Source: Octopus vulgaris (lineage: Eukaryota). Taken from it: a stretch of DNA of 64,000 nucleotides. Below, in pieces: positions 1 to 64,000 of the stretch. The notes below the pieces were generated by a model. The model was not told the DNA's origin and searched no databases. It was given only the letters and a program-made list of their open reading frames with translations. Position numbers and translations under genes: made by a program. How positions within the stretch are numbered: position 1 is the first letter of the stretch; every line of letters starts with the position of its first letter. The stretch covers positions 73,966,001 through 74,030,000 of the forward strand of contig OX597814.1 of assembly GCA_951406725.2 (NCBI GenBank). Direction: 5' to 3'.

Positions 1-509
1 AGTGGCGCGGTAACCTACAAAATGCATAGCAACATTTCTTCTGGCTTTATGTACAATGCCCAAATGCCGCCGGGATCGATAAAAGAAGTACCAGGTGAGC
101 ATTAGGGTCAATGTAATCGACTTCAGCCCCTCCCGAAATTGCTAGTCTTGTGCCAAAATTTGGAACCAATATTCAATTGTTTTACATTCTTGCAAAATGA
201 TAATAATTTCAAAATTTGATGCAAGGCCAGCAAGTTTAGGGAAGGGAATGAGTCAATTACATCGACCCAAGTCCTCAACTCCTAGTGATCGATAAAATAA
301 GTCCAAGTACTTATTTTATCGATTGCTATAGGATGAAAGACAAAGTCGACCTCGGCGAAATTTGAACTCAGAACGTGAAGATGGTCGAAATACCACTAAG
401 CATTTTGGCCAGGCGTGCTAATGATTTTGTTGTCCGCCACATAGTAATAGTAATAATGATAATAATAAATTCTGGTTTGTAGGCCACAAGGGCTAACATA
501 AAAAAAAAA

Positions 510-1125
510 AAACATGCAAGGACAAAGATGACGAAAAGTACAAAGGGTTTTGCGAAAAAGAAAGGTCCCTGTAAACATTAAGAACAGCGAAAAATATAAC
601 AAATAAAACTCCCAATAGGGGGAGGCGCTTTGAAAGGTTACATGTGGAAAAACCCATAAAAGCCACAAGTGTAATCTCAGAATTGGTCTGTTCATACTGG
701 CCATTTTCTTCGCATTCACCCACCTTTCAATAAATTTGCTACAAGACAGCACTTCCCTCTCTACTCTCATCTTCCTTTTCAAGTAGAACTTGAAAAAGTT
801 GATGAGGCCTTGGCCAAATAGGAAAGTGTCTGACTTCAGCCCTTTCAAACAGGTCCACCATACCACCTCTTTCGCTACAGCCACTAGACAAAGGAAAATT
901 GCCTTGCACTCCCAGTTAAAGGAGGTCAGCGGTGCAATCTTCACTATGGATTCAGCGACAGTAGCTGTTCGACATAAACCCACAGGTCAGCAATACTGGA
1001 CGAGTGCGTGCAGAACGGTTTCGTCGTCCTGAGTACACCTTGGGCAGGCTCGGTTGGCAGCACTTCCGTACCGGTAGAGTTTATCTCGAACAGGCAGTGC
1101 CCCTCGGTAGCACTGATTATCCTTT
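510..1125 (-). mobile_element. 3' fragment of a Tx1/L1-like non-LTR retrotransposon ORF2 (zf-RVT region), degenerate
   Basis: Minus-strand peptides GALPVRDKLYRYGSAANRACPRCTQDDETVLHALVQYC (CxxC..E...H...C knuckle) and VAVAKEVVWWT...FFKFYLKRKMRVERE...RWV, broken by frameshifts. Confidence 0.7.
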
Positions 1126-1756
1126 CTATTGGAGACAAGGCCTAAAAATTTTTTGGGGAAGAGACTAGTCAATTACATTGATCACAGTGTTCCACTGGTA
1201 CTTAATTTGGTATTACTTAAGAAGAGTGGACCCGATGCATGCACCACACGCACACATGCTAGTCAGTAGACTAGTCAGCACCCACTATATAAAAAAACCT
1301 TCCACATGTATAAATATGTGTAAACTGTAAATCAGAGGGTGGGGGGGGATCTCTCTCTTTCTTATTAAACAAACAACCAACTGAATGAATGAAGATAAAT
1401 CAAATTTTGAAATTGAAATAAAATCTTACTCAAAAATAGTCATTAAGAAAAGTGAAAATAATGAAATAAAATGTTATTTACTAACTCAAAAGTAGTCGTC
1501 AATTCAAAAGTGAACCATTCTGAACGATGTTTTAGAATGTTCCGAAAACATTCAGCTCTAGTTTTCCCATATTTTTCCCTCCAAAGAATCTCATCTAGAT
1601 GGGATTCAATCATATTTGTATCAAACTCCCATCATACTTTTGAATCAGCTTCGGTCAGATATATCTCTCTATCTGATGTGTGTATCTGCACTAGCCAGGT
1701 CAACCAAACAGTTGATTTAATTCTTTGGACAAGCTAGTAGTCAGTGTATTCAAAAT

Positions 1757-2577
1757 GATCTATGATATTTTGCCTCACATTCAGAGTTTTGATGCTGTGT
1801 ATTTGTTTCTCAAGGAGAAGAATGTGTTGAATTGTATAACACCAAAATGCTCTTCTTGTAATAAGGAGATGAGCCTGATAAAATATAAGGAAGGAAAGAT
1901 TTTTTGATGCCCTACACACAAAGCTGAAAATGACTCCCAAGATTTTATTCTTCTGATGTATTTATGGTCCAGAAAAGTCTCCATAAATATCTCATGTGAT
2001 GTGGCAGGTCTTTCAGAAGCAACTGTGATACATTGGTATCAATACATGAGAGACATAGCAAGTCACCATCTTGTATGTAATCCCTACCAAGTTGGAGGAG
2101 TTGGGCACATCGTCGAAATAGACGAATCTTTGATGTGCAAAAGAAAGTATAATAGAGGCAGAATACCACAGGAGAGGAGGATGGGACAGAGAAGACAAAA
2201 TAGGATTTTTGGTGTTTGTGAATGATTGTTCCTCTGAAACTCTGCTCCCCCTTATCAAAAAGTATATAAAACCAGGAATGACTATCCATTCTGATTGTTG
2301 GAGTGGATACAATGGAATAGCTGAAATTGATATCGAACTACGGTATTCACATTTCAAAGTGAACCATAGAGAAAACTTTGTGGATCCAGTAACTAACATA
2401 CATACCAACTCAGTTGAATGTTACTGGAAAAATGCAAAAAGTAGATTCAAAAGTTTGATACAAATATGATTGAATCCTATCTAGATGAGTTTCTTTGGAG
2501 GGAAAAATATGGGAAAACTGGAGATGAATGTTTTTGGAACGTTCTAAAACATCTTTCAGAATGGTTCACTTTTGAAT
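1757..2577 (+). mobile_element. Merlin (IS1595/ISXO2-like) DDE transposase pseudogene
   Basis: CSSC...C zinc ribbon, then HIVEIDESLMCKRKYNRGR, TLLPLIKKYIKPGMTIHSDCWSGY, HFKVNHRENFVDPVTNIHTNSVECYW and SYLDEFLWRE across frameshifted ORFs; TIRs not identified. Confidence 0.9.
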
Positions 2578-2609
2578 GACGACTTGATCAACTTTCATAA
2601 CTAATCTAA

Positions 2610-3340
2610 TCTATATATATAGAAGCTTTGGGTCAAAATTGTGTACACATTTTGCTACGTCAGAGGTTGGCGGCCAGACCAGTGGTCGGATCGAGCTGAA
2701 AATTGACACAGGCATAGAAAGCGTGATGAGGCAGAGAGTTGAGTAGGTTAAAACTCGCCATCTGGAAAGATCGGTTGCTATGATGAGAAGAGTGATTTTT
2801 TTATCTTTTCAAGGGGGCTCTAAGCCCCTCCAGATTGGCGCGATTGGCATCTAATGCCCAACAGCTTGCGCTTTGGGCTGTTGTGCTTTATAATCATGCA
2901 TTTTGTTGCGAAATTCAAGCTACTAGGCAAAGATTTTTCGTTGTGAAAAAACAAGTGCTTTTTGCCTTCATTTTCTTTTAAATTTTTTTCTGATCACATT
3001 GTCAGCCTTTTCAGGAAAAAAATTACATCTGCATGTAGCCCTTGAAAAGGGCTATAATGCACATTTTTAGTCGATGCAAAATTTTGCTTTTAAGGTTGAA
3101 AAAGTTTGAAAATGAAACAAAAATGTTGAATTTTTCCTGGCACGTAATGCTTCAAATGACATCATCGCTGTGAGCTGCAACTTTGCTGCAAAAGCATTAT
3201 CGATTTTTTTTTTTATAGCTGCATAAACTTATTAAGCCACAGCGCTAGCAAGCTGCCGGTGACTAATCTTTTTATAAACGTGAAAGGATTTTGTCTATTT
3301 ATTTCTGCTGTCCTCTTACGACGGTAATTCAATTGACTAG
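2610..3340 (+). mobile_element. Possible non-autonomous Helitron-like element
   Basis: Begins a|TCTATATATATAG and ends ...gactag; internal ggatcgagctgaaaattgacaca resembles motifs in non-autonomous Helitrons; the 3' flank is G rather than the expected T. Confidence 0.35.
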
Positions 3341-4926
3341 GAAAACTACGTATACATGATGAATATCCAATACCAAACTATCTTAATCTACGTATTGAAA
3401 GTGCATTAAACTTTGGCAAGCTTACCATTACCTATTCTGAGTTACTTGAAAGGTGATGTCCCCTTCCCTCTCTTCTGTTTGTTGATACCTTTTTTTTTTG
3501 CCTTTGATACCGTTGTTTCACTTTAAGGATGCTTCTTTACCCATCCATTATGATATTTCGACTACTGTCCATTGTTTCGAATACGTTCTAGTATTGTCAT
3601 TCTAGCCTTTTTTAAACACTCACATATGGTTCGTCCCAAAGAATCAACCTTTAAATAAGAGTTTTGCTTCCACTAGCAAAAGCTATACGTATCTTTCAGG
3701 AAGCTCCATACCAGTTTAACTTTATGCAGCATTCGTTGTTAGTTTATGTGCATGCTATGTGGGAAGATAGAATGAAGGGGCTTTTATAAGCTTTTCTCTC
3801 TGAAAAAATAGCTCCCTTTGCATTTGAAAAACATAAACTCGCAGAGGGGAAGTTTCAACATTTTCCTTCAATTTCCTCACACCATTTATGTGGCTGTTTC
3901 TGACAAGAAATTTCGCTTTCATGTAAAACAACTATATTTTGTAGTCATTATCTGTAATCTACTCCCAAAACACTTCAGTAGCTCTACTTTACATCGCTTG
4001 CAAACTTATATGTTCTATGATCATTAAAAGTGCAATGACCTCCACAATAACCAGCCTTTAATTTGATTTTCCGTTCCTAGGTTAATCGGAAACAGATTGC
4101 TGTGCTACACATAAACCTTCTCGGTATTTTCAATTATTTGGTGAAAAAGATACCACGAAAGCAACTTAAACCGTCCAAGGGACGGTTGCGTTTGCTAGTG
4201 TATATTATTTCTAACACTGCCATTATTTTTGATTCACCTCCTTGCATTTTGATATTGAATTTTTTTAATATAAAGATTATTCAACTATATAATCATTGAT
4301 GTCTGCCGTATTTCAGTGTACAAATCTCAGGGATGTGATTTCATCTGCTTGTTGTGGCTGGCAATGGCTATCATGTTCCTTTTTAAAACATTATTACGAT
4401 AAATAACCAAAGCGAATACATAAAGTGTGTGAGTTTTTATGAAGTGTGTGTGGGGAAAGTCCCTTCCAAACACAATGTGTTTCGAGACACAATCTCTGAT
4501 AAAGCATTTTGCCAACTTCTATTTTGTGCGTCTTCTTCAATTTTTATCCAACAACTTAAGTTCAGCGATCTCAAAAGGTTGAGCATGTTAGCATTAATTT
4601 TCTTCAATTTGTTTTCCCCATTGCATGATTGGAAAAGATTGAGCCACTTCTGAAATTCTTGACATCATTTCCAACTTTTGGACATTTATCACACCTCATT
4701 TACACTCCAAAGTTCTATACCTTATTGATAACAGCTTCTTGGCTATGTTCAGGATTGAAAGTTCAAACTTTATGGACATCTTGGATCACATCCAGAAAAG
4801 GGTTGAGGAATGTTTTATGTGAAAAAGTTTATTCAATTTTAGATATTGTATAGCACCAGGTCAGCCCTGATTGAGCAAATCTATGATGAAAGGTGTTTAG
4901 GCATGATCATCCTGTATTTTACAGTA

Positions 4927-5414
4927 CAGGGTTATTCAAAAAGAATGAACTGATTTCATTATGCAATATTTTAATAAAGCAATAGAAAACTCCAACTAAG
5001 TCACAAGTATTTACTCACAATCAACTTTTATTCCCTGTCTTATGAGTGTTCAATGTGGTCACCACCTGCAGCATGGGCAACATAAATGCGATAAGAGAAT
5101 TCCTCTCAGACGTGTATCAGCATATCACGATCCACTGAGTACTTCTTTGGCTGTCTGGTTGAATGCTTTATCAAAGTTTTTCCATTTCCCTTCTATATCA
5201 ATATCTTCTGGAATGCTGATATGCATCTGGGAGGAATTCTCTTATTGCATTGATGTTGCCCATGCTGCAAGTGGTTGCCACATCGAACACTTGTAAGACA
5301 GGAAATAAAAGTTGATTGTGAGTAAATACTTGTGACTTACCTGGAGTTTCCTATTGTTTTTCCTTATTAAAATATTGCATAATGAAATCGGTTCATTCTT
5401 CTTGAATAACCCTG
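4927..5414. mobile_element. Palindromic Tc1/mariner-derived MITE with ~195 bp TIRs and TA target duplication
   Basis: TA|cagggttattcaa...ttgaataaccctg|TA; inverted arms extend ~195 bp and encode a transposase C-terminus (WEEFSYCIDVAHAASGCHIEHL*). Confidence 0.9.
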
Positions 5415-6187
5415 TATAATGAATGCAGGACTACATTATTCTGGATGTACATGTCTCCTTCCCATTTTAGTGCAAATAAATAAGAGAGATGTGTCATTCT
5501 TAGCCTTTCATTGGGGACTTTGTTACAGTGCACTGTCTCTTCTCAGGCCTCAAGTGTACTGTCTTCTCTCTCTACCTATTCTACCTCTATTATAATGGAC
5601 TATCTTCCTTGGAGCTAGCTAGGCTTGTCCCACTTTGATTCAGACATACATGTCCTACTCAACTCTCCTCTTCTCATCACCCTTGATGTTTTCAACCACC
5701 AAGAATGCACACTAATCACTACATCTAGTCTTTTCCATTCTTGCTCATTGTCTCTCTTGCGACCTACAGTGGATCATCTGAAGCACTACTCCAGAAGGTC
5801 TTGTGAAAGCCATGGGTACTGCCCCAACTTCCAGACTCAACAAGATTATTCAAAACATTTTGATTTGGATCCTGTGCAACTTCAAGTTTTGCTGGCCCCT
5901 AACAGAGTCTTTCTCCTCAAGTTGGTGGAATAACTAATTCAGCTATTCATGTAACTCCTAATAAGTGTGTTATATAGATGACTTCAATATAACGAAATAT
6001 AACAATCTGAAATAAATAAATGACTTGAAGCTACAGAAGACAATTACATCTGCTGAAAACTACTGTCTATTACATATTTTTGTCTACATTCTTCATGTTT
6101 GTCTTTCATATTTAATATTTATCCCTGACAATGTATTTAGCATGCTACTTTAAATACCCCAAAAAACAATTCTATTATTATTTTCAG

Positions 6188-6333
6188 TGTATTTTCCTAT
6201 CCTGTTCCTGAAGGTAAAAGTGCCCAACAAATAGTTGATAGCCTACAAAAACAGGTAGAGTTGTTGGGTGCTGTTAAAGCTGGCAATTTTTATGTTGATT
6301 GTGAAACATATCAGTCTACTCTTCCGAATACAA
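6188..6333 (+). CDS. MED20: Mediator complex subunit 20, first identifiable coding exon
   Basis: ttttcag|t...a|gtaagt; encodes [48 protein letters not shown], matching the MED20 N-terminus (PVAEGKSVQQ...GTFCVDCETY). Confidence 0.93.
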
Positions 6334-7984
6334 GTAAGTTTCATTTATATTACATTTTATATTGCTTTATGTAATATAAATTCAGTATTTTAATAACTGA
6401 GGAAAGTTTTGTGTTAAAAAAAGTTTCAGTTTTAGATATTATTTAGTATCAGGTTAGCCCTAATTGAGTAGATCTATAATGACAGGCATTCAAGCTAGGA
6501 TCATCTTGTTAATATTTTAAAGTATAACGAATGCAAGACTACATCATTCTGAATATACATGTCCTCTTCCCTTTTTAGTGTCAATAAGCAAGAGAGATGT
6601 ACTTTGGTATCTGTTTTGAAAGCTATAGATAAAGAATATAGATAAAAAATTAATCTTGAAGTTTCAAATAGAATTAGTTTATGGACACAGAAAAGGTTGT
6701 GAAGAGCTCCCATCACATCAATGTTTCTCCTCTAACTATTATTAACCTGAAAGAATTCATTATGTGCATTGATCCTAATGTTTGCTCAGGGTGCTATACA
6801 TTTTGAGGAATACTTGATGGATGTTTGTCTTTATTATTGACTCTGGAAAGATGAAAGACAAAGTGAACTCAAAGTGAATATATAGTAAATACTGCAAAAC
6901 ATTTTGTCCACTATAGTTCACTTCTTTATTTAATATATTAATTTCATTAATTCCCACCTAGTTATTCTAATCTTTCTAGGTTACCTGAAAACTTTATAGT
7001 TACTATTTTGCCTCAGGTTAATTAATTTGTTAACTTTGCATCCAGTAGTTTTTGTTAACTGTGTTGTATTATTGCATATAATCATTCTGTACTCAGTGCT
7101 TTCTTTTTTAAATATATGCTGTGCAAAAGTAGGTAACTCCTGGTGAAGTTATTAGATTAGAACGATGTGTTCAAAAGGGTTTACACATTTTGGGTAGAGT
7201 CAGTAAAATCTGCATACTTGAATGGTGCTTATCTAATCGATCTCTGAAAGTGGAATTGATATTCAGTGTATAAAAGAGATATTACTAACACCATATACTT
7301 TACTGATTCAGCCATCCACTGTATTTAACATTCAGACTTAAGCCTCTAAATCAACTTTATTTTGTAATTATTTTTTTTTTACACTAGATACATACTTGAA
7401 AGAGAAGTGGTAGCAGCTGCTTTCTTTGCAGGGCTCCAAGTCTTGTGAGGTTGTTGCATGTTGGAAAAATATAGGGAGGGAGAGAAGGCTACAGTTTTGG
7501 GAAAAGAAAGATTGAACAATGTGTAGTGAGACACAGTAAAGATGAGGGGAGATGGATATGTAAGCAAATACCTTCTTTTATAAAGATGCTAGAATGTTAA
7601 GTGTTATCTGGGCATTATAAATTGATTAGTGATAAAGGATGAGAAACTCAGAGAGTAACAAGCCGAGTGGTTTATATTGTTGTGTAGCTCCAGTTCAATG
7701 ATTATTGAGTTGTCTTGGGGGAAATAAGTTGACATTTAAGTAACTACATGCAACAACCACTGCTCCAGGTACACTATGTCTTCACCTAGTTAATGGCATG
7801 CTGTATACTTTTATATGCTATAGTTAATCATATGAGGTTTAGAATGGTACTCAACTTCCTAGAAGTAGGAGTTAAATGTTCCTCAACAACATCCCATCAT
7901 CTTAAAAAAATGAAGTACGTACTATTGTGGGTTGTATCAAAGTTGGAATGAAATCTATGAATTTGTTCTTTGGAAGGGGTAGAA

Positions 7985-8441
7985 CCATGAAGTAATGGGT
8001 TGAAGTGGTGAAGCATGATCTTCGAACATTGGGCCTCACGGAGGCAATAGCAAGTGACTGAGACCTTTGCTGATACACTGTGCTTAAGAAGATCTGTCAA
8101 ATCAAGTGAAATCATAGTCATGGCTGATGCCAGTATCACATAACAGGCACCCATGCTGGTGAGCATGTAAAAAGTACCCTTTAAATATTGGGCCTCATAG
8201 AGGCAATGACAAGTGAAATCCTAGTTCTGTTCAATGTTGGGGTCACATAACTGGCACCTGTGCTGGTAGTATGTAAAAAGCACCCATTACACTGTTGGAG
8301 TGGTTAACATGAGGTGGGGCATCCAGCCATAGAAGCCATGCCAAATCAGATTGGAGTCTGGTGCAGCCCTACAGCTTACCAGTTTCAATCAAACCATCTA
8401 ACCCATGCTAGCATGGAAAACAGAAGCTAAATGATGATGAT
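7985..8441 (+). mobile_element. 5'-truncated 3' end of the RTE family at 13.6-16.9 kb
   Basis: gaagtggtgaagcatgatcttcgaacattgggcctcac... and tail ...agcatggaaaacag...atgatgatga match the 3' end of the long copy. Confidence 0.75.
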
Positions 8442-8607
8442 TTCTCTTGAGTACACTTGACTTTACACTCGTAAAAAGAAGATATCAATTTCTCGGAAAC
8501 AATTTCTTGGAGAAATGTAAATTGCATCCTAATGATTGTGAGGGGTAAAATTTTGGATTATATCAGTAGTTAACCTAGTTATTTACAGTGTTGATTTTGT
8601 TTTCTAG

Positions 8608-8858
8608 CTACTCAACGTTTGATTCATATATTACACAACAGTGAACAACCTGCTACATGTTTTGCCATTCTAGACACAGGCAATTGTCTAGTAGCTGACA
8701 GTCAGTTTGATGTCCTCATGCAACGATTAAAGGGTTTCTATCAACAAAAGAAAGGATCTAAAATTGAATCTAAAGGTCAAAGATATGAATATGGAGATTT
8801 TCTCATCAAAATTGGGACTGTATTAATAGCATCAAGTGTCAAAGGTATCCTTGTAGAG
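8608..8858 (+). CDS. MED20: Mediator complex subunit 20, internal exon
   Basis: tttctag|ct...gag|gtaatt, phase-compatible with both neighbours; LIHILHNSEQPATCFAILDTGNCLVADSQFDVLMQRLKGFYQQKKGSKIESKGQRYEYGDFLIKIGTVLIASSVKGILVE. Confidence 0.95.
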
Positions 8859-9143
8859 GTAATTAATAATTTTATCATTATTTTTTTCTTCTATTCTTTT
8901 ACTTGTTTCAGTCATTTGACTATGGACATGCTGGAGCATTGCTTTGAAGGGTTTTAGTCAAACAAATTAACCCCAGGACTTACTTCTTAAGCCTAATACT
9001 TATTCTATTGGTCTCTTTTGTTGAACCACTGACTTACGGGGATGTAAGCACACCAATACTGGTTGTCAACAGTGATGGGAGGACAAACACAGACATAAAG
9101 ACACACACACACACTTTATTAAAAAGCAGCAAAGATATCACAA

Positions 9144-9187
9144 AAACTGTTACTCAGAGTTTCACATTTCTGTTCGTTGGACAGTTT
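9144..9187 (-). ncRNA. Degenerate type I hammerhead-like motif in a pLTR-type repeat (MED20 intron)
   Basis: Minus strand: aaactgt-ccaacga-aca gaaa tgt-GAAAC tc t ga GTA-acagttt; all three helices form but the core has U4C and G5A changes. Confidence 0.5.
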
Positions 9188-9957
9188 AGTTTAAAATGGA
9201 ACAAAATATGGTTATATGCATAAATATACAATTACTTTGATAGATACACATTTGAAAATGGTTTTGTTTTGTTGGTCCTTTCAATCAACAGTCTTTTCAA
9301 TAACTGGTTGTATGAAATTACAATTACAGTTTAAATCATATAAAAATTGAAGAAAATCTTAAATCAAAAATAGATTATGTAAAAGAAAAAAAGACCTGAA
9401 TAAATTAAAAGATATATCTATTTTAAAAAAAACCTTCCACAAAGAACTAACATCCTAAAATACATATACATTTAGCAATACATATACATACCGAACAACC
9501 TACATATACATATATACACTAAATATACTGGCATTGGTTCAAGGCTATTACATATACAGACAAATATAGGCAAAGCATAGATATGTACAAATGCATATTT
9601 ATATATCCATGTACACACACATGCACGTGCGTAGTACCTCCTGGTGTGTGCTTATACAGCTTAGTTGTTACAGGCGAGAGAAAGAAAACGAAAAGAAAAT
9701 CAGAGAATGGTGGGAGAAAGAAAAAGGGAAAGGAAGAAAAAAGAAATAGAAAATTAGAAAGAGAAAGAGAAAAATAGATAGAGATAGAGAGTAAGATGAT
9801 TTGGAAGTTGGCATTCCTAAAAAGTATCTAACGAATGTTAGATACTTCGTTCAGCTTGCAAATGTGTACATATAAAATGACATGCATATCTACATAAATA
9901 CAAACATACATACAAATACACACACATATAGACATGCATACAAATAAACATATGTAA

Positions 9958-10007
<50 letters not shown>

Positions 10008-10223
10008 TTACTTGTATCTGTGACGGCGTTCACCCAAAGTGGGTTGAGCCGGCTTCTTCTCTGGTCCTAACGGCATCACGAACCATGGTGGCCTACGCTC
10101 AATGCAGGCTACTGGTTTTAAATTGATATTAATCAAATTAATATTCGATTTTTCACCCTTATTATTTAAATGTACCCCCCACACACACACATGTATATAT
10201 ACGTGCATACATACATACATATA

Positions 10224-10261
<38 letters not shown>

Positions 10262-10346
10262 CATCAAGATAAATATATACACCATAACGTATATATGGAT
10301 ACAAACATATTATAAAACACTGTCTAGTACAATAAATTAATATAAC

Positions 10347-11462
10347 AGTAGCAGGGTTGGATGCTCTGAGTGTAGCTACTAGAATAAGAATACCCTGGGC
10401 GAAGTTCAGAGAGCTCCTACCTCTGCTGGTGACATAGGGCTTCTCGCTCAGAGTAAAAGGTAGACTGCATGATGTCTATGTGTGAACTGCCATGCTACAC
10501 GGCAGTAAAACATGGGCTGTGACTGCTGAGGATATGCATAAGCTTGCAGGGAATGAAGCTAGTATGTTCCACAGGATGTGTAATGCCAGTGTGCATACAT
10601 GACAGTGTAAGCTCCCTGAGAGAAAAGTTGGACATAAGAAACATCAGATGTGGTGTGCAAGAGAGACAACTGCACTGGTATGGTCATGTGTTGCATATTG
10701 ATGAGGACAGCTGTGTGAAAAAGTGTCACACCCTAGCAGAGATAGACCCAGGAAGACCTGGGATGAGGTGATGAAGCACGACCATCGAACGTTGGATCTC
10801 ACTGAGATGATGACAAGTGACAAAGACCTTTGGAGATATGCTGTGCTTGAGAAGACCAGGCAAACCAAGTGAGACCATAATCGTGGCCTATGCCAGTGCA
10901 GCTCACTTAAGAGTACTCTTCAATCATTGGGCAATAAACTGCGCTTGTGAAGACCTGTTGAGGCAAATGAAGTTGTTGTTACGGCTGATGACAGTACCAT
11001 CTTATTGGCACCCAAGCCGGTGGCATGTAAAAAGACACTATTCGAGTGTGGTCCATGCCAGTGCTGTCTGACTGGTCCCATGCTGGTGGCATGTAAAAAG
11101 CACCATTCTAACATAGTCATTGCCACTACTGTCTTACAGGCTCCTGTGCCAGTGGCAAATAAAAAGCACCATTCAAGAATGGTTGTTACCAGTGCCGCCT
11201 GACTGCTCCCATGCTAGTGGCACATAAAAAGAACCATTCAAGCATGGTCGATGCCAGTACTGCTTGACTGTCTCTCATGCCGGTGGCACTTAAAAGCACC
11301 CACTACACTCTCGAAGTGGTTAGTGTTAGGAAGGGCATCCAGCTGTAGAGACTTTGCCAGATCGGATTGGAGCCTAGTGCAGCTTTCTGGCTTGCCAGCC
11401 CTCAGTCAAACTGTCCAACCCATGCCAGCACGGAAAGCGGACGTTAAACGATGAATGATGAT
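10347..11462 (+). mobile_element. 5'-truncated RTE LINE copy (MED20 intron)
   Basis: Colinear with 15850-16950: LREKLDIRNIRCGVQERQLHWYGHV, the ~58 bp tandem 3' UTR units and a (gat)n-like tail. Confidence 0.85.
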
Positions 11463-11689
11463 AAATATATAAAAAATAAGTAAAAATGAATAAAAAATAA
11501 ACCTTGGCGAAACTCAAGTTTAAATTTCTAAAACAGTTGAAGGTTTTCTTAAAAGTCGGATGTAAAATATAAAATGTGAAGTCAAAATATGAACTAGCAT
11601 TGTAATACAAAAATTACTATATATAAGATGTAAAGCTAAATTCAAATGCGAATGTCAAAATTTTCCAAAAGTCAAAAAAGTTTTACTCA

Positions 11690-12150
11690 TGCGCTATTTT
11701 ATTGGTTGACATTTTGAACCTTGCCGGGTGCCAGCAGGAATTTATGAGCTCATGTCCCTGGTTTAATGCATGTTTATCCTGCAACAGGATAAAGAACTTT
11801 TCTGAGAGGCAAAGATTACATTTCATAGGTCTTCTACAAGCTCCATGTTTATATGGTGGTGCTTTTTCCAAAATTGTCCAGCTGATATTGAAAGGATGGG
11901 TGTCATTGTCCTTCAGTTGCCAGACATATTTTGCAAGACTTGTTGCTGTCCTATTCTTGGGGTATCGGAAAGAATTTTGGTGGGAATAAAAGCCCCTGTG
12001 TAAATTTTATATTTTTGCAAGCCATCTATTGCACTTTAGCTCTATAAACAATTCCTTTTTCAAGACATTTACCCTCTAACGGACAGCAAGTCTTTGCAAT
12101 TGTAGTTCCTCAGATTAGATTCGGCACTGTGGTTGCTTGTAATAATTTTT
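11690..12150 (-). mobile_element. Penelope-like element, GIY-YIG endonuclease/C-terminal fragment
   Basis: Minus strand CPLEGKCLEKGIVYRAKV...YTG...ATSLAKYVWQLKD...WTILEKAPPY...CNLCLSEKFFIL...LNQGHELINSCWH, the typical PLE endonuclease and terminal Cys/His motif. Confidence 0.85.
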
Positions 12151-12212
12151 GTGTTATGCTGATTAATAAAAGAGGTATGTATATATATATATATACATAT
12201 ACACACACACAC

Positions 12213-12370
12213 AATGGGCTTCTTTCAGTTTCTGTCTACCAAATCCACTCACAAGGCTTCGGTCAGCCCAAGGCTATTGTAGAAGGCACATGCTCAAGGT
12301 GCCATGCAGTAAGACTGAACCTAGAATCATGTAGTTGGAAGCAAACTTCTTACCACACAGCCACACCTGC
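12213..12370 (-). mobile_element. SINE copy (family also at 23364, 36173, 46492)
   Basis: Reverse complement of gtggctgtgtggtaagaag...ggttcagtc...agccttgtgagtggatttggtagac...gaaactgaaagaagccc, repeated through the window. Confidence 0.75.
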
Positions 12371-12966
12371 ATCTGTAAAATAAAATTGTTTCTGTTGTAG
12401 GAATATTGGATTTTCATTTGGTAATATTTTGTTTCAAATAGTTAAAATTTTTTCTTTGTAATTCCAACCCTTGTGAGTCAGTGTGGTTGTGGTAGACTGA
12501 AACTGAAAGATATCCTTTGTGCACACATATATGCACACACACACGCATGCACACGTTTCACAAAGTTGAAGTTCTAGAATTCGATGTAGTGTTTCATTCA
12601 GGATCTGAGAGATGGGACTTTTTAAACCTAGTATTTATTCTACTGGCCTCTTTTGTCAAACTGCTAAGTTACTGGGACACCACCACTGGCTATCAAGCAG
12701 TGGTGAGGACAAATAGAGAAGACACTAGCCCAAAGTGCCATGTTGTGGGACTGAACCCAGAATCATGTGTTGGGAAACAAACTTCTTACCATAGAGCCAT
12801 GCTTGTACCTACTAAAGCTGTTTAGGGTTTGTTTTGTATTGTGTTGTACTGTGTGGGAATTAAGTATTTTCTCTAGTTTTTATTGTATGTTTTATTGTAA
12901 CATTGTATTACATTTGTTTGAGAAGTTTTCCTTTTCATTACTATTGTTTCTCTTTTTTTTTATCAG

Positions 12967-13176
12967 GTGGAATATTATCCATGTGCCATAATCAACGATT
13001 GCTGGAATTTAATGAAAGAACTCATTCAAAGCGTAATGGGTAATATTTTAGACAATCCTCCTGCAACTTTAAAGAACAAGTTAACTTCAGAATACAGTCC
13101 GTCTGACACTGTGCAGCAATATCTTGAACATTTCAATGTTTTCCGCAAAAATGTCTCCACAAATCAGTCACGATGA
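12967..13176 (+). CDS. MED20: Mediator complex subunit 20, last coding exon
   Basis: Polypyrimidine tract + cag|gtg; VEYYPCAIINDCWNLMKELIQSVMG...YSPSDTVQQYLEHFNVFRK...* matches the MED20 C-terminus; AATAAA at 13180-13185. Confidence 0.95.
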   Translation: MEYYPCAIINDCWNLMKELIQSVMGNILDNPPATLKNKLTSEYSPSDTVQQYLEHFNVFRKNVSTNQSR

Positions 13177-13584
13177 TCAAATAAAGTTTTTGCTAAATAT
13201 CTTATTCCTGAAATTTAGGTTCTCTATTTAATATATGAGATATTTACTTTTTTCTGTATGCATGGTATCTGGAAATTGTTAATTTTATGAATGAAAAAAA
13301 ATTTATCATTTTTATCTTTTATTTAGGGAATTATTTCGATTAAATATTTATTCTGTGATCACTAAATGAGGTTTTTGATATTTTCCTGTGAGGAACAAGA
13401 AAATTTTAACATTTCAGAGAGGACTCTAACAAAAGAGTTCCGTCTGAAATGTCAGGCTTCCTCACAGCAAAATAATTTAATATACTTTGATAATTTTTTG
13501 TACTAACATATTTGCTGACATAGATCACTAGTATCCTTGGATTCTGTTTCATTCTTTGTTGTTGTCGATATGTATTGCATCCAA

Positions 13585-16500
13585 GAAGTAAGATGGAGAG
13601 GAAGTTCTGCTAGGTTCCTCACAGGCAAAGAACACAAGTACAAGATTTTCTGGGCTGGGAACACTGACGGTGTCAGGGCGTGGGTATACTTCTCATTGAA
13701 AAATGGGTAGATAAGGTAATTGAGGTAGTCAGATATGCGACAGAATACTTAAGATTAGATTAGTGCTTCATCATGGATTAGCAACCATTATATCGGCCCA
13801 TGCCCCTCAGCCAGGGCTACCCGATGGACAGAAAGACCGATTCTATGACACCCTACTGCAGACTACCTCGTTGACAAACGACAGGGACCTTCTCTTTGTG
13901 GCTAGTGACTTCAAAGGGGATGTTGGACAACATGCTGGGGGCTTCCATGACGTACATGGAGGCTACGGTTATGGTTCCCGCAACGAGGAGGGAACCAGGC
14001 TGCTGAGTTCTGTGATGCAAATGATCTTATGGTTTGCAACACTAACTTCAGGAAACCTACCAGCCACGTAGTCACCTACCGATCGGGCTGACATACTAGC
14101 CAAATTGACTACATCCTTGCCAGAAAAAGGGAAAGTTGGTTGCTTATAAATGCCAAAACCTTCACAGGTGAAGAATGTACCCTGCAACATAGACTGGTAG
14201 TTAGTGACTTTAGGATCAGGACTAAGAGGACAACCAACATGGAGAAGAAGTTTCTGGAAGCTTAAAGATTCTGTGAATGGACAGAGATTTAGGGACATAT
14301 TACTTGAAGCCTTGGACGAAATAGAAGGGGATATAGCTTTACATGGGGTAGAAGACAACTGGAGGTTTCTAAGGGACAACCTGCTGAGAGCCACTGACCA
14401 GATCTGTGGATGGTGCAAAGTCCCCTCTTGACTCAAAATAACGTGGTGGTGGAACAATGTTGTAGACAGGGCTATTAGAGAAAAGAGACAGGCTTGGTAG
14501 GACTGGAAGAATGGTGGTAGCAGGAAATTGTATCAGACTGCCAGAAGAGAAGCTAGGAGACAGGTTTATTTAGCCAGAGGGGAAGCAGATAAGAAAAAAT
14601 TTGCCAATGTACAGCGCCATGGGGACCAAAGACTTGAGGTATTTCGTGTTGCAAGACAGTGTGTGAAAGAGAATTGTGATGTTGTAGGAGAGAAATGTGT
14701 CCGCATGGATGATGGTTCTCTTGAATGGGAGAAAGAGTGTCTGCCGATTGTCGACTCAACAGAGGGAGCAGCTATCTGAGTTGACAGTAACTTGGTAGTT
14801 AAAGCAATTAAAAGTATGAAGACAGGGATAGCTGCCGGCCCATCAGGAATTACTGCAGAGATGCTCAAAATATCTGGCAGTGTCGGCTATAGCCTAGTCA
14901 ACCGTATAGTTAACCAGGTGATACACGAAGGAGTCATACCCAATGATTGGTGTAGCAGCACTGTAGTCAACTGCTACAAAGGTAAAGGAGACGTTTTAGA
15001 TACAAATAATTACAGAGGTATCAAGCTCTTGGATCAGGTAATGAAGATCACGGAGGGGGTCATAGCCCAACTAATTAGGGAGAGAGTCAGTTTGAGTGAG
15101 ATGCAGTTTGGTTACGTGCCAGGGAAAAGCACCACTGATGCTATATTTCTGGTTAGACAGCTGCAGGAGAAATACCGAGCCAAAGATAAGCCCCTGTACC
15201 TGGCGTTCGTTGACATGGAGAAAGCCTTTGACAAGGTCCCCCGATCCCTTATCTGGTGGTCAATGAGGAAACTAGGGATAGATGAATGGTTAGTGAGAGC
15301 CGTACAAGTCATGTACAGGGACACTGTCAGTAAGGTGAGGGTTGGCAACGAGTACATTGAAGAATTCCACCAAGGTTCAGTCCTCAGTTCCCTCCTATTT
15401 CTGATAGTCCTCCAGGCAATAATGGAGGAATTCAAGACAGGATGCCCCTGGGAGCTCCTCTATGCTAATGACCTTGCTCTAATTGCTGAGTCACTAACAG
15501 AACTAGAGGAGAAGTTTCAAGTGTGGAAACAAGGATTAGAATCGAAGGGCCTTAGAGTCAACCTAGCTAAAACCAAAGTCCTAATAAGTAGGAAGGCAGG
15601 CAAACCACAAATCCCTTCAGGTAGATGGCCCTGTTCGATCTGTAGAAAAGGCGTAGGTAGAAACTCAGTGTAAACTATGGACACAAGAGGTGCAGTAATA
15701 TCAAAGGAAGGCTAACTGAGAGGATAGTTTTTGTATGTGGCAGATGCTCAGGAGCTATAACACTGAAAATGTGCGGAGAACAACTTCCGCCACATTCCAG
15801 GGAGAAAAACTAGAAATAGTTGATAGCTTCTGTTGCCTAGGTGACCAAGTCAGTAGCGGGGGAGGGTGCACTGAAAGTGTAGCTGCTAGAATAAGAATAG
15901 CCTGGGCTAAGTTCAGAGGGCTCTTACCTCTGCTGGTGACAAAGGGCCTCTCGCTCAGAGTAAAAGGTAGACTGTATGATGTATGTGTACAAACAGCCAT
16001 GCTACATGGCAGTAAAACATCGGATGTGACTGCTGAGGATATGCGTCAGCTTGCAAGGAATGAAACCAGCATGTTCCGATGGATATGTAATGTCAGTGTG
16101 CATACTCGACAGAGTGTTAGTGCCCTGAGAGAAAGGTTGGACCTAAGAAGCATCAGATGTGGTGTGCAAGAGAGACGACTGCACTGGTATGGTCATGTGG
16201 TGAGAATGGATGTGGATAGCTGTGTGAAAAAGTGCCACACCCTAGCAGTTGAGGGAACCTGTGCAAGAGGTAGACCCAGGAAGTTCTGGGATGAGGTGGT
16301 GAAGCATGACCTTCAAACATTGGGCCTCACCGAAGCAATGACCAGTGACCGGGACCTCTGGAAATATGCTGTGCTGCAGAAGACTTGGCAAGCAAAAGTG
16401 TGACCATAACCTTGTGGCCTATGCGTGCCTTTTCTTTATTGGACACTAAACTCTGCTTGCAAAGACCAGTTGAGGCAAGTGAAATTGAAGTCGAAATAAA

Positions 16501-16949
16501 ACTCGGTGACTGGCATCCGTTGCTAGTGGAGCGCTAAGAGTACCATATGAGTGAGATTGTTGCCAGAGCAACAAGCGGGCTTAGTGCCGATGGCACGTTA
16601 AGCACACCATTCGAGCTTGATCGTTACTGCGACACCTTACTAGCACTTGTGCTGTTGGCACATGAAACATTCGAGCGAGGTCGTTGCCAGTGCCGCTGGA
16701 CAGGCTCCTGTGAAGGTGGCACGTAAAAAGCACCATTTGGGCATGGTCGTTGCCAGTATCACCAAACTGGCCCTCATGCCAGTAGCATGTAAAAGCACCC
16801 ACTACACCCTCGGATTGGTTGGCGTTAGGAAGGGCATCCAGCTGTAGAAACTCTGCCAGATCAGATTGGAGTCTGGTTCGCCAGACCTCAGTCAATTCGT
16901 CCAACCTATGCCAGCATGGAAAGTGGACGTTAAATGACGATGATGATTA
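13585..16949 (+). mobile_element. Long RTE-clade LINE (APE endonuclease + RT), inactivated
   Basis: QEVRWRG, SAHAPQ, DFKGDVG, QIDYIL; NYRGIKLL, QFGYVPGKSTTDAIF, LAFVDMEKAFD, HQGSVLS, LLYAND (YADD mutated), LHWYGHV, RGRPRKFW; tandem-repeat 3' UTR and (gat)n tail. Confidence 0.93.
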
Positions 16950-17106
16950 TGTTGTTGATTACTGAATGGTCTTTTCTAGTATAACAGTGTGAGTTACCAC
17001 TTTTATAAGGGTGTTTTATCTAGTTTATAATGGGCTGAGATTATCTTATTTATATGTCACCAATTTATAACATGTTCGAACTTGGAAAAGATAATAAATA
17101 TAAATT

Positions 17107-17639
17107 AAAATCAACAATATCAAAATCAAATCAAATGAAAATTTTACTTCTGAGCCCTGTGCTGGTAGCACGTAAACAGCACCATCAGAACGTGGCCAAT
17201 GCCAGTGCCGCCTTGACTGGCTTCTGTGCTGGTGGCATGTAAAAAGCACCATCTGAACGTGGCCGATGCCGAGTCAAGTACATCAACATCAGCAATATCA
17301 AAATCAAATCAAATGGAAATTGTAGTTGTGAGCCCTGTGCCAGTAGCATGTAAAAAGCACCATCTGAATGTGGCCGATGTCAGTGCCGGTGGCATAGAAA
17401 AGCACCATCCGATAGTAGTCGATGCCAACTCCCGTGGCCCCTTGTGCCGGTGGCACATAAAAAGCACCCACTACACTCTCAGATTAGTTGGTGTTAGGAA
17501 GGGCATCCAGCTGTAGAAACACTGCCAGATCAGACTGGAGCCTGGTGCAGTCTCCTGGCTTTCCAGACCTCAGTTGAATCGTCCAACCCATGCCAGCATG
17601 GAAAACGGATGTTAAACGACAACGACGATGATGATGATG
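17107..17639 (+). mobile_element. RTE 3' UTR-derived repeat with internal duplication
   Basis: aaaagcacccactacactctc...aggaagggcatccagctgtagaaac...(gat)n tail; aatatcaaaatcaaatcaaatg occurs twice (~17116, ~17293). Confidence 0.75.
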
Positions 17640-18094
17640 TTTATTAAATAGAAATCTATAGTGATAAACTGTCACTTATAACTTAATTATAAGTATTATC
17701 ATTATACATAAATCTTAACTCAGGCTGCGTAAATGCCGTGATGAATTATACACCACGAAAATGCTGAATGTACTTGTATGTTGAAGATAAATAAAGCTCG
17801 TTCTTTTTCACCGCTATAATAACAGTTTCATAGTTGCAGAAATAAATTTCATTAACAGGTTGAAGAAAATGAAGAAAGAGAAAATATTTACTAAATTAGT
17901 TTTTTTTACTTTCATTTAGTATTTAGTCAAAAGAAAACTGTCGTAGAGGATTATGACATAAAATTTATATTAACTAATCTTCCATATTAAGCTACTAGAA
18001 TTTTACACAACAATTCAAAAAAATCTTGTTGGAATTAGATATAGACATGGCATAAAAATAGCCAATATCTCAAAGGAATGATTGTCATGAAAAT

Positions 18095-18200
18095 GAGTGA
18101 CAACCAACAAACACTGGTGTGGGCATCGTGGAGTTGAGTAACAACCAATGATCACTAGGTATGAGTGTTGTGGAGTCTAGTGACAACCAACGATCACTAA
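18095..18200. repeat. Degenerate tandem repeat, ~42 bp unit, 2.5 copies
   Basis: agtgacaaccaac/agtaacaaccaat/agtgacaaccaac...cact...gtggagt. Confidence 0.7.
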
Positions 18201-19320
18201 TTAATTTCCCAAAAATCAGATATTATTCCACAATTTTTGAAATTGTATCTGTCAATACAGAATTTTTGGAGGCATTAAGCTCAGCCACATTTTTCTACAG
18301 AAGATCTTTTCCATATTTTGCTTTATAAATATTATTCTAATGATGAATAATATTAATATGTTTAAGTCTCAGACCATGTAATTTCTAAGGTAGAACCTAT
18401 ACAAAGGTAATAGGAAAGACGCTTATTCTATAAAATATAAAATTATATAATGTTTTCATTGTTTATGGTTCAGGGTTGATGATCATTGGATATATTCTGA
18501 CATCAATTCCTCCTGGCCAAAACACCATTCACTTTGGTGAGTGGAAAAAGCACCTTTTTTTCCTTCAGAATTATCCAGGCAGTACCGGCTTTACATTGTT
18601 ACCAGTAGTGATACCAACACATAGCAACCTGACTGAAATTCTTCAATGGACTTATATTATTATTTTTTGTTCTTCACACAGTATTATTATTTTTTTTTCT
18701 GTGTCCCACTGTTGTGGAATGCATAAAATTTGAATCCTTGTCACCAGTGTTGTGTCTTGCAAAACCTTCATTGTTATATCTTCACTGTTACATCTTGTGT
18801 GGTTCGAATAATTCTTCAACACTGTTATGTCTTGATTGTGTTCGAATTCTTGTCACTACTGTTGTGTCTTTAGTTAGCAGTTTCGAACATTCCATGTTCC
18901 ACTGGAATCTATTAAGTTCAATATATTAGAGAAATGTGAAACGAAATGTCTTGCTCCAGGGTACAATGTACTTCTTGGTCTAGGAATTAGACCCACGGTC
19001 TTTGGAACATGAGCCAAACATACTCGTTGCTGCTGGACCACGCTTCTTCACGCACAGTGGGACACAGAAAAATAATAATAACAATAATAATAATAATACT
19101 GTGTGAAGAAGAACAAAAATAATAATAATAATACAAGTCCATTGAAGAATTTCAGTCAGGTCAGGTCACAATATTTTAAAACAGGGTGGAGGGAAAAAAA
19201 GATACAAGCAAAACAACTCAAATTTTATCTTTAGGAGTTATCTCCCTTTAAAGTATGAGCCAGTGTTTGGCGTCAGCTACTTTTGAGTTTTGAAAACGTA
19301 CATACGAAAGAGTGTCTACT

Positions 19321-19764
19321 GGGTGTTCTTTTGGCGCGTGATCTACAAGGGAGATTACTTTAGGTTACATTTTAGTTAATTTTTCAATTTCTAAAAACCC
19401 GTATGATGTTGGCTAAAGATTTTTACAATGTGATCAGCCACAAGACGAAGACGGTTGCATTTTTACAAGAAACCAGTACTAAATTCACGTCATATACTTT
19501 GTCGTGCAATCTACAATTTAAAGGGAGATTACTTTAGGTTACTTTTTAGTTTACTTTGTTTTATTGCTACTTTCCGTGTGACCTACGTGAGCAAATTTAC
19601 TTTGGTGTGTGATCTACACGTTTATTTTAATTATTATATGGTTTTCTTATTATTAAAACAGTAAGAATTTGAAAATATGCATTTAAAATGTTAAGTATGT
19701 ACAAAATAATTTAAAAAGTAACTTAAAGTATTCTCCCTTGTAGACCACACGCCAAAGGAGCACC
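19321..19764. mobile_element. MITE-like element with ~65 bp imperfect TIRs
   Basis: ggtgttcttttggcgcgtgatctacaagggagattactttaggttac is mirrored by gtaacttaaagtattctcccttgtagaccacacgccaaaggagcacc; internal partial copies of the TIR. Confidence 0.65.
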
Positions 19765-20783
19765 ATCAATTCTCTTAAGTTATTATCCTTGAACCTAATG
19801 GTCAGGCAGAGGCAAGCACTTTATATTTTATATAATTTAAATTTTCATGCTTCCGATTGCCAAACTATTTGTCGTTTATGACATGTAACTAAGAGTTCGC
19901 AGTTTCAGTTTGAAATTACATAAAAAAATATACATTCCATATTATTAAATTTGTAAGCCCATTACTTCCGACCGCCCTATCGTCACCGTTTGAAACTATT
20001 TCATTGTTCTAATCTTAACAAACTTTTGCTGTTTCTAGTTACTGTCCTTGTCAAGGACATCGAATATACTCTTGAAAGCCTTCCTCTTTCACTCGATCCC
20101 TTCTATTTACGGAAACCAAATCTGTTTGCGCTATTATCGATGACGGTGACGACTTCTCGGTTCTTAAGGTATGTTTTGATCACTGCATCAGACATTGACT
20201 TAATATCCTTATACTTCTTCGCCTCTCCAATCACTTTAAATGGCTTGTTTTACTCCAATGATTTCTGAGAGGAATTGAATGGAGTAGGCATGATTATCAA
20301 GATATATCACTATTACACCAACTTGTTTATAAATTATATTGAGATCTTCATTTTCACCTATTTTACAAGACCAATCTATATGGTTACTATATCGATGATA
20401 ATATTGGGTTTAAACTTTGGTACAAGGCCAGCAATTTCGAGGGTGGGGCTAAGTGCTTAACTGGTACTTATTTTATCGACTCCAAAAGGATGAAAGGTAA
20501 AGTCGACCCCGACGGCATTGAACTCTGGACGTAGAGAGGGAGATACCAGAGAAAAACGTCTCACAGAACCCAAAGGATTTCTACTCAAACAAAAATATTC
20601 ATCACAAGGTGCTACTTTGGTGCGTGGTCTATATACACATACAGGCAAGCAAGTGTGAAGGAAGATCCAACAAGTAAAATAAAGAAGTACGTATTCACGT
20701 AAGATGTATATAAATATAAATAAATAAATCTACATATACACACATACAGATGTGTTAGTTTAACGCTCGGGAAGTGAAAAAGA

Positions 20784-20820
20784 TTTTAATGTTTCGAGCC
20801 TACGCTCTTCCACAGAAAGA
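20784..20820 (-). ncRNA. Degenerate hammerhead-like motif in a Penelope pLTR-type repeat
   Basis: Minus: tcttt-ctgtgga-a-gagc gtag gctc-GAAAC att-aaaa; same family as 34454-34491; non-canonical core. Confidence 0.35.
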
Positions 20821-21222
20821 AACAAAGAAATAAAATAAAGAATGTGTAGTGGCTAGCGATCTATCATGGCGAATGCCGGACAGAAGGGTCACACAGGATA
20901 GCTAGGAAGAAGGGGAGATAATAAAGTAGTGGTGATCCCAAAACGAAGGTGCGCGTGCATGTGTATAAGAGAGTATGTATGTGCGTGTGGAAGAGGGCTG
21001 GTGACCTCGACGTGTGCGTGTGTGGATGTGCGGCTGGGAAGAGGTCAGTGCTAGTGTGTGCGTGGTGGTGTGATGTGATGTTGTGTGGTATGGTGGTGTA
21101 TGGTGTAGTGGTGACATCTACAAACACATACATAAAAAAATGAACATGCACATACATGTAGACGGACACACATGTATATATATATATATATATACACACA
21201 TACATACATACATATATATATA

Positions 21223-21253
<31 letters not shown>

Positions 21254-21283
21254 GCATACATATATACACATATATATAAATAA

Positions 21284-21342
<59 letters not shown>

Positions 21343-21450
21343 CACACAAACACAAGTGCACACGTAAAATACACATAATATATACACATCCGCCCAGACA
21401 AATAAAAAATACAGGTGCATGCAAAATACATCAAAGAAAAAACCTATGTA

Positions 21451-22733
21451 CGAGGGGCGTTCAATAAGTAATGCCCCTGACCGACTTCCCATAGCAGTAG
21501 AGCAACGAAACTTGGCACAAGTATTAGTATTTTTCTACATAGGAACCACACAGAGGTATGCATTTCTCCCATCGTTTGATGCAGTTCTGGAGACCGTTTT
21601 CGTAGAAGACCCCAGCTTGGTCCTCCAACCACGACGTGACTTCAGAAATCAAGGCTGCATCATCTGGGAAACGCATTCCTTTCAAAAACAACTTCATGCC
21701 TGGGAAGAGGTGAAAATCAGAGGGTGCAAGGTCAGGAGAGTAGGGGGATGGGGGAAGAGTTCATAGCCGCACGCCTGTGCTTCTGATCTGGCGAGACGCG
21801 AGTTGTGGACCGGAGCGTTGTCCTGCAGGAGGAGGATGCCTTTGCTGATCTTGCCTCGCCTCTTGGTTTCGATAGCTTCTCTTAATTTCCTCAAAAGTGA
21901 AACATGATAGGCTCCTGTAATTGTGGTACCCTTTGCCAGGAAATCTGTCATCACTACTCCGTCCTGGTCCCAGAAGACTGTGAGCATGACCTTGCCAGCG
22001 GAGGGTTGTACCCTTGCCTTCTTTGGAGGAGATGAGTCACGGTGCTTCCACTGCATTGACTGGGCTTTGGTCTCTGAATCATAGTGATGGACCCAGGTCT
22101 CATCCTGTGTAATCAGTCTTTTGAAAAATTTTGACTCATCTTCTTGGCACATCCCTAAATTCTTGCTTCTGGATTCTTGCGTTCTTGCTTCTGGAAAAGT
22201 ATGAGCAACCTGGAAATCCATCTGGCAGACACCTTTTGCATATGCAAATGGTCATGAATGATAGTTTCCACAGACCCGGTACTAATCTTGACCTCATGGG
22301 CTATTTGGCGAATAGTTATGTGTCGATCTTCCAAAATGGCAGCCTCAACTTGACGGACAGATGCCTCATCAATGGCAGAAGGGGTGCGACCAGATCTGGG
22401 AGCTGTTTCCACAGAGTTCCGACCATGTTTGAATTCACGATGCCAACGTTTTACAAGGTCATATGATGGGGCATCATCACCATAAGTTACTTTCATTTCA
22501 TTAAAAGTCTCCTGTGGTGTGCGTCATTTCAAATACAAAAACCGGATCACTGCTCGACACTCAACATGCTCCATTTCCCACTTGACTCATTTCTAACACC
22601 TGTAAATCAGAAACCACAATTAGTTCGGAGCTGTAATTTGCCACTTAATCTATAGAGATATCAATAATTGCACATGCAGCTAGATCAAACAAAGGCAAGC
22701 GGGTCAGAGGAATTACTTATTGAACGCCCCTCG
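21451..22733 (-). mobile_element. Full-length mariner element, transposase 22574-21524 disrupted
   Basis: TA|cgaggggcgttcaataagtaat...attacttattgaacgcccctcg|TA; motifs SARWISRLL, TQDETW, QDNAPVH, YSPDL-like, ending YVEKY*; early stop and frameshifts. Confidence 0.96.
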
Positions 22734-23086
22734 TAAAAAACTAGTAGGGGTTTTCTACTAGTTACGTTATATTCTACTATACACACGTGGTCCTGTGTAT
22801 TTGTGTCGACCTGTTACCATTTTTTAAGCATACCCGTTAACTTTTAATTCTTATTTTTATGTTATAGTTTACCGCACATACAGACGTGCATGCACATTGA
22901 TATGTCTGTCTTTTTTCCCTTTCGTCTCTCTTACTATTATCACTACTATTATTTTTCCTCTTTCTAAAACTTGCTTACAAATATCCGATTTTTTCTCTAT
23001 TACCCCATTTGTATTCTCCCTTATTGTATCTTATTTTAATTTACTTTTTTTTTACGAAAGCTTTTTTGATGTCCTTACAAAAATTC

Positions 23087-23193
23087 CTCACACTGATGAA
23101 AATGACAATGCATAAATTTAAGTACAATTATTATGGTTATAATTTTTTTCTTACATATTTGTATTGTCCTTTGAAACGCGCGTATGTATTGAG
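23087..23193 (+). ncRNA. Type I hammerhead ribozyme candidate with long helix II
   Basis: ctcaca-CTGATGA(23093)-aaatgacaatgca...tgtattgtccttt-GAAAC gcgc GTA-tgtattgag; palindromic helix III (acgcgcgt); helix I interrupted. Confidence 0.65.
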
Positions 23194-23306
23194 TCCTACT
23201 TTGTGTTAAATCTAATTTTGATTCAACATCTTTTTCTCCTCCATTTTTCTATAATTGCTTAAGGTATTTTTATACCTATAACGATATTTTTCAACTATAT
23301 GTGTGT

Positions 23307-23345
<39 letters not shown>

Positions 23346-23363
23346 TGTGTGTGTGTGTGTGTG

Positions 23364-23515
23364 TAGGCGCAGGCGTGGGTGTGTGGTAAGAAGCTTGCTT
23401 CTTAACCACATGGTTTCGGGTTCAGCTCCCCTGCGTGGCATTTTCTACTATAACCTTGGGGCGACTAAAGCCTTGTGAATAGATTTGGTGGACGGAAACT
23501 GAAAGAAGCCCGTTA
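23364..23515 (+). mobile_element. SINE copy
   Basis: aggcgcaggcgtgggtgtgtggtaagaagcttgcttc...ggttcag...gaaactgaaagaagcccg between microsatellites. Confidence 0.75.
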
Positions 23516-23625
23516 TATATATATATATATATATATGTAGAAGGTTGAAAAGGAACACACGGGTTGATATATATATGGAAAAAAAGTCAAGGTAGAAAAT
23601 TATAAAATAATTTTATAAAAAACAT

Positions 23626-23664
23626 TTCAGTACCGGTTTCGGTCATTGAGTCTTTTACAACTGT
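23626..23664 (-). ncRNA. Degenerate hammerhead-like motif
   Basis: Minus: cag-ttgtaaa-agactcaatgacc-GAAAC cg GTA-ctg; palindromic helix III and GUA triplet present, first core strand divergent. Confidence 0.3.
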
Positions 23665-23994
23665 AAATATGGAAAACAATTACATTTTGGAAAAATTAAA
23701 TGAAAAGATTTTAAAAAGAATATTTGAATAGTGTTCAAATACAAGGGGTATTTTCCTTGTTTCTGCCTGTATCTATCTTGTTTACTCTTGTGGGTTAGAG
23801 GTCGTTGTGAAATCTTGGCAGAGAATAATAATAATAATAATAAGCATAAAAATAAGAACAAGAATAAGAATGCGGGAGTGCTATGATAGTAGTAGGATGT
23901 TAAATAATCAAGTGCCCTGAAATAGACTTGTTGTGGATGGTAGTAGTGATTGAATTCTTGAGATATCTCTTTTGAACGTAGTTTATAACATAGC

Positions 23995-26900
23995 CAAGCT
24001 GGTGCCAAACGTAATGCTCTGCACTCCTTTGGACTACATTAGCAAGGTCGAGAGAGGAAACCTGACGATTGGGCTACCCAGGACTTTCTCATATCTAGCC
24101 CAGGCCTGCTCAAAACTGGAGAGGACACTTCAGTGCTGCTGTAAAAAGCTGCAGAAATAACACGGGAGGTAACAGTCACGAGTGATAAGTCCATTCAGAT
24201 TGGCGTAAAATATGGGCGCTACGGGTTACCTCTGACGGTGGGAGGGACCTCCGTGTCCTATTGGTTAGCTACTGCCCACCTCAAGCTGGGCAGCCCCAGT
24301 TAATAAGGTACTGACCCGCCACAGGCCTCCTGCTTCATTGGGTGCTTGGAGCTAAGAGTATGACTTGAAAAGCGGCCTGCAACCTCTGCACCAGGCAAAC
24401 AACTAAAAAACAAGAAACCACCAGTCCTGCGGTTGGCAAGCTGGAATGTCAGGACCATGTGCCCTGGAATATCTGATGATCTACCCAGGGTTGAAGACAC
24501 AAGGAAAACGGCCATCATTGACCGTGAACTAAAGAGGCTTAACATAGACATTGCTGGGCTACAGGAGACAAGACTTCCCTCAAACGGCAAACTCAAAGAA
24601 CAAGATTTCACCTTCTTTTGGCAGGGAAGCGATCCAGAAGAACCTCGTCAGCATGGCGTTGGTTTTGCAGTGAGAAACTCATTACTCTCCTCAATAGAAC
24701 CACCATCAGGAGGCACTGAGTGTATCCTCTCACTGCGCCTCTCGACTTCTTCTGGCTCAGTACATCTACTCAGCATCTATGCTCCCACTCTCTACAGCTC
24801 AGAGGAGACCAAGGACCAGTTCTACAAAGATCTCAACTGTGTCATAAAACTATACCAACAACTAAAAATATCTACCTTCTAGGGGACTTTAACGCTCGCG
24901 TGGGATCTGACCACGATTCGTGGCCCATTTGTGTTGGACACTTTGGTATTGGCAACATGAATGACAATGGTCAGAGACTACTCGAATTCTGCACATACCA
25001 TAACCTGTGCATCACAAACACATTCTTTACCAACAAACCATCCCACAAGGCATCTTGGAGACATCCAAGATCTCACCACTGGCATCAGCTGGATCTCATC
25101 ATTACACGGAGATCCTTTCTGAATTCTGTTCTACTGACCCGCAGTTACCACAGCGCGGATTGTGACACGGACCACTCACTTATTAGAAGTAGGGTGAGGA
25201 TTCTGCCTAAAAAAGTCCATCGCTCCAAAAAAGTGGGCCGACCACGCATCAACACCGCCAAAACCTCAGACCCTACACTGCGAAAATGTTTTGCTGCTTC
25301 TATCAAGGTTGCCCCCAGTAGCTGCCCAACCTCCTCTGCTGAAGGTAGGTGAAATTAAATCGGGGAAGCTTTGTATACCACATCAATAGATACTTTCGGC
25401 ATGAGAGAAAGGCAAAACCCAGATTGGTTCAATGCTGGGCTCTCAGAGCTGGAGCCAGTTATCGAAGCAAAGCATGCAGCTCTGATGCAATACAAGAGTG
25501 ATTCTTCTACAAAGTTACTCGAAGAACTCAGAAAGGCAAGAAATAAAACCCAACTGACAACCAGACGCTGTGCAAATAGGTATTGGCAGGAAATCTGTCA
25601 GAGTATCCAGTCAGCTGCTGACAGGGGCGACACCCGTGGGATGTATGCCGGTTTGAAGAAGGCCCTCGGTCCATCCGCAACCAAGTCGGCCTCTCTGAAA
25701 TCAACTACTGGAGATCTCATCAGGGATCAAAGCAAGCAAATGGATAGATGGGTAGAGCACTACCAGGATCTCTACTCACGGGAGACTACAGTAGCTGAGG
25801 CTGCAATCGAGAGTGTCAAGATCTTGACAGTCATGTGCAAACTTGACAGTCCGCCATCTATAGCAGAGCTCACCAAGGCTATTGACTCCCTAGCAAGTAA
25901 CAAGGCTCCGGGAAAAGACGGCATCCCCTCAGAGATCATCAAAGCCGGCAAAAACACCATCCTGCTTCGGCACCTTCATGAGCTTCTGTGTCAGTGCTGG
26001 GAAGAGGGTACAGTCCCTCAGGATATGCGGGATGCTAACATCATTACGCTTTACAAAAACAAAGGTGACCATGGTGATTGTAACAATTACCGTGGAATAT
26101 CTCTTCTAAGCACTGTTGGAAAGACCTTAGCTCGCGTTATCCTGGCCAGGCTACAACTACTTGCTTCTCGAATCTATCCGGAATTGCAGTGTGGCTTTAG
26201 AAGAAGCAGATCAACTATTGATATGATATTCTCCATACGCCAACTTCAGGAGAAGTCCAGAGAGCAGAAAATGCCACTATATATGGCCTTCATTGATCTA
26301 ACAAAGGCCTTTAACTCGGTAAGTAGAAAAGGCCTCTTCATCCTGCTCCAAAAAATCGGATGTCCACCAAAGCTGCTGAGGATCATCAAGTCTTTCCATG
26401 ATGATATGCAAGGCACCATACAGCACAATGGTTCAACATCAGCCGCCTTCCAAATAAAAAATGGGGTAAAGCAAGGTTGTGTCCTTGCTCCTACATTATT
26501 TGGCATTTTCTTCTCGCTCTTGCTCTCACATGCCTTTCAGACATCAGATGATGGAGTGTTTCTGCACAGTAGAAGTGACGGAAAACTGTTCAATCTCTCG
26601 CGCCTGCGTGCCAAGACTAGAATCAGAAACGTCCTGATCAAAGAGATGCTATTTGCTGATGCTGCTGCTCTGGTATCACACGCAGAAGAAGCCCTCCAAA
26701 GGCTCATTAACTGTTTTGAGTAAGCATGTAACGACTTTGGCTTAGCTATCGGCCTTAAGAAGACCAACATCATGGGTCAGGCTACATCGGACATCCCAAA
26801 CATACATATTGGAGACCACAGATTACAGGAGGTGGAAAAGTTTACCTATCTTGGCTCTACTGTCACCTACAACTCTCCAAACGGGCATGGGACAACAATA

Positions 26901-27606
26901 AGCTGACCAAGACCACGAAAATGAAGATCTACCAGGCATGTGTACTTAGCACTCTACTGTATGGAAGTGAGACTTGGACGCTATACACACGCCAAGAGCG
27001 TCGCCTAAACATCTTTCACCTGCGCTGCCTCCGGAAAATCCTCCGCATCAAATGGCAGAATCATATCCCCAACAAAGATGTCCTCAGGCAAGCAGGAATA
27101 CCAAGCATGTTTGCACTCCTCACACAAAGACGTATGAGATGGCTTGGGCATGTTAGCCGTATGAAAGATGGCAGAATCCCCAAGGACATACTCTACGGAG
27201 AGCTTGCTAGGGGTACTAGGTCTGTGGGTAAATCGTTCTTACGTTACAAGGATGTTTGCAAAAGGGACATGAAGGCCTGCAACATCAATATTAGCAGTTG
27301 GGAAGCAATTGTCAGCAACCGTGGAGATTGGCGACGTACTGTAAAAGAGGGAATACAAAGGGGTGACAGAAAGAGAGAGAAGAGAAATGGAAAGACAAGA
27401 AAAGACGTCAACAAGAAACTATGACACTACAACCAGCCAGGAATAGTCTTCGCTACATTTGCGGTACCTGCCAGAGGGAGTGTTTGTCCAAGACAGGACT
27501 ACACAGCCACAGCAGGAAATGTATCAGGACATGAAATGTAAAAGCCGGACTGGACTATTTTATGCGCAACTCCATTGTCTCCCGAGACGAAAAGGATGCC
27601 AACCAA
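23995..27606 (+). mobile_element. Near full-length RTE (BovB/RTE-1-like) LINE with 5' UTR, few disablements
   Basis: LASWNVRT, GLQETR, SIYAPT, GDFNARVG, QLDLII, DTDHSL; NYRGISLL, QCGFR, AFIDLTKAFN, KQGCVLAP, LFADAAAL, LLYGSETW, RWLGHV; terminal CGTCQRECLSKTGLHSHSRKC finger; 5' boundary approximate. Confidence 0.95.
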
Positions 27607-27894
27607 TATATATATATATATATATACACACACATACATATGTGTGTTTGTCCTCCCCCCCCCATCGCTTGACAACCGATGTTGGTGTGGTTACATCTCC
27701 GTAACTTACCGGTTAGGCAAAGGAGATCAATAGAATAAGTACTAGGCTTACAAAGATTAAATTCTGGGGTCAATTTCTTCGACTAAAAACTCTTTAAGGC
27801 GTTGCTCCAACATAGCTACAGTCAGAATGACTGAAGTAAAAGAATAAAAGAATATATATTAATCTCTCTCTCTCTCTCTTTCTTTCTCTCTCTG

Positions 27895-27980
<86 letters not shown>

Positions 27981-28029
27981 TGTGTGTGTGTGTGTTTGTA
28001 TGTATACACACACACACACACACACACAT

Positions 28030-29221
28030 TTGTCGTCTAAATTACGCAAAAATGAAAATAACACTGACATCTCATTTTAACAGATATATTTACCAAAATT
28101 ACATAAAAATATCTTGAAATTCTAAAGAGTAAATATATTCAATAAAATCGCCATTGGCTTCAGCTACGGCCTCCAGACGACTTCGGTTTTCCTGCAACTC
28201 TTCTGAGTGGTCTCCTTGATTAAGCTAGGGAATGTTGCCATAACCCTTGCCTTCGGTTCATCTATGGTGTTACAATGAGTTTTGTTGGTCTCTCGCTCAA
28301 CTGCGCCCCTTACATAATAATGAAGGGGATTGCAGTCTGGGGAATTAAGGTAACCACATGTTAGGGGTGATGTAGTCACAAAAATTGTCTGACAGCCATG
28401 ACTAGATTTTCTTGCTTGTGTGGCATGGTGCAGAGTCCTGTTGCCAGACATAGGATCTTCCAGCAGCCCTCCTCTGAGGACAAATAGAGGCATAACCTTG
28501 CCATCACTAGTGATCACTCCAAAAACCATGATGTTGACTGCATGTTTTTATCACACTCGGTACATGTTTTGGGGACATGGCAAGCCAACGGTTGTTCTGT
28601 GTGTTCACCATCTGATCTTGGCAGAAATTTTCTCGTCTGAGAAAAACCAAAGCATGTTCGATTGGAGAAGATGCATGAGTTTGCTCAAAAGCTTCATATC
28701 GCGGTCTTTCCTCTTGTCCTTGATGGCTTGGGATAAAAATTGGCCCTTTCTTATCTTGTATGAGGGATACCAAATGTCTTCATGCACTACCTGCCTCATA
28801 AGAAACTCAGACACTCACATGTCCCTGGCGATGGACCTGATTGACTTGGAATGATCGTTGTCAATCATGGCCTGAATCTCACCAACAAATTCAGGAGTTC
28901 TTTTCTTATCAGAATGATCAGAGTGAGATTTCTGAGCTGCCGTACCTTCGTAATCACCATTAGACCCATCTAACTCGTTCCGAATCTTCTGCACTGTCCT
29001 CAGATTAACATCCAAATACACTGAAATGTTTGTATTGTTGCTTCCGGCGCAGTACAACATGTCGTTTCCAAATTTCTGACAGAGTGAATTGCGTCAAGGT
29101 GCTGTTTTTCTCACAGACGGTGTCCTACTATAGTGTGTAGTTGACAAAATCAAAAACAAACAATGCGCATGCGCAAAATAAAACAAATATAAAATGGTGA
29201 CAATTTACCCATCGCACCCTG
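28030..29221 (-). mobile_element. Degenerate Tc1/mariner element (maT/DD37D-like)
   Basis: WFFSDEK, MVFGVITSDG, NSPDCNPLHYYV; one terminus TA|cagggtgcgatgggtaaattg at 29221; other TIR eroded. Confidence 0.8.
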
Positions 29222-29230
29222 TATATACAT

Positions 29231-30055
29231 ACCTTATATGATTGCGTATAGTACGACTAGGTGTATAAGACGACCCCCAGGATTTCCATTTAAAAAGTGA
29301 GTTTTGATCTCTTCTTGCTGTATAAGACCACCCCAAGTTTTCATGGAAAATAGCGCGTTTCATAACTAAAGGGTCGGGTGAGTCGTAGTTTCCCCAACAC
29401 CCCCTGAATCCTCTGTTTTTCTTGTGTTTCAATAACATGTTAACTATGTTTCAATTAGTAAACTTTGTATGCAACAATTCTGCAGTCTTGGTTGTTTAAA
29501 ATCTATACAGCTCTCTTCAAAAAGTGGCCAAATATTCCAAATTATCTACTATAATACACATCAAACGTGTAAACACTACCGCAGTGACGCCAATTAGGCG
29601 TCGGTTATTTTACAGGAACAAACATAGTGTCAAGTATACCATAATGACACCATTTTCTTGAAATGGATTTACAGAGTTACTTACCGTGTGTATAATATTA
29701 TGTTGTAATATATTAGAAATGCTGTTATAAAGTTTACTGCTAGTATTTAATTTGTAAATTTTATCTTGCTTCATGAGGCTATTGGTCTTGAAACAACGTA
29801 TCCATTTTGGCGCTGCTCACAGACCATGTCTGCTATTTGCTCTTCTAGAATCGACCAGTGTGCAGTGCCTCCCCTCATTGCACATTTTGTCCTTGGTATA
29901 CTCCTTAATAAGTCTTCTTTAATCTCCAAACTCTTATCTTCTCGGTTACACTGTATACTCGCAGCAGCACAGTTGGTGTGGGACTTGGCATATGCTATCA
30001 CTTTCAGTTTAAAATCAACTTCATATTTCCTTCATTTATCACTTGGAGACATGAG
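29231..30055 (-). mobile_element. pogo/Tc2-like DNA transposon remnant (N-terminal DNA-binding domains)
   Basis: KVIAYAKSHTNCAAA...HWSILEEQIADMVCEQRQNGYVVSR (Brinker/CENP-B HTH-like); subterminal tataagacgacccc/tataagaccacccc repeats. Confidence 0.6.
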
Positions 30056-30505
30056 GCGGGTTTTACAGTTGCTGGAAATTAGTGTTCATACAGTAAGAAT
30101 ACTGCTGCTTATGAAAGAGTGACAACTTGAGCCTTTCAATAAACCCTGTCTGTAAATGCTTAAAAGTAACCGAAAACTGTAAGGTATTTTGTGATTGGTC
30201 TGACTGACACAAACTGGGCAGTCACAGGAGGTACCAATACATGCTGCTAATCTGCCGTAACAGGTAGGTTAGTTAGCGTAAAATACACTTGTCCCGGAAG
30301 CTCTAGGCTGGTTGAGCGCTGTGTGAGAGCGCTCTAACGAGGCAGTGCAACCAGTACGGGCCCTGGGACCGGCTGAACGGGCTGATTGTTTACATTTTCT
30401 ACTGTTGCAAATGGCGATCCGTCTGCTAAGTTTGCTGTGCTGTTATTTTAATATAATCTTAGGGATAGGGGCTTCGAAACATGAAGTAGCACGGAATCTG
30501 AATCA

Positions 30506-30567
<62 letters not shown>

Positions 30568-30574
30568 TAATCAT

Positions 30575-31060
30575 GTACATTGTTTTGTCTTGGTATAAAA
30601 GATGGGCTACAGCAAATATTCTGCTCAATACCACAGATTTGCTTGTCAGTTGTTTGACCGTAACCAGTTGACCATGTCCCTTAGTGGCTGAATATATGTG
30701 CATCTCTGATCACAAGCAGAAGCAGTGGGGGAGCATCCTAGCCGTGTGTTGAAAGGAATTCTTAGAGATTTGGATAATTCACCTTTGGAAACACGGGTGG
30801 TTCGTTCAACATCCTTAAACAATCCTTATTTAGGGACCTTTTGAGCGGGGTGGGCTACTCGACCAGAAGAAAATTCTAACTAGGCTCCACCTGCAAGGTC
30901 ATGCGCTGTTTATCTTGATATGAGATCACCATGTCGCGCTCATATGGTTGTGATGCATGTGCCTGGTGTACCCTTATCAGCCGGGTAGTCATGATGGGTA
31001 TATTGGGCTTCGTATATGTTACCCCTGTGCCACTTTGATGGCATGCACTGCTCTCTCACT
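30575..31060. mobile_element. Interspersed repeat flanked by (TAA)n tracts
   Basis: ~490 bp GC-richer non-coding block bounded on both sides by (aat)n; family and orientation not determined. Confidence 0.5.
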
Positions 31061-31061
31061 C

Positions 31062-31113
<52 letters not shown>

Positions 31114-31348
31114 TATATATATATATATAACATATATGTATAATATATATACATAACATTATATATATATAATATACATATATATAATATATATATGTAT
31201 ATATAATACATAATAATTTAGCAATTAAGGACAACTACTTAATAAGGAAAACTTAACAAGAAATTGTCAGGTAGATAGCGTAAGAACCTCATAAGAGAAA
31301 AAATTTCGAAAATAATTATTTCTTATTGAACATATTAATTTATATATA

Positions 31349-31445
31349 GAGGGCATTATATACTTGCCAGAAGGCATTATACATACATGCCTAATTGTCC
31401 CTCTTAGCGTTTGGCATGTATGTATAATGCCTTCTGGCAAGTATA
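31349..31445. repeat. Near-perfect hairpin (~33 bp arms, 21 nt loop)
   Basis: tatacttgccagaaggcattatacatacatgcc-taattgtccctcttagcgttt-ggcatgtatgtataatgccttctggcaagtata. Confidence 0.85.
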
Positions 31446-32222
31446 AATATAATACATAATATATATAAAAATATATTAAAATATATATGTATAATGGATA
31501 CATATAATATATATAATATAATATAATATAATATAATATAATATAACATAATATAATATAATATATATATATATGTATATATATGTAATATACACATATA
31601 TATATAATATATCATATATAATATCTATACATAATATTTATATATGATATACATATATATAATATATATAATGAATATATATATAATATATTTATATAAA
31701 AATGTATATATGTAAATATATATATATATAATGCTATGAGTGTACTTAGATTAATACGTATGTACGTATGTGTAGATGTATGTGTTTGTGTACGTGTGTG
31801 TGTGTATATGTTGTGTGAGTGTATGTCTGTGTATGAGTGTGTACATGCATGCACGTATGAGTGTGTGTGTAGATATATGTAAATATTGTATACACACACA
31901 CACAGACACACACATATATATATATGTATATATGTATATATGTATGAACATATAGAAATAAATGAGAATATTGAAAAAAGAGGAGAGAAAAAAGCAAATT
32001 CGAATTTTTACTGTTTTCCACGAAAAGAGTGACATATATATGTGTAAATCGATAAGCGTATATGTCTGTATACTTTAAGATTATACGTATATCTGTGAGT
32101 ATGTATAAGTATCTATATGATTGTTTGTGCCTGTATATATGAATCGGTAGGTTTATATTTGCATGTATGTATGTAAGACATTATATCCATTCACCGTTAG
32201 ATGGTGGTGAGAGGGACACACG

Positions 32223-32283
<61 letters not shown>

Positions 32284-32285
32284 GG

Positions 32286-32336
32286 AGCTTCTACAGGACT
32301 AGAACTGTTTCATTCAAGAGAAATCTTCAGGAAGCT
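32286..32336 (-). ncRNA. Type I hammerhead ribozyme, family A copy 1
   Basis: agcttc-CTGAAGA-t ttc tctt gaa t-GAAAC ag ttctagtc ct GTA-gaagct. Confidence 0.75.
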
Positions 32337-32600
32337 AGTTAACAAGAATTGTATTGGCATTTATACATTTAGGCAGGTTTATAGGGGTGGTGGTGGGGGA
32401 CTTTTTGGGGGTAGGCATAGCGCAAAAAAATCATACTTGGGGGAGTGGTCAAGGAGTCAGTGGTAAATTAGATAGAAGAATAAATAAAAGAATAAAAAAA
32501 GAATAAAATACAAAAATATATAGAAGAATAGAGTTTTAGGTAAATAAGGAAATTCTCAACACACACACATATACATACACACATACATACACACACACCC

Positions 32601-32631
<31 letters not shown>

Positions 32632-32892
32632 TATACATACATATATCTACATATATATATATATACATATATATATATACATATACATACATACACATAT
32701 ACATGCATATACATATACACACACACATGTATATATACACACACACGACCACACATACACATACACACAAAAAAATATATACATACACACACATACACAT
32801 ACATACATACACACACATATCCACATACACACATGCACACACAACACACAAGTCCCTATATACTCATATATACATATACACATATATGTATG

Positions 32893-32948
<56 letters not shown>

Positions 32949-33356
32949 CATATGTGTACCTATTCATACACATATATGTACGTATACACACACACACATA
33001 TACACATACATACACACACATACATACATATGTGTACCTATTCATACCTACACATACACACATATATACATACAATTACAAACCCATTCCCTAATTTTAA
33101 TTTTATTATCTTCATTTATTACTTTTGTTATCTTTGACCGCTGGTCACAAACATCTTGGCTAGTCCCTTTTATCTTTCTACTTGAGCACAAGCACTCACT
33201 CATGCACGCACACTCATTAGCACGCACACACACTCTCATTCGTACACTCATACACATACACGCACGCACGCGTTATATTCATACATACATACATCTACAT
33301 ACATACACGTATATACACATACGTACGCGTACCTACGCGTACATACACATATACAT

Positions 33357-33445
<89 letters not shown>

Positions 33446-33530
33446 CATACACATACATACATACATATACACATATACACACACACATACATACACATAT
33501 ACACATACACGCACATACACATATACATGC

Positions 33531-33569
<39 letters not shown>

Positions 33570-33654
33570 TATATATATATACATACACACATACACATAC
33601 ACACATACACATATGTACACATACACACACATATTCACATATATATATATATCC

Positions 33655-33687
<33 letters not shown>

Positions 33688-33723
33688 TATACACACACAT
33701 ATATACATGTATGTATGTATATG

Positions 33724-33756
<33 letters not shown>

Positions 33757-33775
33757 GTAGATATATGTATGTATA

Positions 33776-33808
<33 letters not shown>

Positions 33809-34072
33809 GGGTGTGTGTGTATGTATGTGTGTATGTATATGTGTGTGTGTTGAGAATTTCCTTATTTACCTAAAACTCTATTCTTCTATATATTTTTGTA
33901 TTTTATTCTTTTTTTATTCTTTTATTTATTCTTCTATCTAATTTACCACTGACTCCTTGACCACTCCCCCAAGTATGATTTTTTTGCGCTATGCCTACCC
34001 CCAAAAAGTCCCCTACCACCACCCCTATAAACCTGCCTAAATGTATAAATGCCAATACAATTCTTGTTAACT

Positions 34073-34123
34073 AGCTTCCTGAAGATTTCTCTTGAATGAA
34101 ACAGTTCTAGTCCTGTAGAAGCT
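34073..34123 (+). ncRNA. Type I hammerhead ribozyme, family A copy 2
   Basis: Same 51 nt as 32286-32336; 6 bp helix I, GUA triplet at 34115-34117. Confidence 0.75.
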
Positions 34124-34206
34124 CCTTCTATATAATAAATTAATTTTACTCTGCTATGTATTGAGTACCTTATTTACTGTGGTTAACCCCGAATCAACCC
34201 GGGACC

Positions 34207-34247
<41 letters not shown>

Positions 34248-34297
34248 AGTAGATATATGTATATATGTGTATGTATATATGTGTATGTATATATATT

Positions 34298-34343
<46 letters not shown>

Positions 34344-34453
34344 TATATATATATAACGGGAAGCTTTATGAAAATAGACAAAAGACGAAGGCAGGTGGAA
34401 AACAAACAAACAATTGTATTAGTATGGCGCTCAGGAAATATAAATAAAACAAG

Positions 34454-34491
34454 TCTTAAACGTTTCGAGCCTACGCTCTTCAACAGAAAGA
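34454..34491 (-). ncRNA. Core-variant minimal hammerhead in a pLTR-type repeat
   Basis: Minus: tcttt-CTGTTGA-a-gagc gtag gctc-GAAAC GTT-taaga; A6U change. Confidence 0.45.
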
Positions 34492-34534
34492 TACACAGAG
34501 AGAAAAAAAACACAGAAAGAAGGAGGGAAAAAAA

Positions 34535-34578
<44 letters not shown>

Positions 34579-34580
34579 TC

Positions 34581-35384
34581 AACTAATACGGGTGAGAAAT
34601 TGGATACTAATTTAATAGTACATCCATTTAACACCAAGTGGCTTAGTGCATAAAAACCAGGAATACAATAAATTTTATACATAAATATAAGAGAGTAACC
34701 ACTATGTGGTCGACTCTAGCACTAAAAATAGATCCGCTAGGTTTCAGCCACAAAGAATTGTTTCCGATGAAAGTTAGCACGACTACTAGCGCAAACGAAC
34801 AGGGCAAATAAAAATAACAAAAATGCAGATTAGTTCAGGACAATTGTTTCGCTATTAATAAATTATGTAATTTTACTCACACAACATAGCTGTAGCTCTT
34901 CAGCCGAACCCGTCCAGAATACAATTTACTCAACCGCACGCTAGATTTTACCATAACGATAAACACACGTGGGGTTCAGTCGATTCCATTCGCTGTTATA
35001 ATTCAAGTGCCCCTGCCACAGCCCGCCAAAATTCACGGAAACAGATACTACATCCAAAATTAAATGTAGTATAATTACAATAAACTAATAAGGGTGAGAA
35101 AATTGGATACAAATTTAATAGTATATCCATTTAACACCAAGTGGCTTAGTGCATAAAAACCAGGAATACAATAAATTTTATACATAAATATAAGAGAGTA
35201 ACCACTATGTGGTCGACTCTAGCACTAAAAATAGATCCGCTAGGTTTCAGCCACAAAGAATTGTTTCTGATGAAAGTTAGCACGACTACTAGCGCAAACG
35301 AACAGGGCAAATAAAAATAACAAAAATACAGTGCTACAAAAATTTAGTGCTAGAGTCAACCACTTAGTGGTTACTCTCTTATAT
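34581..35384 (-). mobile_element. Retrozyme/pLTR-like element: 1.5 copies of a ~502 bp unit plus a short terminal inversion
   Basis: 34581-34828 is repeated at 35083-35331; hammerhead in the unique part; 35343-35384 is an inverted copy of an internal 42 bp; flanked by (TA)n on both sides. Confidence 0.8.
34833..34909 (-). ncRNA. Canonical type I hammerhead ribozyme, family B
   Basis: Minus: gttcgg-CTGAAGA-gcta(38 nt loop)tagc-GAAAC aatt GTC-ctgaac; G10.1-C11.1 pair, GUC triplet, palindromic helix III. Confidence 0.85.
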
Positions 35385-35790
35385 ATATATATAAAACTGA
35401 GAATGTGTGTCTGTCTGTGGGAATCCCTAAAACTCGAGAACTACACAACCAATTTCATTCGAATTTTTGTACATGTTTCACTTAGGGTTCATGTAGTGTC
35501 ATGGACAAAAAAATTTTTAAACTCTTGCCTAGGGCGAGCCCACAGCAATATCATATCTTCTCCACTATTTCAGTATTACGTATTAAAAGTGAAACAAAAA
35601 CATCCCTCTATTGTAATGTCAGATGCTTTCACTTTAATACTGAAACTATTAAAGGAAACTATTATATAAGAGGGTTGAACCATTAACAGTGGACATCCAT
35701 TTTGCTAGAAGAAGATCCTCTATGGTCTTATATGCTACACCACTGGTTTTCAATTCATATTAAGGAAATTAATATTCAATTTTTCCCCCT
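35385..35790 (+). mobile_element. Possible 5' part of a non-autonomous Helitron-like repeat
   Basis: (ta)n-aaactgagaatgtgtgtctgtctgt...accaatttcattcgaattt resembles Helitron-derived repeat starts; end not defined. Confidence 0.3.
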
Positions 35791-36569
35791 TATTTTGAAT
35801 TTAAATTTACATGTATATATATATATAGATGTATACGTATAGATGTATATATTTGGATGTATATATATACATGTATATATATGGATGTATATATATATAC
35901 ACATGTGTATATATATATAAATGTATATGTATACATGTATATGTATAGCTGTATATGTATAAATGTATATGTATAGCTGTATATGTATACATGTATATGT
36001 ATAGATGTATTTCTATAGATATAGATGTATATGTATACATGCATGTGTAGATGTATATATATAGATAGATGTACATGTAATATGTACACATATATATATA
36101 TACACGTATATACATGCATACATATATACACCCATATACACATACACACCCACACACACAAACACACATACATAGGTGCAGATGTGGCTGTGTGGTAACA
36201 AACTTGGTTCCAAAACACATGGTCCTCAGTTCAGTCCCACTTTGTGGTAACTTGGCATGTGTCTTCCGCTATAGCCTCAGACCAACCAAAGCCTTGTCAG
36301 TGGATTTTGTAGACAGTAACTGAAAGAAATCAATTGTATATATATGTATGTATATATGTAAGTCTATGTGTGTGTCTTTGTGTTTCTACGTCATCACTGC
36401 TTCACAACTGGTGTTCGTTTATTTACATCCCCATAACTCACTGGTTTCACAAGAAGAAACTGATTGAATAAGTACCAGGCTTATCAAAATAAAAAAAAAG
36501 CACTAGGCAGTGTCTCATATTTTTGTTTGCCCACTTAGTTGTATCTATCAATTGATCTTTGTGTGTGTG

Positions 36570-36654
<85 letters not shown>

Positions 36655-36821
36655 ACGCACACACATATAATTATCAAAATTATAAATTAGGGTATCTACG
36701 AGATACCACCATGCTGAAAATAGCAGTCATGATCCGACTCTAAAACCATCTTAAGTTTTCATATAGCAACATGGAGAGAAGACAAAGAGACAAGATGAAG
36801 GTAAAAAAATATTACTGGATA

Positions 36822-36880
36822 ATTCCAGATCCCGGATTTCTGACTTTGCATCTTGGAATACTTTACCTCGTCAGTGGAAT
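36822..36880 (-). ncRNA. Type I hammerhead candidate, family C copy 1
   Basis: Minus: attcca-CTGACGA-ggtaaagtattccaagatgcaaagtc-a-GAAA tcc g gga TC-tggaat; helix II weakened. Confidence 0.55.
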
Positions 36881-37045
36881 ACACTCAGAAAGAAACATAA
36901 ATACATATATATATATATAAACACAACATTTTGAACTAGCCCCGATGCATACGTGCATATATATGTATGTATACGTTCGTATATGTAAGTATTCGTATGT
37001 TGTGTTTATATATATATATATGTATTTATGTTTCTTTCTGAGTGT

Positions 37046-37104
37046 ATTCCACTGACGAGGCAAAGCATTCCGAAATGCAATGCCAGAAATCCAGGATCTG
37101 GAAT
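37046..37104 (+). ncRNA. Type I hammerhead candidate, family C copy 2
   Basis: attcca-CTGACGA-ggca aa gcatt ccga aatgc aa tgcc-a-GAAA tcc a gga TC-tggaat; AUC triplet; extra A before G12. Confidence 0.65.
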
Positions 37105-37335
37105 TATCCAGTAATTTTTTACTAGTTTCATCTTGTCTCTTTGTCTTCTCTCCATGTTGCTATATGAAAACTTAAGGTGGTTTTAGAGTCGGATCATGGC
37201 TGCTATTTTCAGCATGGTGGTATCTTGTAGATACCCTAATTTATAATTTTAATAATTATTACCTTTGAAGGTTATTTTTTTCCCATGCTGGCCACTTGAT
37301 AAGTTCGTTATTTTATTTTAAACTAACGATCTTAT

Positions 37336-37407
<72 letters not shown>

Positions 37408-37951
37408 ATATGTTTGTGTGTCTGTGTTTGTCCCTCCAACATCGCTTGACAACCGATGCTGGTGTGTTTATGTCCCCGTAGCTTAGCGGTTTGGCAAAAG
37501 AGACCGATTGAATAAGTATTAGGCTTACAAAGAATAAGTCCTGGTGTCGATTTGCTCGACTAAAGGTGGTACTTCAGCATGCCCACAGTCAAATGGCTGA
37601 AACAAGTAAAAGAGTAAAGAGTAAAGAGTATATATATATGGATTTCGTTGACAGGAAATGAAACAAATCAATCGTATAGAGTTGTATGTATATATATAAG
37701 TGTATGTGTGTGTCTTTGTCTCTGTGTTCCGCCCTCATCACTACTTCACAACGGCTGTTCATTTATTTACATCTCCATAACTTACTGGTTTCACAAGAAC
37801 AAACTAATAGAATAAGTACCAGGCTTATCAACATAAAAAAAAAACACTAGTCAGTGTCTCATATTTTTCTTTGCCCTCTCAGTTGTATCTATCAATTTAT
37901 CTTTGTATGTGTGTGTGTGTATATATATATATCTATATCTATATCCATATC

Positions 37952-38014
<63 letters not shown>

Positions 38015-39032
38015 CACCCTAATGGGAGCCTTAGCTCCCAAATTTTAATCATTTCTTTTATGATCCAAAACTAGGTCAAAAGTACTGAATGGATCTTTAT
38101 GAAATTTGGAAATTATATTCTATGCATAAGGGCCATAACCCCCATAACAATTCATATATTTTTGCTGTTGATGAAATTTTTAATCAGAGATATTAGACAC
38201 AAATGAAGTAATATTTATAAAATTTCATCTTCTTACAAGTTAGAAAGACCCCTCCATGAGGACTCAACACCCACAATTTTGTCATTTTATCTAAGCAAAA
38301 ACGAATACAGTTGTGCTCTTGGAAGCTGTAGGGTTACTCGAGCATAAAAGATGACCATTATTTGTAATTCAATGGTACAACAGTGTAACAGTTTGCTTTG
38401 ACATACACTTACATTGTGATTTCTGCAATGTGATGCATAAATTGTCAAGTAAATGAGAGGCATCTTTGCCTCCACTGATTCAGTTGCAAAGTGTTGAGTA
38501 AAGTTATTTGATTGCAGACCTCCTTTCAGTCTTTTTATTATCACTAGGTCATACATAGTCCCCAGATGATAACATTGATTTCAAGGCCTTCCCAGATGAG
38601 TGACTAGTTAGTCAAGCACATTTATAGATTGTAAATTTATTCTGTCCAGTTACGTATCAGTATAGTGGTCATTTGCAAACTCCAGAGGTGACACTTTCAT
38701 TTCTCCTAAGCCCTCACGTCACACAGTTGTTAATGTTTATTTCAGTTGGGCCACGCCCTTCCAATTGCTGTAGATTCGTAATGCATCTTACGGCTGTGCC
38801 TATCACCTGGATGGTGAGGAATCCTACATTGGGAGTGGTAACGACTAGGGTACTGTAACTGACTTCTTATTGTGATCATTCGTCTCTTGGTTTCCTGTAG
38901 CTTTGCTCTCTTTTACAAACCCAGTGAACATATATTTCCTATTTCAAAGAAATTCAAACAATATATATAAGACCCAAGTTAAAAAGATTCTCAACAATTC
39001 AACTTCTCTGGTTGACATTAAGATGCCCACCA

Positions 39033-39315
39033 CCCTTAACTTCGAAACACGCAATGAGTCGAAACAGGGGCAGCTGAAGAAGGGGAATGTTCTTTGTGTT
39101 GTTGTCTTGTACTCTGTTTTTCGTTGTTAAAAAAAGTCCGTTTCCTTGTTTTCTTTTTATGTTTTCGTTTCTCGTTGTGTTCTACGTTTTTTTTGTGGTG
39201 TCCTGTATATATACATATAGATGTAGGCATGTACATATATGTATGTATGCATATGTTTTACTTATTAAATTGTTATTATATGATCGAATACCACGCGTCG
39301 TCTTCTTCCAAGTAA
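39033..39315 (+). mobile_element. Dispersed pLTR-type repeat (family also at 45665-46110, 47130-47371, 47411-47645)
   Basis: Shared ctgaaga/ctgatga-agggga...ttgtcttgtactctg...ttttcgtttctc...ggtgtcctgta...atgtagg sequence. Confidence 0.7.
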
Positions 39316-39390
39316 GTTTTATATATGATTTTTTTGATTTTGATTTTTCCAGTTTCAGCTCATGAGCTGTGGCCATGCTGGGGCACCGCC

Positions 39391-39523
<133 letters not shown>

Positions 39524-39670
39524 GTGTATAAAACCTTCAACAGACACATATCAGTACATAAACCTACGTTGACATGTACATACATATGTACATACAAAAA
39601 CACAGACACGTCTACACACTTACCTAAATACTCACGTGCATACATATTTACATACATACATTTTCCTCCT

Positions 39671-39986
39671 ATAGGAGCACTCAGTCGGTTGCGACGACGA
39701 GAGTCCCAGCTGATACGATCAACGGAACAGCCTGCTCATGAAATTAACGTGCAAGTGACTGAGCAATCCACAGACACGCGTACTCCTAACGTAGTTCTCA
39801 GGGAGATTCAGCGTGACAAGGCCGGCCCTTTGAAATACAAGTACAACTCATTTTTGCCAGCTGAGTGGACAGGAGCAACGTGTAATAAAGTGTCTTACTC
39901 AAGGACACAACGCGTCGCCGGGAATCGAACTCACGACCTTACAATCGTGAGTCGAATGCCCTAACCACTTAGCCACGTGCCTTCAC
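39671..39986 (-). mobile_element. tRNA-derived SINE
   Basis: Minus: gtgaaggcacgTGGCTAAGTGGttagggcattcgactcacgattgtaaggtcgtgaGTTCGATTCCcgg (Pol III A and B boxes) followed by a body shared with 60437-60750. Confidence 0.85.
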
Positions 39987-40429
39987 ACATACGTACATAC
40001 ATACATACATACATACATACATGCGTATACGCATGCACACATGCATACGCTTGTACACATATACATACGCACATACATGTACACATACATACATACATAT
40101 ATACATACATACATGCATGCATACATACGTACGTACGTACATGCATACATACATGCATACGTACGTACATAAATACATACATAAATACATACATACATAC
40201 ATACATGCGTATACGTATGCACACATGCATACGCTTGTACACATATGCATACGCACATACATGTACACATACATACATATATACATACATACATACATAC
40301 ATACGTACGTACATATATACATACGTACATAAATACATACATACATAAATACATACATACATACATACGTACATACATACATACATACATACATACATAC
40401 ATACATACATACATACATACATACATACA

Positions 40430-40460
<31 letters not shown>

Positions 40461-40661
40461 GAACTAACTGTTAGTTTCACAGATGTAGCACGGAATTTTG
40501 TCAGCGATCAGGTCGCGGTCTCAAAGCGACGAAAATATTTTAGCAAATTAAATTTATATGTTGAAGTGAATCTAACGGAATTTGTGTGTTTTTAAATGGC
40601 TTATAAACACCTTCCACACTGCAATTGTTTTTGTTTCAGCACCTGTTTCAGTTCTGAGATT

Positions 40662-41447
40662 AATTTGATACTGGTTGGTGACCATAGCTGAGAGCAATAG
40701 TCAAAGTGGTTTAGGACAAGTGTCCTCCAAAGGACCATCATGGTTTCCTGATCTCTTGTTCTAAAAGTTCTAAGAATGCATCCGGTCAGTCACCTGCATT
40801 TCATTGCCAATTTAGCAACATGCACATGGAAGGATGCATCATTACTCATGTAAATGCCCAGGTCTCGCACTGACTATGCCTCTGGGATTGCAATCCCTCC
40901 AGGTCCAGTGTATTTAATTAGTATTGCATTTAGTTTTGCATGCTGATAGCACAAGTCTTGAAACTTTTCAGCATTGAACTGCATGCTATTCTTTCCAGCT
41001 CACTTGTCTATTTCATCAGCTTACATTGCACATGCATAATGTCTTCAGGGTTCTGTATTACCCGTGAGATTTGTGTATCATTTGCATAACTTGTGATCAT
41101 CGATCTCTGTGTGGCTGAGGGCATGTCTGAGAGGGCCATTATGAACTGTAGTGGTCCCCAAAAAGTGCCTTGCGGAACACCGTTCACTATTTGCGTGTCA
41201 TTGGAGCTGGCCCCATTGGCTCCTACCACCTGACTTCTATCCTTCAGAAAGTCACGAAGCCATTCTCCCAATTTTCCGACTATGTCAAGACCACGTAGTT
41301 TGTGACATATCATTCCATGATTGACTTTATCAAAGGCCTTTGCAAACTCCAGACATATCACTTTCATATTTGAAGCAGCTGCTTTGAGACCGCGACCTGT
41401 TCGCTGACAAAATTCCGTGCTACATCTGTGAAACTAACAGTTCGTTC

Positions 41448-41478
<31 letters not shown>

Positions 41479-42360
41479 TGTTGTAAGAGCTGAGTCAGGC
41501 AGCTTCTTCCTGGTCGGAAACCATGTTGGGTGTCAGTCAGCAAGTCATTTTCTTCAAGGAAGGTGATTAGTTTTCTTCTAACTATTCGTTCCATGACCTT
41601 GCTGATGTGCGAGGTCAGAGAGATAAGTCTGTAGTTTTTGGCCTCTGTTCTGCTACCTCCTTTATGAATATGACATATTTTACCCTCCTTCAGTTTACTT
41701 GGAAGTTTGCCAGTTGCAATGAAGCTCTGAAAGAGGGACTGCAGTGGTCTTGCTAGGACTCGCTTACATGCTTTTAGAAGGATTGCTGGGAATCCATCAG
41801 GGCCAGCAGCTGCGTTTGGATTCATTTCATCTATAGCCTTTATTACATCGTCTTTTTTTTTATATTGATGTAATCGATCATCACTGCATCTGTTTTTATA
41901 TCTGGTAGTCTTGTGTATTGGGTATAGTCCCATCTGTGAGATTGATGTAGCCAGGTCAGCTGCGGTACAATCTTTTGTGCCATGCACCAAAAGATTGTTG
42001 TTTAGCAGCTGTCCTTTCAACAACATGTTGATAAGACTGGTTTGTCGCACGCCTACATCTGCGTATCTCCATTTTGGGGCAGGTGTTGCGTAGTCCTTTC
42101 CTTTTGGCTGGTGGTTTCCGCCCTGTTTCATGTTTGCGTGGCGGAGGCTTTGATGTGCAAAACGGCAGCTTGCACCTCCCTCACCATGTCAGCAGACACC
42201 TTTCAAGTAGAATTTGCACATTCATGTGTGCTGTCTCTTTTTATCCTTTTTGTTATATGGGCAGTCAGGTTTGCTTCTTTCATTGGCTGTTTCATCTTTT
42301 GTTTTTGCTCCTTTTAGTTGTTCTTTCTTGGCTCTTTCACCACCATGGTTTTTCGCTTTG
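40662..42360 (-). mobile_element. CR1/L2-like LINE RT fragment, degenerate
   Basis: AAGPDGFPAILLK, NYRLISLTSHISKVMER, QHGFRPGRSCLTQLL, LEFAKAFDKVNH, GVPQGT, SYANDT, YCSQLWSP. Confidence 0.9.
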
Positions 42361-42717
42361 AATGTGGTAGGGGCACTTGCACTTGGGTTTACTTATATAT
42401 ATTATACATATAATATATATAATATATATATGATATATGTAATATATATATTTATATAATATATATAATATATATATATAACGTATATATATTTATAACA
42501 CATATATATTGTATACACACATATATATATATATATACATAATATATATATAATATATATGTATATATATATACAATATATATATTTACATATGCATGGA
42601 TATATATATATATATATATACCGGAGTAAACACATAAATGTGAAACAAGGTGGACAAAAGAGTACTCCAACACCAGAGGTAGAGTAATATGCTTTATTTA
42701 AAAGCTTTTTAAATAAA

Positions 42718-42776
<59 letters not shown>

Positions 42777-43038
42777 TCACTTATATGTTGGAAGAAAAAC
42801 GAAAATATGTTATATAGAAATTTGTTATTTGAAATTCAATTTATTCTTCAATTGGATACAATTTATTCTTTAAGTGAGAAATCAAATCTGAATTCATAAT
42901 ATAAAACAACAACAACAACAACAATAATAATGATAAGAAGAAGAAGATGAAGAAGAAGGTTCATAATAATAATAAAGAAACATAAAATTTACCATTTTTA
43001 TGAAAGGAGAAAAATTCTACTATATGTGTTGGGGGAAA

Positions 43039-43675
43039 TTACGTAGGAGCTTCTGGGTAAACAATATTCTTTGTTTTCTGGTTTGGAGCATAGACAAATA
43101 TATCTTGCAAACTACAAACCCTGGAGCAAAAAACATAAAGTTGACCATGCGTAAAGCAAACCAGTTCATTACGAAGTCTGGCCTTGAGCTTTATTGATAG
43201 ACATTGCAAAGCAATGTCGCCGTGGAATTGCATTCGTTTGAACTCAAATGGCTTGTCGGTTGGCTTGATTGGATTTCTTGGAATAAAAACACTTCCCCAG
43301 TGGTACATCCAGTGACGATTGTAACTTCTATCACATTAGGTGGTAATGTCTTTACAATTAACCTTGTCCCATTGCATAATTTAGAAGGATGAAATGATAA
43401 GGTGGCACTAGCACAACACTTCTGCTGAACCCGAATCTTTGCTTATGTTACAAATTGGACTGTCATTTGTGAACAGGTTTAGCGGTAATTTAAATGCAGA
43501 ATGAGGTGTTCGTCCTCCTGGGAGAATGGTGGCAGCAATGTCAGACAATGCTACAGCTACTGCAATTCTTTTTTGTTGCCTTACATTGGAAACAAGCAAT
43601 GTTATTATAAGTGCTTTACCTGTGCCATGAGGAGCATCAGGAAAGAAAATTCTTCTGCTTTTTTCTGACGATTGT
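43039..43675 (-). mobile_element. Helitron Pif1-family helicase fragment
   Basis: DAPHGTGK (Walker A), IAATILPGGRTPHSAFKLP, VFIPR, FEFKRMQF, AMSINKAQGQT, FTHGQLYV, TKNIVYPE; internal deletion. Confidence 0.92.
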
Positions 43676-44255
43676 GGAACGCAGCACGCATGGGCACACA
43701 CACACAGATACATATGCATACAATATCAAACATCAGATCAAATGGACGTGTGTATGTGTGTGTGAGAGAGAGAGAGTGAAGGAGTGTTTTGTCATGTATA
43801 CGCACATACATCTTTTTTGTATGTGTGTGCGCGCGTGTGTGTGTGAGAGAGAGAAAAAGAGAGAGTGAGTGCCACTTAGACATCATTACCTCTCTGTGTC
43901 TATCACACACACGCACACATACATACACAAGAGATGTATGCATATGTATTTATGCATGTACGCATACATAACATACCCCTTCACCCCCTCTCTCTCTCTC
44001 TCGCACACTCACACAAATGTATACAAACGTACATACAAAAACACGTGTGCGTGTGTGACCGACTACAAATACATAGAGATGAACACGGCGCGGAAAAAGT
44101 AAATAAGTAAAAAATTTTTACGGATATTAACAAAGTGTGCGAGTTCAAGCGAAAGAATGTCCATATTTTTTGGACGCCCCATGTTGAATTGCAAAATTTT
44201 AATGTGGCATTTGTGTAATAACGAAATCAAACCTAGACTGTGTGTGTGTGTGTGT

Positions 44256-44296
<41 letters not shown>

Positions 44297-44489
44297 TGTG
44301 TGTGTGTGCGTGCGTGTTTGTGAGAGAAATCGTGTAAATAAAAACGCGTTAAAAACTATCTTGTACCGAATATCTTAATTTGTGAAATTAGTAAATATTT
44401 CTTTCAGTAATTTATCGTAGTGTTTGCAAAAAGGGAATTAAAACTTGAAATGAAAACATAAAAATAGAGAGCGAGCGACTTCGCCGTTT

Positions 44490-44692
44490 TTACGTCAATA
44501 CCGGAAGTTGACATTGAGAAACCTTTTTAAAGAAGTGAATCATAAATATAAAACAATATTATTTATTTCTAATAAAAAAATAAACTGATGTGCCTATTAC
44601 GTATCCGAGGTCAAATTATTTTTGCATCCCAAGTATGAAAGCAATTCGCGTGAAAATCGAATACACACATAAAGATGTCTATTATATATAGA
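44490..44692 (-). mobile_element. Non-autonomous Helitron-like repeat; second copy at ~46770-46930
   Basis: acgtcaataccggaagttgacattga...tatccgaggtcaaattat...atcccaagtatg occurs at both sites; minus strand starts TCTATATATAA. Confidence 0.5.
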
Positions 44693-44942
44693 AAGCGATT
44701 GTATATATACTAGCTGACACCGTGCCGTAAAAAATGACGGCTAATTGTAGTATGTAAAAGAGTACAAAAAAGTGAAAAAAAAAAAAAAGTACTTCAACTC
44801 TGTGTGAGTGTGTGTGTATGTGTATGTGTATGTGTGTGCATATGTATACATTTATATGCATGAGTAGCACAGTCGGTAGCGAACGCGGTTTTCTATACTT
44901 TGTCACAGCCCGCTTCCTTCCTTTTTAAGTGTGTCTGTTTAT

Positions 44943-45001
<59 letters not shown>

Positions 45002-45006
45002 ACACA

Positions 45007-45084
<78 letters not shown>

Positions 45085-45624
45085 CATATATATATGTGTG
45101 TGTGTGTGTGTGTATGTGTGTGTGTGTAAATGCGCGTGTGTCTGTGATTCTATTTTCTGCGTATCTTTCTAAATAAACATATGCAAACACATATACATTC
45201 ACTCATATATATAAATATATTTTACACAAAAACACACAAATACTCACACAGAGTTGAAGCCCTGTTTGATTTTTGTTTCACCGTTGACTTTTCACCATTC
45301 CACTTCCATCGGTGGATTACCCCTTCCTTCCTCATTCATATGTTGTGTCGGAGAAATACAGAATAGTATTATTATAGTAGATTATCATACTAGAAGACTC
45401 ACGGCGCTCTCTTTGCTATTTCCTTTCTCTCATTGTTATTACTTTCTCTCAGTCCCTCTCAGTCATGGCTATTATTTTCACAACTTCTCCTTCACTGAAT
45501 TACTATTTTCGCTCCTCTCCCTTCACTGTTCATTCTTTCTACGTGATTTTGGACATACACACACATAAACACACACACACATACATACAAATATATAAAA
45601 AGCACTACGCTCATCATTATATTA

Positions 45625-45657
<33 letters not shown>

Positions 45658-45664
45658 CATATAT

Positions 45665-46110
45665 ACTTGGAAGTGGATGCGTGGCGTTCCATCATATAAT
45701 AACAAAATAATAAATAAAACATATGCATATATACATACATATATGTACGTACCTACATCTATATGTATATATACATGCATATATGGGTACAGGACACCAA
45801 AAACACCTCGAGCACAATGAGAAACGAAAACATAAAAACAAAACCAAGGAAACGGACATTTTTTAAACAACAAGATATACAACACAAGGAAAATTCCCCT
45901 TCTTCAGCCGCCTCTGTTTCGTCTACTCTGTGTTTCGAAAGTGAAGGCGAGACACGACTTCGCTGAAACAGTACTTCCCGCAAAGCAAATTAAATAAAAT
46001 TAAAAATTTTTTGCGGAGGGGTAAAAGTGGTAACAAAAACAGGACAGTAAAGACAATACAAATAAAAACAGTAAAAGACAGGACAAGGACAGCCACGCCT
46101 ATAATATATA

Positions 46111-46150
<40 letters not shown>

Positions 46151-46400
46151 TATATATTATAGGCGTGACTGTCCTTGTCCTGTCTTTTACTGTTTTTATT
46201 TGTATTGTCTTTACTTTCCTGTTTTTGTTACCACTTTACCCCTCCGCAGTGAAGGAGAAGTTGTGAAAATAATAGCCATGACTGAGAGGGACTGAGAGAA
46301 AGTAATAACAATGAGAGAAAGGAAATAGCAAAGAGAGCGCCGTGAGTCTTCTAGTATGATAATCTACTATAATAATACTCAGTCATACAATAGTGTAATA
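45665..46400. mobile_element. pLTR-type repeat with fold-back and captured flanking DNA
   Basis: 46012-46120 is inverted at 46141-46248; 46247-46379 is the reverse complement of 45365-45497. Confidence 0.75.
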
Positions 46401-46445
46401 TATATAATACTACAAAATTATCTCAACCCCTATCTCATTTTATAA

Positions 46446-46480
<35 letters not shown>

Positions 46481-46651
46481 AACAATATATTATAGGCGTG
46501 GCTGCCTGGTAAGAAGCATGCTTCACAACCACATGTTTCTGGGTTCAGTCCCACTGCGTGGCACCTTGAGCAAGTGTCTTCCACTAGAGCCTCGGACCGA
46601 CTAAAGCCTTGTGAGTGGATTTGGTAGACAGAACTTGAAAGAAGCCCGTCG

Positions 46652-46683
<32 letters not shown>

Positions 46684-46998
46684 TATATTTATGTGTGTGT
46701 GTGTTTTTGTATGTTTATGTCTCCGTAACTTAGCGGTTCGGCAAAAGAGAGAGATAGAATAACAGTTGTAACGTCAATACCGGAAGTTGACATTGAAAAG
46801 CCTTTTTTAAAGAAGTGAATCACATATATAAAGCAATATTATTTAATTTCAATAAAAAAATGAAATAAAGGCCCTATTTTGTATCCGAGGTCAAATTATT
46901 CATTGATCCCAAGTATGGAACCAATTAGCGCACCCGTTTTCCCGTGGAAAGCGAACACACACACACACACACATTTATTATATATAGATATATATCTA

Positions 46999-47062
<64 letters not shown>

Positions 47063-47129
47063 AGCTTAGAGAAGAAGAAGAAACGAAACCAAACCAAACG
47101 AATCGAATCGAATCGACGTGAAGGCGCTC

Positions 47130-47638
47130 AGTCATACAATAGTGTAATAAATAAATATATGCATACATACAAACATATATGTACGTACCTACATCTACAT
47201 GTATATATACATGCATATATAAATATATATACGTGTGTACAGGACACCACAAATAGATGTAGAACTCAACGAGAAACGAAAACGTAAAAACGGCATGGAA
47301 CGGACCATTTTTATAACAGCGAAAAAACAGAGTACACGACAACTACACAAGGAAAAATCCCCTTCATCAGCTGTCCACCTTCGAAACACGCTGGAGTTCA
47401 ACTAGGGACTACTGATGAAGGGGATTTTTCCTTGTGTAGTTGTCTTGTACTCTGTTTTTTCGTTGTTAAAAAAATGGTCCGTTCCATGGTGTTTTTACGT
47501 TTTCGTTTCTCGTTGAGTTCTACGTCTATTTGTGGTGTCCTGTACACACGTATATATATTTATATATGCATATATATATACATGTAGATGTAGGTACATA
47601 CATATATGTTTGTATGTATGCATATATTTTATTTATTA

Positions 47639-47645
<7 letters not shown>
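47130..47645. repeat. Inverted pair (~235 bp arms, ~40 bp spacer) of a pLTR-type repeat
   Basis: 47140-47371 is the reverse complement of 47411-47644, with few mismatches. Confidence 0.85.
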
Positions 47646-47686
<41 letters not shown>

Positions 47687-47734
47687 TATATCTATTATAT
47701 ATATATATAATATATCTATCTATATCCTATATAT

Positions 47735-47900
47735 GAAGGAGCGCCAACAACAACCACGTGCGACTCTCCCTTCCGGTACTAGATGCCCGCACTGCGACCG
47801 ATCTTTTCAAGCAAGAATTGGTCTTATCGGTCACCTACGGACTCACCAGTAAATTTGCGCGAAGAGCATCATCCTCGACCTTGAGGGATTGCCATCATCA
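47735..47900 (+). mobile_element. Extreme 3' fragment of an RTE LINE
   Basis: CPHCDRSFQARIGLIGHLRTHQ* C2H2 finger followed by a short tail ending ccatcatca. Confidence 0.75.
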
Positions 47901-47916
47901 TATATATATCTATATC

Positions 47917-47970
<54 letters not shown>

Positions 47971-48090
47971 TAAGTACTGGGCTTACAAAGAATAAGCCCC
48001 GGGGTCGATTTGCTCGACTAAAGGCGGTGCTCCAGCATGGCCGCAGTCAAATGACTGAAACAAGTAAAAGAGTAAAAGAGTATATATATC

Positions 48091-48139
<49 letters not shown>

Positions 48140-48152
48140 CTATTATATATAT

Positions 48153-48190
<38 letters not shown>

Positions 48191-48273
48191 GGTCCCGGGT
48201 TGATTCGGGGTTAACCACAGTAAATAAGGTACTCAATACATAGCAGAGTAAAATTAATTTATTATATAGAAGG

Positions 48274-48324
48274 AGTTTCTACAGGACTAGAACTGTTTCA
48301 TTCAAGAGAAATCTTCAGGAAGCT
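48274..48324 (-). ncRNA. Type I hammerhead ribozyme, family A copy 3
   Basis: As family A, with one helix I substitution (gaaact). Confidence 0.7.
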
Positions 48325-48641
48325 AGTTAACAAGAATTGTATTGGCATTTATACATTTAGGCCTATCTCTGACTTCACACACCAGGAAAGTCATGGAACG
48401 AATAGTCAGAGGGAAACCAATTGCATTCTTCGAAGAAAATGACTTGCTGAATGATACCCAGCATGGCTTTCGACTATGTAGGAGCTGCCTGACCCAGCTC
48501 CTACAACACTATGACTGTGTGTTGAAGCAGTTAGTCGACAACTCAAATGTGGACGTAAAATACCTTGACTTTGCATAAGTTTTTGATAAAATTAATCACG
48601 GTATGATAAATGTATAAATGCCAATACAATTCTTGTTAACT

Positions 48642-48692
48642 AGCTTCCTGAAGATTTCTCTTGAATGAAACAGTTCTAGTCCTGTAGAAGCT
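48642..48692 (+). ncRNA. Type I hammerhead ribozyme, family A copy 4
   Basis: Identical to 34073-34123. Confidence 0.75.
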
Positions 48693-48707
48693 CCTTCTAT
48701 ATAATAA

Positions 48708-48738
<31 letters not shown>

Positions 48739-48739
48739 C

Positions 48740-48808
<69 letters not shown>

Positions 48809-49056
48809 ATTATATATATATACATATCTATTATAAACAACTTATAAATAAGGGCATGCTGGCCATTGATAAAATTTTTTTCGAAAAAATTTTATCCTAC
48901 ATTATATATATATCTATTATATATATATATATCTATTCTATATATTGTTGTATTTGGGGATGGTCATGTTGCCAGTTTAGCCAATAAAACACACGCACTA
49001 TATATTTGGTGTTAATTTGCTTTAGCTTTATTCATTTTTTACGTTAATCGTATCTC

Positions 49057-49100
49057 GACCAGAGTTCTTTCGTCACACTTCTGTGACCTCATCAGTGGTC
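49057..49100 (-). ncRNA. Minimal type I hammerhead ribozyme, family D (44 nt)
   Basis: Minus: gacca-CTGATGA-g-gtcaca gaag tgtgac-GAAA g aa c TC-tggtc; perfect helices I and II, vestigial helix III, CUC triplet. Confidence 0.8.
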
Positions 49101-49343
49101 ATTTGCTTTCTTCTTTCTTATTTGTGTGTCTTTCCTTACTAACAATCAGCCATTTTATATTTTGTATTCCTATTGTATGTGTCATTTGTGCATGCATATA
49201 CCCCTATGTGTGTCTATGTTTAGTAAGTGCGTGTGTGATTGGGGGAGTGCCTGTATTATCTGTATCCCTTTTTTATACATGTTCGTTTAATTTGTTTTTA
49301 TTTATTTTGTTCATGTGTTTATTCCTATTTATTTGTTTCTATT

Positions 49344-49884
<541 letters not shown>

Positions 49885-49929
49885 CATATATATTATATAT
49901 TTCTTTGCTGCCTCACCTATAACTAGGGA

Positions 49930-51393
49930 GGCAGTTACGATGTATTACATCGACGTTGGTGAAGAAGATATAATACTAGACATAGATTAGGTGGACGCAC
50001 ACTCAGCTGCTGGCCTTGATGGTTTACCAGCAATTCTTCTGAAATCGAGCGAACATGCCTTGGCAAAACCATTAGGGATTCTCTTTCAGAGTTTTCTTGC
50101 AAATGTCAAGCTGCCATGCAAACTGAAGGAAGGAATAATATGCCGAATCCACAAAAGAGGAAGCAGAGCAGATACCAAAAAATTTAGGCCTATCTCTGAC
50201 TTCACACACCAGGAAAGTCATGGAACAAATAGTCAGAGGGAAACCAATTGCATTCTTCGAAGAAAATGACTTGCTGAATGATACCCAGCATGGCTTTCGA
50301 CTATGTAGGAGCTGCCTGACCCAGCTCCTACAACACTATGACTGTGTGTTGAAGCAGTTAGTCGACAACTCAAATGTGGACGTAAAATACCTTGACTTTG
50401 CATAAGTTTTTGATAAAATTAATCACGGTATGATATGCCACAAACTGCGCTATCTTGGCATAGCTGGAAAACTTGGAGAATGGTTACATGACTTTCTGAA
50501 AGATAGAAGTTAGGCAGTAGTGGTCATTGGAGCCACCTCAAAGAAAACACAAATAGTGAGTGGTGTTCCACAGGGCACTGTCTTGGGACTACTGCTTTTT
50601 ATAGTGGCCCTCTCAGATATGCCCTCAGCTTCCCGGATAGCCACCCTTGCAAGCTATGCTGACGATACGAAAGTCTCACAGAAAATACAAAATCCTAGCG
50701 ATTTTGCACGCCTGCAGCAGAAGTTGGACGCAATTTACAGATGGGCTGAGGATAATAATATGCAGTTTAATGCTTGAAAATTCCAATTCCTGCGCTACCA
50801 AAACTGAATGAAAACCTTACAGGGTACATTGGCTCAGGTGGGGATTACAATCCCAGAATATAAATCAGTGAGGGACCTGGGTATTAACATGAGTGATGAT
50901 ACCTCTTTCCAAGTGCACATTACCAGGATGGCGACAAAGTGCAGACGGCTGGCTGGATCCTGAGAACCTTCAGAACCAGAGAGAAGGAAACCATAACGGT
51001 CCTCTGGAAGATATCCGTATGCAATCGTCTAGACTACTGCTCCCAAATATGGTCACCCCACAGTGTAACATTAACAGCGGACCATGAAGCAATCCAGCGA
51101 AGCTTCACAAAGAAGATCGTCTCATTGCAACAGCTCAGCTACTGGGAAATGTTGAAACAGCTAAGACTACTCCCTGGAGTGAAGGCGGGAGAAATATGCA
51201 GAAATATACATCTGGAAGATGTTAGAAGTGATTGTGCCAAATTTTGGCATTGAAAGCTACACAAATGCCAGAACGGGTCGCCACTGCATTGTGCCAAAGA
51301 TCTCAACAATGCTATCGCGTTTCAGGACTAGTTCCTGCAGAAGACTGGGTTTCAGGGGCCCACAGCCTGAGGGACCTACACAAGGTGGATGTA
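49930..51393 (+). mobile_element. CR1/L2-like LINE RT fragment, interrupted by Tc1 and resuming at 53098-53200
   Basis: AAGLDGLPAILLK, QHGFRLCRSCLTQLL, SGVPQGTVLG, SYADDTK, DYCSQIWSP; reads ...LHKVDV|GVFKTKL across the Tc1 insertion. Confidence 0.9.
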
Positions 51394-53095
51394 CACTACC
51401 GTCAGAAATTAATTAGCACCCTTGATTTGCTCTTCACTCAAGATATTTGCTGTCACCTAGTGGCCATATCTCGAACTATTGCTTTGTTGCGAGTTCACTG
51501 TTGTGCAGAACGATGACGTAACTTTGTTTGCAGAGCGGTTTGAGAGTCTACAGCCTAATGATGTTGACATAGCAGTGCAACAACAACTTGGAGTGCGGAT
51601 GCAGACAAATCTTCCTTTGTTTAATAGATATAGGTAGCGCCTCGCAAGGACCGAAATCACACCGTACTAAGTTTTCTCATCGCGTAAGATGTTTTGAACA
51701 GCTCGTAGGTTAATTGATTTGTGTATTTGCAAGATTTTTTTTCCTCACAAATTCTCCTACACTCTGCTTGGTGACGTCACTTCCGGTTCACAAAACTTTC
51801 TGTTATACATCAAATAAGGTGAGAAATTCTGCTTTCTTTCTTTTTTTGTTTCATGAATAATAACTCATAGCAGTTTTGTTATAGCATAACATTATTCAAA
51901 TGAATAGTTTTAATGAAAATATCTGGTTTTTATCGTTCATTCCTAGATGGGCCCAAGACCTCTCATGACCTTGGAGAGACGGTACGAGGCTCTCTCGTGG
52001 CGTGGGAAGCTGTCGGAGGCTGCAATAGCCAGAAAACTTGGTGTAGCCAGGCGCACAATTCAGTGCTTATTTAAGAAATACGAGGAAACCGGATCAGCAG
52101 CTGACAAAAAGGGTAGGGGACGGAAGAGGCTGACGACCCAGCGGGAGGACCGGATGCTGATCTGAAAGTCACTGTACAACCGAAGGGCAACGAGCCGGCA
52201 ACTGGCGGAGGAGATGCAAAAGATGACAGGGAAGCAGTTGTCTACAACCACCGTCAACTGGAAGCTGGTCTAAAATCCTGTAGGGCCGCCCGTAAGCCGC
52301 TCCTTACAGCCCAAAACCGGAAGAGGCGGCTACTCTGGGCCCGTGCCCACAAGATATGGACCGTGCAGCAGTGGCGGACAGTGATGTTCACTGACGAGTC
52401 GCGATTCAGTCTCGTCAGTGACAAGCCTGTCCATGTGCGACGCCGCAGGGGTGAGCGCTTCAACAAAGACTGCATTGCTCCCACCATGAAGCATGGTGGG
52501 GGTAGGCTGATGGTGTGAGGGGCGTTCAGCTACAGTGGTGTTGGGCGGCTCTATGCCGTCGAAGGCAACATCAACGCAGCAAAGTACGTTGAGATAGTAC
52601 GGGATACCTCTTTGGTGGCGAGGAGTACGTGCTCCAGCAGGACAACGCGCCTTCCCACACAGCCAAGCTCACAACCGGTTTCTTCAAGGACCATGGGGTG
52701 ACGGTCATGGACTGGTCTGGCCAGTCACTTGACCTGAACCCTATTGAGAACCTCTGGAGTCGATTGGGTAGGGATTTGAATGTGCAGCAATACAGGAACC
52801 GACACGAGCTGTTTGGGGCACTTCTTGCTGCATGGAGGGCCATCCCTGCACAGTACCTGCAGGCACTCATAGACAGCATGCCGACCCGCGTAGCAGCTGT
52901 CATTGCTGCCAAAGGAGGAGCAACAAGATATTGACTAAATTTCACGATTAATAACAATTATGTGGTGTGCTGGGATATGTTTTAATAAATTTTTGATTAA
53001 AAACGTGTTTGTTTCTGATAATAAGTTAATTAAATTAAGAAAATGTAAGAAAATGTAGAAATTTGAGAAGTGCTAATTAATTTCCGACACAAGTG
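51394..53095 (+). mobile_element. Full-length Tc1 (DD34E) element, transposase 51947-52934 disrupted
   Basis: TA|cactaccgtcagaaattaattagcac...gtgctaattaatttccgacacaagtg|TA; GRGRKRLTT, VMFTDES, QQDNAPSH, DLNPIENLW, KGGATRY*. Confidence 0.95.
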
Positions 53096-53389
53096 TAGGT
53101 GTTTTCAAAACAAAACTGTATATCTTTCTGTCGAGAGTCCCAGATGAACCCATCTCGCTGCAGGTGGTGCAAATGAAGGCAGCGACATAAAACTCCCTTA
53201 TTGACCAAATATATATGTAATATATGCATAATATAAACTCTATCGAGCTGTTTCACACAAATATATACATTTACCACCACCCCATATCTATATACATATA
53301 TACATACGCACACACAACACACAAATACACATGCACACACTCATATACATATATGTGTATGTGTATACTCTATTAAAAGTCGTATTTAT

Positions 53390-53629
53390 CTAAAGATCTT
53401 CAAATATAAAAAGATATTTTTTCTCCCAGTCTTTCATCTCGTATGGTTGCAAATTCTTTTCTGCCCTCAGTTCTTCTTTGGGGAAAGACACTTTTGTATC
53501 AGGTTTCCAATTAATGATATTAAACCTCTTTATTATAAATATTAATGGAATCCAAATAAGTATAAGGATAACGAATGACGAACCGATGAACAAACACCAT
53601 CCGGGCCATTTTGTTTTAATTTTGGTGGC
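53390..53629 (-). CDS. SLC6 sodium-dependent amino-acid-type transporter, last exon (TM12 and C-tail)
   Basis: ttttgacag|gcc; ATKIKTKWPGWCLFIGSSFVILILIWIPLIFIIKRF...FEDL*; in phase with the upstream exon. Confidence 0.85.
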   Translation of the reverse strand, partial: ATKIKTKWPGWCLFIGSSFVILILIWIPLIFIIKRFNIINWKPDTKVSFPKEELRAEKNLQPYEMKDWEKKYLFIFEDL

Positions 53630-53668
53630 CTGTCAAAAAATAAAAATTCAAATGACTATGGTAGCAGC

Positions 53669-53771
<103 letters not shown>

Positions 53772-54659
53772 TTCTATTATATTCGTCTAAACTATTTTAG
53801 TACTAATATTGCAGTAGATACCAGTTTAGCCATGAATATTCTAGTTGTGATCCTCCAGAATCATACAACTCATGGAACCAATTAATCGGTTTATATGTCG
53901 TTTACGTGACCAAGATCTCAACGCTTCCCTGAGCAGTATGCAAGTTTGTGGCAAAGTTACCATTTACAGCTAAGTGAGTAACGTGAAATGAAATATTTTG
54001 TTCAAGAACACAAATCATAGCCCGTTCTTTGACTAGAAACCACGGTCTTGTGGTCATGATTGCAACACTCTAACCACAAGGCCATGCGCTTTCACCTTTT
54101 GAGTGATCACAAGTCTCCAAGGAATTCCTTCTTTGACCAAAAGAAGTTCATTTCCTTCTTGTCATTTATTATAATTACACTTACATGAAGGATATCTTAT
54201 AAAGATATTAAATCGAGTTCAATATGTAACAGGCAAGTTTGCTTCGGTGCATTCAGAAGCACATCCGCTTAATATGCAGAACAAAAGGACAAATCATAGC
54301 CAGCTGGAGACGATGTCTCCTGGGGCTAAATTGCATCAACATTAGTCCTAAACCAGGACTGCCATGTTATGTTGGCAAACAATCTTTACTACAAAGTACT
54401 GTTGCTGAATATCTCACGTTGTAAGATTTAAAAATAGTAATTTTCTAAGGATCCTTCAACTGTTAGAAATGCATGTATTATACAACTCAAAAGAAAACGC
54501 TCAAAGATCGGTGTTTCATCTAAAATATATGATACACTTGTTGAGATTCAAAAGAAGCTTCAAAACCAGTATGTAACATAATAATCAAATAACAATCCTT
54601 ATGTATCTAGTTATTTTTGTCAAAAAATAATGAAGTAGGTTTTTGAGTCGAAATCTTAC

Positions 54660-54822
54660 CGTATCTTTATCCCAAACTTCATAAGTCATGCCAGTTATTA
54701 TCATTTTTATTAAACTAGCTAATAATATGATCATCATTACAAGCGGGGATATATACTTCCACATTATTAGCCAGAAGTAACTAGGACGTGTTCCAACCAT
54801 TACATGAATGTCATCAGCAAAT
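54660..54822 (-). CDS. SLC6 transporter exon (TM11)
   Basis: tacag|a...acg|gtaaga; FADDIHVMVGTRPSYFWLIMWKYISPLVMMIILLASL...YEVWDKDT. Confidence 0.93.
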
Positions 54823-55912
54823 CTGTACAATGAAAAAAAATTGAATTATATATTTATGCACGCATACACATACAATACATATACGAAGAAGTGGCTTTAG
54901 CGAAAAACTGGCACATAAACAACATCTTCACTATAACAGCAAGTGAGCAATAGGAAAATAAATTGGTTTAATTTATCATTCTACATGAATTTAGTCACTA
55001 ACATAACAAAGAATTTTATATCTGAAGTACAATCACTTTTCTCATCTGAGCATAAATACCAAAAGCCTTTTAACACCATTAACATTAAGATCAGCTATTT
55101 TTATCTAAAAACTATAAATTCAGGAACTCTTAAAATTGCCCACTAGCTCTCTAAGGTTATGATATATATATATAACCAACCATAAATTCCGTAAAGTATC
55201 TCGAGAGAAATTACACAGGATTCACTGCAAATACTTTCAGAGCAGATATAACTAACATGAAAGCAACAGAGAATAATCCATCTCACAATTTCAATTCGTT
55301 TGGAAAATAAGGGACCACAGAGATAGAACAAGTCTTTATAACTTGGAATTTAGTGAATAGATCTACATCGTTCATTAACAGGTCTGGAAAGTGTAGATTA
55401 TGCGTGACTGATATATTCCAGATCCTGAAGCAGCTATCCATGTAGGTGAATTGAAGATCCAAAGTATTGTCTCTGTGCCATCACCGAAGACTCCTTTGGA
55501 GTAGCACAATCTGAGAAAATACTAAAAAATTTTGGAGTCAAAATATTACCAAATCGATGGAAAGTTGTACCTCTGTGATATCGCAGGTCAAACTAAAGTG
55601 CTCTCCCCTTCAAAAAAGCATAACCCTCAAGCAGTATCAGTAGAACTATGAAGTGAATTTCTAAACAATAATCATGTCACACTTGCGCCCATTGTATTGA
55701 AAATTATATATTTCCTTTTCGTAAATCAGTTGTTACCACCATGTAGCACAATCGGTTATTGATTTCGTATAAGAATATTCTATATATAAATTCATATTTA
55801 ATCATTCCCTCCCCCAAAATTCAGGCTGTTATCCCTCCGCCACAAATTTCTGGTATTCGATTCAGCTGATGAAACAACATTGTTTTCATCGAATAACAGA
55901 AAAACAACTTAC

Positions 55913-56072
55913 TTGCTGAGGCCATAAATATATGAGACAGACATAACTTCAGCAAATGCTATAAAAAGCAATGGTAATCCACCGGTGAATTCATCAAAGA
56001 GCACAAACGTATAACTACCCGACTGGGCTGCAAAACTGAGTGAGATCAAAAATGATGTTAGGCACAAAACAG
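55913..56072 (-). CDS. SLC6 transporter exon (TM9-10)
   Basis: tttcag|ct...aa|gtaagt; VLCLTSFLISLSFAAQSGSYTFVLFDEFTGGLPLLFIAFAEVMSVSYIYGLS. Confidence 0.93.
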
Positions 56073-58184
56073 CTGAAAAAAGAAAAGAAATATGTCAAAA
56101 GATAAGAAACAGTTATTGAATATTAATACATACACATTCAAACAAGTAGATTTCTATGTATTTGTACGTGTGCACGTGAGTATGTCAGTGTGTGTGTGCG
56201 CGCGCGAGCGAGCGCTTGTATATGTATGTACATTTATGTGTAAATTTCTGAGTAGTTTCTCTTTTTCTTTATGGTAATGGTGAAATTCAATAGAAAGGTC
56301 GAAGACATAATTTCTTTTGAAAGACTTTAGAACAAGTTATCTAAGAATGTACACAAATTACATTTCCTTCATATATGCTCCCAATTTTCTGAGTTGCACT
56401 AGAAGAAATGCTAGCATTTGTTGAAAACTGTGTTACTGAGTTGACATCAGCAAAACATTTAACTATGCCTGCAAGCTTACGAGCAAAAATACATGCCTAT
56501 GAGCTTCATCCATTTCTCGTCTCTTGGATCGGAGGCTTTGACTAATGCATTGACTAATGGTATAGCATCCTCTGATCCACACTATGAACCCTGTTGTGAA
56601 TAAGTTCGGTTTCCCCCTCATACTCTTTCTTCTATGCATCAACAGTGTACTTGCAGTTATGTCCAACAACCCCCGTCTGCTGAGCAGACTACTCTTTACG
56701 CCTCTCAAACCTTTCACATCCAAGTTTCCCCCGCATGCATCCTATACACCTAACGCCTAACATATTCTATAACCTCGAAAATATTCTGCAGTGGAGCCAA
56801 AATGGGCCCCATTTCACAGCACAAAGACACGACCTCTATCAAAAAAGCACTCTTTAAACACGAACAATACGCAAATAGAACCCTCAAAATTGCTACAAAT
56901 AATTCTTCATACAGACGAAAGACCTCGAATTCAAGGGAATGGAAGAATCAATTATATCAGCTCCAGTATCTGTACTTCTTTCGATCCCGAAAGGGTGAAA
57001 AGAAAAGTTGACCCTGGCGCGATTCGAACCCAGAGTGCAGAGCGCAGGAAAGAATATTGCAATAAAAGACTTTGCTAGATCGTTGCCTTTAAGTTGCTAC
57101 AAATAATAGCGTTTCTCCTTCCAGATGATCTCTCGTGACGAACTGATATCCTCAAAAGAGTGAAGACCGTATAACAGGCTCTCCTCTTTAGGGGTAGAAA
57201 AATACATTAAAACTCCTAACAGTTACTAACACCATGCAGATGAAATGTTGCTCTTGTATCAGGGACATTGTAGATTGTACTCTTACAAACATTTTGCATG
57301 TCTGCATAAAATGATTCGATGGAATAGATTAGAATCAATCACCAAATCTTTCTAGCCTCTAATCAAAATATGTGTTACGAGCAAAACGCCCTCCGCCCAA
57401 TGGACGGTGCTGAGTTGTTAAACATTTAAACCAAATTTTCTCAAAACAGCTTGTCCGACCGTCCCATTTTGTGGCATTATTTCAAGCCACCCGGCTTTTT
57501 TTGTGCAAACTGCACGAGCATTTTTCTCGCGTACGTGTAGTATCGATCGCAACAGCTGATGTACTTGCGCGTACAAATGCACGTTCCCACGGCTTTATCG
57601 ATCGTATTCTCACCTGGAATCGATTTTTGTAATTTTTTCAAGACTTATACACGCCCTGATACCGTCGGTATCTACATATCAAATTCGAGCGCAATCGGAT
57701 GGAGAATGCCCTAGATCCTAGAAGACACACACACACACAGACAGAACGGATTTTATATAACAGATTTCCTTGCTCGGCCTCTTCTGCCACAATTACAGTG
57801 GTTTCTGTTCTTTGGAGATGGATGAACCACTTTGCCAAGTTCTTCCTTCCTAGAACATCACGTCCTCCGGAGTTTCCTTTTACAAATGTTTTTTTCTCTA
57901 CAAACATTACTTTGTAGTTGATCAGGAAATAACATTAACTGCGTCAATCTCACCAAAATCGGAGAACGTATGAAAGACATAGGCATACCCGCTTGCTCCA
58001 GACCAAATCATAAAAAAACTGCCATCTTAGTTCTGTTATTTGAGGGAAAATTGGCTGTTATTTCTCGAAGGTCAAATAGTTATGTAGAAGCTCCCTCGTT
58101 GCTTCGTCAATATAATGATTGCTTTACTCAGACAATGAGGTTGTGTAACGTGCAGTTTTAATGTAATTATAATACGATATTTAC

Positions 58185-58392
58185 CTGGTATAAAAAATCG
58201 ATTCTGTCGAAGGAAAGGATATTTGCCAGAATCTGTGACCAATGTAGTAATGCACTCGAGAGTGCCAAACATCGAATCTAACCCAAGGGCTAGCAACATC
58301 AAGAAGAATAGGATTGCCCAAAGTGGTGAAACTGGAAACTGGTTTATTGCTTCAGTGAAAGCAATAAACGCCAAACCTGGTCCTCCAGCTGT
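58185..58392 (-). CDS. SLC6 transporter exon (TM8)
   Basis: ttatag|aca...g|gtaaat; [46 protein letters not shown], characteristic of SLC6A15-20-like transporters. Confidence 0.95.
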
Positions 58393-59584
58393 CTATAAAA
58401 CACGTAATAAAACATTGTCAATTTGGGTAATTAATTTGCATAATATCATAGCAAGCAAAACAAAACATTCTTTACACATGATTTGAGTGTATTTTTTATA
58501 ATTCGTATCGCTTTCGAGGCATATATGTAATTCACTTGCTGAAACAGCAAAAATTTTAAATAATAATGATAAAAAACATACATTTAAAATTGTTTTCTTT
58601 TGTTAAATAATCGTTGATTAAGAAATTCGCGCAGTAAATACTCAGCAATTCATGAGTAAGTACATTAAAAACAAACGAACTTAATTTCTTGAAGGTTGAA
58701 TATGTTGGATGTTTGAGCTGGAATATAATAGAAGTAGTGTACAAAAATGAATGAAGCTTAGATATCTCAATTGAGAGAAGTGGTGGTGACAAGGTTGAGG
58801 CATATATTTATGATAGCTCGTTTAAAATTTCTTAAATATATTAGAGTACTTTTATCGACTGTTTGTTTCCAATTTTAGTTATAAATTATATACTTGATAA
58901 AGAAAACAAGAAGTCGATTCGACATAACAAACGATATATCTTGAAACACTAGTAAGGTATTTTCTCATAAAATGTTAAAAAATGTTGTTATTGCCCGACT
59001 ATAATATCTTTCAAATACACTTTCGAAATTGTTTTCTACATCATTTCCAGCTATGTAGATGGAATACACAGTTTAGCTTGCAATATTTAACGCAGTGGGT
59101 CCCAAGCTTTTCACTAACAAGGACCGCTTTACTTACATGGATGTTCCCACGAACAACATGCTTTTGAAATATCTATTTACTCAATAAATTTCGAACTCAG
59201 CTCATAGTCCTTCAGAACACTTTTTGTGGACTCCACATTGGGATTTAAGGCTTTATAGTACTTGAGGTCGCTGCACAAACCGTTTTAGGAAAATTACAAT
59301 TTACTTTCATAATTTGCTTAATGACTCAGTTTCAACCAGAGTAAATTTAATGGCTTCTTCGAAAAAAATTCAAAATCATGCACTTATTCTGTCAAATAAG
59401 TTTTGTTTTTGACGTGCGTGAAGAAAAATTCCTATTTGGTTTGAAATCCAAAGATAATCGATCTCATTTTCTCTAATTTTGTTTTTTTTTAATTATTGCA
59501 GTAGGTTTGCTCTCGTTACATCTTGGACACTTTTAAACCTGGCACAGCCGATCCTTTTCATGCCTGACCAAATCGATTTCTTGC

Positions 59585-59680
<96 letters not shown>

Positions 59681-60277
59681 TGGAGAGACCGTAAAACGGA
59701 CGAATCGATCCCACTCCAAGATTGCTAATTAATTTATCGACTCCGAAAAGATGAAAGACAAAGTTGACGGCAGTGTTATTTGAACTCAGATAATGGAGAA
59801 AAGGAGGGATTACTGTAAGACAATCTAGCTGACCCTCTAACGGCTCGGTTAATTCGTTGCCTTACGGGAATGTTATTGAGTATTTTATAGAAGTTACAGT
59901 TCTTGGTTTCTTAATTCGAGAATTAAAATAATAATAGTTTCTTTAAAGGGAACAAAGCCACAGATTTGAATTGGAGAGGAATATAACCAATATGAATAGA
60001 TATGACTAATAAATACTTAGAAATGTATTAGTATTGAATAATTAATGCTTTTTTTAGTGAGTTGGGGAAAGGAAAGACAAGTGCTAATCTCGGATTGTTT
60101 AGAAACTAAAAATACTTCAGTTTCCATGACACAATCGCTCTTTAGATAGAATACCGTCTCATATTCTATTTAGAAGACAATACATACTGAAACACGAAAG
60201 AATACGAACTTTAGAAAAAAAAAAAAATTGGATTTTTGTAATTTCTTTACGAAAGTCAATCCGTTATTTCTACTTAC

Positions 60278-60390
60278 ATTTTCTAATTCTTTATCCAAAT
60301 CACAAGTGAAAGGAGCTTCCTTCGTCATGTTCTTGGTTACTTCCATGAGTCTACTTTGACAGTCTTCAAAACTTTTGTAAGCTTTAAAAC
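60278..60390 (-). CDS. SLC6 transporter exon (extracellular loop 4); upstream exons outside the window
   Basis: ctcag|gt...aat|gtaagt; GFKAYKSFEDCQ...FTCDLDKELEN, the GFKA...C...C-L--EL loop of the amino-acid SLC6 subfamily. Confidence 0.88.
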
Positions 60391-60436
60391 CTGAGTGGAA
60401 CAGAAATATGCCACTCTTATTATAGAATACAAATTA

Positions 60437-60750
60437 GTGAAGGCACGTGGCTTAGGGGTTAGGGTATTCGGTTCACGATCGTGGGTTCGATTCCCGGCGG
60501 CGAATTGTTTCCTGAACAAAACTATATTTCACGATGTTCCAGTCCACTCAGCTGGTAAAAATGAGTAGTACTTGCAATTTGAAGTGCCAGCATTATGGCA
60601 TTTTTTGTCATACCGAAACTCCCTGAGAACTACGTTAAGAGTATGCGTGTCTGTTGAATGCACAACCACTTGCACGTTGATTTCACAAACAGGCTGTTTC
60701 ATTGATTGGATCAGCTGGTGCACTCATCTCATAACCGGCAGAGTGCCAGA
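60437..60750 (+). mobile_element. tRNA-derived SINE (same family as 39671-39986)
   Basis: gtgaaggcacgtggcttagggg...gggttcgattcccggc...tccactcagctgg...gagaactacgtta. Confidence 0.8.
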
Positions 60751-61336
60751 ATAAAAATTATTGAGTTGTAAACTTTCGTACGATCAAGCTAGCGAACCTA
60801 GGCACGTGTTGCAGTAATTTTAGTTCAGCGTTAAAAAAATATTTATTTCATTCAATTTTTCCTTCACAAAGTTAGAATTTTCTTTTCTACTCTAGGCACA
60901 AGGCCCGAAATTTTTTCGGGGAGGGGGCCAATACATTAGATAGACTGGAACTTAATTTATCGACACCGAAAGGCAAAGTCGATCGCGGCAGAATTTGAAC
61001 TCAGAAAGTAAAGACAGACGTTTCTGCCAGCTCTCCGCCTTGTCCGTCTGGAGTATTATATGTATGTTGGTACTGAAAACAGCAGTACCATAGGCAGGCA
61101 TTATGAAAGTTATTTAGTGCAATAACCTATTTAAATTCACTTTGATTAATTAGTATATAATTGTACCTGCAAAGTACACGTGCAAAAATATATGTTGTAT
61201 AGTTATATTGCCATACCGTATAGATACATATATCTAAATATAACTAACAAAATATCTTTCTTAACGTGCGCGCGTGGGTATGTGTGTGTGTATTGTATAT
61301 GTATGTATTACGTATGTATGTGTGTTTATACGCATA

Positions 61337-61416
<80 letters not shown>

Positions 61417-61485
61417 TGATAGAAATGGTAAGACAACAAAAGAATGAAAGAGAGCTCGATATTATGTAAATAGAGGAATTATCTG

Positions 61486-61612
61486 TAAATATAATATGTG
61501 ACAATTATTCGGTAGCCATGATAAAACTCCGGTAGACATGCTAATATGTGACAATTACTCCGAAACTCGGAGTTTTATCATGGCTACGGAATAATTGTCA
61601 CATATTATATTT
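61486..61612. repeat. Short inverted pair of a pLTR-type repeat
   Basis: aaatataatatgtgacaattattcggtagccatgataaaactccg is mirrored at 61568-61612; the spacer contains a direct re-copy of taatatgtgacaatta. Confidence 0.75.
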
Positions 61613-61738
61613 ACACACACACACACATGTATATATAAGTACATACATACGGTTATATAGATAGATCGATCGATCGATAGATAGTGACGCGGATAAACAT
61701 GATTGGGCTTGCTATATATAAATACATATACATATATA

Positions 61739-63130
61739 CCACAGATTGCCCGGTTTCCCTTCTTGAAGACTGTAATGATGGTCGCATCTGTCCGCATGAA
61801 CAGCCTCTGCCTCCCACATGCCTAGGATAAGCATATACAACCTGGTCTTCACGAGTTGACTACTCTGAGACAGGAGCTCCATGCTTTCATGCGTTTTAGG
61901 GCCTTTTCAAACTCAGGGTAGTTTGTGGGGGGAGTGACATCCAATGTCGGATCGGATATTGGGGGACATTTCGAAGCATCTCCCTTCTCAGTATCACTGG
62001 AAAGATTTTCGCCAGGATCCTGTTAGATATATTAGTGGTCGTTACTGAGGAAGTACTCTCAGAATCGCAGTGCAGCTTCCGCCCCACCCAAGGTACTATT
62101 GACATGATCATTTGCGCTTGCCTTCTCCAAGAAAGAGCCCTTGAGCTGAGAAAGCCATTATTTTTTGTGAGAAAGTTTCCGAGGCCTGAACTGGATCCAA
62201 AATGGATGGAGGACTTTTCAACACAGCCCGCTTCTACCACCTTGGCCAAAGTAGATGAGCTGCAGTATGCTGATGAAACCGAGTGCATTCCTGCGCACTC
62301 CATCTCTGATCTTCAGGAGGCTGTGAACATCTTTGAAAATTTGTATAGCCGTTTTCGTCTGTTTACAAATGTAAAGAAGACGAAGATTCTTGCATAGGGA
62401 GTCCCCGGCCAACCTCCCATTGACACCAGTGACACAAGGCTACGGTGTGGACTTTCAAAGCCTCGGAAGATACCTGTCCAGCGATTGCATCATTCAGAAA
62501 GACATCAAGAATAGGATCAGTGCAGTCCATACTGCTTTCGGAAAACTCTCAAAATGAGTCTTCCTAAACCACGACCTCACCATCGAAACAAAAATCACGT
62601 TATTCCGAGCTGTTATCCTTTTCACACTCTCTACGGCTGTGAGACATGGGTATTGTATCGACGTGACTTGAAGAAAATCAAGCTTTTCAGACATCACAAA
62701 CTTCGTGCTATCATGAAGATTCGATGGAAAGACTACATATCCAATGAAGAGGTTCTGCTCCGGATTGGAGTGCCCAGCATTGAAGCTACTATTGCATGAC
62801 ACCGCCTCCGTTGGTCGGAACATTATATGTACGCTTCAACTTTGTGGAGTTGGCCTCAGGCACCAGAGCTCCCAAATTCCGTTTCCGAGACCACCTCAAG
62901 GTCACTCTCCTTCGTTGTTCCTTGGACCAAATACTGGGGACACAATCGCCAAAGAACGCCCAAAGTGGGAGCATGTCATCGCCGAGGGAACGGTTCAGAT
63001 GGATGGAAAATAACAGACGTCAAGAGGCAGGGATCAGACATCGAAAACGCAGAAAACGAGTGCCCCCACCAACCCTCCCTGCGATAAATATATATCGCTC
63101 TTGGCCTGAACAGTCACGCTAGGCAACAGC
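61739..63130 (+). mobile_element. Degenerate RTE LINE fragment with inverted 5' segment
   Basis: Minus 61739-61890 DATIITVFKKGNRAICG; plus from ~61960 FRSISLLSITGKIF, SESQCSFRP, LQYADE, LYGCETW. Confidence 0.8.
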
Positions 63131-63227
63131 ACTCTCTGTGCTCACTCGCTATAAATTAACTACTCGGACACGAGTTAATGCCGACGACTATACATGTACA
63201 CATATTGATACAGACGCACGCACGCAT

Positions 63228-63302
<75 letters not shown>

Positions 63303-64000
63303 CACATACACACACACAAACACACATTAGACTACCCGTGACCCGTTGAGTCACCGGGAAAGTTCAAGTTTTGTTTCGTAGTTTTCTTCTTTTCCAGTTA
63401 TTTCGCATGCTTTCAACGAATGTGACGGCGAAATCACTCGTAAACGGGCACTTTCCCCAGAAAAGGAAATATTTGGCCGCTATTTCTTTCACGCTCTGCT
63501 ACCATGAAACATGTATTTTGGGTCCCTTATCGCAAATAACTGTTACCTGGTAGCAGGGCGTGCTAGAAATAGCAGCCAAGTCTTTGGAGGTGAGATACGT
63601 CGAATGCACTCGAAAAATACCTATGGAAAAAAACCCCATTTCACACCGAGCTACGAACGGGTATTTTACGAAACACTTACTGCATTTTTAAGTCATTTTC
63701 TCTTTAAAATATTTTTAAGTATGCCAAAAAATTTTTGTAATGGTATTCAATTGAAAATAAAAAAAAAAAAAAAGAATATTGTCTGTTTAAAGAAAGCTAA
63801 AATATAAATACTGACTGTACAAACAACTTGCATTTTTGAAATCACATTCACTTAAAAATATTTCTAAATGATTAAAATACTGTGTTTAAGAAAAGCGAAA
63901 ATAGAAACATTTACTGCAAAAAACAAATCATATATTTTCGTTTTCACGTCACTGTATCTAATCGAAAGGTACGAGTTTCTTCCCTTTCAGGCTTAAGCTT

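Follow-up and report, generated by a model that had tools for sequence, protein, structure and literature searches.

One and a half units of a non-coding, multi-copy repeat bearing a predicted type I hammerhead in Octopus vulgaris

As read from its sequence, the element described here is 1.5 copies of a multi-copy, non-coding repeat of 503 nt that carries a predicted type I hammerhead ribozyme. It lies on the minus strand, from 34578 on, within 64,000 nt of Octopus vulgaris contig OX597814.1 (positions 73,966,001 to 74,030,000), and this whole stretch is called the window below. We consider it moderately probable that the element is a non-autonomous insertion of the PLE/retrozyme type, in which reverse transcription (RT) would have begun internally on a linear dimer and proceeded to its ribozyme-cut end. 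The locus is probably a decaying insertion without host function.

Layout of the element and its hammerhead

The outer parts of the element are two copies of a 252-nt repeat. Copy A (34578-34828, minus strand) forms the 3' part and runs from just past the ribozyme to the inferred RT start, and copy B (35080-35331, minus strand) forms the 5' part, whose 5' end at 35331 equals 34828 + 503. Between them lies the single-copy middle of the unit (34829-35079, minus strand), which contains the ribozyme and a strand predicted to pair with 34765-34822. The direct repeat, placed at 34581-34828 and 35083-35331 in a preliminary description of the locus, was confirmed, the two copies matching in 245 of 252 columns and differing by 6 substitutions and 1 indel; its start was corrected to about 34578. 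In a 232-nt core the copies are 503 nt apart, and over the terminal 22 nt the spacing falls to 502, as copy A has one A fewer. The constant period of the ~502 nt unit proposed earlier was retained, but its length is 503, as read from contig joints in all four sequencing runs considered below, and 502 applies to the terminal 22 nt only.

Runs of TA flank the element on both sides, as the preliminary description had stated. The target microsatellite on the 3' side is a (TA)n tract at 34538-34576, and the right flank (35380-35397) consists of (TA)7 and AAAA, with the TA run itself at 35380-35393; a target-site duplication is unreadable inside (TA)n. The longer right flank, 35381-35470 ((TA)n-AAAACTGAGAATGTGTGTCTGTC), has one match in the window and presumably resembles the 5' end of Helitron-type repeats.

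The 42-bp inversion reported on the 5' side was also confirmed. This inverted arm (35343-35384, plus strand) is a copy of 35229-35188, with 40 of 42 positions identical, and is separated from copy B by a junction filler of 11 nt (35332-35342, no strand) made of short local repeats. Both a partial tandem (pseudo-LTR) and an adjacent inverted, 5'-truncated copy are thus present, and a second inverted junction was found among the contigs of run X17 (record 9). Right where the inverted arm starts, the right flank at 35380-35397 could form pairs with the element RNA at 16 of 17 positions, compared with 13 of 17 at the next best site. This potential pairing suggests that the second target strand may have primed the arm. 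In LINE-1 twin priming, the inverted 5' segment begins where the target can pair with the RNA, and in this respect the element is similar; it differs from LINE-1 twin priming in that the inverted arm duplicates direct-arm sequence and there is no poly(A) tail. The two changes within the arm were considered as a sign of a second RNA molecule, which they did not establish (P 0.12).

The type I hammerhead is predicted at 34832-34910 on the minus strand, with the cut between 34839 and 34838. Stem I (7 bp) is formed by 34910-34904 with 34838-34832, and the core comprises CUGAAGA at 34903-34897, GAAA, and GUC at 34841-34839. Stem II, GCUA/UAGC, is closed by the pair G10.1-C11.1, and stem III has 2 bp and the palindromic loop AAUU. 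A structure-aware scan returned 4 type I motifs in the window, compared with 0.05 per shuffled window (20 shuffles), and only the one at 34832-34910 combines the G-C pair with GUC. The earlier view of this ribozyme as a canonical GUC hammerhead and the best in the window therefore holds for its core and its rank, but not for its size, as stem II carries a 38-nt insert. This insert is probably the reason why Rfam missed the hammerhead: there were 0 matches in the window at the gathering score, and the 15 matches at E-values up to 10 in 34300-35450 included no ribozyme family. Matches to a Wolbachia sRNA and to microRNAs at the loose E-value were discarded, as they reflect the inverted arm only, and a hammerhead-like CUGAUGA on the plus strand (35268) is without GAAA and failed the scan. 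One hammerhead was found in 34578-35395, and no two-hammerhead array was seen.

In fold predictions, stem III of the monomer has a pairing probability of at most 0.011. The catalytic stem II pair G10.1-C11.1 has a probability of 0.02 in this copy, in which a second GCUA competes, and the letter carried by nearly all contigs at 34889 lifts it from 0.02 to 0.86. According to these models, this copy is probably damaged, its private change at 34889 being predicted to misfold stem II, and the family probably keeps the catalytic fold though this copy misfolds. A failure of 34909-34833 to cleave could be unrelated to the family because of the 2-bp stem III and the predicted misfolding of stem II. For hammerheads with a short palindromic stem III, efficient cleavage is reported to depend on a second copy (PMC4209133).

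The lack of a convincing coding sequence, claimed earlier, was borne out. The longest stop-free frame entirely within the element has 67 aa, and no Pfam family was found in the 11 frames touching it that were searched; four further frames of 51-69 aa fell outside this search. Across the window, GIY-YIG Pfam families had no match in 150 frames, and a regular-expression search for PLE-type protein words returned none in 276 frames. A PLE ORF with RT and GIY-YIG domains is absent from the element, and the window yielded none for a partner PLE either. The Pfam scan gave 6 RVT_1 matches in the window, all outside the element, which we read as ordinary LINEs. A frame beginning MYKIYCIPGFY looked by eye like a GIY-YIG start and was dropped since it had no Pfam match. 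The element is not an autonomous PLE.

Copies of the unit in sequencing runs

Of 24 listed sequencing runs, 20, from 10 studies, contain the stretch or part of it, and none is on record as RNA. Four runs (X2, X6, X11, and X17) were placed on one period, 34700-35202; X11 and X17 are RNA by guess only, and their contigs serve here as family copies, with no expression claimed. The four runs yielded 163, 308, 67, and 15 contigs on the unit, with identities of 80-100%. In all four, the end of the period is joined to its start at a period of 503 (500 back plus 3 letters), which bears out the constant period expected of other copies, and these contigs are too short to separate 1.5-mers from longer arrays or circles. 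The earlier assignment to a partial tandem of retrozyme type, related to PLEs and with a single hammerhead in each unit, is supported; many copies of the family exist, and the unit closes on itself.

An 84%-identical contig of X17, with 32 other letters, spans 34928-35126 in the same order and has no inserted ORF. Among 29 listed substitutions of the diverged contig, 14 are unpaired, 10 keep a pair, and 5 break one, where 11.3 pair-breaking changes were expected (P 0.002; opposite strand, P 0.057). When both partners were required to lie inside the contig, 7 pairs were kept and 3 broken, which is not significant (P 0.05-0.13). A hairpin beyond the inferred RT start (35045-35072, minus strand) was checked in one diverged family contig, in which one pair is compensatory, three one-sided changes keep pairing, and one breaks a pair. 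The fold of the unit has z values of -5.0 (linear) and -4.8 (circular) on the ribozyme strand and of -3.3 and -3.0 on the other strand. Control strands reached -4.8 in 6 of 72 cases (from 36 of 85 microsatellite-free windows), and these six come from three windows, two of which overlap fold-backs. As judged from sequence comparison, the ORF-free 503-nt unit is old, structured, and multi-copy; selection on its structure is suggested, and the case is weaker with partners restricted to the contig.

The proportion of placed letters running on into unlike sequence was 1-2% in three runs and 49% in X17. Loose ends at 34881 (X11) and 34928 (X2, X11, and X17) appear to mark related subfamilies with another 5' ribozyme half, one of which has a CUGAUGA core followed by UUUA. 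Pairing of the loose end at 34928 in register with the 3' strand of stem I was not counted, because 128 of 2000 shuffles equalled it. The X17 contigs give no cover at 34887-34920, a gap that carries no weight. Contig depth, which is not equal to copy number, rises at 35074-35090 in X2 and X6. In X11, RNA by guess, depth peaks just past the ribozyme, and in the DNA-like X2 and X6 it peaks at the 3' end; the contrast concerns bins 34785-34835 and 35091-35141, for which contig depth is a poor measure, and the X11 profile is only a lead for an expressed subfamily.

Searches beyond octopus gave 0 matches for a 20-mer pattern in viral contigs and 0 for both a 24-mer and a 19-mer in metagenome contigs. 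In prokaryote genomes, an 18-mer had 10 matches against about 17 expected by chance, none extending over more than 33 nt. A gapped-core pattern gave 39 matches in viral contigs, which were rejected as none had both stem I and stem II.

Ends of the element and possible templates

In the sense of the ribozyme, the 3' end of the element is 261 nt downstream of the predicted cut. Its 5' end lies 10 nt past the corresponding cut site in the preceding unit. The length of 1.5 units is not a random one. Cut linear RNA is a likelier template than a circle because the far end sits at the predicted cut site. The earlier description had offered two options, 1.5 turns of RT around a circle or the copying of a multimeric transcript, and the latter fits best with a 5' end 10 nt from the cut.

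The 3' end is formed by a terminal hairpin and the motif TTT(C/T)TCACCC-TATT (34578-34635, minus strand), a putative RT start signal. The motif has 2 matches outside the element in the window, where it ends fragments at 10149 (+) and 35780 (+), each about 25 nt or less from a microsatellite. Four 3' ends folded to a consensus yielded no more than a weak 6-bp helix, which does not establish a common structure, and the shared signal is consequently one of sequence and not of structure. The two fragments concerned, 10008-10175 (+) and about 35600-35810 (+), look unrelated apart from this motif and run into a microsatellite; by their sequence, they are candidates for other clients of the same PLE protein.

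The 5' ends of other copies were read from 24 of 108 loose-end rows and 32 of 576 pieces, those listed. Of fourteen right-hand loose ends sorted by eye, 11 were read as diverged homologous sequence and the other 3, at 35175, about 34832, and 34821-34834, as true ends; three opposite-strand joints add six ends, one of them at 34833 (X17). The X11 end near 34832 runs into a microsatellite, and the X17 loose end at 34821-34834 is ambiguous. Among the listed rows, 3 of 9 readable ends lie within 20 nt after the cut (binomial P 0.004), or 2 of 8 (P 0.04), and about six lie elsewhere, as does the inverted arm of this locus. The clustering involves two or three copies in a small, filtered sample sorted by eye.

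The mechanism we favor would begin with transcription of a tandem locus. Its hammerheads, weak as monomers to judge from the 2-bp palindromic stem III, would cut some junctions only. A PLE RT-endonuclease would nick (TA)n, and cDNA synthesis would start at the hairpin and motif, at the observed end 261 nt past a hammerhead. RT would pass one uncut hammerhead and run out of template at the observed position, 10 nt short of the next cut site. A dimer cut at the first hammerhead and uncut at the second would leave 1.5 units with one ribozyme. The other target strand would anneal to an AU-rich stretch of the RNA, at the pairing described above, and prime the 42-nt inverted arm, and the two cDNAs would be joined via the 11-nt filler.

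Several steps have parallels in known PLEs. For the anole PLE, RT is reported to start internally, downstream of the hammerhead, at AT-rich targets, with both strands extended (PMC11167929). Partial tandems, inverted 5' copies, and a (TA)n bias are given as PLE hallmarks (PMC8557442), and non-autonomous PLEs are described as inserting mostly as short truncated pieces in microsatellites (PMC9977147). A total of 31 recently active PLE families has been reported in O. vulgaris (PMC13282606). Against an end set by cleavage, insertion of the anole PLE in vitro is reported without need for cleavage, and no RNA-seq reads are described there as starting or ending at the cut site (PMC11167929); in the second hammerhead family of the window, moreover, the 5' boundary is upstream of the core and not at the cut.

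A circular monomer, around which RT would have gone 1.5 times, is the published retrozyme model and would involve the same family and PLE machinery. We regard such a template for this copy as rather unlikely. Retrozymes of coral, mussel, and axolotl are reported to accumulate as circles (PMC7229834), and more-than-unit copies are what a circle predicts, as proposed for PLEs and retrozymes (PMC4209133; PMC7229834). Every part of the unit is bridged on itself in the contigs, and cut linear templates would lose a unit per generation, which circles would restore. The strong folding of the ribozyme strand (z of -5.0 linear and -4.8 circular, compared with -3.3 and -3.0) would suit a circle, but its strength does not tell circle from line, and 6 of 72 control strands are as strong. 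The seven differences between copies A and B fit later mutation: divergence is about 1.4% per copy and equals that of private changes elsewhere in the unit, where this copy differs from nearly all contigs at 34889, 34986, and 35111. However, five of the seven crowd within 42 nt (P 0.038) and both letters at 34621/35124 are present among the family contigs, a weak hint of two template units. These differences do not decide between circle and multimer. A stop within 20 nt of the cut would occur by chance in 4% of cases on a circle. In a second pass, the RNA would already be paired to cDNA, and an RtcB-type join would be a normal linkage, leaving the cut site unmarked. As the 5' end lies only 10 nt away from the cut, where further copies also terminate, the 1.5 turns around a circle were given up as the leading reading. 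The layout alone can no longer be read as the footprint of a circular RNA, since the same layout is described as ordinary in PLEs, including those without a hammerhead (PMC8557442). Circles may still occur in the life cycle of the family.

It is improbable that the 5' boundary was set without cleavage, by an internal promoter just past the ribozyme or by RT stalling at an uncut stem I, with the hammerhead perhaps a passenger. The ends stop at the base of stem I and miss the bond by 5-10 nt; stem III of the monomer is predicted to pair with a probability of at most 0.011; in the neighboring hammerhead family, the 5' end is fixed at a point other than the cut site; and 8 of 9 Xenopus retrozyme dimers are reported as uncleaved in vitro (bioRxiv 10.64898/2026.07.22.740005). 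However, the core shows no damage, and with the common letter at 34889 stem II reaches the probability of 0.86, as expected if the family keeps the catalytic fold.

We give very little credence to a truncated autonomous PLE, in which two short 5'-truncated copies were placed head to tail via template jumping and no free 503-nt unit exists. PLE insertions are described as mostly truncated partial tandems (PMC8557442), and ORF-bearing continuations could sit among the other 84 of the 108 loose-end rows. However, contigs cross 35079/35080 with considerably more than 31 letters on each side (X6, 34977-35158; X11, 35045-35199; X17, 34928-35126), some of them about 10-16% diverged, and the unit is without an ORF or Pfam family. 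That a single repeat copy was duplicated locally, or appears twice through an assembly artefact, in a region rich in fold-backs and local duplications, is hardly credible given the seven differing sites, the location of both boundaries at functional landmarks, and the end-to-start order repeated by diverged contigs in four runs.

Related elements and significance

The window contains a second hammerhead family, whose four copies all have the same 5' boundary, some 45 nt upstream of the core. The locus at 48188-48709 has a type I motif with a GUA cut and U-U at the base of stem II. It is composed, in order, of a 175-nt minus-strand copy, 254 nt copied from 50182-50435, and a 103-nt copy in inverted orientation; (TA)n lies to either side. 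The 254-nt insert is 99.6% identical to the LINE fragment at 50182-50435, 1.8 kb away, and looks, from its sequence, like nearby DNA captured during insertion. At 32275-34209, two copies of this family lie back to back, and the intervening DNA is inverted and duplicated (463-nt arms, 93%). In addition, a decayed, minimal-hammerhead-like motif of the PLE type (UUGAAGA GCGUAGGCUC GAAAC GU) is found at 34356-34540 (-); it adjoins the 1.5-unit element with the (TA)n run alone between them, and has a 73% relative at 20738-20839 (-). Long fold-back palindromes or inverted arms occur at 4925-5416, 36667-37259, 45365-46379, 47232-47550, and 61484-61615. Host exons at 6141-13173 (+) and 54588-58392 (-) code for Med20 (three frames) and a sodium:neurotransmitter symporter (two frames), and the Med20 exon is 98% identical to the Octopus bimaculoides protein. 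Other fragments we take to be an RTE/CR1-like LINE, mariner, IS1595/Merlin-like, and PIF1-helicase (Helitron-like) elements.

By analogy, the element would work like a metazoan non-LTR retrozyme, and it looks like a non-autonomous PLE. Similar to the retrozymes as described, it has a non-coding AT-rich unit (GC 36.7%, i.e., below 50%) with strong self-pairing; each unit has a single type I hammerhead whose stem III is short and palindromic, and there are many dispersed copies in head-to-tail order (PMC7229834; bioRxiv 10.64898/2026.07.22.740005). Its unit of 503 nt is longer than those of the retrozymes first described (150-450 nt) and within the 51-972 nt of the 2026 preprint. It is unlike metazoan retrozymes, as far as these are described, in having one hammerhead at the locus and a 38-nt insert in stem II. 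At least two consecutive units, each with a complete hammerhead, define an active retrozyme in the preprint, and by this rule the locus, with a single hammerhead, is not one; metazoan retrozymes and non-autonomous PLEs are argued there to be the same thing (bioRxiv 10.64898/2026.07.22.740005).

The element shares with EN+ PLEs (Penelope/Poseidon, Neptune, and Hydra), according to the reports on them, the partial tandem, the adjacent inverted 5'-truncated copy, the (TA)n target, and a hammerhead upstream of what may be a fixed internal 3' end (PMC8557442; PMC4209133; PMC11167929). In contrast to them, it has no RT/GIY-YIG ORF, and its ribozyme has canonical stems instead of the minimal PLE form. 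RT would start 261 nt after the cut, compared with about 85-92 nt reported for the anole element (PMC11167929). The non-autonomous Chlamys PLEs, such as MRC1, are similarly described as ORF-free, with pLTRs, head-to-tail order, and microsatellite targets, and their 3' ends resemble those of other families (PMC8557442), much as the 3' motif of this element recurs on two other fragments. They are reported to differ in being mostly without hammerheads, in (C)n or (CA)n targets, and in their host, green algae (PMC8557442). Since Chlamys PLEs are mostly without hammerheads, partial tandems can evidently arise without a ribozyme.

The literature covered describes no octopus or cephalopod retrozyme family, and supplements or repeat libraries (Repbase, Dfam) may already hold this one; the giant squid paper gives 235 Rfam hammerhead loci, as far as consulted without analysis (PMC6962438). 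The class of object is already known, and the element would be a new member of it, which may already be catalogued, in a lineage for which none was found described. The role of the hammerhead in PLEs has been called unclear (PMC8557442), and no conserved motif is reported in a 2020 review to indicate the mobilizing element of animal retrozymes (PMC7761336). In this copy two landmarks can be read: the 5' end lies at the ribozyme cut, and the 3' motif is common to microsatellite-flanked fragments. A shared 3' end is a handle on the driver of animal retrozymes. We put forward as a tentative prediction, somewhat less probable than its opposite, that insertions of the family form a ladder of about 0.5, 1.5, and 2.5 units, bounded by the hammerhead cut and the internal PLE start. 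Such a ladder, if true, would amount to evidence from the genome that the 5' end of a PLE-type template is determined by hammerhead cleavage in vivo; the 3' motif in common would then identify the autonomous driver behind an animal retrozyme, and circles would serve solely to regain units.

What the first reader, a model, noticed from the sequence alone, without database searches (positions are those of the whole stretch)
48188..48709. Hammerhead element captured 254 bp of neighbouring genomic DNA between its inverted arms
Seen: two divergent family-A arms enclose 48355-48608, which matches 50182-50435 about 1.8 kb downstream with one mismatch. The copy includes that dead LINE's own frameshift and its GCA-TAA stop. 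The left junction has 8 bp of microhomology (atttaggc) shared by element and donor; the right junction has 2 bp (ta). Inference: the polymerase switched from the element onto local chromosomal DNA and back during integration. The product is a cassette of foreign DNA bracketed by a ribozyme on each strand, a possible route for local duplication or transduction.
Basis: partly seen in the sequence, partly recalled or inferred. Interest (0 to 1): 0.8.

Follow-up and report, generated by a model that had tools for sequence, protein, structure and literature searches.

The report
Penelope insertion bridged by local DNA
A Penelope-like jumping gene left two short head-to-head pieces of itself with a 254-base copy of DNA from about 1.5 kb away between them; the same thing is seen at several other sites in this genome and is likely a repair patch made while the insertion was being closed, not a new mobile cassette.

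Summary
In detail: 48355-48608 equals 50182-50435 (one mismatch, 8-bp and 2-bp junction overlaps), and the next-best genomic hit is 89%. 'Family A' is the hammerhead-bearing terminal repeat (pLTR) of an active Penelope-like retrotransposon with Hydra-clade protein features. Its inverted pairs carry the 69-nt tail on one arm only (64 of 65 classifiable pairs), and either arm can be the longer, so both cut ends were likely primed separately on RNA. The two cDNAs have the same polarity and cannot anneal except at short palindromes, so the centre needs a patch. Local patches recur: five are verified genome-wide (this one and four others, two of them single-copy DNA), one against fetched loci only, and three have repeat donors. 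They are 58-371 bp long and lie 0.07-3.7 kb away, on either side and in either orientation. Best reading: a templated insertion made at integration, as known for L1 but from farther away. No onward transduction was found, and each RNA strand has only one sense ribozyme. No listed contig from four other samples spans the junctions, so read-level proof is missing.

The parts
48081..48187 (.). (TA)n-rich target, left flank
48188..48362 (-). Tailed pLTR arm (5'-truncated; positions 197-371 of the natural copy at 33839-34209); reads as cDNA on the top strand
48188..48256 (-). 69-nt tail, present on this arm only; in full-length copies it leads on to the ORF
48274..48324 (-). Type I hammerhead-like motif, with a stem I mismatch from the variant at 48276
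   Evidence: activity untested
48355..48362 (+). 8-bp microhomology shared by arm and donor 50182-50189
48355..48608 (+). 254-bp templated copy of 50182-50435, including the donor's frameshift and stop
48607..48709 (+). Tail-less pLTR arm (positions 200-302); 2-bp overlap with the patch
48642..48692 (+). Type I hammerhead-like motif; predicted cut after 48686 (GUA)
   Evidence: no Rfam hit
48710..48830 (.). (TA)n-rich target, right flank
50182..50435 (+). Donor segment inside a dead LINE RT fragment (about 49960-51300), 1473-1726 bp from the right end of the insertion
32284..34209 (.). Second inverted insertion of the same element in the window (tail-less arm left, tailed arm right); the spacer looks like element 3' UTR by eye

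Best explanation
A Penelope-like retrotransposon inserted into a (TA)n tract as two head-to-head terminal-repeat pieces, and the gap between them holds a copy of DNA 1.5-1.7 kb away that was likely made as a repair patch during integration. Shown: the anatomy, the source of the patch, the tail on one arm only, and recurrence at other loci. Inferred steps: (1) the endonuclease cuts both strands; (2) each 3' end primes reverse transcription of element RNA, one at the tail end and one 69 nt further in; (3) both cDNAs stall early and, having the same polarity, cannot pair with each other; (4) the left cDNA end anneals by 8 bp to single-stranded DNA exposed by resection of the right flank and is extended 254 nt away from the break, probably by a host end-joining polymerase of the Pol theta type, possibly by the RT; (5) the new strand lets go and is joined to the right cDNA through 2 bp; the flank is filled in, leaving the donor intact.
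For: Donor is the nearest relative genome-wide and private lesions are copied. Tail on exactly one arm in 64 of 65 classifiable pairs (72 examined, 7 unclassified). Tailed arm longer in 21, tail-less longer in 23, about equal in 24 of 68 (automatic and approximate). The ORF-bearing arm is tail-less in L138, L164, L165, L166, L176 and tailed in L163, L172, L178, L179, which a simple fold-back of one cDNA cannot give. Many of the 50 listed of 1799 short pairs join at or near the self-complementary GAAGCTTC (by eye). Other local patches: L186 and L189 are single-copy DNA with only the local donor; L219 99% local vs 95% next; L208 99% vs 94%; L179 100% local vs 91% best among 140 other loci. Slip-back or snap-back pieces at the junctions of L094, L190 and L219, in L094 and L190 at the donor end nearest the break. 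A PLE protein cuts and extends both strands and has two RT start sites that define the tail (PMC11167929).
Against: No listed contig in four public runs crosses either junction; donor contigs run through with donor flanks. Any side and orientation of donor can be fitted by the resection model, so geometry alone does not test it. The other eight cases have overlaps of only about 0-4 bp (read by eye), and about 10% of possible cDNA ends (27 of 280) would find some 8-bp match within 3 kb. In L094 both arms end at the same base and share 4 non-element bases, which favours fold-back there. The G at 48400 is the family's ancestral base (G at that column in 16 of 18 relatives), while donor contigs of other samples show one difference from the copy, in two runs bounded to an interval that holds 48400; this is not explained simply. 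Patches of 250 bp from over 1 kb away are longer and farther than I recall for typical Pol theta inserts.
Confidence: 0.65

Rival explanations
1. The element first inserted as a near-perfect palindrome; the hairpin or cruciform was later cut at its centre and repaired with a templated local patch.
For: Both arms stop at nearly the same element position here (197 and 200) and in L094, L186 and L219. Central revision of palindromes is known (recalled, no call).
Against: Near-equal arms are also common without any patch (24 of 68). L208 and L179 have patches between unequal arms. Hundreds of short palindromic insertions persist unpatched.
Confidence: 0.17
2. The RT itself jumped from element RNA onto a transcript of the neighbouring locus: the right-arm cDNA jumped with 2 nt of overlap, copied 254 nt leftwards, and its end annealed to the left cDNA by 8 bp.
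For: A 2-bp start and an 8-bp closing join fit an RT jump. Two small runs hold the donor as a contig (X1, X19); their size suggests RNA, but they are not on record as RNA. The single change is A in donor to G in copy, as RNA editing would give.
Against: Mismatches in the other cases are mixed. Donors lie on both sides and in both orientations. G is the ancestral base. No gene was found over the site; MED20 ends near 13170.
Confidence: 0.1
3. One cDNA only: it left the RNA, copied the local DNA, then folded back on itself and copied its own arm (closest to the first reader's 'out and back').
For: The right arm begins inside the 8-bp overlap, 3 nt from the left switch point. L094 fits fold-back with a 5-bp pairing. 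Arms of one pair are usually identical (39 of 69 with no mismatch in an 86-nt core).
Against: Fold-back cannot make a tail-less arm longer than the tailed one (23 of 68; five ORF-bearing cases). Here it would prime on 2 bp across a 254-nt loop.
Confidence: 0.05
4. Assembly artefact.
For: No listed junction-spanning contig in four runs; the site is flanked by long (TA)n tracts.
Against: The same architecture occurs at other loci with diverged copies (94.7-99%). Junctions have microhomology, and the copy differs from the donor at one base.
Confidence: 0.03

Closest known systems
L1 templated insertions (10.1101/2024.08.27.596794, 22 instances in a set of 3,598 insertions; PMC11702581, three insertions with DNA templated from near the site)
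   Same: Non-element genomic DNA from near the target is copied into a new retrotransposon insertion; similar size; the rate here (at least 8 of 1799 pairs, a lower bound) is of the same order.
   Different: The L1 templates are typically under 250 bp and within 15 bp of the site; here they lie 0.07-3.7 kb away and sit between two overlapping inverted cDNAs of a Penelope-like element.
Host DNA capture between pLTRs in Adineta vaga Penelope elements (PMC3846280)
   Same: Host sequence enclosed by pLTRs; palindromic head-to-head junctions; microhomology at 5' junctions.
   Different: There the spacers are 0.9-1.5 kb or a whole gene moved to a new site, mostly between direct pLTRs, and no local donor is described in the parts read. 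The authors explain inverted repeats by self-priming on an antisense template; the data here fit two primings on sense RNA.
L1 twin priming (passages in PMC11702581 and 10.1101/2024.08.27.596794)
   Same: Both target ends prime cDNA; an inverted segment results; the inner junction is closed by end joining with microhomology.
   Different: In L1 the two cDNAs cover mostly adjacent parts of the RNA; here they start 69 nt apart and cover the same part, giving an inverted duplication.
Hydra clade of Penelope-like elements (PMC8557442, section 11)
   Same: C-terminal GIY-YIG-type endonuclease, DKT, CxCx5C linker, CxxC and CxH near the end, hammerhead in the pLTR, (TA)n targets.
   Different: Unit about 5.4 kb because of a microsatellite-rich 3' UTR (described elements are generally under 3 kb); RWR instead of RWK; no tree was built.
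Non-LTR retrozymes (10.64898/2026.07.22.740005)
   Same: Short non-coding pieces with a type I hammerhead related to PLE pLTRs.
   Different: Retrozymes are direct tandem repeats with a ribozyme in each unit; this is an inverted, truncated insertion scar.

Membership tests
Penelope-like element (EN+) | Single ORF with RT and GIY-YIG endonuclease downstream of the pLTR | tested here: met
   713-aa ORF directly after the family-A repeat in L161; RT (YRDD) and EN (YIG) motifs read by eye. Pfam gave no relevant hit.
Penelope-like element (EN+) | Partial tandem and inverted pLTR arrangements | tested here: met
   Tandems L161, L168, L179; inverted arms in many loci
Penelope-like element (EN+) | Tail on one end of the insertion only | tested here: met
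   64 of 65 classifiable pairs; 69 nt against 30-40 bp described
Hydra clade | DKT, CxCx5C linker, no internal CCHH, terminal CxxC and CxH | tested here: met
   Read by eye in P0001 against PMC8557442 section 11
Hydra clade | RWK motif; length generally under 3 kb | tested here: inconclusive
   RWR in P0001; tandem period 5449 bp
Hydra clade | Insertion into (TA)n | tested here: met
   Outer ends of nearly all 72 pairs run into (TA)n
Hydra clade | Placement in an RT phylogeny | not tested
   No reference proteins were fetched
Type I hammerhead ribozyme | CUGANGA, GAAA, NUH core with three helices | tested here: met
   Core, 6-bp stem I, 3-bp stem II, 4-bp stem III laid out by hand; N7 varies A/T and loop II varies among 251 copies. 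The minimum-energy fold is not the hammerhead and z is about 0.
Type I hammerhead ribozyme | G10.1-C11.1 pair; covariation; Rfam match | tested here: not met
   U at both positions flanking stem II in 251 of 251 copies matched; no compensatory change among the commonest pair types printed; no Rfam hammerhead hit; feature from PMC4209133
Type I hammerhead ribozyme | Self-cleavage | not testable with these tools
   Needs an in vitro assay
Retrotransposon-associated templated insertion | Insert best matches DNA near the site, donor intact, junction microhomology | tested here: met
Retrotransposon-associated templated insertion | Formed in the same event as the insertion | not testable with these tools
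   Needs empty or intermediate alleles or de novo insertions; could not show them
Transduction / retrozyme cassette | Dispersed copies of the chimera; sense ribozymes at both ends | tested here: not met
   No dispersed copies among scored hits; ribozymes on opposite strands

The most novel reading that the evidence does not exclude
Inverted pLTRs of Penelope-like elements arise because both cut strands prime reverse transcription at two fixed RNA sites, leaving two same-polarity cDNAs that must be bridged; the bridge is regularly copied from single-stranded flank DNA up to 3.7 kb away. These insertions would then be a genomic record of the unresolved integration intermediate and of resection length, and a small steady source of local duplications of unique DNA.
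Probability: 0.45. Interest if true: 0.65.

Novelty: new variant of a known kind. Interest (0 to 1): 0.42.

Why it matters
How Penelope-like elements make their tandem and inverted repeats is named as an open question in PMC8557442, and PMC3846280 offers self-priming on an antisense template. This very young, high-copy family gives hundreds of natural products to test models against. The one-tail rule, the symmetric arm lengths and the local patches point to double priming plus host end joining. The patch itself is a dead LINE fragment with no evident function, and templated inserts are already known for L1, so the single locus is ordinary; the value is mechanistic.

Tried and rejected
Rfam at gathering score over the window and at E<=10 over the finding: no hammerhead. 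Pfam on the 713-aa ORF: only a sub-threshold chance hit. A first masking of spacers was too permissive and missed L094; it was replaced by a 12-mer test. Spacers without a local donor within 5 kb: L080 (another repeat, best 93% elsewhere), L184, L185, L215, L213. L125, L214, L066 and L109 residuals look like sequence of other subfamilies (by eye). L190's patch equals its local donor but also at least 40 identical copies elsewhere; L094 and L191 donors are repeats with similar copies at other loci: all three are counted as ambiguous. An RNA-editing origin of the mismatch found no consistent support. The idea that the site lies in a MED20 intron was rejected. Contigs of four runs show no listed junction, but contigs show presence, not absence, and 2390 pieces were not listed. 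Pairs with more than 500 bp between anchors could not be listed by pattern; the 24 pairs were not fetched as a set. Two look-ups of earlier scan notes returned nothing. Literature searches that found no paper on local templated DNA between inverted pLTRs or on PLE twin priming; the library lacks most subscription papers, and no supplements were read.

Full report
Observation. The segment 48355-48608 matches 50182-50435 over 254 bp with one mismatch (48400 G, 50227 A); the left overlap with the element is 8 bp and the right 2 bp. A search of the 2.8-Gb genome found the donor at 99.6% and nothing else above 89% among the 40 scored of 2461 candidates. The donor is part of a dead LINE RT fragment; its 2-bp deletion and GCA-TAA stop are private and are in the copy.

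The element. The arm sequence has 1618 first-look candidates, and the 40 scored are 99-100% identical. Loci L032 and L043 join it to an endonuclease-coding frame. In L161 the repeat plus its tail leads directly into a 713-aa ORF in a tandem of period 5449 bp. The protein has DKT, a CxCx5C linker and terminal CxxC and CxH, as described for the Hydra clade (PMC8557442, section 11 and passages); no tree was built and Pfam gave no relevant hit. So 'family A' is a pLTR. Its hammerhead-like motif has the core, a GUA site and three short stems; among 251 copies N7 and loop II vary. It lacks the G10.1-C11.1 pair noted in PMC4209133 (passages), shows no compensatory change among the commonest pair types, is not the predicted best fold and has no Rfam match. 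Activity is untested.

How the inverted arms form. An exact-anchor pattern found 99 inverted pairs with up to 500 bp between anchors; all 72 with more than 100 bp were fetched with 5-kb flanks or lay in the window. One belonged to another family and was dropped, and one shorter pair was added, giving 72, of which three are tandem replicates. The tail is on exactly one arm in 64 of 65 classifiable pairs; 7 were unclassified. The tail-less arm ends at an AT-rich motif 69 nt inside, often with repeated AAAT units. With replicates removed, the tailed arm was longer in 21, the tail-less in 23 and about equal in 24 of 68; this is automatic, and the window's own pair was wrongly counted as 'tailed longer'. 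Among long insertions the ORF-bearing arm is tail-less in five and tailed in four. A fold-back of one cDNA cannot give both, so both ends were likely primed on RNA. This fits the in vitro result that a PLE protein cuts and extends both strands and uses two start sites (PMC11167929, parts 1-2 of 4). Two such cDNAs have the same sequence and can pair only at palindromes; a ribozyme-anchored pattern finds 1799 pairs, and many of the 50 listed join at or near GAAGCTTC. PMC3846280 (parts 2-4 of 5) explains such junctions by self-priming on an antisense template instead.

Recurrence of local patches. Among the 72 pairs, local donors were found for the window and L094. A second set of 41 pairs, partly picked by eye from listings, added L186, L189, L190, L191, L208 and L219. 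Self-comparison of 29 longer loci added L179. Genome-wide tests: L186 and L189 exist only as patch and local donor; L219 is 99% to the local copy and 95% to the next; L208 99% and 94%. L179 is 100% local against 91% best in 140 other loci. L190, L094 and L191 have repeat donors and are ambiguous. One class is unbiased: all 50 listed (of 56) pairs with 301-500 bp between ribozyme anchors were examined, and 3 have a verified local patch and 1 an ambiguous one. Five non-element spacers had no donor within 5 kb. Patches are 58-371 bp, about 65-3700 bp from the nearest element end. All four donors on the tail-less side are direct; on the tailed side three are inverted and two direct. Overlaps in the other cases are about 0-4 bp, and L094, L190 and L219 have slip-back or snap-back pieces. 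I recall such pieces as marks of Pol theta end joining; I saw only search listings for that.

Mechanism at this locus (inferred). The top-strand cDNA from the left end stalled at ATTTAGGC, annealed to the same 8 bases 1.47 kb into the resected right flank, was extended 254 nt away from the break, released, and joined to the right-hand cDNA through TA. Completing the first annealing would have deleted 1.5 kb; aborting it left a duplication. About 10% of possible cDNA ends would find some 8-bp match within 3 kb (27 of 280), so such a site is easy to find. Which polymerase copied the patch is not shown.

Results against. None of the listed pieces from four public runs crosses a junction; donor contigs continue into donor flanks in all four, and X1 and X19 have no cover at 48616-48632. 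The structure is therefore young or private, or, much less likely, an artefact. The copy has the family's ancestral G (16 of 18 relatives), yet donor contigs in those runs differ from the copy at one place, in two runs within an interval holding 48400; the letter was not printed. Either the copy changed back, or it was copied from a G-bearing allele. L094 fits fold-back better than double priming. Later repair of a palindrome cannot be excluded without alleles.

Cassette and transduction. The ribozymes face outward on opposite strands, so one transcript has one sense ribozyme, downstream of the patch. The tail here is followed by (TA)n and not by the start of the ORF, which the PLE of PMC11167929 needs for activity; remobilisation is thus unlikely (inferred from another clade). 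No dispersed copies were seen.

Comparison. It works like an L1 templated insertion (10.1101/2024.08.27.596794, passages; PMC11702581, passages), with more distant donors and an inverted two-cDNA frame. Host DNA between pLTRs is known from PMC3846280. It is not a retrozyme (10.64898/2026.07.22.740005, part 1 of 5). Searches found no paper on local patches between inverted pLTRs; subscription papers and supplements were not seen and may hold such cases.

Verdict. Real, recurrent, and a new variant of a known repair by-product. Interest 0.42, mostly for what the family shows about how Penelope-like elements integrate.

Noticed in passing
genome-wide: 1799 inverted pairs anchored on the ribozyme; most of the 50 listed are tiny palindromic insertions that join at or near stem I of the hammerhead, as if the RT stalls or the cDNAs pair there.
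   Followed up: partly
72 pairs: The tail-less end often carries repeated AAAT or A runs before the (TA)n target, like reiterative, telomerase-style priming.
   Followed up: no
L161:6272-8410; 150 genomic hits: Very young Hydra-like PLE family with several long open frames (680-722 codons) and a unit of about 5.4 kb; many copies have an open frame of exactly 225 codons at the C-terminal part, breaking near a C run.
   Followed up: partly
window 32284-34209: Second inverted insertion of the same element, with a spacer that looks like element 3' UTR.
   Followed up: partly
window about 6189-6335, 8610-8867, about 12970-13170 (+): Exons of MED20 (Mediator subunit 20).
   Followed up: partly
window 1494-2584, 36667-37259, 45365-46379, 47153-47629: Other inverted-repeat pairs (94%, 93%, 100%, 96%), probably MITE-like elements.
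   Followed up: no
L173:6552-9417, L167:6778-8451, L169:4928-5513: Complex near-identical local duplications and inversions beside PLE copies; possibly multi-round templated patches or tandem duplication of the flank.
   Followed up: no
L098, L099 (C27:8171575-8184730); C11:81657404-81658205: Whole inverted insertions repeated in tandem by later local duplication.
   Followed up: no
L190:4892-5086: Belongs to another very young repeat with at least 40 identical copies, often in inverted pairs; likely a second active PLE family.
   Followed up: no
window 40660-41854 (-): A second, 70-82% identical copy of the donor's LINE family.
   Followed up: no
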